A stretch of DNA of 32,000 bases from Horticoccus luteus. GTDB lineage: Bacteria; Verrucomicrobiota; Verrucomicrobiia; Opitutales; Opitutaceae. Below, in pieces: positions 1 to 32,000 of this stretch; the stretch's first letter is position 1; the number at the start of each line of letters is the position of its first letter. The stretch lies in the NCBI RefSeq assembly GCF_019464535.1, contig NZ_CP080507.1, forward strand, positions 2,070,001 through 2,102,000, in the 5' to 3' direction. The notes beneath the pieces are model-generated. The model was not told where the DNA came from. It saw nothing but the letters and a program-made list of their open reading frames with translations, and made no database searches. The translations under genes were made by a program, and so were the position numbers.

Positions 1-1554
1 GTCATGGGCGGGGTCGTCGGCCTGGTGCTCGCTCTCTGGTCCGCCGATCTCCTCGTCGCCTCGCTGTTGCGCTTCATGCCCTTCGACCTCGTCTGGCCGT
101 CCGGCCTCAGCCCCGTCGTGCTGGGCGCCACGTTTCTCTTCTGCGTGTTCGGCACCCTCCTCTTCGCGCTCGGGCCGGCGTTGAAGCTCTCCCGCGGCAA
201 CGTCCTCACCGACCTCAAGGAACAAGCCGGCGAGGACGTCGCCCCGCGCCGCTGGAAATATTTTCCGCGCCATCCCTTGGTCGTCGTGCAGATCGCGCTC
301 TCCCTCGCGCTCCTCACCGCCGCCGCCCTTTTCATCCGTGGCGCCGGCAAAGCCGCCAACGTCGACACCGGCCTCGACGTCCAACGCACCTGGCTCGTGC
401 AGGTCGACGCCAGTCTCGCCGGCCAGAATCCCGTCCGCTCCCGCGAACTCTACCACGAGCTCAATGCCCGCCTCGCCGCCCTTCCCGGCGTCGAAAGTGC
501 CAGCGTTTCCTCCCTCATTCCTTTCGGCATGGTCTCGAAAAGCAAAAAGATCTCGCGCGCCGGGCTCTATCCCGCGGCCGACGCCAAACCTTCCACCGCC
601 GCCGAGGGCCTCGCCTACTTCGCCAGTTGGAACAGCGTCGGCGCCGACTACTTCAAGTCGGTGGGACTCCCTCTCCTCCGGGGCCGGCCTTTCACCGCGG
701 CTGAGGCCACCCAGCCCGGCGGCCCGGCGGTGGCGATCATCGATGAATCGCTCGCCCGCAAACTCTGGCCCGATGGCAACGCGCTCGGCCAGCAACTCCA
801 ATACGCCGCCACGCACGCTCCCGCCGCCAAAAACTCTGGCGAGGGTGGTGGCATCAACATGAGCACCACCGCCGATTCCGGTGAAATCAAAGCCGGTGAA
901 CCTATCCAAGTCGTCGGCATCGTCCCCTCCACCCGTCACGCCCTCTTCGAGAAGGAGGTCGGCAGCAGCATCTACCTGCCCTACAGCCGAGGCTTCCAAA
1001 GCGACGTCCATTTCCTCGTGCGTTTCGCCACGCTCCCCACGGATGCCAACGCCACCACCGCCCTCCTCCGCCGCACCGTGCGCGAATTCGATGCCACGCT
1101 GCCCGTGCTCGCCATCAAATCCTTCCCGCAGCACCTCGACGGCAACATTCAGATCTGGGTCGTTCGCGCCGGGGCCGCCCTCTTCTCCGTATTCGGCGGC
1201 CTCGCCCTCGGCCTGGCTGTCGTCGGCATTTACGGCGTGAAAGCCTACGCCGTCGCCCGCCGCACCCGCGAGATCGGCATCCGCATGGCCCTCGGCGCCC
1301 AACCCGCAGTCGTCCTGAAAATGATTCTTCGCGAGGCCACGCTCATGCTCGCGTGCGGTCTCCTCCTCGGCGTCCTCCTCGCGTTCGGCACCGGCCAGCT
1401 CGTCAGCAGCCTCCTTTACCACGTCAGCGCCACCGACCCGATCGCGTTCACCGTGGCGCCGGTCGTCCTCGCCCTCGCCGCCTTCGTCGCCGCTTGGATT
1501 CCCGCCCGCCGCGCCACCCGCATCAACCCGCTCACCGCCCTCCGCTCCGAATAA
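1..1554 (+). CDS. ADOP-type duplicated FtsX/MacB-like permease, 3' part only (5' end lies left of the window)
   Basis: The reading frame is open from base 1, with no stop before the listed Met at 4. Hydrophobic TM stretches flank a large soluble domain. The second-module box RTREIGIRMALGAQ and the C-terminal tail IPARRATRINPLTALRSE are shared with the four complete paralogues downstream. TAA stop at 1552-1554. Confidence 0.85.
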   Translation, partial: VMGGVVGLVLALWSADLLVASLLRFMPFDLVWPSGLSPVVLGATFLFCVFGTLLFALGPALKLSRGNVLTDLKEQAGEDVAPRRWKYFPRHPLVVVQIALSLALLTAAALFIRGAGKAANVDTGLDVQRTWLVQVDASLAGQNPVRSRELYHELNARLAALPGVESASVSSLIPFGMVSKSKKISRAGLYPAADAKPSTAAEGLAYFASWNSVGADYFKSVGLPLLRGRPFTAAEATQPGGPAVAIIDESLARKLWPDGNALGQQLQYAATHAPAAKNSGEGGGINMSTTADSGEIKAGEPIQVVGIVPSTRHALFEKEVGSSIYLPYSRGFQSDVHFLVRFATLPTDANATTALLRRTVREFDATLPVLAIKSFPQHLDGNIQIWVVRAGAALFSVFGGLALGLAVVGIYGVKAYAVARRTREIGIRMALGAQPAVVLKMILREATLMLACGLLLGVLLAFGTGQLVSSLLYHVSATDPIAFTVAPVVLALAAFVAAWIPARRATRINPLTALRSE

Positions 1555-1692
1555 TCCACCGCGCGCGTCCGTCCAAAATCGTTCGCTTCGTTCGTTCTCT
1601 TTTCACCACCTGGTTTCTTCGCGCTGCTTCGAGCCACCTTCGTTCGCTCCCGCGCGCGTCTCATCATCCCGTCGCCCAATCCTGTTTTTCCC

Positions 1693-4119
1693 ATGCTCGC
1701 TGATTTCCGCGCCGCCGTCCGCCAGCTCGCCAAGTGCCCCGGCTTCACCGCCGTCGCCGTCCTCACCCTCGCGCTCTGCATCGGAGCCAACAGCGCCATT
1801 TTCTCGGTTCTCAACGCGATCCTCCTCAAGCCCTACCCGTGGCCCGAATCCGAGCAGCTCGTTTACGCCAACAACACCTACCCGCTCATGGGTCTGCCCG
1901 ACGCCGGCGTGTCGATTCCCGACTACCTCGACCGCCGCACCGCGAAATCCTTCGTCGACGGCGCGATCTATTCCGGCACCTCCGTCAATCTCGCCGCCGA
2001 AGGCACCGCCCCCGAACGCATCAACGCCCTTTCCGCTTCGCCTTCCCTCTTTCCGCTCCTTCGCGTTCCCCCGCTCCTCGGGCGCACGTTCACGGAAAAC
2101 GAAACCGATCCCGGCGCGCCCCGCTCCGCCGTGCTCAGCTACGATCTCTGGCAAAACCGCTTCGGCGGTGACCGCGCCATCATCGGCCGCGACATCCGGC
2201 TCAACGGCGAACCCGTCACCGTCGTCGGCGTGATGCCGCCCGGCTTCTATTTTCCCAGCCCGCGCACGCAGCTCTGGATTCCCTTTCGCATTACGCCCGC
2301 GCAGCGCACCGACGACGAGCGCGGCACCGAATTTTCCAACTTCATCGGCCGCCTCAAGCCCGGCGTCTCCCTCGCGCAAGCCCAGGCCGAACTCGACGCC
2401 CTGCAATCCGCGCTCGCCGCGCGCCTCCCCGCCCTCGCGCCGTTTTGGAAGTCGTCCGGCTTCGCGCCCCACGTCATCGGCTTTCTCGATTTCAACGTCT
2501 CCGGCGTGCGCGCCATGCTCTGGTTCGTGCAGGCCGGCGTCGTCGCCGCGCTGCTCATCGGCTGCGCGAATGTCGCCAGCCTCCTCCTCGCTCGCGCCAT
2601 GAGCCGCGAACGCGAACTCGCCATCCGCGCCGCCCTCGGCGCCTCCCGCCGCCGCCTCGTGCAATTGCTCCTCACCGAGAGCGTTGTCCTCTTCCTCGCC
2701 GGCGGCGCGCTCGGCCTCGTCGTCGCGTTGTGGGGCATCAGCGCCCTCAACCACCTCGGCCTCGATGCCATGCCCCGCGGTTACAACGTCGCGCTCGATG
2801 CCCGGGTGTTTGTCTTCACCCTCGTCTGCGCGCTCGCCAGCGGCCTCGCCTTCGGCGCCTTCCCCGCGTGGCAGGCCGCCAGCGGTCGCGCCGTCGATGC
2901 GCTCAAGGAAGCCGGCACCCGCGCCACCGCCAGCCGCCGCCACCTCTGGCTGCGCAGCGGCCTCGTCGTCGCGGAGATCGCGCTCTCCCTCATGCTCGTG
3001 GCCACCGCCGCGCTCCTCGTGCGCAGCTTCGCGCGCCTTCAGAACGTCAACCCCGGCTTCAACCCCGCCCACGTCCTCACCGCCCAACTCGCGTTGCCCG
3101 CCACGAAATACCCTACGCCTGAAAAACAGGCCGCCTTCGCCGACGCCGTGCTCGCCCAAATCCGCGCCCTTCCCGGCGTCACCGCGGCCGGCCTCACCAC
3201 CACGTTGCCTTTCTCCAACACCAACAGCCAGAGCTCCTACAACATCGTCGGCTACACGCCTCCCGCCGGCCAGCCGCAGCCGCACGGCCAGGTGCGGCAG
3301 GTCACGCCCGGGTATTTTGCCAGCCTCGGCATCCCCCTGCTGCGCGGCCGCCTCATCGATGAACGCGATACCGCGGCCCGCGCCAACGTCGTCGTCATCG
3401 ACCACTTCCTTGCCGACCGCTACTTCGCCCATCGCGATCCCGTCGGCGCCCATCTCAAAGATGACGATGGCACCAAGGACTGGGAGATCGTCGGAGTCGT
3501 CGGCACCATCAAAAATGCCAACCTCGACCAGCCCACCGCCAAGGAAACGCTCTATTATTCCTTCGCCCAATCTCCCGCGCGCAACGTCGCCCTCACCGTC
3601 AAAACCGCGCGCGACCCCGCGACGCTTATCGCGCCGCTGCGCCAGACCGTGCTCGCGCTCGACCCCGAGCAACCGCTGTTCGACGTGAAACTCATGACCG
3701 AGCGGATCGACGAAGCGCTGGTGCGCCGCCGCGCCCCCATGCTCCTCATCGGCATCTTCGCCACCGTCGCGCTCCTCCTCGCCGCGCTCGGGGTCTACGG
3801 CGTGCTCGCGTTTGCCGTCGGCCAGCGCACCCCCGAGATCGGCGTCCGCATGGCGCTCGGCGCCCAGCGCGGCGACATTCTCCGCCTGATCCTGCGCCAA
3901 GGCACGACGCTCATCGCCGTCGGCCTCGCGCTCGGCCTCGCCGGCTATCTGGCCGTGAGCCGCCTGCTCGGCCAGCTCCTCTACGACGTCGCGCCGACGG
4001 ATCCCTTGACCCTTCTCCTCGCCCCCGCGCTCCTCGCCGCCGTCGCCCTGCTCGCCAGTTTTCTCCCCGCCCGGCGCGCGACCAAAGTCGATCCGTTGAT
4101 CGCGCTCCGCTCCGAGTAG
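1693..4119 (+). CDS. ADOP-type duplicated FtsX/MacB-like ABC permease (808 aa), no ATPase domain
   Basis: ATG at 1693. N-terminal family signature [39 protein letters not shown]. There are two modules, each a large soluble domain followed by an FtsX-type TM bundle ([28 protein letters not shown] and [14 protein letters not shown]). C-terminal [17 protein letters not shown]. Confidence 0.9.
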
Positions 4120-4324
4120 CCCGCGCCTCATCCGCCGCCTCCATCCCATTCATGGGACCGCCCCGTTTCACTTTCGCTCTCAACGCCCCGCACCGCGTGC
4201 GGTCCGCAAATTTTATCTATCGATTGATTAGCTACTAACGCGCCTCGCGCGAATCCGGCATCGCGCCTGCAAGGAAGTTCCCCGCCGACGCCCGTCGCGT
4301 CCGCCTCGTCCAACTGCCCCTCCC

Positions 4325-6838
4325 ATGTTTCTCGAAAGCTTTGCCCAAGACGTCCGCGTCGGTCTCCGCGTGCTCGTCAAAGAAAAGGGCTTCTGCGCCC
4401 TCGCCGCTGGCGTGCTCGCGCTCGGCATCGCCGCCGTCGCCACCCAGTTTGCCGTCGTCGACGGCGTGCTCCTCCGCGGTTTCGCGTTCCACGATCCCGA
4501 GCAACTCACCGACGTCCAACTCGTCGACCCCACCAATTTTTCGCCGTCGAATTTCAACTCGCGCGTCACCACCGCCGACTTCGCCGAGCTCAAGGAGCAG
4601 CAGCGGTCCTTCTCCGCGTTCGTCGCTTATCTCAACGGCTCCACGGTCAACCTCACCTACAACGGCCATCCGCAACGTCTCCAAGGCGGCTACATCACCT
4701 ACGATTTCTTCCGCGCCCTCGGCGTCGCCCCGTCGCTCGGCCGCGATTTTCTGCCGGAGGACGATCGGCCCGGCGTCACGAAAGCCGTCATCCTGGGCGA
4801 TGCCCTTTGGAAACGCGATTTCGGCGGCGACCCCGGCGTCATCGGCCAGACCGTCCGCGTCAATGGCCGCGCTGGCGTGATCGTCGGCGTCATGCCGCCC
4901 AAGTTCGCGTTTCCCGCCAACGAGCAGCTCTGGATTCCCGTCAACACCGAGTTCCCCGTGCGCCCGCGGAACGATCGCAACATCAACTTCGTCTCCATCA
5001 TCGGCCGCCTGAAGCCCGGTGTTTCCCTCGCCGCCGCCAACGCCGAGATGATGACGCTCGCCCGGCACTTTTCCGTCACGTATCCGGAGAACAAACAGTT
5101 CAGCCTCGGCTGGGTGCGCCCGCTCATCGGCGCCTTCACCGGCCCCCAACTCTCCGGCCTTCTCTACACGATGCTGGCGTTCTGCCTCGGCGTCCTGCTC
5201 ATCGCCTGCGTCAACGTCATGAACATGCAGTTCGCGCGCGCCACCTTGCGCGCGAAAGAGCTCGCGGTCCGCTCCTCACTCGGCGCCACGCGCATCCGCC
5301 TCATCCGCCAGATGCTCACCGAGAGCCTGCTCCTCGCCGCCATCGGCGCCGTCGTCGGCATCGCGCTCGCCGCGTGGAGCATCGAGTGGGTGGACCGCGC
5401 CGTGCACAACCTCAACAACCCCATCCCGGCCTGGATGACGTTTCACCTCGATCTGCCTGTGCTCGTGTGCGTCGTCGGAGCCACGGTCTTCGCCGCCGTT
5501 ATCTCCGGTCTGCTCCCCGCGCTCATGGCCTCGCGCGCCAACGCCGGTGAAGTCCTCAAGGAATCCGGCCGCGGCAACACCGGCCGCCTCACCCGGGTCG
5601 TCACCAAAGGCCTCGTCGTCTTCCAAATCGTCGTCACGTGCATCCTGCTCATCGGCTCCCTCCTCCAGCTCCAGTCCATCCTCCGCCAGCAACGCACCGA
5701 CTACGGTTACGATACCTCCAGCGTCCTCTCCGCCCGCCTCGGGCTGATGGAAGGCGACTACCCCACCAACGACTCCCGCCTTCTCTTCTACGACAAGCTG
5801 CTCCGTGAACTCCGCGCCACCTCCGGCGTCGAATCCGCCGCCTTCACGAACCGTTTCCAAATGGTCTTCGCCGGCAACGGCACCATCGAAATCGAGGGCC
5901 GCGAATATAAAACCGATCAAGACCGCCCGCGCGCCAATTTCGAAAACGTCACCGACGGCTACTTCGCCACCCTCGGCCAGCGCCTCCTCGCCGGCCGCGA
6001 TTTCACGATGGACGACACCGATCCGAAAAACCCCGTCGCCATCGTCAACACCACCTTCGCGCAAAAATTCTTCGGCCACGAAAGCCCGCTCGGCCGCCGC
6101 TTCCGCCCCGTCGGAGGCAACGGCACCATCTTCGACCCCTGGCGCACCATCGTCGGCGTCGTCTCCGATGTGCGGATGCTCCCGCCCTTCAACAATCCCA
6201 ACCTCACCGACAACACCGGTTTCTACACCCCCTTCAACAGCTTCATCTACGGCGACGGCCAGCCCGCCATCAACGGCCTCCAGTTTGCCACGATCGTCGT
6301 GAAACCCCGCGGTGGTGGCCGCCCTGAAGCGTTCGACGCCGCCCTTCGCCGCGCCGTCAACCGCATCGACCCCAACCTGCCGCTCTACTTCGTCGGCACG
6401 CCGAAAACCAACATCGATGCCCAGCTCTCGGGACCGCGCGTCATCGCACTCATGTTCACCGTGTTTGGCGCCATCGCGATCATCCTCGCCTCAGTCGGCC
6501 TCTACGGCGTGACGTCTTTTTCCGTCAACCAACGCACCCAGGAATTCGGCATCCGCATGGCGCTCGGCGCCGACCACCGCACCATCCTTCGCATGGTTCT
6601 GCGCCAGGGCGCCGCCCAGATCGGGCTCGGCCTCGCGCTCGGGATTCTCCTCGCCCTCGCGATCGCCCTCATCGCGCGCGACGGCATCACGAATTTCCTC
6701 TTCCAGATCAGCCCGCACGATCCGCTGACCTACACCGCCGTCGCCCTGCTCCTCGCCGGCGTCTCCTTGCTCGCGACCCTCATCCCCGCCCGCCGCGCCA
6801 CCCGCGTCGATCCCATGGTCGCCCTCCGCGCGGAATAA
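4325..6838 (+). CDS. ADOP-like duplicated FtsX/MacB-like ABC permease (837 aa), most divergent member of the array
   Basis: ATG at 4325. Divergent N-terminus MFLESFAQDVRVGLRVLVKEKGF followed by a TM segment. First FtsX box ACVNVMNMQFARATLRAKELAVRSSLGA, second box RTQEFGIRMALGA, C-terminal PARRATRVDPMVALRAE. Two large soluble domains sit between the TM bundles. Confidence 0.88.
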   Translation: MFLESFAQDVRVGLRVLVKEKGFCALAAGVLALGIAAVATQFAVVDGVLLRGFAFHDPEQLTDVQLVDPTNFSPSNFNSRVTTADFAELKEQQRSFSAFVAYLNGSTVNLTYNGHPQRLQGGYITYDFFRALGVAPSLGRDFLPEDDRPGVTKAVILGDALWKRDFGGDPGVIGQTVRVNGRAGVIVGVMPPKFAFPANEQLWIPVNTEFPVRPRNDRNINFVSIIGRLKPGVSLAAANAEMMTLARHFSVTYPENKQFSLGWVRPLIGAFTGPQLSGLLYTMLAFCLGVLLIACVNVMNMQFARATLRAKELAVRSSLGATRIRLIRQMLTESLLLAAIGAVVGIALAAWSIEWVDRAVHNLNNPIPAWMTFHLDLPVLVCVVGATVFAAVISGLLPALMASRANAGEVLKESGRGNTGRLTRVVTKGLVVFQIVVTCILLIGSLLQLQSILRQQRTDYGYDTSSVLSARLGLMEGDYPTNDSRLLFYDKLLRELRATSGVESAAFTNRFQMVFAGNGTIEIEGREYKTDQDRPRANFENVTDGYFATLGQRLLAGRDFTMDDTDPKNPVAIVNTTFAQKFFGHESPLGRRFRPVGGNGTIFDPWRTIVGVVSDVRMLPPFNNPNLTDNTGFYTPFNSFIYGDGQPAINGLQFATIVVKPRGGGRPEAFDAALRRAVNRIDPNLPLYFVGTPKTNIDAQLSGPRVIALMFTVFGAIAIILASVGLYGVTSFSVNQRTQEFGIRMALGADHRTILRMVLRQGAAQIGLGLALGILLALAIALIARDGITNFLFQISPHDPLTYTAVALLLAGVSLLATLIPARRATRVDPMVALRAE

Positions 6839-6987
6839 CCAAGCTCCACCCTCCAACCTCCCAAGAAACTCCAACTTTCACTCATCACCCGCGATCCTTG
6901 GTCATTGCTCGATCTTCTCCGGAGCTTGGATGTTGGCGCGTGGTGCTTCTTCCGCCCCCACCCCGCCGTCCGAAATCGTAATCCGTC

Positions 6988-9396
6988 ATGCGTCACACCC
7001 TTCGCATCCTCGCCAAATCCCCCGGTTTCTCCCTCGTCGCCATCCTCGCCCTCGCCCTCGGCATCGGCGCCAACACCGCCCTCTTCAGCGTCACCGACGC
7101 CGTCTTCCTTCGCCCGCTGCCGTTCGCTCAACCTGCGCAGCTCGTGCGTCTCGCGTCCACCGATGCGCTCCACGGTTTCGATCGCGCCCCGTTTTCCCTC
7201 CCGCGATTTGAGGCCGTGCGCGAAAACCAGCAGGTTTTCCGCGACCTCGCCTGCGGCATTTTCACCGCCTTCACTCTCACCGGCCGGGGAGATCCCGTCC
7301 AAGTGCAGGGCTTCATGGCCTCGCAGGACTACCTGCCCACGCTCGGCCTCCAACCGCTTTTCGGCCGCAATTTTTCCGCCGCGGAAGACCGGCCCGGCGG
7401 CGCCCCCGTCGTCCTCGTCAGCTACAACTTTTGGCGCCAAACCTTGCACGCCGACCCCGCCGCTCTCGGCCAGTCGCTCACGATCGACGGCCAGCCTCAC
7501 ACCGTCATCGGCATCCTGCCTCCGGCGCTCTCGAGCATTCCGTTCAACCAAGTGGAGCTCTGGACGCCCCGGCCCGCCGAAGTGCCGTTTCTTCAACCTT
7601 CGCAACTCGAGGGCGGAGGCTTCTTCTTCCAAGTCATCGCCCGTTTGAAGCCCGGCGTCTCGCTCGCGCAGGCGCAGGAAAACATGAACGTCATCGCCGC
7701 CGCGTATCGCGCGGCGCACCCGTCGAATTCCGACGCTCCCAGCCACCTCGACGCGATTCCCCTCCTCGATGATCTCGTGGGCGATCAGCGCTCGACCTAC
7801 GCCCTCCTGTTCGGCGCCGTCGGGTGCGTCCTGCTCATCGCCTGTGCCAACGTCGCCAATCTCCTCCTCGCGCGCTTCTCCGCGCGCCGCAAGGAGCTCG
7901 CGCTGCGGCTGGCCCTCGGCGCCACCCGTGGGCACATCGTGCGCCAATTGTTGCTGGAAAGCACCGTCGTCGCCCTGCTCGGCGGCGCGCTCGGCGTCCT
8001 GCTGGCCCGCTGGGGCGTCGATGCGTTTGTCCGCCTTGGCCAGAATTTCATTCCGCGCTCCCAGGAAATCTCCGTCCATCTGCCCGCGCTGCTGTTCACC
8101 CTCGCCCTCGCACTCCTGACCGGCATCGGTATGGGACTCTTCCCCGCGCTCCATGCCGCCCGCACGCCGAGCGGTGACGCGTTGAAAGACGCCGGGCGCG
8201 GCTCCTCCGGCGGCCCCGCGCAAGGTCGCCTGCGGAGCGCCCTGCTCGTCGCCGAAATCGCCCTCTCGCTCGTTCTCCTCATCGCCGCCAGCCTCCTGCT
8301 CACCAGCTTCTCGCGGCTCCAACGCGTGTCGCCCGGCTTCGATCCCGATCACGTGTTCATCGGCTTCGTCAATCTCCCGCCCGCGAAATATCCCAACGCC
8401 ACCGCACTCTCCAATTTCTACCTGCACCTGCAGCAACGGCTCGCCGTGCTGCCCGGCGCGAAAGCCGTCGCGCTGGCCGATTCCCCGCCCCTGAGCGGCA
8501 ACAGCGGACCCGCGCCCATCGCCGTCGTCGGCCATCCCGTCCCGCCGCTCAGCGAACGCCCCAACGCGCTCCGCCATCTCGTCACGCCCAACAGTTTCGC
8601 CACCCTGCGCATTCCCTTGCTCCGCGGTCGCGATTTCAACGAACGCGATCTTCCCGGCAGCCCGGAAACCGTCATCATTAACGAAGCCTTCGCCCGGCAG
8701 TTTTTCCCCGGCGAAGATCCGCTGGGGCGCAAGATCATCACCGGCATGGCGCAGAAAACCGCCGAGATCGTCGGCGTTGTGGGCGACACCCACACCCTCG
8801 ACCTCACCACGCCACCGCGCGCCGAATATTTCCTCCCCGCGCTGCAACGCGGCGAAACGTTCACCTCGATCCTCGTGCGCACGGAGGGCGATCCCGCGGG
8901 CTTCGCCGCGTCGGTTCGCGCCGCGCTGCACGAAGTGGACGCCGACCAGCCACTGATCGGCGGCCAGCCGTTCGCGCAACTGATCGCGCGCACCTTCGCG
9001 GCCCGCCGTCTCGTCATGCTGCTGCTCGGCGCCTTCGCCGGGCTCGCGCTCATTCTCGCCGGCCTCGGCGTTTACAGCGTGATGGCCTATGTCGTCACCC
9101 AGCGGACAAATGAAATCGGCATCCGCATGGCGCTGGGCGCGACTCCTGGCGGCGTGCAGCGCCTCGTGCTCAAGCAGGGTTTGAGGCTCGTGGCGCTCGG
9201 CGTGTGCCTCGGGCTCAGCGGTGCACTCCTGCTCACCCAGTTCATGGCCAAAGTGCTGTTCGCTGTGCAGGCCGCCGATCCTCTGATTTACGCCGCCGCC
9301 GCCGCCTTCCTCGCCGTCGTGGCCGCTCTCGCGTGCTATTTCCCCGCCCGCCGCGCCACCCGCGTCGACCCGCTGATCGCCCTCCGCGCCGAATAA
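6988..9396 (+). CDS. ADOP-type duplicated FtsX/MacB-like ABC permease (802 aa)
   Basis: ATG at 6988. N-terminus MRHTLRILAKSPGFSLVAILALALGIGANTALFSV. Boxes ACANVANLLLARFSARRKELALRLALGA and RTNEIGIRMALGA. C-terminal [17 protein letters not shown]. Confidence 0.9.
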   Translation: MRHTLRILAKSPGFSLVAILALALGIGANTALFSVTDAVFLRPLPFAQPAQLVRLASTDALHGFDRAPFSLPRFEAVRENQQVFRDLACGIFTAFTLTGRGDPVQVQGFMASQDYLPTLGLQPLFGRNFSAAEDRPGGAPVVLVSYNFWRQTLHADPAALGQSLTIDGQPHTVIGILPPALSSIPFNQVELWTPRPAEVPFLQPSQLEGGGFFFQVIARLKPGVSLAQAQENMNVIAAAYRAAHPSNSDAPSHLDAIPLLDDLVGDQRSTYALLFGAVGCVLLIACANVANLLLARFSARRKELALRLALGATRGHIVRQLLLESTVVALLGGALGVLLARWGVDAFVRLGQNFIPRSQEISVHLPALLFTLALALLTGIGMGLFPALHAARTPSGDALKDAGRGSSGGPAQGRLRSALLVAEIALSLVLLIAASLLLTSFSRLQRVSPGFDPDHVFIGFVNLPPAKYPNATALSNFYLHLQQRLAVLPGAKAVALADSPPLSGNSGPAPIAVVGHPVPPLSERPNALRHLVTPNSFATLRIPLLRGRDFNERDLPGSPETVIINEAFARQFFPGEDPLGRKIITGMAQKTAEIVGVVGDTHTLDLTTPPRAEYFLPALQRGETFTSILVRTEGDPAGFAASVRAALHEVDADQPLIGGQPFAQLIARTFAARRLVMLLLGAFAGLALILAGLGVYSVMAYVVTQRTNEIGIRMALGATPGGVQRLVLKQGLRLVALGVCLGLSGALLLTQFMAKVLFAVQAADPLIYAAAAAFLAVVAALACYFPARRATRVDPLIALRAE

Positions 9397-9435
9397 TTTT
9401 CCGACCGGTCCAACCTGTTCGCTTAACTCTTCCTC

Positions 9436-11829
9436 ATGCTTTCCGATCTCCGTTACGCGTTGCGCGCGCTTGCCAAATCCCCCGGTTTTGCCGCCGTCGC
9501 CATTCTCACCCTCGCGCTCGGCATCGGCGCGTGCACCGCGATTTTCTCCGTCGTCAACAGCGTGCTGCTGCGGCCGCTCGCCTACGATGAGTCGGACCAG
9601 CTTGTCATCGTCCGCGAGACCGCGCTCCCGCAGTTTCCCGAATTCTCCGTTGCCCCGGGCAACTACTACGCGTGGCTCGCGCAGGCGCAAAGCTTCGAAA
9701 ATCTCGCGGCGTTCCGCAGCGCGCCCTATAACCTCACCGGCCGCGGCGAACCTCAGCGGCTCGCTGCCAAACGCGTCACCGCAAACTACCTCGCCACGCT
9801 GCGCGTCCACCTAGCCCTCGGCCGCGACTTCACCGCCGAGGAGGATGCTCCCGGCGCCAAGGCCGATGTCGCCCTCCTCACGTGGGGCTTGTGGCAGCGG
9901 CTGTTCGGCGGCCGACCCGACGCCCTCGGTGCCACGCTTCAACTCGACGGCACGCCGTTCACCATCATCGGCATCCTCCCGCAGGATTTCCAAGCCGACT
10001 CGAAAACCGAGCTGCTTACGCCGGCGGCGCTTCCCACTGACGAACGCGAGCAGCACGGCGGCCACTACCTCAGCGTGGTCGGCCGGTTGAAACCCGGGAC
10101 CACCGTCGATCAAGCGCGGGCCGATCTCACTCTCATCGCGCACCGGCTCGAACAGCAATTTCCCGACACGAACAAGAACTGGGGCGTCAAACTCGCGCCG
10201 ATGCTCGACTACGCCGTGGCCGACATCCGCCCGGTGCTCTTCGCGCTGCTCGGCGCGGTCGGTTTCCTCCTGCTCATCGCGTGCGCGAATGTCGCCAACC
10301 TTCTCCTCACCCGCGCCACCGCCCGGGCGAAGGAAATTTCCATTCGTGCCGCTCTCGGCGCCGGCCGCGGTCGCATCGTGCGCCAGCTGCTCGTCGAAAG
10401 CATTGTCCTCGCCGCCCTCGGCGCCGCGCTCGGCCTCCTGATCGCGCAGTGGGGGATGAGCGCGCTCCTGGCTTTCGCGCCCGACTCTCTTCCACGCGTG
10501 CACGAGATCGCGCTCGACGGACGCGCCCTCGGCTTTACTTGCGCGCTCGCGCTCCTCACCGGCCTCGGTTTCGGCCTCGTGCCCGCGCTCCAGGCGTCGC
10601 GCGTCAATCTCACCGAAACGCTCAAAGACGCCGGCCGCGGTTCCAGCGAAGGCCGGCACCGTCAGCGCCTCCGCAGTTCACTCGTCGTCGCCGAAGTCGC
10701 CATCGCGCTCGTGTTGCTCGTCGGCGCCGGCCTGCTCATCCGCAGCTTCGCCCGCCTCCAAAACGTCGACCCCGGTTTTCAACCGCACAACGGCTGGACG
10801 ATCAACCTCTCGCTCCCGCCCAAGAAATACGCCACGCCCGCGCAACAAGCTGCATTCGCCCAGCAGGCCGTCGACGCGCTCGCGGCCATTCCCGGCGTGC
10901 AGTCCGTCGGCGCGTCGCACGTCGTGCCGTTCACCGGCAGCGACTACATTCTCAGTTACACGATCGCCGGTCGCCCCGTGGATCCGAACTCCAGCGCGAA
11001 CTACTACGCGACCACGCCCGGCTACTTCAAGGCGATGGGCATTCCGCTCCTGCGCGGACGGTTTTTCAACGCCCACGACGACGCCACCGCGCCGCATGTT
11101 GCGATCATCAACGAATCCTTCGCGAAAAAAATCTTCGCCGGCGAAGACCCTTTGGGTAAGCGCCTCAACATCACCAACGGCCCGGAAACGTGGCGCGAGA
11201 TCGTCGGCATCGTGGGCGACGTGAAGCACTACGGGCTCGACCGCGCCTCGCCGCTGCAGACCTACGAGCCGTTCGCGCAGCAACCGTTGCCGTTTCTCAC
11301 GTTCGTGGTGCGCACGAGCGGCCCCATCCCCGGCCTGCCGGCGGCGATCCGCAACGCGATCTATTCCGTCGACAAGGAACAGCCCGTCGCCCGCATCCGT
11401 GCGCTCGACCAACTACTCGCGGAGTCCGTCGCGCGCCGGCGCTTCACGATGTTTCTCTTCGCCGTCTTCTCCGCTGTCGCGCTCCTGCTCGCGATGATCG
11501 GCATCTACGGCGTGATGGCTTACACCGTCACGCAACGCACCGGTGAGATCGGCATTCGGATGGCGCTCGGCGCGCAGCCGGGCGACGTCCTTCGCCTCGT
11601 CCTCGCGCAAGGAGGCCGGCTCGTCGCGCTCGGCCTCGCCGCCGGTCTTGTCGGCTCGCTGCTGCTGACGCATTTCCTCGCCTCGATGCTCTTCGGCGTG
11701 TCCGCGCACGACCCGCTGACGTTTGCCGTCATCGCCACCACGATCGCCGCGATCGCCGCCCTCGCCTGCTGGATTCCCGCCCGGCGCGCCACTCGCGTAG
11801 ACCCGCTGATCGCTCTCCGCGCGGATTAA
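9436..11829 (+). CDS. ADOP-type duplicated FtsX/MacB-like ABC permease (797 aa)
   Basis: ATG at 9436, only 39 nt after the preceding stop. N-terminus MLSDLRYALRALAKSPGFAAVAILTLALGIGACTAIFSV. Boxes ACANVANLLLTRATARAKEISIRAALGA and RTGEIGIRMALGA. C-terminal [17 protein letters not shown]. Confidence 0.9.
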   Translation: MLSDLRYALRALAKSPGFAAVAILTLALGIGACTAIFSVVNSVLLRPLAYDESDQLVIVRETALPQFPEFSVAPGNYYAWLAQAQSFENLAAFRSAPYNLTGRGEPQRLAAKRVTANYLATLRVHLALGRDFTAEEDAPGAKADVALLTWGLWQRLFGGRPDALGATLQLDGTPFTIIGILPQDFQADSKTELLTPAALPTDEREQHGGHYLSVVGRLKPGTTVDQARADLTLIAHRLEQQFPDTNKNWGVKLAPMLDYAVADIRPVLFALLGAVGFLLLIACANVANLLLTRATARAKEISIRAALGAGRGRIVRQLLVESIVLAALGAALGLLIAQWGMSALLAFAPDSLPRVHEIALDGRALGFTCALALLTGLGFGLVPALQASRVNLTETLKDAGRGSSEGRHRQRLRSSLVVAEVAIALVLLVGAGLLIRSFARLQNVDPGFQPHNGWTINLSLPPKKYATPAQQAAFAQQAVDALAAIPGVQSVGASHVVPFTGSDYILSYTIAGRPVDPNSSANYYATTPGYFKAMGIPLLRGRFFNAHDDATAPHVAIINESFAKKIFAGEDPLGKRLNITNGPETWREIVGIVGDVKHYGLDRASPLQTYEPFAQQPLPFLTFVVRTSGPIPGLPAAIRNAIYSVDKEQPVARIRALDQLLAESVARRRFTMFLFAVFSAVALLLAMIGIYGVMAYTVTQRTGEIGIRMALGAQPGDVLRLVLAQGGRLVALGLAAGLVGSLLLTHFLASMLFGVSAHDPLTFAVIATTIAAIAALACWIPARRATRVDPLIALRAD

Positions 11830-11968
11830 CTCACCGGCCGATTACGACTCGGGCCGGGTATGCGCCGGCCGTGCAAACACGCTCAACCAGCTGCGCCGGT
11901 GCGCACTCGTTCACCCGGCACGTCTGGCCCCGCTCAACCTCCCCCAGCCAGTCGTCGCGCCTGCTGCA

Positions 11969-13084
11969 TTATTTCAACGCGAGATACGGCTCGATCGGCC
12001 GAAAACCCGCGACGGCGCACACGCGGTCCCGCTCGCTTTCGCTGGCAAACAGATACACCGCGTAACCGCCAAAACCGCCGCCGCAATACTTCCACGCGAG
12101 CGGCTGCACGCCATCCGGCAGAATTCCCGCCGGCCCGTCGGCCTCGCCAGGCAATGGCGCCATGCCCTCGGCGCGCTGCACCGCACTCGATTGCCGCACC
12201 GCCGCGGCCAGCAGCGCCAGATCGCTGCGCCACACCGCGTCCCTCGCCGTCGCGCCCGCCCGCGCAATCGCGGCATAGTCGCGCTCGTTCTTGCAGATGC
12301 CCGGCGTGTCGTGCGGAGCGCCCGTCCAATACAGCGCCATCCTCCCGCGAAGAAATTCACCGTTGTGCTTCAACTCGAGCACCGGCCGCGGCCCGCTGCG
12401 CCACACGCACAAGCCGCTTTCCGCGATGATCACCGGGTCCTGCCAACCCACACCGAGATCGAGTTCCGCGTTCACGCCATCGCGGCCATTAAGCAGCGCC
12501 CACGCGCCGCTGCCTCCGAGACCGGCGTTGCGTTCGTAAGGCCAGTCGCGCAACGACACTGTCGGCGAAATCGCGCAATTCACCACAAACGCGCCGTCTC
12601 GCGCGTAACGCGGCACATCCAGCCAGCCGCCGGCGAAGTCCACCCGCAGCGGTGCCGCCTCGGGCGCTCGGATGAAGCGCACAATCTGCGTCGTCGAAAT
12701 CGGCGTGAACTGCGGCGGCGTCTTCGGCAGCACCACGTAACGCGCGCCCACTTCCGCGCACAGCGCTTTCTTCAACGGCGTGTATTTGTCGTCTTCCGTG
12801 ACCGCGAGAATGTCGGGCCGCAGACGCAAAAAATCCGCGCGGAAATCGATCCCTTCTTCCGTGCCCGTGCCGACCACCACATCGTCCACCATGCGCAGCC
12901 CCGCGAGCAACGCCTGCTTGTGTTCGTCCGGCAGCGAGCTGCGCCGGTGCTTGTGCAGCCACAGCACGTCGGTCGACGCGAACGACACCGTGAGGTGGTC
13001 CCCCAACGCGCGTGCCTCGCGGAAAAACTGCAGGTGCCCGGCGTGCACAATGTCGTAACAACCTGAAACAAATACGCGGATCAT
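11969..13084 (-). CDS. Bifunctional TagD-like cytidylyltransferase (N-terminal) / compact GHMP-like sugar kinase (C-terminal)
   Basis: The N-terminal ~135 aa align by eye with glycerol-3-phosphate cytidylyltransferase: RVFVSGCYDIVHAGHLQFFREA carries the HxGH motif and ISTTQIV lies near the domain end. The C-terminal ~235 aa carry GHMP-type motifs: RVDFAGGWLDVP, the NAGLGGSGA glycine loop and KYCGGGFGGY. I place the start at ATG 13084 (MIRVFVSG), where homology begins. The ORF stays open upstream to 13288, with another ATG at 13189, but that stretch is low-complexity. Confidence 0.75.
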   Translation of the reverse strand: MIRVFVSGCYDIVHAGHLQFFREARALGDHLTVSFASTDVLWLHKHRRSSLPDEHKQALLAGLRMVDDVVVGTGTEEGIDFRADFLRLRPDILAVTEDDKYTPLKKALCAEVGARYVVLPKTPPQFTPISTTQIVRFIRAPEAAPLRVDFAGGWLDVPRYARDGAFVVNCAISPTVSLRDWPYERNAGLGGSGAWALLNGRDGVNAELDLGVGWQDPVIIAESGLCVWRSGPRPVLELKHNGEFLRGRMALYWTGAPHDTPGICKNERDYAAIARAGATARDAVWRSDLALLAAAVRQSSAVQRAEGMAPLPGEADGPAGILPDGVQPLAWKYCGGGFGGYAVYLFASESERDRVCAVAGFRPIEPYLALK

Positions 13085-13314
13085 CGCCCGCAGCGCACCG
13101 ACAGAACCCGCCGCCGTCAAACACACTCCGCTCCGCAACTCAGCGCCGGCCACCGCGCCGCCGATCGGCGTCCCGATTCCGGGAATCATTCGTTCCACCG
13201 GCGGAAATTTGCCGCAGCCCCGGCCGGGTCCCGAATATTTTAAGCTTCTGATGCCGAGTAACCTAAAGCTCCGCGCTCGCGCTGGCACGCGCTTTGCAAA
13301 GAGTCACGCGCACG

Positions 13315-13980
13315 ATGATTCAACTCCGCCACATCGATCGCGTTTATCCGCTCAAAGGCGGACCCTTCTACGCGCTGCGCCACATCGACCTTGCGATCAA
13401 TGAGGGCGATTTCCTCTCGATCATGGGCCCGTCCGGATCCGGCAAGTCCACGCTCCTGCACCTCCTCGGCCTCCACGACAACGCTTGGACGGGCGAATAT
13501 CACTTCGACGGCGTGGCCGTGCACGCGCTCGACAAAAAGAAGCGCTTCGAACTCCAAAAAAAGAACATCGGCTTCGTCTTTCAAAGCTACCACCTCCTCG
13601 ACGATCTCACCGTTTACGAGAATCTCGAAATTCCTCTTTCGTATCGCGACATGCCGAAGAAAGAGCGCGAGAGCATCGTGTGCGACGCGCTGGACCGTTT
13701 TCACATCGTCGGCAAACGCGACCTTTATCCCAGCCAGCTCTCGGGCGGTCAGCAGCAACTCGTGGGCATCGCTCGCGCCCTCGTCGCCCGTCCGCGCCTG
13801 ATTCTCGCCGACGAACCCACCGGCAATCTGCACTCCGATCAAGGTCGCGAAATCATGGAGCTCTTCCGCCGCCTCAATCAGGAGGAAGGTGTGACGATCG
13901 TGCAGGTGACGCACTCCAACGAAAACGCCACCTACGGCACGCGCGTCGTGCGGCTCGCCGACGGCGTCATCGTCCCCTGA
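13315..13980 (+). CDS. Stand-alone ABC transporter ATP-binding protein, MacB/LolD family
   Basis: Walker A GPSGSGKST, Q-loop FQS, signature LSGGQQQ, Walker B LILADEPT, H-loop VTHS. ATG at 13315 (MIQLRHIDRVY) is preferred. An in-frame TTG at 13294 is the alternative start. Confidence 0.9.
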   Translation: MIQLRHIDRVYPLKGGPFYALRHIDLAINEGDFLSIMGPSGSGKSTLLHLLGLHDNAWTGEYHFDGVAVHALDKKKRFELQKKNIGFVFQSYHLLDDLTVYENLEIPLSYRDMPKKERESIVCDALDRFHIVGKRDLYPSQLSGGQQQLVGIARALVARPRLILADEPTGNLHSDQGREIMELFRRLNQEEGVTIVQVTHSNENATYGTRVVRLADGVIVP

Positions 13981-14151
13981 ACCTGTGGCCCCGCCCAGCC
14001 AGCTTTGTGTTGTGTGTGTTGTGTCGCTCCTCGCCGTGAAGCCGGTGTGCGGGTCCGCTGAACCGGCGCCCGGCTCCGCGCGCGAGGGCAAATTTTTCCG
14101 ACTCTCCCCGCGTCTTACTTCGCCGGCCGCCGGCACCTTCCTTTCTTTGCA

Positions 14152-15675
14152 ATGTTGACCGCCCGCACCGCGCTTCTCGTTTTCGTCGCCACCTTCACGT
14201 TCGCCGCCGCCTCGCCGGCGCAATCGCCGGCACCCGCCGCGCCCGCCGGTTCCACGCTTACCCTTCAGCAGGCGATCGCGCAGGCATTGCGCCAAAACCG
14301 CACCATCAAGGTCCAGGCCTACGATCCCGCCATCTCGCGCGCCAACGTGCTCACCGCCTACGGCCGCTTCGATCCCGCGCTCACTTTTCGCCGCTCCTAC
14401 AGCGAGGATAACGTCCCGTTCTCCGCCAACCCCGTCGTGAATCAGTTGACGAAAACCGATGACTACAGCCTCACGCTCGACGGCCTCTCGCCCATCGGCA
14501 CGCAATACAGTCTTGGAGCCAGCGCGGAAAACCTGCGCGGCACGTTCAACGGCTTCGCGGATAACTACGTCACGTTCGGCGGACTCACCGTCACGCAACC
14601 CTTGCTGCGCGGCTTTGGATTCGGCGCGAATCTCTACGATCTGCGCGTCGCCCGCGCCGACCGCGGCATCGCCGATTGGACTTTTCGTCAGACCGTCATC
14701 GATACGATCACCAGCGTCATCTACGCCTATAACAACCTCATCAACGCGCAGCAACAGTTGCGCGTCGCCCAGCGCTCCCGCGAACTCGCCGCCCAGCTCG
14801 TGGGCGAGAACGAAAAACGCTTTCAGGTCGGCAGCATGTCCGCGAGCGACGTCACCGAAGCCCGCGCCCGCACCGCCACCCGCGAAGAAGCCGTCATCGT
14901 CGCGGAACAAGGAGTGCGCGATTCCGACAACGCCCTCCGCCGCCTGATCGGCGAAAAAGATTTTCCGCTCAACGGTCCGCTCCTCACGGTCGAGACGCCT
15001 GACGTGCCGGCGATCACCGTCGACCCCGTGGCCGACTATCGCCGCGCCCTCGATCTCCGGCCCGACTACCGGAGTTCCCAACTCGGCGTGGCCAAGCGCG
15101 CCGCGAATCGCAGCTATGCGCGCAACCAACTTCTGCCCCGCGTGGATTTCGTCGGCAGCTACGGCTACAACGGTCTGGATCCCTCCTTCGCCGCGAGCCG
15201 CCATATGGTGGCCGACCGCGATCGCGTTTCCTACTCGGCGGGCGTCGTTGTCAGCGTGCCCCTCACCTTCGCCGACGGCCGCGGCCGCGCCCGCGCCGCC
15301 CGCCTCCAGCTCGCCCAGGCCGAAGCCGACCTCGACCGACTGGAGCAGGACATCGCACTCAACATCGCCCACGCCGCCGCCGACATCGACACCTCCCGCC
15401 GCCGCGTCGCCGCCAATCAGACGGCCTACGATCTCGCGAAACAAGCGCTCGACGCCGAGCTCAAGAAACTGCGCGCCGGCCAAAGCTCGACGTTCTTCGT
15501 GCTGAACCTGCAGGAAGAGTTGTCCTACGTCGAAACCGCTCTCTCCGCCGCCCTCGCCGCGCAACGCCGCGCCGTCGCCGCCTATGATCGCGAGATCGGC
15601 ACCACGCTCGAGCGCTACCACGTCACCCTCACGCCATCCGCCGACCGCCCCGCGACGACCACGTTGGCGCACTAA
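14152..15675 (+). CDS. TolC-family outer membrane efflux protein (OMF)
   Basis: 507 aa. Signal peptide MLTARTALLVFVATFTFAAASPAQS. Typical OEP N-terminal box TLQQAIAQALRQNRTIKV...YDPAISRANV and a second repeat (DYRRALDLRPDYRSSQLGVAKRAA). The alpha-helical, Ala/Leu/Gln/Arg-rich composition is characteristic of TolC. Confidence 0.88.
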   Translation: MLTARTALLVFVATFTFAAASPAQSPAPAAPAGSTLTLQQAIAQALRQNRTIKVQAYDPAISRANVLTAYGRFDPALTFRRSYSEDNVPFSANPVVNQLTKTDDYSLTLDGLSPIGTQYSLGASAENLRGTFNGFADNYVTFGGLTVTQPLLRGFGFGANLYDLRVARADRGIADWTFRQTVIDTITSVIYAYNNLINAQQQLRVAQRSRELAAQLVGENEKRFQVGSMSASDVTEARARTATREEAVIVAEQGVRDSDNALRRLIGEKDFPLNGPLLTVETPDVPAITVDPVADYRRALDLRPDYRSSQLGVAKRAANRSYARNQLLPRVDFVGSYGYNGLDPSFAASRHMVADRDRVSYSAGVVVSVPLTFADGRGRARAARLQLAQAEADLDRLEQDIALNIAHAAADIDTSRRRVAANQTAYDLAKQALDAELKKLRAGQSSTFFVLNLQEELSYVETALSAALAAQRRAVAAYDREIGTTLERYHVTLTPSADRPATTTLAH

Positions 15676-15912
15676 ACGCCCCTCGGTCGCTCCGCGCTCC
15701 GTCCTCGTCGCAGGCTAACGCGCCAGCATTTCGTCTTCCTGCCGCGGTCGACTCGTCGCAGCGGACCGCACTGGCGTTTGGTCGGAAACCTCCGCGCGTT
15801 TACCGTCCGTCACCGATCGGCGCCCCGCACGCGACGCAATGTCCTGTCGTTTCGTGCAACAAATTCGGCTTGGCTCGCGTCAGAAAACCCTCTGGTTCCA
15901 TTCCCACCTCCC

Positions 15913-16386
15913 ATGAAAAAATCCCTGCTTCTCCTCGCCCTCACCGGCGTTTTCACCCTCGCTCCCGCCCTCTCGCTTCCGGCGCAGGAAGCTGTCTCGC
16001 CGCACGCGGAGCGCAAAACGACGCCCCTCGGGAAAGAGATGAAAGAAATGGGCAAGGCCTTCCGCACCCTCGGCCGCCAAATCGACGACGCTTCGAAAAA
16101 CGCCGCCTCGATCAAGCTCGTCGCCACGATGCGCGAAGCTGCGGAAGCCAGCCTGCAGTATAAACCCGAAAAGACCGCTGATCTCCCCGCGGCGGATCAG
16201 GCCAAGTTCGTCGCCGACTTCCAGGCTGGCGTCAAAAATCTCATCGCAGACCTCGACAAACTCACCGCCGCACTCAAGGCCAACGACAACGCCGCCGCCG
16301 CGGCAACCCTCCGCGAAATCAAGGACGACCAGAAAAAAGGCCACAAGGAGTTCAAGAAGGAACACCCCGGTGATCGCCGCGGGTAA
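15913..16386 (+). CDS. Secreted cytochrome b562-family protein
   Basis: ATG at 15913 gives the signal peptide MKKSLLLLALTGVFTLAPALSLPAQE. The mature part aligns by eye along its length with E. coli soluble cytochrome b562. This includes an N-terminal Met region (GKEMKEMGKAFRTL) and a C-terminal His (DDQKKGHKEFKK) at the axial-ligand positions. The upstream part of the listed ORF (15778-15912) has no homology or signal and is ignored. Confidence 0.7.
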   Translation: MKKSLLLLALTGVFTLAPALSLPAQEAVSPHAERKTTPLGKEMKEMGKAFRTLGRQIDDASKNAASIKLVATMREAAEASLQYKPEKTADLPAADQAKFVADFQAGVKNLIADLDKLTAALKANDNAAAAATLREIKDDQKKGHKEFKKEHPGDRRG

Positions 16387-16846
16387 ACGCGTCCGCCGCC
16401 TGGCCGCAGGCGCCGTGATCGTTTTCATCGCGCTCCAGTTTTTCCGCCCCGCGCGCACTCAGTCACCCGCGGAGCCTGGCCCGGATGATTTTGCTCTTCG
16501 GTATGCTGTGCCCGAACCCTTTCGGCGGCAGTTGCAGGAGTCATGTTACGACTGTCATTCGAACCACCCGCGCTACCCGTGGTATGCCAACGTGCAACCC
16601 ATCGGCTGGTGGCTCCAATCCCACGTCAACGACGGCAACGATCACCTCAACCTCTCGGAGTTCGGCCGCTACTCGCCCGACAAACGCGCCGACAAAATCG
16701 ACTCCATGATCGACGAACTCACGTTTCGCACGATGCCGCTGAAAACCTATTCGTGGCTCCACCCCGCGGCCAGACTGACGAAATCTGAATCCGACGCCCT
16801 CGTCGACTGGCTGCAGCACCTGCGCGATTCGATGGACACCGATTAA
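16370..16846 (+). CDS. Membrane-anchored heme-binding-domain protein (CxxCH, Haem_bd-type)
   Basis: GTG start at 16370 overlaps the b562 gene by 17 nt and is preceded by AAGGAA at 16357-16362. N-terminal TM anchor AAGAVIVFIALQFF. c-type heme attachment motif CYDCH followed by the Trp-rich WYANVQPIGWWLQSHVNDGNDHLNLSEF, as in the Pfam Haem_bd domain (PF14376 as I recall). Confidence 0.7.
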   Translation: MIAAGKRVRRLAAGAVIVFIALQFFRPARTQSPAEPGPDDFALRYAVPEPFRRQLQESCYDCHSNHPRYPWYANVQPIGWWLQSHVNDGNDHLNLSEFGRYSPDKRADKIDSMIDELTFRTMPLKTYSWLHPAARLTKSESDALVDWLQHLRDSMDTD

Positions 16847-17078
16847 GCGCCGTGGCGCTCGCCGGGCGCTTTCACCGCGAACGCTCTAGCGTTGGCCGCC
16901 CTCTCTGCCGAGGTGTTTTTCTCGTCCCTCGAGATCCTCATCATTTCTCAGAGCCGTCCATGCCGCAGGCATTTGTGTCCGGGACCGATTTCGAACAGCT
17001 ACTGCTTCCAGACGCATGTTCATATTTCGACCATGCGACCGCGGCGCCACCAGCCGCCTTTACCTGCCCTTCCACTCT

Positions 17079-17441
17079 CTATCCGAGCAGGATGTCGGTC
17101 ACTTTCCCGTGGGTGAATATGATGTGGGACGAATAGCGGTGGGCGTGCACGTCGGGCATGCCACCGTTCCAACCGGCAGCGGCGTCGGATTGATAATAAA
17201 TCCACGTTTCCACGTTGGGCGTTTCACCGCGTTCGATCTTTTCCGGTTTCCCCAGCACAATATAAACCATGTCCGGCGTGAACCCGAGCTCCACGCGGCC
17301 TTCGGCGATCGCCCTCCGTTGAGCCGGCGTCGCGCTTTGCAGAGCGGCCGCGCGTTCCGATTCTCGGCTGGCCGGCGTGCTGCAACCAGCCAGCAATCCG
17401 GCCAACGCGAGACCTACCAGCCAAGTTGAATGAAGTTTCAT
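17079..17441 (-). CDS. Small lipoprotein, BamE/SmpA-OmlA-like
   Basis: ATG at 17441 gives MKLHSTWLVGLALAGLLAGCS, a signal peptide with lipobox LAGC. The body (GFTPDMVYIVLGKPEKIE...ETWIYY) resembles the BamE-type fold pattern. The upstream TTG at 17483 is less likely. The gene lies 62 nt downstream of pckG on the same strand. Confidence 0.65.
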   Translation of the reverse strand: MKLHSTWLVGLALAGLLAGCSTPASRESERAAALQSATPAQRRAIAEGRVELGFTPDMVYIVLGKPEKIERGETPNVETWIYYQSDAAAGWNGGMPDVHAHRYSSHIIFTHGKVTDILLG

Positions 17442-17503
17442 AAGGTTACCCGGGCAGCGTAACCTCTCTGCCTTGCGTTTCAATCCCCGCGTGGACGCCC
17501 CGG

Positions 17504-19330
17504 CTACATCCGGCAGATCAGCAGCTCGCGTTCGAACATCAGCTCCTTCGGCAGCGTCGCGTGCAGGTCGATGAAGAGCTCCTCATGGCCGAGGATCTCC
17601 GACCGCCACCCCGCGCGATCGAAGGCCTGCAATTCGGCAAACTTCTCTTCGGAAAACTTGAGGCCGGCCCAATCGATATCCTTGTAACGAGGCACCCAGC
17701 CAATCGGTGTTTCCTGCGCCCGGCCGCCGGCACGCACGCGGTCGAAGATCCATTTCAACACGCGCATGTTTTCCGAGAATCCGGGCCAGATGAATTTCCC
17801 GTCCGCATCCTTGCGAAACCAGTTCACGTGGAAAATCCGCGGCGTCTCGCTGAGCTTGCGCTGCATGTTGATCCAGTGGCGGAAATAATCACCCATGTTA
17901 TAGCCGCAGAACGGCAGCATCGCCATGGGATCGCGCCGCACTTTGCCGATCGTGCCTGCGGCCGCCGCGGTCATTTCCGAACCCATCGTCGCGCCAATAT
18001 AAACGCCGCTCGACCAGTTGAAGGCTTGATAAACCAACGGCATCGTCCGTGCCCGCCGCCCCCCGAAAACGATCGCGTGAATCGGCACGCCGTCGGGGCT
18101 TTCCCAATCCGCATCCATCGTCGGGCATTGTTTCGCCGGCGCGGTGAACCGTGCGTTCGGATGCGCGGCCTTCACGCCCTTTTCCTTCGCGAGCGCCGGG
18201 GTCCAATCGCGGCCTTGCCAGTCGATCGCATGCGCCGGGGGCTTCTCCGTCATGCCTTCCCACCACACGCCGCCGTCGTCGGTCAGCGCGCAGTTGGTGA
18301 AGATCGCATTCTTCGCCAGCGCCTTCATCGCGTTCGGATTGGTGTGATGGCCGGTGCCGGGGGCGACGCCGAAAAAACCGGCCTCGGGATTGATCGCGCG
18401 CAGCCGGCCGTTGGCGTCCGGTTTGATCCACGCAATGTCATCGCCGACGGTCGTGATCTTCCAGCCTTGCTTCTTGAAATGCGCCGGCGGGATCAGCATC
18501 GCGAAATTCGTCTTGCCGCACGCACTGGGAAACGCCGCCGCGATGTAGTGCTTGTGCCCCTGCGGATCCTGCACGCCGAGGATCAGCATGTGCTCGGCCA
18601 TCCAGCCCTCGTCGCGCGCCATGTTGGACGCGATGCGGAGCGCGAAACATTTTTTGCCGAGCAACGCGTTGCCGCCGTAACCGGAACCGAAGCTCCAGAT
18701 CTCGCGCGACTCCGGGAAATGCACGATGTATTTCTCTTTGTTGCACGGCCAGGAAACGTCCGCCTCGCCGGCCTTGAGCGGCGCACCAACGGAGTGCACG
18801 CACGGCACCACGCGCTTGAAATCCTGGTCGATCAAGTCGAACACGGGTTTGCCGATGCGCGCCATGATCCGCATGTTGGCGACCGCATATGCGGAGTCGG
18901 TGAGCTGCACGCCGATCTGCGACATCGGCGAGCCGAGCGGCCCCATGCTGAACGCCAGCACATACATCGTGCGGCCTTCCATGCAGCCGGAGAAAAGCCC
19001 CTTGAGCGTTTTCCGCATCGCGAATGGGTCGACCCAGTTGTTGGTCGGCCCCGCCGCTTCCTTGGACAGCGAACAAATAAAAGTCCGGTCTTCGACGCGC
19101 GCCACATCGCCCGGATCGGATCGCGCCAGATAACAGCCCGGCCACTTCTTTTGGTTCAACTTGATGAACGTCCCCGCATCCACCATCTCGCCGCAAAGCG
19201 CATCATACTCCGCCTGCGAGCCGTCCACCCAGTGCACGCGCGCGGGCTTGCAAAGGGAGACCATTTTTTCGACCCAGCGCAGCAAATGCGCGTTTTCACT
19301 CAGGGGTTTCGTGGGGTGACGATTCTTCAT
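17504..19330 (-). CDS. pckG: Phosphoenolpyruvate carboxykinase (GTP)
   Basis: 608 aa from ATG 19330 ([23 protein letters not shown]). Hallmark GTP-PEPCK blocks are present: [23 protein letters not shown], the P-loop [16 protein letters not shown], and WEGMT...DWQGRDW. The 142 codons upstream in the listed ORF are Arg-rich junk overlapping the next gene. Confidence 0.95.
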
Positions 19331-19560
19331 GACGGGTCTGAGAATGTTTACGCCGCCGGACGAGTAAACCGGTTTTCCTGACCTAACGGAGTATTTAGCA
19401 CCGGCGCAGGTGTTCATAAGCGAAGCCCATCGCCACCCTTGGTCAGTCCTTTGGCGCAGTTGCGCGGGCGGGCGTCGCGGCCGCGCCGGGTCGCCACCCG
19501 TGAATGTTCGCTCAGCGCAATCTTGCGTTCGCCCGGCGCCCTTCGCTTTGTTCGCCCGCC

Positions 19561-20259
19561 ATGGCCCCCTCCTTGCTCTTCGCTCCGCGCAGCCGGCTCG
19601 TGATGATCGGCGATTCCGTGACGGACTGTAATCGCAGCCGTCCCGTCGGAGAAGGGTTGTTCGACGGCATCGGACGCGGTTACCCGATGCTCGTCGACGC
19701 GTGGCTCGCCGTCGCGTATCCCGAACTCGCCATTCGCGTTTCCAACGTGGGGACAAGCAGCCACACGGTCCGCGACCTTCAGGCCCGCTGGCAAACCGAT
19801 GTCCTCGACCTCACGCCCGACTGGGTGTCCGTGATGATCGGCGTCAACGATGTGTGGCGCCAGTTCGATTCGCCGCGGCAGCCTGAGCTCGCGGTTTCGC
19901 CGGAAGATTACGCCGCCACCCTCGATGAACTCGTCGAGCTCACGCTGCCGCAGGTGCGCGGCATGATTTTAATGTCGCCGTGCTACGTCGAGTCGAACGC
20001 CACCGACGCCATGCGCGCGCGCATGGACACTTATGGCGCGCTCGTTCGCAGCATCGCGCAACGGCACAACGTTGTGTTCGTCGATACCCAGGCGGCGTTT
20101 GCACCGCTGCTGGCGCACCTGCACTCCGCGGCCATTTCTTGGGATCGGGTGCACCCGAACCACATCGGGCATGCGGTCCTCGCCCGCGCATTTCTCAACG
20201 GCGTGGGTTTCGACTGGTCGCGCCTCGCCGCCTCCGCCCCGTCCAATTTCACCAGCTGA
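19561..20259 (+). CDS. SGNH/GDSL-family hydrolase (esterase), apparently cytoplasmic
   Basis: Block [11 protein letters not shown] (Ser nucleophile), block III IGVNDVW, block [11 protein letters not shown] (Asp-x-x-His). ATG at 19561 is preferred and ATG at 19504 is the alternative. Neither start gives a signal peptide. Confidence 0.8.
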
Positions 20260-20309
20260 CGCACAACACCCGCCGCTCATCTTTTTCCACCCGCTCCTTA
20301 TTCCTTCGC

Positions 20310-23006
20310 ATGAAATCCTCCCCTCTCACCCGCGTGGTCGGCCTGCGCTGCAACCACCTCGATAATCCTCTCGGCGTGCACGACGCCGCGCCCCGCCTCA
20401 GCTGGCGACTCGAAACCGGCGCGCGCCGCGGGGCCCGCCAGACGGCCTATCGGATTACGGTCTCCACGACTCGCACCGGCGAAGCGGACTTGTGGGACAG
20501 CGGGCGCGTCGCCTCCGATCTCACGTTGAATATCGCTTACGCAGGCCGCGCCCTCGCCTCCCGCGAACGCGCTTGGTGGCGGGTGACCGTGTGGGACGAG
20601 GCCAACCGCGCGAGCGAGAGCAAGCCGGCCTTTTGGGAGGCTGGCCTGCTCACGGCCGCCGATTGGTCGGCCCAATGGATCGGCTCGGCCGCGGTCGGCG
20701 GGCCGGAGACCTCCGTGCCTTCGCCGCACGTCCGCACGGTTTTCAACGTCAGCAAAAAAGTCTCGGCGGCGCGCCTCTATGTGACCGCGCTCGGCCTCTA
20801 CGAATTTCATCTCAACGGCCAGCGCATCGGCGAGGATGTCTTCACCCCGGGCTGGACCGATTACAACAAGCGCGTGCAATACCAGGTTTACGATGTCACG
20901 CCGGCCCTGCGCTCGGGCGTCAACGCCGCCGGTGCGATCCTCGGCGATGGCTGGTATTGCGGACACATCGGATGGAAGACGCGCCAATATTACGGCGACC
21001 GGCCGCGTTTGCTGGCCCAGTTGGAAATCGCTTACGCCGATGGTTCGCGCGAGACCATCGTAAGCAACGCCGCCTGGCGCACCGCTCCGGGCCCGATCAC
21101 CGAAAGCGATTTCATGCATGGCGAGAGCTACGACGCCCGCCGCGAAATCACCGGCTGGGATACCGCAGATTACGATGAACGCGGCTGGCTGCCCGTCGAG
21201 ACCTTCGCCGCGCCCGCGATTGAGCTCGCGCCAGTGCTCGGTCCGGCCGTGCGCGCGACGCAGGAATTGAAACCGATCGCGGCGCCAAAGTTGATGCAGA
21301 CCTGGCCATCGCCCTCGTGGATCTTCGACCTCGGGCAAAACATGGTCGGTCGCGTGCGGCTGCATGTGAAGGGGACCGCGGGCCAGATGATCAAGTTGCG
21401 CTTCGCCGAGATGCTGACGGCCGAGGGCCTGCTTTACACGGACAACCTCCGCACCGCGCGTCAGACCGACTTCTACATCTGCCGCGGCGACCCGGCGGGC
21501 GAGACGTGGGAATCGCGCTTCACGTTTCACGGTTTCCGATTCGTCGAAATGTCTGGCCACGAAGCGGAGCCGCTCGCGGACGCGATCACGGGCGTCGTGT
21601 TGCACAGCGACACGCCGTCCACCGGCGACTTCACGTGCAGTGATGCGCTCGTGAATCAACTCCAGCGCAACATCGACTGGGGCCAGCGCGGCAACTTCCT
21701 CGAAGTGCCGACCGACTGCCCGCAGCGCAACGAACGACTTGGGTGGATGGGCGATGCGCAGGTTTTCTCGCGCACCGCCGCGTGGAATCGCGACGTCGAG
21801 GCCTTTTTCCATAAGTGGATGCGCGATGTCGAAGACGCGCAGACAGCCGAGGGGGCGTTCTCCGCGATCTCGCCGCAAGTCGAAGGCTGTCCGCCGGACG
21901 GCGGACCGGCGTGGGCGGACGCCGGCGTGGTCAGCCCGTGGACGATGTATCTCTACTACGCGGACACCGCGATCCTCGCCCAACACTACGAGGCGATGAA
22001 GCGATTCATCGGCTACCTCGAAAAGACCTCGCAAAACCTGATTCGCGTTCATCCCGACGTCACCAAATGGGGCGGCTTCGGCGACTGGCTCGCGCTCGAC
22101 GGCAGCGGCAAGACGGAAGGCGGCACGCCGAAGGATCTCATCGGCACGGCCTTCTTCGCCTACAGCACGGATATCGTCGCGCGCACGGCCCGCGTGCTCG
22201 GCCACAAAGCCGAAGCGGAGCGCTACGAACGCCTCCGTGATCGCGTGCGCCGCGCGTTTCAACACCGCTTCATTACGGGCGACGGCTTGGTGAGCGGGCT
22301 GACCCAAACATGCTACGTGCTCGCCCTGCATTTCGACCTGGCGCCCGAAGAACTGCGCCCGAAGTTGCTCGCGGAATTGTTGCGCGACGTCGAACAGCGC
22401 GGCTGGAAACTCTCAACCGGCTTCGTCAGCACCTCCTATGTGCCGCACGTGCTCACGCGTTTCGGACGCAGCGATGTCGCCTATAAACTGCTGCACCAAA
22501 AAGCGTGGCCGTCGTGGCTCTACGCCGTCACGCAGGGCGCGACGACGATCTGGGAGCGCTGGGACGGTTGGACGAAAGAAAAGGGTTTCCAGGATCCGGG
22601 CATGAACTCGTTCAACCATTATGCTTACGGGGCGATCGGCGCTTGGTTGTATGCGACCGTCGCCGGCGTCGACATCGACGAGGCCCATCCCGGTTACAAA
22701 CACATCGTGCTGCGCCCGACGCCCGGAGGTGAACTCACCTCGGCGACGGGAACGCTCGATTCCGTGCATGGCCGCATCCGCAGCGCATGGAAAACCGCCG
22801 CCGGGAAATTCGAATGGGAAGTCATCGTGCCGCCCAACACCACGGCGAGCGCGCGTTTCCCGGTGCCGGCGACCGCGCGCCTGACCGAAGGCGGCCGGCC
22901 GCTGGCGCGCGCGACGGGCGTGAAACACGTGAAGGCGTCCACCGACGCCGTCACGTGCGAACTCGCGCCCGGCCATTACCGCTTCGCCGCGACGTGGAAA
23001 GCTTAA
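20310..23006 (+). CDS. Alpha-L-rhamnosidase, glycoside hydrolase family 78
   Basis: 898 aa from ATG 20310. N-terminal GH78 pattern LRCNHLDNPLGVHDAAPRLSWRL...RQTAYRITV...LWDSGRV. Catalytic-domain block VPTDCPQRNERLGWMGDAQVF. No signal peptide. The gene starts 50 nt after the SGNH hydrolase stop. Confidence 0.9.
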   Translation: MKSSPLTRVVGLRCNHLDNPLGVHDAAPRLSWRLETGARRGARQTAYRITVSTTRTGEADLWDSGRVASDLTLNIAYAGRALASRERAWWRVTVWDEANRASESKPAFWEAGLLTAADWSAQWIGSAAVGGPETSVPSPHVRTVFNVSKKVSAARLYVTALGLYEFHLNGQRIGEDVFTPGWTDYNKRVQYQVYDVTPALRSGVNAAGAILGDGWYCGHIGWKTRQYYGDRPRLLAQLEIAYADGSRETIVSNAAWRTAPGPITESDFMHGESYDARREITGWDTADYDERGWLPVETFAAPAIELAPVLGPAVRATQELKPIAAPKLMQTWPSPSWIFDLGQNMVGRVRLHVKGTAGQMIKLRFAEMLTAEGLLYTDNLRTARQTDFYICRGDPAGETWESRFTFHGFRFVEMSGHEAEPLADAITGVVLHSDTPSTGDFTCSDALVNQLQRNIDWGQRGNFLEVPTDCPQRNERLGWMGDAQVFSRTAAWNRDVEAFFHKWMRDVEDAQTAEGAFSAISPQVEGCPPDGGPAWADAGVVSPWTMYLYYADTAILAQHYEAMKRFIGYLEKTSQNLIRVHPDVTKWGGFGDWLALDGSGKTEGGTPKDLIGTAFFAYSTDIVARTARVLGHKAEAERYERLRDRVRRAFQHRFITGDGLVSGLTQTCYVLALHFDLAPEELRPKLLAELLRDVEQRGWKLSTGFVSTSYVPHVLTRFGRSDVAYKLLHQKAWPSWLYAVTQGATTIWERWDGWTKEKGFQDPGMNSFNHYAYGAIGAWLYATVAGVDIDEAHPGYKHIVLRPTPGGELTSATGTLDSVHGRIRSAWKTAAGKFEWEVIVPPNTTASARFPVPATARLTEGGRPLARATGVKHVKASTDAVTCELAPGHYRFAATWKA

Positions 23007-23098
23007 CGCCGCCTTCGAGCGTCAGGTCGCCGCGCACCGGCGGCCTCGCCCTCACGCCGCGGGTTCGCCTGCTGCCGGCATAGCGTTGAGACGAAATC

Positions 23099-23124
23099 AG
23101 CCGCGCCCACCGCGCGGCTTTTTT
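23099..23124 (+). terminator. Rho-independent terminator downstream of the GH78 gene (possibly weakly bidirectional, with tatC ending at 23145)
   Basis: Perfect 8-bp stem agccgcgc (23099-23106) / gcgcggct (23112-23119) with loop ccacc. The stem runs straight into a T run ending at 23124, and gaaatc precedes it. Confidence 0.6.
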
Positions 23125-23144
23125 GCGTGCAGCGGCTGGCCGGC

Positions 23145-23915
23145 TTACGGCGCCCGCAGACGTTCATTGCGCTTCTTCTCGACGCGAGCGCCCGCAAACA
23201 CGGCCAGCTCGAAGAGGATATACAGCGGAGCTGCAAAAAGCGTTTGCGTGACCGGATCCGGTGTCGGCGTCACCACGGCCGCGATGATGAAAATCACCAC
23301 AATCGCGTGCCGCCGATATTTTCGCAGGAAAGCCGTGGTGATGACGCCCATGTAAACGAGCAGCACGATCAGCAGCGGAAACTCAAACGCGGCACCCACC
23401 CCCAATACGAGCCACGTCAGCAAGCTGTAGTAGCTGCCTGGCGTCCATCGCAGCGTGTAGCCGAGCAGTTCGTTGATCTCGATCGACACGCGGATCGTGC
23501 TCGGCACGAGGAGAAAGAAACTAAACGAGGCGCCGATCAAAAACAGCAGCCCCGCCATGAAGACGAGCGGCAGCACCATCCGGAGCTCGTGGTCCGTCAG
23601 GGCCGGCGCCACGAATTGACCGACGAAAAAGAGGATGAACGGCGCAGCGAGAATGAACCCGCCCAGGAAGCACATCTGGATGACGACGTTGAAGCCCTCC
23701 ATCACGGTCGTCGTGCCCAGTTCCAGCACCAACGTGGGCTTTTCCGCCTGCACGTAATGGAGCGGCCAGAGGAGCACCTCGTTGAACTCCTTCATGAAGT
23801 AGCCGATCAGCGCCGCAAATATCGCGAAGACGATCGCACTCTTGATAAGCGTGCCGCGCATCTCGTCGAGATGTTCGAAAAAGCCCATGGACCGCTCGCG
23901 GCCGCCCCGCCGCAT
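23145..23915 (-). CDS. tatC: Twin-arginine translocase subunit TatC
   Basis: Six-TM protein with FFEHLDEMRGTLIKS (the HLxELRxRL box) and RRHAIVVIFIIAAVVTPTPDPVTQ (conserved TatC C-terminal box). The first in-frame ATG is at 23915 (MRRGGRERSMGFFEHL). Alternatives are ATG 23888 and TTG 23999, which is the listed ORF start. Confidence 0.88.
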   Translation of the reverse strand: MRRGGRERSMGFFEHLDEMRGTLIKSAIVFAIFAALIGYFMKEFNEVLLWPLHYVQAEKPTLVLELGTTTVMEGFNVVIQMCFLGGFILAAPFILFFVGQFVAPALTDHELRMVLPLVFMAGLLFLIGASFSFFLLVPSTIRVSIEINELLGYTLRWTPGSYYSLLTWLVLGVGAAFEFPLLIVLLVYMGVITTAFLRKYRRHAIVVIFIIAAVVTPTPDPVTQTLFAAPLYILFELAVFAGARVEKKRNERLRAP

Positions 23916-24123
23916 TTCTGTGCCGGCCGGTAGATGTTCGAAGACTTCGTCGTCGGGTGCGCTCAAGGTAGTCCGCGCATGCTGGAATCTTTTTTTCAAA
24001 ACGGAAGCGCGTTATCGAACGCCCTGCCACGTTGCGGAATCCCCCCGATGAGCCGCCGGGCGATGCTGCATCGTTGACACCCCCGCCGGCGCGGTATCCG
24101 CTCGTCTGCCTGCGCGGTCGCGC

Positions 24124-26973
24124 ATGCGTTCGTTTTTCAACCAGAAATCAACCACTATGGCCGTTAAATCCAAAGCCAAGAAATCCGCCCCGCGTGCGGT
24201 CAAATCGTCCGCGAAGGCGAAACCCGCCGCCGCCAAATCATCCGCTGGCAAGGCGACCAAATACGTCTACCTGTTCGGCAAAAAGACCGACGGCAACGGC
24301 ACCATGAAGGCCCTCCTCGGCGGCAAGGGCGCCAACCTCGGCGAAATGTGCCGCATCGGTCTCCCCGTCCCTCCCGGATTTACCGTCACGACGGAAGTCT
24401 GCACCTATTACTACGCCAACAAGCGCACCTACCCGGCCGCACTTACCGCGCAGATGCAAGCTGGCATCAAGTCGATCGAGCAGCAGACCGGCACGAAATT
24501 CGGCGACTTGAAAAACCCGTTGCTCGTGTCCGTGCGCTCCGGTGCACGCGATTCGATGCCGGGTATGATGGACACCATTCTCAACCTCGGCCTCAACGAC
24601 GAGACCGTGGAGGCCCTCGCCGCCAAGACCAACAACCCGCGTTTCGCGTGGGATTGCTACCGCCGCTTTGTCCAGATGTATGGCGATGTCGTGCTCGGCG
24701 TGCAGAAGCGGCCCGACGAAGATCACGAGCCGTTCGAGGTCGTGATCGGCCACCTCAAGGACGAGCGTTACGGCAATCACGAGATGGATGACACCAAGCT
24801 CTCGGTCGATGACCTGAAGGAGCTCGTCGCGCGCTTCAAGAAGCTGGTGAAAGACCGCGTCGGCAAAGCGTTTCCCGCCAGCCCGTGGGATCAATTGACC
24901 GGTGCGGCCGGTGCCGTGTTTGGCTCCTGGATGAACGACCGCGCCATCGTCTACCGCCGCAAATACAACATCCCCTCCGAATGGGGCACCGCCGTCAATG
25001 TGCAGGCGATGGTCTACGGCAACACCGGCGACACCTCCGGCTCCGGCGTGGCTTTTACCCGCAATCCCGCGAACGGCGCGAAGGAGTTTTACGGCGAGTT
25101 TCTCATCAACGCCCAAGGTGAAGACGTGGTCGCCGGTGTGCGCACGCCCGAGCCGGTGTCCGAGCTGAAGAAGCATCTGCCCGACGCTTATCATGAACTC
25201 GAGCGCATCCGCGGCGTGCTCGAGAAGCACTTCAAGGACGTGCAGGACTTCGAGTTCACCATCGAAGATCACAAGCTGTATATGCTGCAAACCCGCAACG
25301 GTAAGCGCACCGCGATGGCGGCGTTGAAGTTCTCCACCGACATGGTGAAGGAGAAGCTCATCGATTGGCAGACCGCCATCATGCGCAACCCGGCCGATCA
25401 GCTCGAACAGCTCCTCGCCCCGGTCTTCGATCTCGCCGAAGTGAAGAAAGCCAAGGTCATCGCCACCGGTCTCCCCGCCGGCCCCGGCGCCGCCACCGGT
25501 CGGATCTATTTCAACGCCGATCGCGCCGTCCTCGCCGCCGACAAGGGCGAGAAAGTGCTCCTCGTGCGCGTGGAAACCTCGCCGGAAGATTTGCGCGGCA
25601 TGATCGCCGCTGAAGGCATTCTCACCGCGCGCGGTGGTGTGTCCTCCCACGCGGCGCTCGTCGCCCGCCAGATGGGTAAAGTCTGTGTGTGCGGCGCCGC
25701 GGCCGTGCAGATCGACTACGAGAAGAAGGTCGCGAACATCGCCGGCCAGAAATTCAGCGAAGGCGACTACCTGTCGATCGATGGCACGTCGGGCACCGTC
25801 TACGCGGGCCAGATCAAGACCGCTCCGTCCGAAATCATCGCCGGCTTGATCCACAACGACGCCGCGGCGAAAAAGACCGAGAAGTTCAAGGACTACGTGC
25901 AGCTCATGAAGTGGTGCGCGCAAGTCACCAAGCTCAAGGTCCGCACCAACGCCGACACGCCCGAGCAGACCGCCAACGCCCTCGCGTTCGGCGCCGTCGG
26001 CATCGGCCTGACCCGCACCGAGCACATGTTCTTCGAGGGCGAACGCATCGATGCGATGCGCGAGATGATCCTCGCCGACACCACCGCCGACCGCGAAGCG
26101 GCGCTGGCGAAGCTCCTCCCCTACCAACGCGAGGATTTCCTCGGAATCTTCAAAGCCTTGAAGGGCTTCCCGGCGACGATCCGCTTTCTCGATCCGCCGC
26201 TCCACGAGTTCCTGCCCAACACCAAGGAACAGCAGGCCGACCTCGCGAAGAAGCTCGGCCTTCCGGTCGAGAAAATCGTCACGCGCGTGCACGAGCTGCA
26301 CGAGTTCAACCCGATGCTCGGTTTCCGCGGCTGCCGCCTGGGAATCAAGTATCCCGAGATCACGCGCATGCAGGCCCGCGCCGTTTTCGAAGCGGCCGTC
26401 GCCGCCAAGAAAAAGGGCGTGCAAGCCAATCCGGAAATCATGATCCCGCTCGTCGGTTTCAAGAAGGAGCTCGATCAACAGGTCGAACTCGTGCACGCGA
26501 CCGCCGCCGCCGTCCAGAAGGAGACGAAGGTCAAGTTCGCCTACTCCGTCGGCACGATGATCGAGATTCCGCGCGGCGCACTCACCGCCAACGAAATCGC
26601 GCAGACCGCGCAGTTCTTCAGCTTCGGCACCAATGATCTCACGCAGACCTGCCTCGGCATGTCGCGCGACGATTCCGGCTCCTTCCTCGGCGCCTATCAG
26701 GAAGCCGAGATCATGAAGAAGAACCCGTTCGCCTCGATCGACCAGACCGGCGTCGGACAATTGATGGAAATCGCGATCACCAAAGGCCGCGCCACGCGTC
26801 CCGACATCAAGCTCGGGATCTGCGGCGAACACGGCGGCGATCCCGACTCCGTCAAGTTCTGCCACAAGCTCGGCCTCAGCTACGTGAGCTGCTCGCCCTA
26901 TCGCGTGCCCGTCGCCCGCCTCGCCGCAGCGCAAGCCGCCGTCGCGGATCTTCAGGCCGCCAAGAAGAAGTAA
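24124..26973 (+). CDS. ppdK: Pyruvate, phosphate dikinase with a Lys/Ala-rich N-terminal tail
   Basis: KYVYLFG...[26 protein letters not shown] (ATP-grasp N-terminus), [19 protein letters not shown] (phospho-His swivel domain), [11 protein letters not shown] and ICGEHGGDP (PEP/pyruvate domain). The start is ATG 24124 or ATG 24157. No ATG, GTG or TTG lies in frame between 24157 and the conserved KYVYLFG. Confidence 0.95.
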
Positions 26974-27016
26974 CGTCGCCGCGCGCTCCGGCGCCCTGCG
27001 ACTCTTCGTCTCCCAG

Positions 27017-27049
27017 CCCCGCATCGTTCGCGATGCGGGGTTTTTCTTT
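27017..27049 (+). terminator. Rho-independent terminator of ppdK
   Basis: Perfect 10-bp GC-rich stem ccccgcatcg (27017-27026) / cgatgcgggg (27031-27040) closed by a ttcg (UUCG) tetraloop and followed by tttttcttt. It lies 44 nt after the ppdK stop. Confidence 0.8.
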
Positions 27050-27235
27050 GCGCACCACGAGGCGATCGGCGCATGGCCGCGTTGTCCCTCGCCGCTGCTT
27101 TTGTTCGCCGCGATCTCTCGCTCGCCGACTCCTCTAGCGCCGAGCGCCGCGCACTCGCGCCGACAACGCGCTCCTCACGCGCGCTTCCCTTCGCAGGGCG
27201 CGCTTGCACCGATCTCAGAAATATCTTCGCGCGCC

Positions 27236-28318
27236 CTAGCCGTTCGCCACCGGATAACTCCCCAGCCACTTCACCATCGGGCAGAATCGCTTCAGTTCCG
27301 CGAGGGCGTCTTTCATGTTCTCCGCTTCGAAGTGACCCGTGACGTCGATGAAGAAATAGTAGTCCCACGGGCGTTTCTTGCTCGGTCGCGACTCGATCTT
27401 CGACAGGTTGATCCCGCGCTCGGCGAGCGGCATCAGCATCTTGAGCAACGCACCGGAATGCGACGCCGACTCGTCGCCCAGCGAAATGATGAAGCTGCTC
27501 ATGTCGCGACCGTTGCCCACCGCGCCGGCGGGACGTTTTCCCAGCACGAAGAATCGCGTGGTGTTATCCGCCTTGTCCTGGATGTTTCGCTCGACGACCG
27601 GCACTCCGTAGAATTGCGCGGCCAGTTCACCGGCGACCGCCGCGGTGCCGGGCGTTTCCTTCGCAATTTGCACCGCGCGCGAGGTGCTCGGCGCATCGAT
27701 CAGTTGCGCGTGCGGCAGGTGGCGTTGCAGCCAATGCCGGCATTGCGCGAGCGCCTGGTCCTTCGAGTAAACGCGTTCGATCTCGTCGAGCGGCGAGTTC
27801 GAGATCAACGCATGCGTGATCTCCAGATAGATCTGCGCGACGATTTTCAGATCGCTCTCCACAAAGCTGTCGAGCGTCTCGCGCACGGAGCCTTCCGTCG
27901 AATTCTCGATCGGAATCACCGCGTAATCCGCCTCCCCTTTTTCCACCGCGGTGAAGATGTCGGCGATCGTCGCCATCGCGTGATACTCCACGCTGGCGCC
28001 GAATTTGCGCATCGCGGCCGCGTGCGTATTCGTGGCTTCGGGGCCGAGATAGGCGATGAGCAGCGGCTTCTCGAGCGCGATCGCAGCCGACATGATCTCG
28101 CGATAAATCGCCTGCAACGCCTCGTCCTTGATCGGCCCTTGATTGAGCGAAACGATCTTTCGCAACACGGCATCTTCCCGCTCCGGCACGTAAATCTGCC
28201 CGCCTGTGCTGCGCTTCAACTTCCCAATCTCCGCGGCGAGCGCCAGTCGTTCGTTGAGGAGCGCAACAATGTCGCGATCGAGGCCGTCGATTTTATCGCG
28301 GATGGGTCCGAGGTCCAT
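27236..28318 (-). CDS. pheA: Bifunctional chorismate mutase / prephenate dehydratase (P-protein)
   Basis: N-terminal CM_2 domain (IRDKIDGLDRDIVALLNERLALAAEIGKLK). PDT domain (IAYLGPEATNTHAAA...AVIPIENSTEGSV). C-terminal ACT domain with the ESRP motif (INLSKIESRPSKKRPWDYYFFIDV). The start lies 2 nt after the scpB stop. Confidence 0.92.
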   Translation of the reverse strand: MDLGPIRDKIDGLDRDIVALLNERLALAAEIGKLKRSTGGQIYVPEREDAVLRKIVSLNQGPIKDEALQAIYREIMSAAIALEKPLLIAYLGPEATNTHAAAMRKFGASVEYHAMATIADIFTAVEKGEADYAVIPIENSTEGSVRETLDSFVESDLKIVAQIYLEITHALISNSPLDEIERVYSKDQALAQCRHWLQRHLPHAQLIDAPSTSRAVQIAKETPGTAAVAGELAAQFYGVPVVERNIQDKADNTTRFFVLGKRPAGAVGNGRDMSSFIISLGDESASHSGALLKMLMPLAERGINLSKIESRPSKKRPWDYYFFIDVTGHFEAENMKDALAELKRFCPMVKWLGSYPVANG

Positions 28319-28320
28319 GG

Positions 28321-29289
28321 TCAGGCGGTTTTATTGTCCTCGGCGGGCTCCGCCGGTGCTGATTCGTTCTCCGTCGGCGCGGTCGCGGAGTCGGCCGCCA
28401 ACGTTTCCGCGGAGAGCGTTTCCGTCGTCGCCGTCGCGACTTCCTCCACCGGCTGGGCGGGGACTTCGGCGTTCGCCGCCTGGTTTTGCTCCAACGGCAG
28501 ACTCTCCTGCTCCAAACCCATGTCGCTATCGTTGGGCTTGGAGGGATTCGTCGCGCTTTGCAGCCACTCGTCCACTTGCCGCGACGACAGCACGTCGGAC
28601 GCCGGCAGCTCGTCGAGCGACTTCACGCCGATGAATTCCAAAAACTTGTCCGTCGTCCCGTATTGAATCGGCCGGCCGGGAAGATCCGCGCGCCCGACAA
28701 TGTAGGCCAGTTCGCGCTCCATCAATTTGTTCAAACCCGCCTCGGCCGACACGCCGCGAATCGTCTCGATCTCCGTCCGCGTCACCGGTTGCCGATAGGC
28801 GATGATCGCGAGCGTTTCGATCGCTGACTGGCTTAATTTCAAGGGCGGCGGTTCCTGGCGCAGAATCCGCACCCAGCGGGCGAAGCGCGGATGGGTGACG
28901 AGGCGGTAACCACTCGAGCCTTCGATTAACAACAACCCGTCGTCGCGCGCGCGCATTTCGATCGCGATCGCATCCATCGCTTCGCGGATCTGCGTGCCGG
29001 TGATCAGCGACGGCACTTCGTGATAAAGCTCCGCATCATCCGGCGTCTCCACGATCACCTCGGCCGCTTCCTCAGCGTTGGCCGCGGGCGCCGCCGGCGT
29101 TTCCGCGGAGGCACTCGGTTCGGCCGTCGGAGCCGCGCCGGCGTCTTCCACCGCCGCCGCCGCCGCCGCTGCGTGCGCCGCCGCCTGTTCGTGGAAGCGT
29201 GTGAATGCCGCTTGGATGTCTTTGATCGCGAGCGGCTGGCTCGAGGAGAACAGCAGTGCTTTCAGCACTTTTGAGAGGTTAAACGCCAT
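28321..29289 (-). CDS. scpB: Segregation and condensation protein B (SMC-ScpAB subunit) with low-complexity insertion and long acidic tail
   Basis: ScpB boxes LKALLFSSSQPLAIKDI, IETLAIIAYRQPVTRTEIETIRGVSAEAGLNKLMERELA, GRADLPGRPIQYGTTDKFLEFIGVKSLDELP. At 322 aa it is longer than a typical ~200-aa ScpB. Confidence 0.85.
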   Translation of the reverse strand: MAFNLSKVLKALLFSSSQPLAIKDIQAAFTRFHEQAAAHAAAAAAAVEDAGAAPTAEPSASAETPAAPAANAEEAAEVIVETPDDAELYHEVPSLITGTQIREAMDAIAIEMRARDDGLLLIEGSSGYRLVTHPRFARWVRILRQEPPPLKLSQSAIETLAIIAYRQPVTRTEIETIRGVSAEAGLNKLMERELAYIVGRADLPGRPIQYGTTDKFLEFIGVKSLDELPASDVLSSRQVDEWLQSATNPSKPNDSDMGLEQESLPLEQNQAANAEVPAQPVEEVATATTETLSAETLAADSATAPTENESAPAEPAEDNKTA

Positions 29290-29429
29290 GCGGGAAGCGG
29301 ACGAGTGAATGGTGCGCCCCGACGGGCGCGCAACCTTGAAGTTGCACGCGCCCGGTCACTTTCTCGGTCATCACGGCAAACGCGCTTGCCCGGGGGCGCC
29401 GCCGTTGGTCTGCTGCGAGCCTTTCGCGT

Positions 29430-31151
29430 ATGAGCACTCCGCCGACCGCCACGCCTCGTCCCTATTCCGCCATCGTGGTCGATGGCACTGACCGCGCCCC
29501 CGCCCGCTCGATGCTGCGCGCCGTCGGCTTTACCGACGAAGATTTCCGCAAACCGCAAATCGCCGTCGCCTCCTCTCCCAGCGACATGACGCCGTGCAAC
29601 GTCCACTTGGGCGATCTCAGCGAGCACGCGCGCAAAGGCATCGCCGCCGCGGGCGGAAAGCCCGTGTATTTCAATACCATCACCGTCACCGACGGCATCA
29701 GCATGGGCACGCAGGGCATGCGTTACAGCCTGGTCTCCCGCGAAGTCATCGCCGACTCGATCGAGACCGCGGTGGCCGCCGAGGGCTTCGACGGCCTGAT
29801 CGCCATCGGCGGGTGCGATAAGAACATGCCCGGCGCGATGATGGCCATCGCCCGCCTCAACCGCCCCGCCGTGTTTATTTACGGCGGCACGATTCTGCCC
29901 GGATTCACCCCCGACGACTGCGATCACAAACGCCCGCTGGACATCGTCTCGGTCTTCGAAGCGGTTGGTAAACACGCCAAGGGCGAGCTCGACGATGCCG
30001 GCCTGAAAGCCGTCGAATCGTCCGCGATTCCCGGGCCGGGCTCCTGCGGCGGCATGTACACCGCCAACACCATGGCGACCGCCATCGAAGCCCTCGGCCT
30101 GAGCCTGCCGAACAGCAGCGCCCAGCTCGCCATCGGCAAGGAGAAGCGCGAGGACTGCGAGCGCGCCGGTGCTGCCGTCATGCACATGCTCAAAACGGGC
30201 CTGCGCCCGCGCGACATCCTCACCCGCCACGCTTTCGAAAACGCGATCACCGTCTGCCTCGCTCTCGGCGGTTCCACCAACCTCATTCTCCACCTCCTCG
30301 CCATCGCTCATTGCGCGGAAGTGCCGCTCACCATCGATGACTTCAAGGTCATTGGAGACCGCGTGCCGCTCCTCGCCGACCTCAAGCCGTTCGGCAAATA
30401 CAACATGGCGCACCTCGTTCGCATCGGCGGCATCCGCCCGATGATGAAGGTGCTGCTCGATCGCGGCCTGCTCCACGGCGAGTGCCTCACGGTCACCGGC
30501 GAAACCATCGCCGAAACGCTGCGCGACGTGCAGCCCTACGGCGCTTACCCGGCGGAACAGGACATCATTCGTCCGTGGGATCAGCCGATCAAAAAAGACA
30601 CCCATCTCCGCGTGCTGCGCGGCAACCTCGCTCCGACCGGTGCCATCGGCAAAATCACCGGCAAGGAAGGCGTTTACTTCAAGGGCACCGCCAAAGTTTA
30701 CGAGGGCGAGGAAGACGCGCTCAAAGGCATCCTCCGCGGCGACGTGGTGAAGGGCGACATCGTCGTTATCCGCAACGAAGGTCCCGTGGGCGGCCCTGGC
30801 ATGCGCGAAATGCTTTCGCCCACCAGCGCAGTCGCCGGCCGCGGCTTGATCAAAGATGTCGCGCTCATCACCGACGGACGTTTCTCCGGCGGCAGCCACG
30901 GATTCGACGTCGGCCACATCACTCCGGAAGCCGCCTGTGGCGGCCCCATCGGCATCGTGCGCAACGGCGACATCATCGAGATCGACGCGGTTAAAAACAC
31001 GATCGACCTTCGGATTCCCGACGCCGAATTCGCGGCACGCATGGCCGCCAACGCGCCGCGCCCGCCGCGGGAGAAACGCGGCGTCCTCGCCAAATACGCG
31101 AAACTCGTCGCCAGCGCCTCCGAGGGCGCCGTGACAGACAAACATTTGTGA
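29430..31151 (+). CDS. ilvD: Dihydroxy-acid dehydratase
   Basis: 573 aa. Conserved blocks RAPARSMLRAVGF, ITVTDGISMGTQGMRYSLVSREVIADSIE, IGGCDKNMPGAMMA, CGGMYTANTMA, ALGGSTNLILHLLAIA, ITDGRFSGGSHGF. Confidence 0.95.
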   Translation: MSTPPTATPRPYSAIVVDGTDRAPARSMLRAVGFTDEDFRKPQIAVASSPSDMTPCNVHLGDLSEHARKGIAAAGGKPVYFNTITVTDGISMGTQGMRYSLVSREVIADSIETAVAAEGFDGLIAIGGCDKNMPGAMMAIARLNRPAVFIYGGTILPGFTPDDCDHKRPLDIVSVFEAVGKHAKGELDDAGLKAVESSAIPGPGSCGGMYTANTMATAIEALGLSLPNSSAQLAIGKEKREDCERAGAAVMHMLKTGLRPRDILTRHAFENAITVCLALGGSTNLILHLLAIAHCAEVPLTIDDFKVIGDRVPLLADLKPFGKYNMAHLVRIGGIRPMMKVLLDRGLLHGECLTVTGETIAETLRDVQPYGAYPAEQDIIRPWDQPIKKDTHLRVLRGNLAPTGAIGKITGKEGVYFKGTAKVYEGEEDALKGILRGDVVKGDIVVIRNEGPVGGPGMREMLSPTSAVAGRGLIKDVALITDGRFSGGSHGFDVGHITPEAACGGPIGIVRNGDIIEIDAVKNTIDLRIPDAEFAARMAANAPRPPREKRGVLAKYAKLVASASEGAVTDKHL

Positions 31152-31303
31152 GCTGGCGTCTCCGCTCACCACGCTGCGTCTGATCTCTTCAACGTCGCGC
31201 CCGCCGGCGTCATGCGCCAGTGGGCGCCCGGCGAGGCTGGCGTTTCGTCTGTGCTGTTGAACGGGCCGGCTCAGGTCGTGCCCAGGAACGCCGATTACGC
31301 CCG

Positions 31304-32000
31304 TCAATCGCTCCCGCGGACGCCGCTGGCCAGACGTTGCAGGACTTGCTCCGTCACCTTGCGCACGAGCGTATCCATCTGCGCGCCAGTGAACGCTTCA
31401 TTGGCACCGATCGCCGGCTTGATCGCCGCGCCTTTGAACGGGCCCGGATCACACAAATCGCACCCCGCCCGATCGCCGCGCGCATCGTCCATGCCGAGTT
31501 TCTTCCGGATCGCGATCAGGTCGCGCAGCTTGTCCGAGCCAAAGGAGTGCAACCCGCTGCCCAGCTGCGAAGCGATCCACACCGTTTTGCAGTAGGCGTC
31601 GATGTTCTCCATCTTCCAATACGCATCCTCTACGTCGCTGCCCCACGCGATCACGCCGTGATTTTCCATCAGCACGACCTGGTGGTTGACGCCGATCTGG
31701 CCGACGGAATTGGCCACGTCCGGCGACCCCGGCGTTTGGTAAGGCGCCAGGCCGATCTCGCCGATAAACACTTCCGCTTCGGGGATGAGGCACGGCGGTG
31801 GGACCACCGAGGCGATCGCAAACGCCGTGGCGTGCGGCGGGTGCGCATGCACGCACGCGCGCGCTTTCGGCTGACGCTTCATGATGCCCAAATGCGTCAA
31901 CGCCTCGCTCGTGCGCTTCTTCTCCCCGGCCAACTGTCGCCCCTCCAGATCGATCAGGCACATGTCTGACGGCTTCATGAAGCCCTTCGAAATGAGCGTG
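31304..32000 (-). CDS. Class II (FucA/RhaD-type, metal-dependent) aldolase, 5' end beyond the right edge, with ~58-aa C-terminal extension
   Basis: The frame stays open past the listed Met to base 32000 (..TLISKGFMKPSDMCLIDLEG..). Class II aldolase/adducin blocks are present: CVHAHPPHATAFA (metal His) and VLMENHGVIAWGSDVEDAYWKMENIDAYCK. The core ends near IAIRKKLGMDD, and the extension runs to the TGA stop at 31304-31306. Confidence 0.85.
   Translation of the reverse strand, partial: TLISKGFMKPSDMCLIDLEGRQLAGEKKRTSEALTHLGIMKRQPKARACVHAHPPHATAFAIASVVPPPCLIPEAEVFIGEIGLAPYQTPGSPDVANSVGQIGVNHQVVLMENHGVIAWGSDVEDAYWKMENIDAYCKTVWIASQLGSGLHSFGSDKLRDLIAIRKKLGMDDARGDRAGCDLCDPGPFKGAAIKPAIGANEAFTGAQMDTLVRKVTEQVLQRLASGVRGSD
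31328..31381 (-). other. Predicted amphipathic-helix BMC encapsulation peptide at the aldolase C-terminus
   Basis: Encodes QMDTLVRKVTEQVLQRLA, with hydrophobic residues at i/i+3/i+4 spacing and charged or polar residues between them. It is separated from the catalytic core by a Gly/Pro/Ala-rich linker (ARGDRAGCDLCDPGPFKGAAIKPAIGANEAFTGA). The pattern resembles the Pdu/Eut-type encapsulation peptides. Confidence 0.5.

Follow-up and report, generated by a model that had tools for sequence, protein, structure and literature searches.

Arrays of permeases of the ADOP family (TIGR03434) are already known: such arrays, some with nearby ATP-binding proteins, were reported in 2014, when a 42-kb cluster of Psychroflexus torquis was described that contains eight to ten ADOP paralogues among transporters including ATP-binding proteins (PMC3914696, 2014). 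A further system for comparison is YbbAP(-TesA) of E. coli, a Type VII ABC system whose permease is a fusion of two FtsX units (PDB 9GE6-9GE8; PMC12646458). In Type VII systems, the major coupling helix sits between TM2 and TM3, and the nucleotide-binding domain (NBD) of members with fused transmembrane domains (TMDs) is always separate (PMC5985334). An NBD is required by every characterised Type VII member (PMC5985334; PMC12646458).

Here, we describe an ADOP array from an Opitutaceae-like verrucomicrobium at positions 1-11829 of the window, i.e. the whole stretch of 32,000 nucleotides that was analysed. The array consists of five head-to-tail ORFs on the + strand with spacers of 138, 205, 149 and 39 nt, and the ORF coordinates agree with the sizes and spacing given in the first-pass annotation. 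A1 (1-1554, +; ORF 4(1)..1554) is partial with its start upstream of the window; the C-terminal 517 aa match TIGR03434 with 399 bits at profile positions 330-803 and also match MacB_PCD and FtsX. The complete genes are A2 (1693-4119, +, 808 aa), A3 (4325-6838, +, 837 aa), A4 (6988-9396, +, 802 aa) and the final gene A5 (9436-11829, +, 797 aa). Their proteins score 928, 797, 930 and 1009 bits, respectively, against the curated NCBIfam cut-off of 622.3 bits; each covers the whole profile and contains two MacB_PCD and two FtsX matches in Pfam, which confirms the ADOP membership assigned earlier. The number of five genes is a lower bound, since the window edge cuts A1 and the arrays of the closest relatives have at least nine genes. 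The five ORFs represent the 3' portion of a longer array whose paralogues are ancient.

Each ADOP is an internally duplicated permease with eight TM helices that belongs to the Type VII (MacB/LolCDE/FtsX) ABC class. Hydropathy reveals eight hydrophobic segments in A2, and the AF2 model of A5 (pLDDT 85, pTM 0.73) shows 8 TM helices together with two periplasmic domains and a pair of coupling helices (298-306 and 702-710). When the model was compared to known structures with Foldseek, the top PDB match was YbbP (9GE6_A, E 2e-20), followed by MacB, LolCDE, BceAB and HrtBA. One ADOP chain makes up the entire transmembrane dimer and carries two Porter/Sabre-type periplasmic domains that differ from each other, as expected from the earlier description of a covalently fused MacB-type pseudo-dimer with two non-identical periplasmic domains. 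The N-terminal amphipathic helix and the RTxEIGIRMALGA box described there are also found in the array proteins, as is a PARRATRVDP...ALRAE tail. The coupling-helix motifs of the two halves, xRxKEhxhRxxLGA and QRTxEIGIRMALGA, can be aligned with the TERTKEIGVRMAIGA segment of MacB. In an alignment of 58 sequences, R293, R297, R304 and G308 as well as R701, R708, L711 and G712 are invariant, and the two coupling helices rank among the best-conserved parts of ADOPs. Because the cytoplasmic coupling helix, the docking site for an ABC ATPase, is kept in both halves, each ADOP is predicted to bind two separately encoded NBDs and is probably not self-sufficient.

The first-pass annotation reported no NBD; this is correct for the polypeptides and for positions 1-11829, whereas an NBD is encoded nearby. 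ATPase1 (13315-13980, +, 221 aa), located about 1.5 kb 3' of the array, is a stand-alone MacB/LolD-class ABC ATPase (Pfam ABC_tran) with intact Walker A, Q-loop, LSGGQ, Walker B and H-loop. Its top NCBIfam matches are DarD (240 bits), LolD (189), the MacB NBD (188), FtsE (181) and YbbA (157), all below the equivalog cut-offs. ATPase1 is followed by a gene for a TolC-family outer-membrane factor (14152-15675, +, 507 aa with a signal peptide; two Pfam OEP matches, 160 bits), which scores 132 bits against TIGR01844 (TolC family), below the cut-off; homologues of its product with 46-47% identity come after ADOP genes in L001 and L003. Because these candidate ATPase and outer-membrane channel genes lie just downstream, the array permeases are probably not 'orphans'. 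The earlier view of an unknown or missing energising partner has to be revised, as the ATPase family is also linked to ADOP arrays in relatives. Between the array and ATPase1 lies a gene on the opposite strand (11969-13288, -), encoding a cytidylyltransferase-like N-terminus (Pfam CTP_transf_like, aa 74-203) and a C-terminal part. The third-position GC pattern over 11851-13200 agrees with the frame on the - strand, and the true start is probably located inside the listed ORF; an overlapping + strand ORF (11860-12429) is a shadow ORF. The opposite-strand gene is not part of the ADOP system, and due to its position the array and ATPase1 do not form one operon.

We favour, as the likelier explanation, that the array encodes a set of alternative fused permeases, all served by the same trans-encoded ATPases and probably also by a common adaptor and outer-membrane duct. 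Each permease would dock two copies of an NBD from a separate gene, for which the solo ATPase at 13315-13980 is the best candidate, possibly as a heterodimer with the class-2 ATPase (ATPase2) that is encoded next to a membrane-fusion protein (MFP) at the array head in relatives. In a mechanotransmission mechanism, the TM2 stalk helices would relay ATP binding and hydrolysis to the periplasmic domains. Substrates would thereby be squeezed or extracted out of the periplasm or the outer leaflet of the inner membrane, and they may exit via an adaptor and the TolC-like duct encoded at 14152-15675. The permease genes would then be alternative 'cartridges' for one shared engine, distinguished mainly by their periplasmic domains, and may handle diverse substrates. 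The 'panel of specificities' suggested in the first-pass annotation is a reasonable hypothesis.

In relatives, MFP genes head arrays or ATPase modules in 36 loci, and common gene orders are MFP-ATPase2-ADOPxn-ATPase1(-TolC) and MFP-ATPase2-ATPase1-ADOPxn. The former order, ending at ATPase1, is found in L100, L141, L147, L155 and L159, and with a single ADOP and a final OEP gene in L094. Among Opitutaceae-like metagenome loci, 11 of 13 have an OEP gene directly 3' of ATPase1, compared to none of 33 others; L082, L083, L086 and L090 have one as well. A TolC-coupled pump requires an MFP, and no MFP gene is encoded in the window. It is thus conceivable, albeit rather unlikely in our view, that the engine works as proposed but that its job is not TolC-coupled efflux, with ADOPs acting like LolCDE, YbbAP-TesA, HrtBA, FtsEX or BceAB in the extraction of lipids, lipoproteins or haem from the inner membrane, in the activation of periplasmic enzymes or in sensing of and protection from cell-wall antibiotics. 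The closest solved structure, YbbP, is indeed from a lipid-extracting complex, the alpha/beta-hydrolase genes interspersed in the L089 array recall TesA, and only the Opitutaceae-like group has the OEP partner. However, the MFP genes at the head of arrays and modules and the OEP genes behind ATPase1 correspond to the parts list of MacAB-TolC.

The ATPase1 family is genomically linked to ADOP arrays. ATPase1 shares 83-94% identity with more than 100 cluster representatives, and about half of its relatives adjoin co-oriented ADOP arrays, both in Opitutaceae-like and in more distant contigs. In the metagenome scan, a co-oriented ADOP gene occurs less than 2.5 kb from ATPase1 in 7/15 loci of the group with at least 75% identity and in 22/43 loci of the group with 65-73% identity; ATPase2 is directly upstream of ATPase1 in 24/47. 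In L082, at least four ADOP genes, two small genes, the ATPase and the OEP gene are located on a single strand. L093, which shares its contig with the closest A5 orthologue, contains at least four ADOP genes, then the ATPase and then the OEP gene, and in L084 three ADOP genes lie upstream of the ATPase1 orthologue. In Acidobacteriota (L011, L052, L068 and L074), ATPases with 62-66% identity to ATPase1 are inside the ADOP arrays with abutting stop and start codons. Could the proximity be coincidental, such that ATPase1 and the TolC-family protein serve a distant permease and the ADOPs use another ATPase, e.g. the class-2 ATPase alone? The opposite-strand gene that interrupts the linkage in the window would fit this explanation, as would three of the six individually examined Opitutaceae genomes (L083, L086 and L090), where the ATPase-OEP unit is not near ADOP genes (in L090, the ADOP is ~60 kb away); furthermore, ADOP genes are so numerous that some adjacency is expected by chance. 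Nevertheless, an adjacency of 47-51% is well above the chance level, estimated (by arithmetic and not as a measured value) at <10% for a genome of ~4 Mb with 50 ADOP genes. The linkage moreover recurs across phyla in different gene orders, and no conventional FtsX-type permease was detected beside ATPase1 relatives in the loci examined. We therefore consider coincidence unlikely.

A3 and ATPase1 are furthermore each preceded by a putative sigma-54-type promoter, recognised by its match to the consensus. The motif YGGCAY-N5-YTGCW has only two matches on both strands of the window (0.28 expected from shuffles), one upstream of A3 and one upstream of ATPase1. The first, a -24/-12 element (CGGCATCGCGCCTGCA, 4256-4271, +), begins 69 nt upstream of the A3 start codon, and in L089 GGCACACACCGTGCA precedes the start of the A3 orthologue by 75 nt. 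The second (TGGCACGCGCTTTGCA, 13283-13298, +) begins 32 nt upstream of the ATPase1 start codon and is the sole exact match to TGGCACG-N4-TTGCW in the window. The orthologous ATPase operons of L082, L083, L084/L085 and L086 are preceded by an equivalent element, each time the single match per ~20 kb locus. Genes for a sigma-54 activator and a histidine kinase come after the ATPase1 modules in L113 and L165.

The ADOPs could also be true orphans that work without an ABC ATPase, as passive or PMF-coupled devices, envelope sensors or scaffolds, in which case ATPase1 would be irrelevant. When loci are centred on ADOP genes, a MacB-type ATPase is found within 10 kb in only 7/80, so that ~90% of the loci lack one, and the usual upstream neighbour is a PadR regulator (31/61 upstream ORFs). 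The TIGR03434 family description is reported to stress the absence of adjacent ATPase genes. The ATPase flanking of orthologues that the first-pass annotation would have held against its reading is thus seen in part, being rare around ADOPs but present at about half of the ATPase1 loci. Orphan function is hard to reconcile with this latter linkage, with the strong conservation of both coupling helices and with the NBD dependence of the characterised Type VII members. In addition, ATPase1 modules occur without any other permease, and where no ADOP is adjacent (L112 and L165) the gene order is ATPase1-MFP-ATPase2 and a permease is missing altogether. We consider true orphans improbable.

Lastly, the array is old. 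The pairwise identity among the paralogues is 31-47%, with 31-35% between A1 and A2-A5, 34-36% between A3, the most divergent copy, and A2, A4 and A5, and 47% between A4 and A5. The divergence is greatest in periplasmic domains 1 and 2 (32% and 33% identity) compared to the first and second FtsX bundles (43% and 54%) and the N-terminal helix with TM1 (57%), which bears out the earlier by-eye estimate of about one-third identity with most divergence in the soluble domains. Individual paralogues have orthologues with 57-78% identity in other genomes: L087 g8 for A1 (57%), L087 g7 for A2 (62%), L089 g2 for A3 (72%) and up to 78% for A5; for A4, the arrays examined contained no close orthologue (best ≤45%). 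The head-to-tail order is all that would speak for a recent amplification in tandem or for decaying pseudogenes. Both can be rejected, the former as in the first-pass annotation, given the paralogue identities, which already refute amplification, synonymous differences at plateau (pS 0.43-0.52), the full-length TIGR03434 matches of the four complete ORFs and the orthologues of single paralogues elsewhere.

When comparing our array to known ADOP clusters, we find the same full-length profile matches above the cut-off, the same twofold MacB_PCD and FtsX units and the same tandem paralogues. In contrast, the host is Opitutaceae-like and not from Acidobacteria or Bacteroidota, a solo ATPase and a TolC-family gene are on the 3' side of the array, consensus matches to sigma-54-type promoters are present and no PadR gene is found in the visible part of the array. 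With the darobactin exporter DarBCD, the similarity is limited: DarD (NF038007) is the best NCBIfam match of ATPase1, whereas the ADOPs match the profile of the 777-aa permease DarB (NF038008) weakly (17-59 bits), these scores are far below the equivalog cut-offs of 375 and 700, and no darobactin precursor or radical-SAM gene is in the window. MacAB-TolC shares the FtsX fold, the coupling-helix motif, MacB_PCD and the ATPase class with our system, and a TolC-family gene in the window and HlyD-family MFP genes at the head of relatives' arrays add to the resemblance. However, MacB forms a homodimer and has its NBD fused at the N-terminus, whereas ADOPs have fused TMDs and separate NBD genes of two classes; furthermore, there are many alternative permeases here, and the MFP is not encoded in the window. 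YbbP differs in having 10 TM helices with TM5-6 as a linker, compared to 8 TM helices and a short cytoplasmic linker helix in ADOPs, sequence identity is only ~14-15%, and ybbA and ybbP are adjacent single-copy genes and not arrays, whereas ADOP loci have two ATPase classes. Yet, as in ADOPs, one YbbP polypeptide with two coupling helices mimics the MacB dimer, its Porter/Sabre domains are ~26% identical to each other compared to 25-30% between the ADOP halves, and its separately encoded ATPase is bound 2:1, which resembles the arrangement that we propose for ADOPs.

The window opens with five ADOP genes (A1 to A5) that are co-oriented on the + strand and separated by spacers of 138, 205, 149 and 39 nt, exactly as described in the first-pass annotation; the copy number is at least five within 11.8 kb. 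A1 is cut by the window edge, and its C-terminal 517 aa (1(4)–1554) score 399 bits against positions 330–803 of the TIGR03434 profile ('ADOP family duplicated permease', NCBIfam; curated cut-off 622.3 bits). The four complete genes A2 (1693–4119), A3 (4325–6838), A4 (6988–9396) and A5 (9436–11829) score 928, 797, 930 and 1009 bits, respectively. All four are above the cut-off and cover the profile from end to end (positions 2–803), which confirms the family membership that the annotation had proposed. Each of these four proteins contains two MacB_PCD (PF12704) and two FtsX (PF02687) domains according to Pfam.

The pairwise identity among A1–A5 is 31–47%. Mean identity is 32–33% in the periplasmic domains, 43% in FtsX bundle 1, 54% in FtsX bundle 2 and 57% in the N-terminal helix with TM1. 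These values agree with the earlier view of old paralogues that have diverged mostly in their soluble domains. The dN/dS comparison that had been suggested was run and revealed a plateau of pS (0.43–0.52 for all ADOP pairs, Nei–Gojobori), and the ratios are uninformative because pS is saturated and the GC3 bias is strong. Among 80 loci that are centred on ADOP genes, 30 contain at least two co-oriented copies and 12 contain at least four. Related arrays include at least nine copies in 22 kb (locus L087) and at least eight (locus L089). Orthologues of A5, A3, A2 and A1 were found in other arrays at 78, 72, 62 and 57% identity, respectively, and they stand there in a different order; no orthologue above 45% was found for A4 in these arrays. 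The presence of paralogue-specific orthologues in a changed order indicates that the duplications are old and that arrays have been reshuffled by gain, loss and rearrangement. Some arrays are interspersed with other genes, for instance two alpha/beta-hydrolase genes in L089 (3707–4684 and 20019–20732), a gene for a DUF4097 protein in L087 (6658–7419) and genes for a DUF3788 protein and a glyoxalase/bleomycin-resistance-like protein in L084 (3197–4010). Such genes may hint at substrates or partner enzymes.

We then considered the fold of the ADOP proteins. In the AlphaFold2 model of A5 (computed from a 58-sequence alignment; mean pLDDT 85, pTM 0.73), the first half is predicted to consist of an amphipathic helix (residues 2–14), TM1, periplasmic domain 1, TM2, a cytoplasmic helix (298–306), TM3 and TM4. 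A cytoplasmic linker helix (392–401) comes next, and after it TM5, periplasmic domain 2, TM6, a cytoplasmic helix (702–710), TM7, TM8 and a C-terminal helix. By hydropathy, too, each of the complete paralogues in the window has eight hydrophobic segments. When the A5 model was compared to the PDB with Foldseek, the top match was YbbP of E. coli (9GE6_A, E 2e-20), followed by MacB, the Spr0694/5 permease of S. pneumoniae, LolC/E, YtrF, BceB and HrtB; the Foldseek probability is 1.00 for YbbP, MacB, LolC/E, BceB and HrtB. Model and hydropathy both fit the Type VII layout, in which TM1 and TM2 of a 4-TM unit are separated by a large periplasmic domain, and TM2 and TM3 by a coupling helix. From the Foldseek ranking and the 4+4 TM model, we thus conclude that the window ADOPs are Type VII ABC transmembrane components fused as a pseudo-dimer. 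The covalent fusion had already been recognized from the sequence, and it is borne out here by the 4+4 TM model, by the duplicated Pfam domains and by an identity of 25–30% between the N-terminal and C-terminal halves of each ADOP. Our confidence that family and fold are correctly assigned is very high.

The major coupling helix of MacB, located between TM2 and TM3, passes the movements of the NBD to the stalk helices; members with fused TMDs without exception have their NBD on a separate protein (PMC5985334). In YbbP, each half has a coupling helix of its own, to which one YbbA is bound (PMC12646458). In the ADOPs, conservation among the five paralogues is highest in the corresponding segments, which account for 8 of the 50 columns that are invariant in the 58-sequence alignment. 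Their motifs are R(A/E)KE(I/L)x(I/L/V)Rx(A/S)LGA in half 1 and QRTxEIGIRMALGA in half 2, the latter aligning residue for residue to the MacB segment TERTKEIGVRMAIGA. This conservation argues for an NBD partner. Type VII transmembrane components function together with a cognate NBD dimer by ATP-driven mechanotransmission; for the ADOPs, a candidate ATPase is linked to them at the genomic level, as described below.

The first-pass annotation had read the ADOPs as permeases that contain no NBD, from a family with no assigned energising partner. The lack of an NBD holds for the array itself, as no NBD is fused to the ADOP proteins and no ATPase gene is found among the five genes, but not for its surroundings, since a solo ATPase of the MacB/LolD class (ATPase1) is encoded 1.5 kb downstream, past a single gene on the opposite strand. 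To our knowledge, the TIGR03434 family is described as having neither a fused nor an adjacent ABC ATPase gene ('orphan'). The ATPase gene (13315–13980, + strand, 221 aa, ABC_tran) was first flagged as an ORF at 13294–13980 by a scan for ABC ATPase motifs, and its Walker A, Q-loop, signature, Walker B and H-loop are all intact. It belongs to the MacB/LolD/FtsE/DarD/YbbA class. Against the NCBIfam equivalog models, it scores 240 bits for DarD (cut-off 375), 189 bits for LolD (308), 181 bits for FtsE (265) and 157 bits for YbbA (336); judged by these profiles, it is a member of the class that falls outside all of these named orthologous groups. ATPase1 is 83–94% identical to more than 100 cluster representatives, and those with a source name are mostly from Opitutaceae or Verrucomicrobia. 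The closest relatives of the ADOPs are more distant, with 55–56% identity in species-representative genomes and at most 78% in a larger protein collection.

ATPase1 is followed, after a spacer of 171 nt, by a gene for a TolC-family outer-membrane factor (OEP; 14152–15675, + strand), which has two OEP domain matches (160 bits) and scores 132 bits against TIGR01844, under the subfamily cut-off of 225. An 810-aa ORF on the − strand of this region (13240–15672) has no family matches and was rejected, as the + strand there encodes the ATPase and the OEP. The opposite-strand gene between the array and ATPase1 (11969–13288, − strand, up to 439 aa) encodes a cytidylyltransferase-like domain (aa 74–203). 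The C-terminal ~235 aa of its product have no confident family match; a fucokinase/guanylyltransferase model matches weakly (E 0.004). The equivalent position is occupied by unrelated genes in two related loci, one for 407 aa on the + strand in L082 and one for 877 aa on the − strand in L084, neither with a Pfam match. An ORF on the + strand at 11860–12429 is a shadow ORF according to codon-position GC. Directly 3′ of the TolC-like gene lie overlapping genes for a cytochrome b562-like and a haem-binding protein (Haem_bd, PF14376; 15778–16846), and the two genes likewise occur on L081 (SRR34023386), a near-identical Logan contig of 3.9 kb. The longest ORF of the PEPCK gene (17504–19756, − strand) is extended at its N-terminus by ~150 aa that are rich in Arg and match no domain. 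This extension reaches into the region of the GDSL lipase gene on the opposite strand, and translation probably starts well within the ORF. The genes in the rest of the window, these included, are unrelated (cytochrome b562, haem-binding protein, PEPCK, GDSL lipase, rhamnosidase, TatC, PPDK, PheA, ScpB, IlvD and aldolase). Neither a permease besides the ADOPs nor a membrane-fusion protein (MFP) is encoded anywhere in the 32 kb.

To compare the neighbourhood of ATPase1 across genomes, we used it as a query in a metagenome scan that resulted in 80 loci. In the group with at least 75% identity to the window ATPase, 7 of the 15 loci whose flanks are visible have a co-oriented ADOP within 2.5 kb, and an OEP gene lies directly downstream in 11 of 13. 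Orthologues of the ATPase were also looked up individually. Among these, L082 encodes at least four ADOPs, the 407-aa protein, a 70-aa protein, the ATPase and the OEP on a single strand. L084 encodes two ADOPs, two small genes, a third ADOP, one opposite-strand gene and then the ATPase. L093, a locus on the contig of the closest A5 orthologue, encodes at least four ADOPs followed by ATPase1 and OEP. In the individually inspected L083, L086 and L090, a small ORF, the ATPase and the OEP have no ADOP within 10 kb; in L090, an ADOP array lies ~60 kb away on the same contig. Among ATPases with 65–73% identity, an ADOP occurs within 2.5 kb in 22 of 43 loci. Approached from the ADOP side, a MacB-type ATPase was found in 7 of the 80 loci fetched around ADOP genes. 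Among these are Acidobacteriota arrays in which an ATPase that is 62–66% identical to that of the window abuts the ADOPs with touching stop and start codons (L011, L052, L068 and L074), as well as the loci L002 and L079 described below. In the relatives, ATPases sit at both heads and tails of ADOP arrays. Two further loci, L001 (Opitutus MAG, 3583–4623) and L003 (Oleiharenicola sp. Vm1, 12611–14734), contain a gene for a DUF6265 protein between the last ADOP and a TolC-family gene that is 46–47% identical to that of the window; there is no ATPase at either, and the ADOP of L003 appears to be frameshifted (9983–10534 and 10531–12390).

In addition to ATPase1, the relatives encode a second class of ATPase (ATPase2), which is found directly upstream in 24 of 47 loci of the 65–73% group. 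The two classes are 42–48% identical, and each is kept across phyla. Two gene orders recur, MFP-ATPase2-ATPase1 followed by n ADOPs, and MFP-ATPase2 followed by n ADOPs and ATPase1, in some cases with OEP at the end. L094 is a compact version of the second order (MFP-ATPase2-ADOP-ATPase1-OEP), and at least two ADOPs stand between ATPase2 and ATPase1 in L100, L141, L147, L155 and L159. An MFP-ATPase2 head followed by ADOPs is present in Opitutae and Omnitrophota loci (L002 and L079), with the same head in L089. In total, 36 loci have an MFP gene that heads a related array or ATPase module. Where ATPase1 has no adjacent ADOP, the unit is ATPase1-MFP-ATPase2, and no FtsX-type permease was found at these units; in some cases, genes for a sigma-54-dependent response regulator and a histidine kinase come next. 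Examples of this unit are L112 (10001–12890) and L165 (2317–5208), and MFP-ATPase2-ATPase1 precedes ADOP arrays in many of L116–L160. As a rough baseline, adjacency by chance would be expected in less than 10% of loci, even with 50 ADOP genes in a 4-Mb genome; ADOPs that lack an ATPase and ATPase/MFP modules that lack a permease adjoin far above this level. The co-occurrence of two ATPase classes with one MFP gene suggests a heterodimeric NBD pair. Since, furthermore, the two coupling helices of an ADOP differ, it is plausible that an NBD heterodimer would form on the fused permease.

We next looked for signals of expression. The sigma-70 scan of the window returned 0 promoter-like sites, and the 19 terminator-like sites are not above the background of shuffled sequences (13.2 ± 4.3), none of them lying convincingly within a spacer. 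A scan of both strands for the sigma-54 −24/−12 consensus (YGGCAY-N5-YTGCW) found two matches in the window compared to 0.28 expected, both on the + strand. These putative promoters are a consensus match at 4256–4271, starting 69 nt before the start codon of A3, and a perfect TGGCACG-N4-TTGCA at 13283–13298, starting 32 nt before that of the ATPase. The ATPase-type element is the single match per locus in L082, L083, L084/L085 and L086 and in every case precedes the ATPase operon (at 9658 in L082, 9534 in L083, 9722 in L084 and 9679 in L086). In L089, a near-consensus element is found 75 nt before the start of the A3 orthologue. Across 171 loci, 2 of 36 sigma-54 motifs precede ADOP genes compared to 0.4 expected, both in Opitutaceae-like loci, a link of sigma-54 to ADOP genes that is suggestive but not general. 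In Acidobacteriota-dominated loci, array heads and solitary ADOPs are usually preceded by a gene for a PadR regulator (31 of 61 upstream ORFs); there is none in the window, where the array head lies outside the view.

Several features of these regions are recorded here as observations. Genes for an NtrC-type sigma-54 activator and a histidine kinase follow the ATPase1 modules in L113 and L165. Relatives have a small ORF of 70–111 aa between sigma-54 site and ATPase (L082 9716–9928, L083 9527–9862, L086 9725–9976, L090 9741–9983, L084 9721–10017). It encodes a Pro/Ala-rich protein with a signal peptide, whose C-terminus is HLFM or LLM in three of the genomes. This ORF is missing from the window, as the start codon of the ATPase comes directly after the promoter element. 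The GC skew of the + strand is strongly negative across the ADOP array and the ATPase/OEP region (−0.16 to −0.27 in 1–16000), compared to −0.02 to −0.11 over 17–32 kb. On the coding strand, the intergenic spacers of this region are rich in pyrimidines, and no purine run resembling a Shine–Dalgarno sequence precedes any ADOP start codon in the window.

The array is real and was correctly classified; the 'orphan/no energiser' part of its interpretation needs to be replaced. Taken together, the window ADOPs probably act as alternative permease subunits in one shared ABC machine of Type VII, of which one ATPase and the outer-membrane duct are probably encoded 1.5–4 kb downstream of the array. Based on genomic linkage, we consider it likely that ATPase1 is a partner of the ADOPs. 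TolC-coupled efflux as the output has an even chance at best. Tentatively, we propose that ADOP arrays are interchangeable cartridges for one shared engine that comprises an ATPase1/ATPase2 heterodimer, one adaptor and one TolC-like duct. In such an engine, ATPase1 would dock on one and ATPase2 on the other coupling helix of the fused permease, the two helices being non-identical, and the substrate specificity would be set by which permease is expressed under PadR or sigma-54 control. Upstream of the window, this model predicts more ADOP genes and, beyond them, genes for an HlyD-family MFP and an ATPase2 of ~233 aa with ~44% identity to ATPase1. In soil Acidobacteriota, in Opitutaceae and in some Bacteroidota, ADOP genes represent one of the largest expansions of paralogues. 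A shared engine would explain why ADOPs look 'orphan' and would point to a modular route by which soil bacteria reach broad efflux or extraction specificities. If the ATPase pair, the adaptor and the TolC-like duct drive whole batteries of ADOPs, one ATPase knockout should disable all of them, which would make the family experimentally tractable. The window array adds little on its own; its value lies in the linkage pattern to which it pointed.

When comparing this arrangement to known systems, we find that the window matches the parts list of MacAB-TolC in its TolC-family outer-membrane factor, whereas a periplasmic adaptor of the HlyD/MacA family is absent from the 32 kb, with the array head outside the view. 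In YbbP and BceB, two linker helices connect the 4-TM units, which makes 10 TM helices in all (PMC12646458, PMC5985334). In contrast, the ADOPs are a direct 4+4 fusion with 8 TM helices, and the sole linker in the A5 model is the cytoplasmic helix 392–401. A 42-kb cluster in Psychroflexus torquis that was described in 2014 contains 8–10 ADOP paralogues among transporters including ATP-binding proteins and is highly translated; its role was left open (PMC3914696). Dyadobacter genomes are reported to contain 28–33 ADOP copies (PMC11573002). The window array is itself a further example of such known arrays. In the searchable literature, we found neither a function nor an ATPase assigned to ADOPs, and a modular organization with one engine and many heads, if true, is not described there for ABC exporters. 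What goes beyond that literature is the recurrent bracket of two ATPase classes and an MFP around ADOP genes, which in Opitutaceae is joined by a TolC-like gene.

What the first reader, a model, noticed from the sequence alone, without database searches (positions are those of the whole stretch)
13315..15675. Permease-less, adaptor-less MacB-type ATPase + TolC pair parked next to the NBD-less permease array
Seen: a 221-aa ABC ATPase with all canonical motifs is followed 171 nt later by a TolC-family gene. No cognate 4-TM permease gene and no HlyD/MacA-type membrane-fusion protein gene occur anywhere in the 32 kb. The only permeases nearby are the five ATPase-less ADOP genes, which end 1.5 kb upstream. 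Established: MacB/LolCDE-type ATPases act as dimers on FtsX-type permease dimers. Canonical MacAB-TolC needs the MacA adaptor to reach TolC. The ADOP family was named for lacking an adjacent ATPase. Inference: this ATPase could be the shared motor for several ADOP permeases, at 2 NBD per pseudo-dimeric ADOP. Export could reach this TolC through an adaptor encoded elsewhere or through the doubled periplasmic domains. If correct, this gives a functional handle on a large uncharacterised transporter family.
Basis: partly seen in the sequence, partly recalled or inferred. Interest (0 to 1): 0.7.

Follow-up and report, generated by a model that had tools for sequence, protein, structure and literature searches.

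The report
Second ATPase of an ADOP efflux pump
The "lonely" ATPase–TolC pair is one half of a MacAB-TolC-like efflux system whose adaptor and second ATPase lie just off the window's left edge; its permeases are almost certainly the "orphan" ADOP genes next door, and the parts share one sigma-54 control signal.

Summary
A 221-aa ABC ATPase (13315-13980) sits 171 nt before a TolC gene (14152-15675). Five ADOP permease genes end 1.5 kb upstream, and the window holds no adaptor (MFP) and no 4-TM permease.

The "adaptor-less" reading is a window-edge effect. Horticoccus luteus encodes the orthologous MFP (QYM80661), four protein numbers before ADOP2 (QYM80665). In a near-identical strain this MFP is followed by a second ATPase, "NBD_A".

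I examined 80 genomes that carry orthologues of the window ATPase ("NBD_B"). In 75, another part of the same cassette lies within 10 kb: MFP, NBD_A, ADOP arrays, NBD_B, then TolC (Opitutales) or a sigma-54 regulator plus kinase (Acidobacteriota). NBD_B is often embedded in ADOP arrays with gaps under 30 nt.

In the window, a perfect sigma-54 promoter with an upstream palindrome precedes NBD_B. The same composite element precedes ADOP3, and also the MFP gene in the near-identical strain.

Best reading: a modular, sigma-54-regulated tripartite pump with one conserved engine (MFP, NBD_A, NBD_B, TolC) and many variable ADOP permeases. It remains open whether NBD_A and NBD_B form a heterodimer. This is a new variant of a known kind, and it makes the ADOP "orphan" problem testable.

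The parts
4..1554 (+). ADOP1, a tandem MacB-type permease. Its 5' end is cut by the window edge, leaving the C-terminal 516 aa.
   Evidence: TIGR03434 398 bits over model positions 331-803; FtsX plus MacB_PCD. By accession order it is probably QYM80664.
1693..4119 (+). ADOP2 (808 aa, QYM80665)
   Evidence: TIGR03434 928 bits against cutoff 622; 8 predicted TM helices; accession.
4144..4157 (+). Upstream activator palindrome TCCCATTCATGGGA in the ADOP2-ADOP3 spacer
   Evidence: One of only two TCCC-N6-GGGA sites in the window, against 0.41 expected. It lies 113 nt (palindrome start to the GG) before a -24/-12 core, the same spacing as at NBD_B.
4256..4270 (+). Sigma-54-type -24/-12 core CGGCATCGCGCCTGC, 54 nt before the ADOP3 start codon
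   Evidence: GG and GC are correctly spaced, and the site fits the composite UAS+core pattern that gave 0 hits in 10 shuffles of the loci.
4325..6838 (+). ADOP3 (837 aa, QYM80666)
   Evidence: TIGR03434 797 bits; accession.
6988..9396 (+). ADOP4 (802 aa, QYM80667)
   Evidence: TIGR03434 930 bits; accession.
9436..11829 (+). ADOP5 (797 aa, QYM80668). It has 8 TM helices, two periplasmic core domains and two coupling helices (aa 298-306 and 702-710).
   Evidence: TIGR03434 1009 bits. AlphaFold2 model with pLDDT 83.5 and pTM 0.69. Best fold matches are E. coli YbbP 9GE6 (E 1e-20), then MacB, Spr0695 and LolCDE.
11969..13084 (-). Intervening opposite-strand gene (cytidylyl/adenylyltransferase family, 371 aa, QYM80796). 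Probably not part of the system.
   Evidence: PF01467 hit; accession. It sits in the same place in L002 and L006 only.
13171..13184 (+). Upstream activator palindrome TCCCGATTCCGGGA
   Evidence: It aligns with the same palindrome upstream of MFP genes (L082-L085) and of NBD_B genes (L025, L027).
13283..13297 (+). Sigma-54 promoter TGGCACGCGCTTTGC, with 17 nt between it and the ATPase ATG
   Evidence: The only zero-mismatch match to TGGCAC-N5-TTGC in the window. The core and leader are near-identical before the H. luteus-type MFP gene in L082.
13315..13980 (+). NBD_B: stand-alone type VII (MacB/LolD/FtsE-class) ABC ATPase, 221 aa, QYM80669
13981..14151 (+). 171-nt spacer with no sigma-54 core of its own; TolC is probably co-transcribed with NBD_B.
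   Evidence: Searches found no promoter match. The terminator-like hairpin at 14122-14134 is within chance expectation.
14152..15675 (+). TolC-family outer-membrane channel, 507 aa, QYM80670. It has a signal peptide and no lipobox cysteine.
   Evidence: Two PF02321 repeats. TIGR01844 132 bits, below cutoff 225. Orthologues follow NBD_B in 18 of 26 scorable Opitutales loci.

Best explanation
The ATPase (NBD_B) and the TolC are two parts of one sigma-54-regulated, MacAB-TolC-like tripartite efflux system. The inner-membrane permeases of that system are the ADOP proteins.

The likely full cluster in Horticoccus luteus is: MFP - NBD_A - (one more gene, probably an ADOP) - ADOP1-5 - [unrelated minus-strand gene] - NBD_B - TolC. 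The first two or three genes lie just left of the window.

Each ADOP is a single-chain pseudo-dimer of two MacB-type halves (8 TM helices, two periplasmic domains, two coupling helices). It therefore needs two NBDs.

Proposed mechanism (inferred from MacB, LolCDE and YbbAP). ATP binding and hydrolysis in the two NBDs is transmitted through the coupling helices and stalk helices to the periplasmic domains. These push a periplasmic or outer-leaflet substrate into the MFP-TolC duct.

The conserved engine (MFP, NBD_A, NBD_B, TolC) is shared by several fast-evolving ADOP paralogues, which supply substrate specificity. Expression is driven by an NtrC-type activator acting on TCCC-N6-GGGA sites upstream of -24/-12 promoters.

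Shown: gene content, conserved linkage, shared promoters, fold. Inferred: physical assembly, sharing of the engine, substrate. Open: whether NBD_A and NBD_B act as a heterodimer on each ADOP (my estimate about 0.5) or as separate homodimers.
For: 1. Neighbourhoods of 80 NBD_B orthologues, one per genome assembly.
- 75 of 80 have at least one of ADOP, MFP, NBD_A, TolC or the sigma-54 regulator within 10 kb.
- There are 105 full-length ADOPs in 1.31 Mb.
- NBD_B sits inside ADOP arrays with gaps of 6-30 nt in L047, L054, L035, L024 and L028.
- All parts are together in L027 and L011.
- A tight MFP-NBD_A-NBD_B-TolC operon occurs in L013 and L017.

2. Neighbouring permeases are true ADOPs: 6 of 7 sampled pass the TIGR03434 cutoff.

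3. The H. luteus MFP orthologue is QYM80661. Window genes run QYM80665-80671 in map order, and WP numbers agree. L082, whose MFP is 416/417 identical, shows MFP followed after 146 nt by NBD_A.

4. MFP-centred loci L083-L087 read (RR54-HK-)MFP-NBD_A-ADOP x2-3. In L084 the NBD_B-TolC pair lies about 9 kb away.

5. The shared regulatory element is in the window before NBD_B and before ADOP3, both with a 113-nt offset, and in L082 before the MFP. In the 80 loci there are 27 composite sites against 0 in each of 10 shuffles. Of these, 25 lie upstream of NBD_B, TolC, MFP or ADOP genes.

6. The engine is far better conserved than the permeases. Cross-phylum median identity is NBD_A 77%, NBD_B 67%, MFP 50% and ADOP 36%.

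7. The ADOP5 model has 8 TM helices and two coupling helices, and its top fold hits are YbbP and MacB. YbbAP is 2 NBD: 1 fused permease (PMC12646458).

8. The two coupling-helix regions are each conserved across 90 ADOPs. They do not split into classes according to which NBD gene is adjacent.
Against: - No physical or functional data exist; everything rests on gene linkage, promoters and fold.
- In the window itself NBD_B is separated from the ADOP array by an opposite-strand gene.
- Contiguity of MFP-NBD_A with the window is inferred from accession order plus a short contig of a near-identical strain. It was not read directly from the H. luteus sequence.
- 34 of 80 loci show no ADOP within 10 kb, including many Acidobacteriota loci with MFP-NBD_A-NBD_B-RR54-HK only.
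- I could not measure the genomic background density of ADOPs.
- TolC linkage is confined to Verrucomicrobiota.
- The composite promoter was not found in the Acidobacteriota loci.
- The presence of NBD_A means NBD_B need not be the ADOP motor at all.
Confidence: 0.78

Rival explanations
1. Two separate motors. NBD_A homodimers power the ADOPs encoded in the MFP operon. NBD_B homodimers power the other ('orphan') ADOPs. Both use the same MFP and TolC.
For: Both NBDs have fully canonical catalytic motifs, and neither has a degenerate site. The known fused type VII permease YbbP uses a homodimer of one ATPase. MFP-NBD_A-ADOP operons look self-sufficient. NBD_B is often the only ATPase inside long ADOP arrays such as L047, L054 and L035.
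Against: ADOPs next to NBD_A and ADOPs next to NBD_B show the same coupling-helix signatures. NBD_A and NBD_B genes overlap by 4 nt in at least 9 loci and sit in one tight operon with MFP and TolC in L013 and L017. Both are single genes per cluster, and both are under unusually strong constraint.
Confidence: 0.3
2. NBD_B is mainly a signalling component. Like Bce-type modules, it would report transporter activity to the adjacent sigma-54 two-component system rather than drive export.
For: In non-Opitutales loci the gene immediately downstream of NBD_B is the sigma-54 response regulator in 20 of 49 scorable cases, usually followed by a histidine kinase. BceAB-BceRS is a precedent for type VII ABC systems wired to a kinase.
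Against: In BceAB the kinase contacts the permease, not a free ATPase. NBD_B keeps every catalytic motif. In Opitutales it is paired with TolC instead of the regulator. Operon adjacency to a regulator is equally expected for a regulated structural gene.
Confidence: 0.08
3. The literal first-stage reading: an adaptor-less pump in which the doubled ADOP periplasmic domains reach TolC directly, with this ATPase as the sole motor.
For: No MFP gene and no second ATPase gene occur within the 32-kb window.
Against: The orthologous MFP exists in H. luteus about four genes upstream of ADOP2, with NBD_A next to it and the same promoter. An MFP is present in 43 of the 80 related loci.
Confidence: 0.03
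4. Unrelated housekeeping ATPase (a LolD, FtsE or ordinary MacB partner) that happens to lie near ADOP genes.
For: Its best family hits are DarD, LolD, the MacB NBD and FtsE.
Against: All those hits are below the curated cutoffs: LolD 190/308, FtsE 182/265, DarD 240/375. No LolC/E or FtsX gene is adjacent in any of the 80 loci. Linkage to ADOP, MFP, NBD_A and TolC is conserved across two phyla, and the promoter is shared with ADOP3 and MFP.
Confidence: 0.03

Closest known systems
MacAB-TolC tripartite efflux pump (E. coli; PDB 5NIK, 5LIL, 5GKO)
   Same: The permease has the type VII ABC fold with a periplasmic core domain. The system includes a HlyD-family adaptor, a TolC-family exit duct and a MacB-class NBD. 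MacB chains are the best sequence matches in the PDB for ADOP5 and among the best for NBD_B, behind Spr0694 and MJ0796.
   Different: MacB is a homodimer with the NBD fused to each 4-TM half. Here the two halves are fused into one 8-TM chain and the NBDs are separate genes. There are two NBD paralogues. Five to six permease paralogues share one adaptor and one TolC. The genes are split into at least three transcription units under sigma-54 control.
[quoted passage not shown]
   Same: A single-chain, internally duplicated permease with two periplasmic domains and two coupling helices binds two copies of a separately encoded ATPase. YbbP is the best full-length fold match to the ADOP5 model.
   Different: YbbP has 10 TM helices, with two linker helices. 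ADOP has 8. phmmer at E 1e-5 did not detect YbbP. YbbAP uses one ATPase type, no MFP or TolC, and partners with the TesA hydrolase.
DarBCD darobactin exporter (NCBIfam NF038007/8/10)
   Same: It combines a separate ATPase (DarD), a fused roughly 780-aa double-FtsX permease (DarB) and an adaptor (DarC). DarD is the top NCBIfam hit for both NBD_B and NBD_A. DarC and DarB give weak hits to the MFP and to ADOP3.
   Different: All scores are far below the equivalog cutoffs. There is no darA or darE, only a single ATPase type, and no permease arrays.
BceAB-BceRS modules (PDB 7TCG, 8G4C)
   Same: A type VII ABC transporter is genetically and functionally tied to a two-component system. The permease is fused and the ATPase is separate.
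   Different: BceB has one extracellular domain and 10 TM helices. The Bce regulator is OmpR-type, not sigma-54-dependent. Bce systems are Gram-positive and lack an MFP or TolC.
Shared-ATPase ABC systems (MsiK of Streptomyces; group II ECF transporters)
   Same: The concept is the same: one energising module serves many membrane specificity components encoded elsewhere. This comparison rests on my own knowledge, not on a tool result.
   Different: These are importers with different folds. No type VII or tripartite efflux example has been described in the papers I could search.

Membership tests
ABC ATPase, type VII (MacB/LolD/FtsE) class | PF00005 domain with Walker A, Q-loop, LSGGQ signature, Walker B and H-loop | tested here: met
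   All motifs are canonical. The D-loop is GNLH instead of GNLD throughout the NBD_B clade.
ABC ATPase, type VII (MacB/LolD/FtsE) class | Closest relatives are NBDs of FtsX/MacB-type permeases | tested here: met
   Top NCBIfam hits are DarD, LolD, the MacB NBD, FtsE, DevA and YbbA. Top PDB hits are Spr0694, MJ0796, MacB, YtrE, BceA and LolD.
Named equivalogs LolD / FtsE / DarD | Score at or above the curated NCBIfam cutoff | tested here: not met
   LolD 189.6/307.75, FtsE 181.5/264.85, DarD 240/375.
ADOP family (TIGR03434) | Score at or above 622.3 bits; about 800 aa with two MacB_PCD and two FtsX domains | tested here: met
   The four complete window genes score 797-1009 bits. Six of seven sampled neighbours of NBD_B in other genomes pass the cutoff.
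ADOP family (TIGR03434) | 'Orphan': no adjacent or fused ABC ATPase gene (from the family description, recalled from my own knowledge) | tested here: not met
   An ATPase lies 1.5 kb downstream in the window. NBD_B or NBD_A genes directly flank ADOPs in many loci.
MacAB-TolC-type tripartite efflux pump | MacB-fold permease with a periplasmic core domain | tested here: met
   Pfam MacB_PCD plus FtsX; AF2 model and fold search.
MacAB-TolC-type tripartite efflux pump | NBD fused to the permease; homodimer of 4-TM chains (MacB proper) | tested here: not met
   The NBD is a separate gene. The permease is a single 8-TM tandem chain.
MacAB-TolC-type tripartite efflux pump | Cognate HlyD-family periplasmic adaptor | tested here: met
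   Not in the window. The H. luteus orthologue QYM80661 maps about four genes upstream of ADOP2. It carries the same sigma-54 promoter in L082. Contiguity is inferred from accession order.
MacAB-TolC-type tripartite efflux pump | TolC-family outer-membrane factor | tested here: met
   Two PF02321 repeats. NBD_B-TolC adjacency is conserved in Opitutales. The TIGR01844 score is below cutoff.
MacAB-TolC-type tripartite efflux pump | Physical assembly and ATP-driven export | not testable with these tools
   Needs biochemistry or multimer modelling.
YbbAP-type fused type VII transporter | Internally duplicated permease with two periplasmic domains and two coupling helices, plus a separate ATPase | tested here: met
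   literature.
YbbAP-type fused type VII transporter | 10 TM helices with two linker helices; TesA partner | tested here: not met
   8 TM helices by hydropathy and in the AF2 model. No TesA-like gene was seen in the window.
Sigma-54-dependent promoter | -24 GG / -12 GC core matching TGGCAC-N5-TTGC, with an upstream activator site | tested here: met
   Perfect core at 13283-13297 and palindrome at 13171-13184. A second composite site lies at 4144-4270. Both are conserved in relatives.
Sigma-54-dependent promoter | Cognate enhancer-binding protein and RpoN dependence | not tested
   No RR54 gene is in the window. RR54-HK pairs are in the cluster in relatives. The H. luteus regulator was not located.

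The most novel reading that the evidence does not exclude
ADOP systems are modular tripartite pumps. A single, slowly evolving engine consists of a heterodimer of two dedicated NBD paralogues (NBD_A with D-loop GNLD, NBD_B with GNLH), one MFP and one TolC. This engine docks interchangeably onto many fast-evolving single-chain ADOP permeases that set substrate specificity. The whole set forms a sigma-54 two-component regulon. It would be the first 'one engine, many permeases' architecture, and the first heterodimeric NBD pair, in type VII ABC or tripartite efflux systems. It would also explain why ADOPs looked like orphans.
Probability: 0.4. Interest if true: 0.8.

Novelty: new variant of a known kind. 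Interest (0 to 1): 0.6.

Why it matters
ADOPs form very large paralogous families in Acidobacteriota and Verrucomicrobiota, which are dominant soil phyla. They have been annotated since their definition as duplicated 'orphan' permeases of unknown function, and I found essentially no literature on them.

This work identifies a conserved partner set: an adaptor, two ATPases, a TolC or a sigma-54 two-component system, and a recognisable promoter signature. That turns an uncharacterised family into a testable efflux system. It names the few genes whose deletion should disable many permeases at once. It also suggests an unusual modular design for envelope exporters.

There is a practical lesson as well. 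'Missing partner' calls made from a fixed window are fragile, because here the partner sat only a few kb beyond the edge.

Tried and rejected
- Exact-protein look-ups of the H. luteus MFP (P0225) and ADOP2, meant to read the genome left of the window, found nothing on record. Only a 3.6-kb Logan contig of a near-identical strain (L082) was available.
- A profile search with the five window ADOPs was meant to surface other H. luteus paralogues, including the unknown QYM80663 and QYM80664. It returned only ADOP5 among the named hits, so the gene between NBD_A and ADOP1 and the genome-wide ADOP count remain unknown.
- A strict sigma-54 core scan within 250 nt upstream of every labelled gene gave few hits. 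Two reasons emerged: many promoters lie 300-420 nt upstream behind a small ORF, and the Acidobacteriota loci lack this motif. The composite UAS+core pattern worked instead. A first version of that pattern had the wrong spacing and missed the known sites.
- I looked for two ADOP classes with different coupling helices according to the adjacent NBD type, and found none.
- I looked for a conserved gene, such as a TolC, upstream of the MFP in Acidobacteriota, and found none.
- A regex for ADOP C-terminal relics between NBD_A and NBD_B found nothing. Reading the frames by eye showed relics only in L050 and L063.
- Multimer modelling of ADOP with the NBDs was not possible. The structure tool takes single chains, and NBD_A is neither in the window nor among the returned proteins.
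- LolD, FtsE and DarD membership was rejected on the curated cutoffs.
Full report
**What is in the window**

The window comes from Horticoccus luteus (Opitutaceae, Verrucomicrobiota). The ATPase is 100% identical to QYM80669/WP_220166183 on a 4.32-Mb contig. Pfam and NCBIfam scans of all plausible ORFs give this map:

| Coordinates | Strand | Gene |
|---|---|---|
| 4-1554 | + | ADOP1, 5'-cut |
| 1693-4119, 4325-6838, 6988-9396, 9436-11829 | + | ADOP2-5, 797-1009 bits on TIGR03434 (cutoff 622) |
| 11969-13084 | - | cytidylyltransferase-family gene |
| 13315-13980 | + | ATPase |
| 14152-15675 | + | TolC-family gene |
| downstream of 15675 | mixed | cytochrome b562-like, haem-binding-domain protein, PEPCK, a GDSL lipase, a rhamnosidase, TatC, PPDK, PheA, ScpB, IlvD, an aldolase |

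The ATPase has every canonical motif. tblastn with an MFP, the second ATPase type, a sigma-54 regulator and a kinase found nothing else in the window.

**What the relatives show**

Orthologues of the ATPase, which I call NBD_B, are unusually conserved. They are 77-86% identical across Opitutales. The next-best matches, at 64-72%, are mostly Acidobacteriota, the classic ADOP-rich phylum, plus some Chthoniobacterales.

I fetched 80 loci, each from a different assembly, with 10-kb flanks. I labelled genes by BLAST to the window proteins and by Pfam on cluster representatives. One cassette recurs:

MFP (HlyD family, about 420 aa) - NBD_A (a second ATPase, about 45% identical to NBD_B) - [0-2 ADOPs] - NBD_B - [TolC in Opitutales, or an NtrC-type sigma-54 response regulator plus histidine kinase elsewhere] - ADOP arrays.

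Counts:
- 75 of 80 loci hold at least one other component within 10 kb.
- TolC follows NBD_B in 18 of 26 scorable Opitutales loci.
- In the other phyla the upstream neighbour is NBD_A in 25 loci and an ADOP in 12.
- In the other phyla the downstream neighbour is the regulator in 20 loci, an ADOP in 10 and the MFP in 9.
- The loci hold 105 full-length ADOPs in 1.31 Mb.

Telling examples:

| Locus | Gene order |
|---|---|
| L027 | NBD_B-TolC-RR54-HK-MFP-ADOP-NBD_A-ADOP |
| L011 | MFP-NBD_A-ADOP-like-TolC-NBD_B-ADOP x3 |
| L013, L017 | MFP-NBD_A-NBD_B-TolC with gaps of 4-101 nt |
| L047, L054, L035 | NBD_B inside ADOP arrays with gaps under 30 nt |

Six of seven sampled neighbouring permeases pass the ADOP cutoff. 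For this clade, the statement that ADOPs are never next to an ATPase does not hold.

**The adaptor is just outside the window**

A profile of six Opitutales MFPs retrieved the H. luteus orthologue, P0225 = QYM80661/WP_220166160 (417 aa). GenBank protein numbers in the window ascend in map order on both strands:

| Gene | GenBank number |
|---|---|
| ADOP2-5 | QYM80665-68 |
| ATPase | QYM80669 |
| TolC | QYM80670 |
| b562 | QYM80671 |
| ScpB | QYM80677 |
| IlvD | QYM80678 |

A few genes are numbered in a separate block (the cytidylyltransferase is 80796 and PheA is 80799). RefSeq WP numbers step by about 2 per gene in the same order: 160 for the MFP, then 168, 170, 172, 174, 183, 185 and 187.

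The MFP is therefore about four genes before ADOP2, a few kb left of window position 1. A Logan contig from the same sample that yielded a 100%-identical ATPase contig carries an MFP that is 416/417 identical to H. luteus. There the MFP is followed after 146 nt by a truncated gene 85% identical to NBD_A of L017.

The likely H. luteus order is: MFP(61)-NBD_A(62)-X(63)-ADOP1(64)-ADOP2..5-[minus-strand gene]-NBD_B-TolC.

MFP-centred loci in relatives agree:
- L083 reads RR54-HK-MFP-NBD_A-ADOP x2.
- L085-87 read RR54-HK-MFP-NBD_A-ADOP x3.
- In L084 (Opitutus sp. ER46), MFP-NBD_A-ADOP x2 lies about 9 kb from an NBD_B-TolC pair.

Contiguity with the window is inferred from numbering, not read from sequence.

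**One regulon**

The only zero-mismatch match to the sigma-54 consensus TGGCAC-N5-TTGC in the window is at 13283-13297, with 17 nt between it and the ATPase ATG. The H. luteus-type MFP gene (L082) has TGGCACGCGCCTTGC at the same distance, with a near-identical leader.

An alignment of seven promoter regions was made from NBD_B upstream regions (window, L025, L027) and MFP upstream regions (L082-L085). It shows three shared features:
- a palindrome TCCC-N6-GGGA about 100 nt upstream of the core;
- an AT-rich spacer;
- the -24/-12 core.

That palindrome occurs only twice in the window, against 0.41 expected. One copy is at 13171-13184. The other is at 4144-4157, between ADOP2 and ADOP3, where it is followed by the core-like CGGCATCGCGCCTGC at 4256-4270. 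The palindrome-to-GG distance is 113 nt in both cases.

Across the 80 loci the composite pattern occurs 27 times and 0 times in each of ten shuffles. Of the 27 sites, 25 lie upstream of a system gene on the same strand: NBD_B 12, TolC 5, MFP 5, ADOP 3. All are in Verrucomicrobiota.

This ties ADOP3-5, NBD_B-TolC and MFP-NBD_A to one activator, presumably the RR54 encoded in the cluster in relatives. I did not locate the H. luteus regulator.

**Anatomy of the permease**

All four complete ADOPs have 8 hydrophobic segments. An AlphaFold2 model of ADOP5, built on a 101-sequence alignment, has pLDDT 83.5 and pTM 0.69. It shows this layout:
- TM1, periplasmic domain 1, TM2, a short coupling helix (298-306), TM3 and TM4;
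- a disordered linker (398-405);
- the same again, with coupling helix 2 at 702-710.

The best fold match over the full length is E. coli YbbP (9GE6, E 1e-20). MacB, Spr0695, LolC/E, HrtB and BceB follow. By sequence the PDB hits are MacB chains.

YbbAP is a 2:1 ATPase:permease complex in which each half contacts one ATPase through its own coupling helix (PMC12646458). YbbP has 10 TM helices, so ADOP is a direct tandem without the two linker helices. One ADOP therefore needs two NBDs.

**How it most likely works**

I commit to a MacAB-TolC-like mechanotransmission pump. The ADOP is the inner-membrane unit, two NBDs sit on its cytoplasmic face, the MFP bridges to TolC, and substrates are taken from the periplasm or outer leaflet. 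This is inferred from the MacB, LolCDE and YbbAP literature.

Cross-phylum median identity is 77% for NBD_A, 67% for NBD_B, 65% for RR54 and 50% for the MFP, against 36% for ADOPs. This fits a constant engine serving many diverging permeases. The cluster alone has 5-6 ADOPs for two NBD genes, one MFP and one TolC.

Whether NBD_A and NBD_B form a heterodimer is open.
- For a heterodimer:
  - Their genes overlap by 4 nt in at least nine loci.
  - They sit together in tight engine operons.
  - The permease is asymmetric, with two differently conserved coupling regions.
  - ADOPs do not split into A-type and B-type classes.
  - The clade-specific D-loop pair, GNLD in NBD_A and GNLH in NBD_B, could face each other in a dimer; this last point is speculation.
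- Against a heterodimer: both NBDs are fully canonical, and the one solved fused homologue uses a homodimer.

I put the heterodimer at about 0.5. The substrate is unknown.

**Comparison and novelty**

The system works like MacAB-TolC but fails two features of MacB proper, the fused NBD and the homodimer of 4-TM chains. It resembles YbbAP in chain architecture but not in TM count or partners. DarBCD is the nearest annotated operon type, but all scores are below cutoff.

Full-text searches found only passing mentions of ADOPs. One paper noted an ADOP cluster in Psychroflexus lying beside genes with ATP-binding regions (PMC3914696). I found no description of a dual-NBD MacB-type system or of a shared engine.

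I rate it a new variant of a known kind. The 'adaptor-less, permease-less' framing is a window-edge artefact.

**Limits**

- There is no experimental evidence.
- I could not measure the ADOP background density or the genome-wide counts.
- The gene between NBD_A and ADOP1 is unidentified.
- The promoter signature was not found in Acidobacteriota loci.
- TolC linkage is lineage-restricted.

Noticed in passing
L002 9646-9912, L003 303-521, L005 9728-9961, L006 9705-9956, L007 9207-9404, L009 4167-4436, L018 9651-9917: In the closest relatives the sigma-54 promoter lies 300-420 nt upstream of NBD_B, and a small ORF fills the gap. The ORF encodes 65-90 aa: a signal peptide (MK.(Y)LL..), a Pro/Ala/Ser/Thr-rich low-complexity region, and a conserved C-terminal end ...(R)PAH(L)FM. 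It is absent before NBD_B in H. luteus. It could be an accessory factor or even a cargo.
   Followed up: partly
L050, L058, L063, L069, L075, L077, L078, L079: the 210-410-nt gap between NBD_A and NBD_B: A conserved small ORF starts right after the NBD_A stop codon. It has the motif (K/R)(H/N)(V/I)D(L/V)xA(I/V)(A/G)(L/I)LL, one predicted TM helix, and is about 60-80 aa long. L050 also keeps an ADOP C-terminal relic (…ARVDPVSALRYE*) and L063 keeps 'SALRYE*'. This suggests an ADOP was deleted from between the two ATPase genes.
   Followed up: partly
window 13822-13833 (aa 170-173): The D-loop of this ATPase reads GNLH instead of the usual GNLD. The His is the consensus of the whole NBD_B clade, whereas NBD_A keeps GNLD.
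   Followed up: partly
window 13298-13314; L082 1689-1705; L083-L087 MFP upstream regions: Only 17-18 nt separate the -12 element from the start codon, both at NBD_B and at the MFP genes. With a usual sigma-54 start site the leader would be only a few nucleotides long, so the mRNA would be nearly leaderless.
   Followed up: no
window 11969-13084 (-): The opposite-strand gene has an N-terminal cytidylyl/adenylyltransferase domain and about 230 C-terminal residues with no Pfam hit. GenBank (371 aa) and RefSeq (406 aa) disagree on its start. It is conserved at this spot in L002 and L006.
   Followed up: no
window 15913-16386 and 16370-16846 (+): A secreted cytochrome b562-like protein and a haem-binding-domain (PF14376) protein overlap by 17 nt directly downstream of TolC. 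The same pair follows TolC in the near-identical strain (L001). Any link to the pump is unknown.
   Followed up: no
window 1-16000 versus 16001-32000: GC skew is strongly negative (-0.15 to -0.30) across the ADOP array, ATPase and TolC. It is only about 0 to -0.12 across most of the rest of the window (-0.15 at 16-17 kb), although both halves are about 60-70% G+C.
   Followed up: no
window 14008-14028: A GT-rich low-complexity run (GTGTTGTGTGTGTTGTGTCGC) lies in the ATPase-TolC spacer. A GC hairpin at 14122-14134 lies just before the TolC start, but it is within chance expectation for terminator-like sites.
   Followed up: no
L083 2739-3122, L085 5597-5956 and 8989-9414: Small PDDEXK_3 and 23S_rRNA_IVP family genes are inserted between RR54 and HK, and between MFP and NBD_A, in some Opitutaceae clusters. 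They are absent from the H. luteus-type contig L082.
   Followed up: no
one search hit list (P0261-P0379): ADOP5 has full-length homologues at 55-58% identity in Blastocatellia and Pyrinomonadaceae, and up to 78% in unnamed metagenome sequences. This is much higher than the typical 36% between ADOPs of the two phyla, so ADOP5 may be a conserved 'core' permease of the system.
   Followed up: no
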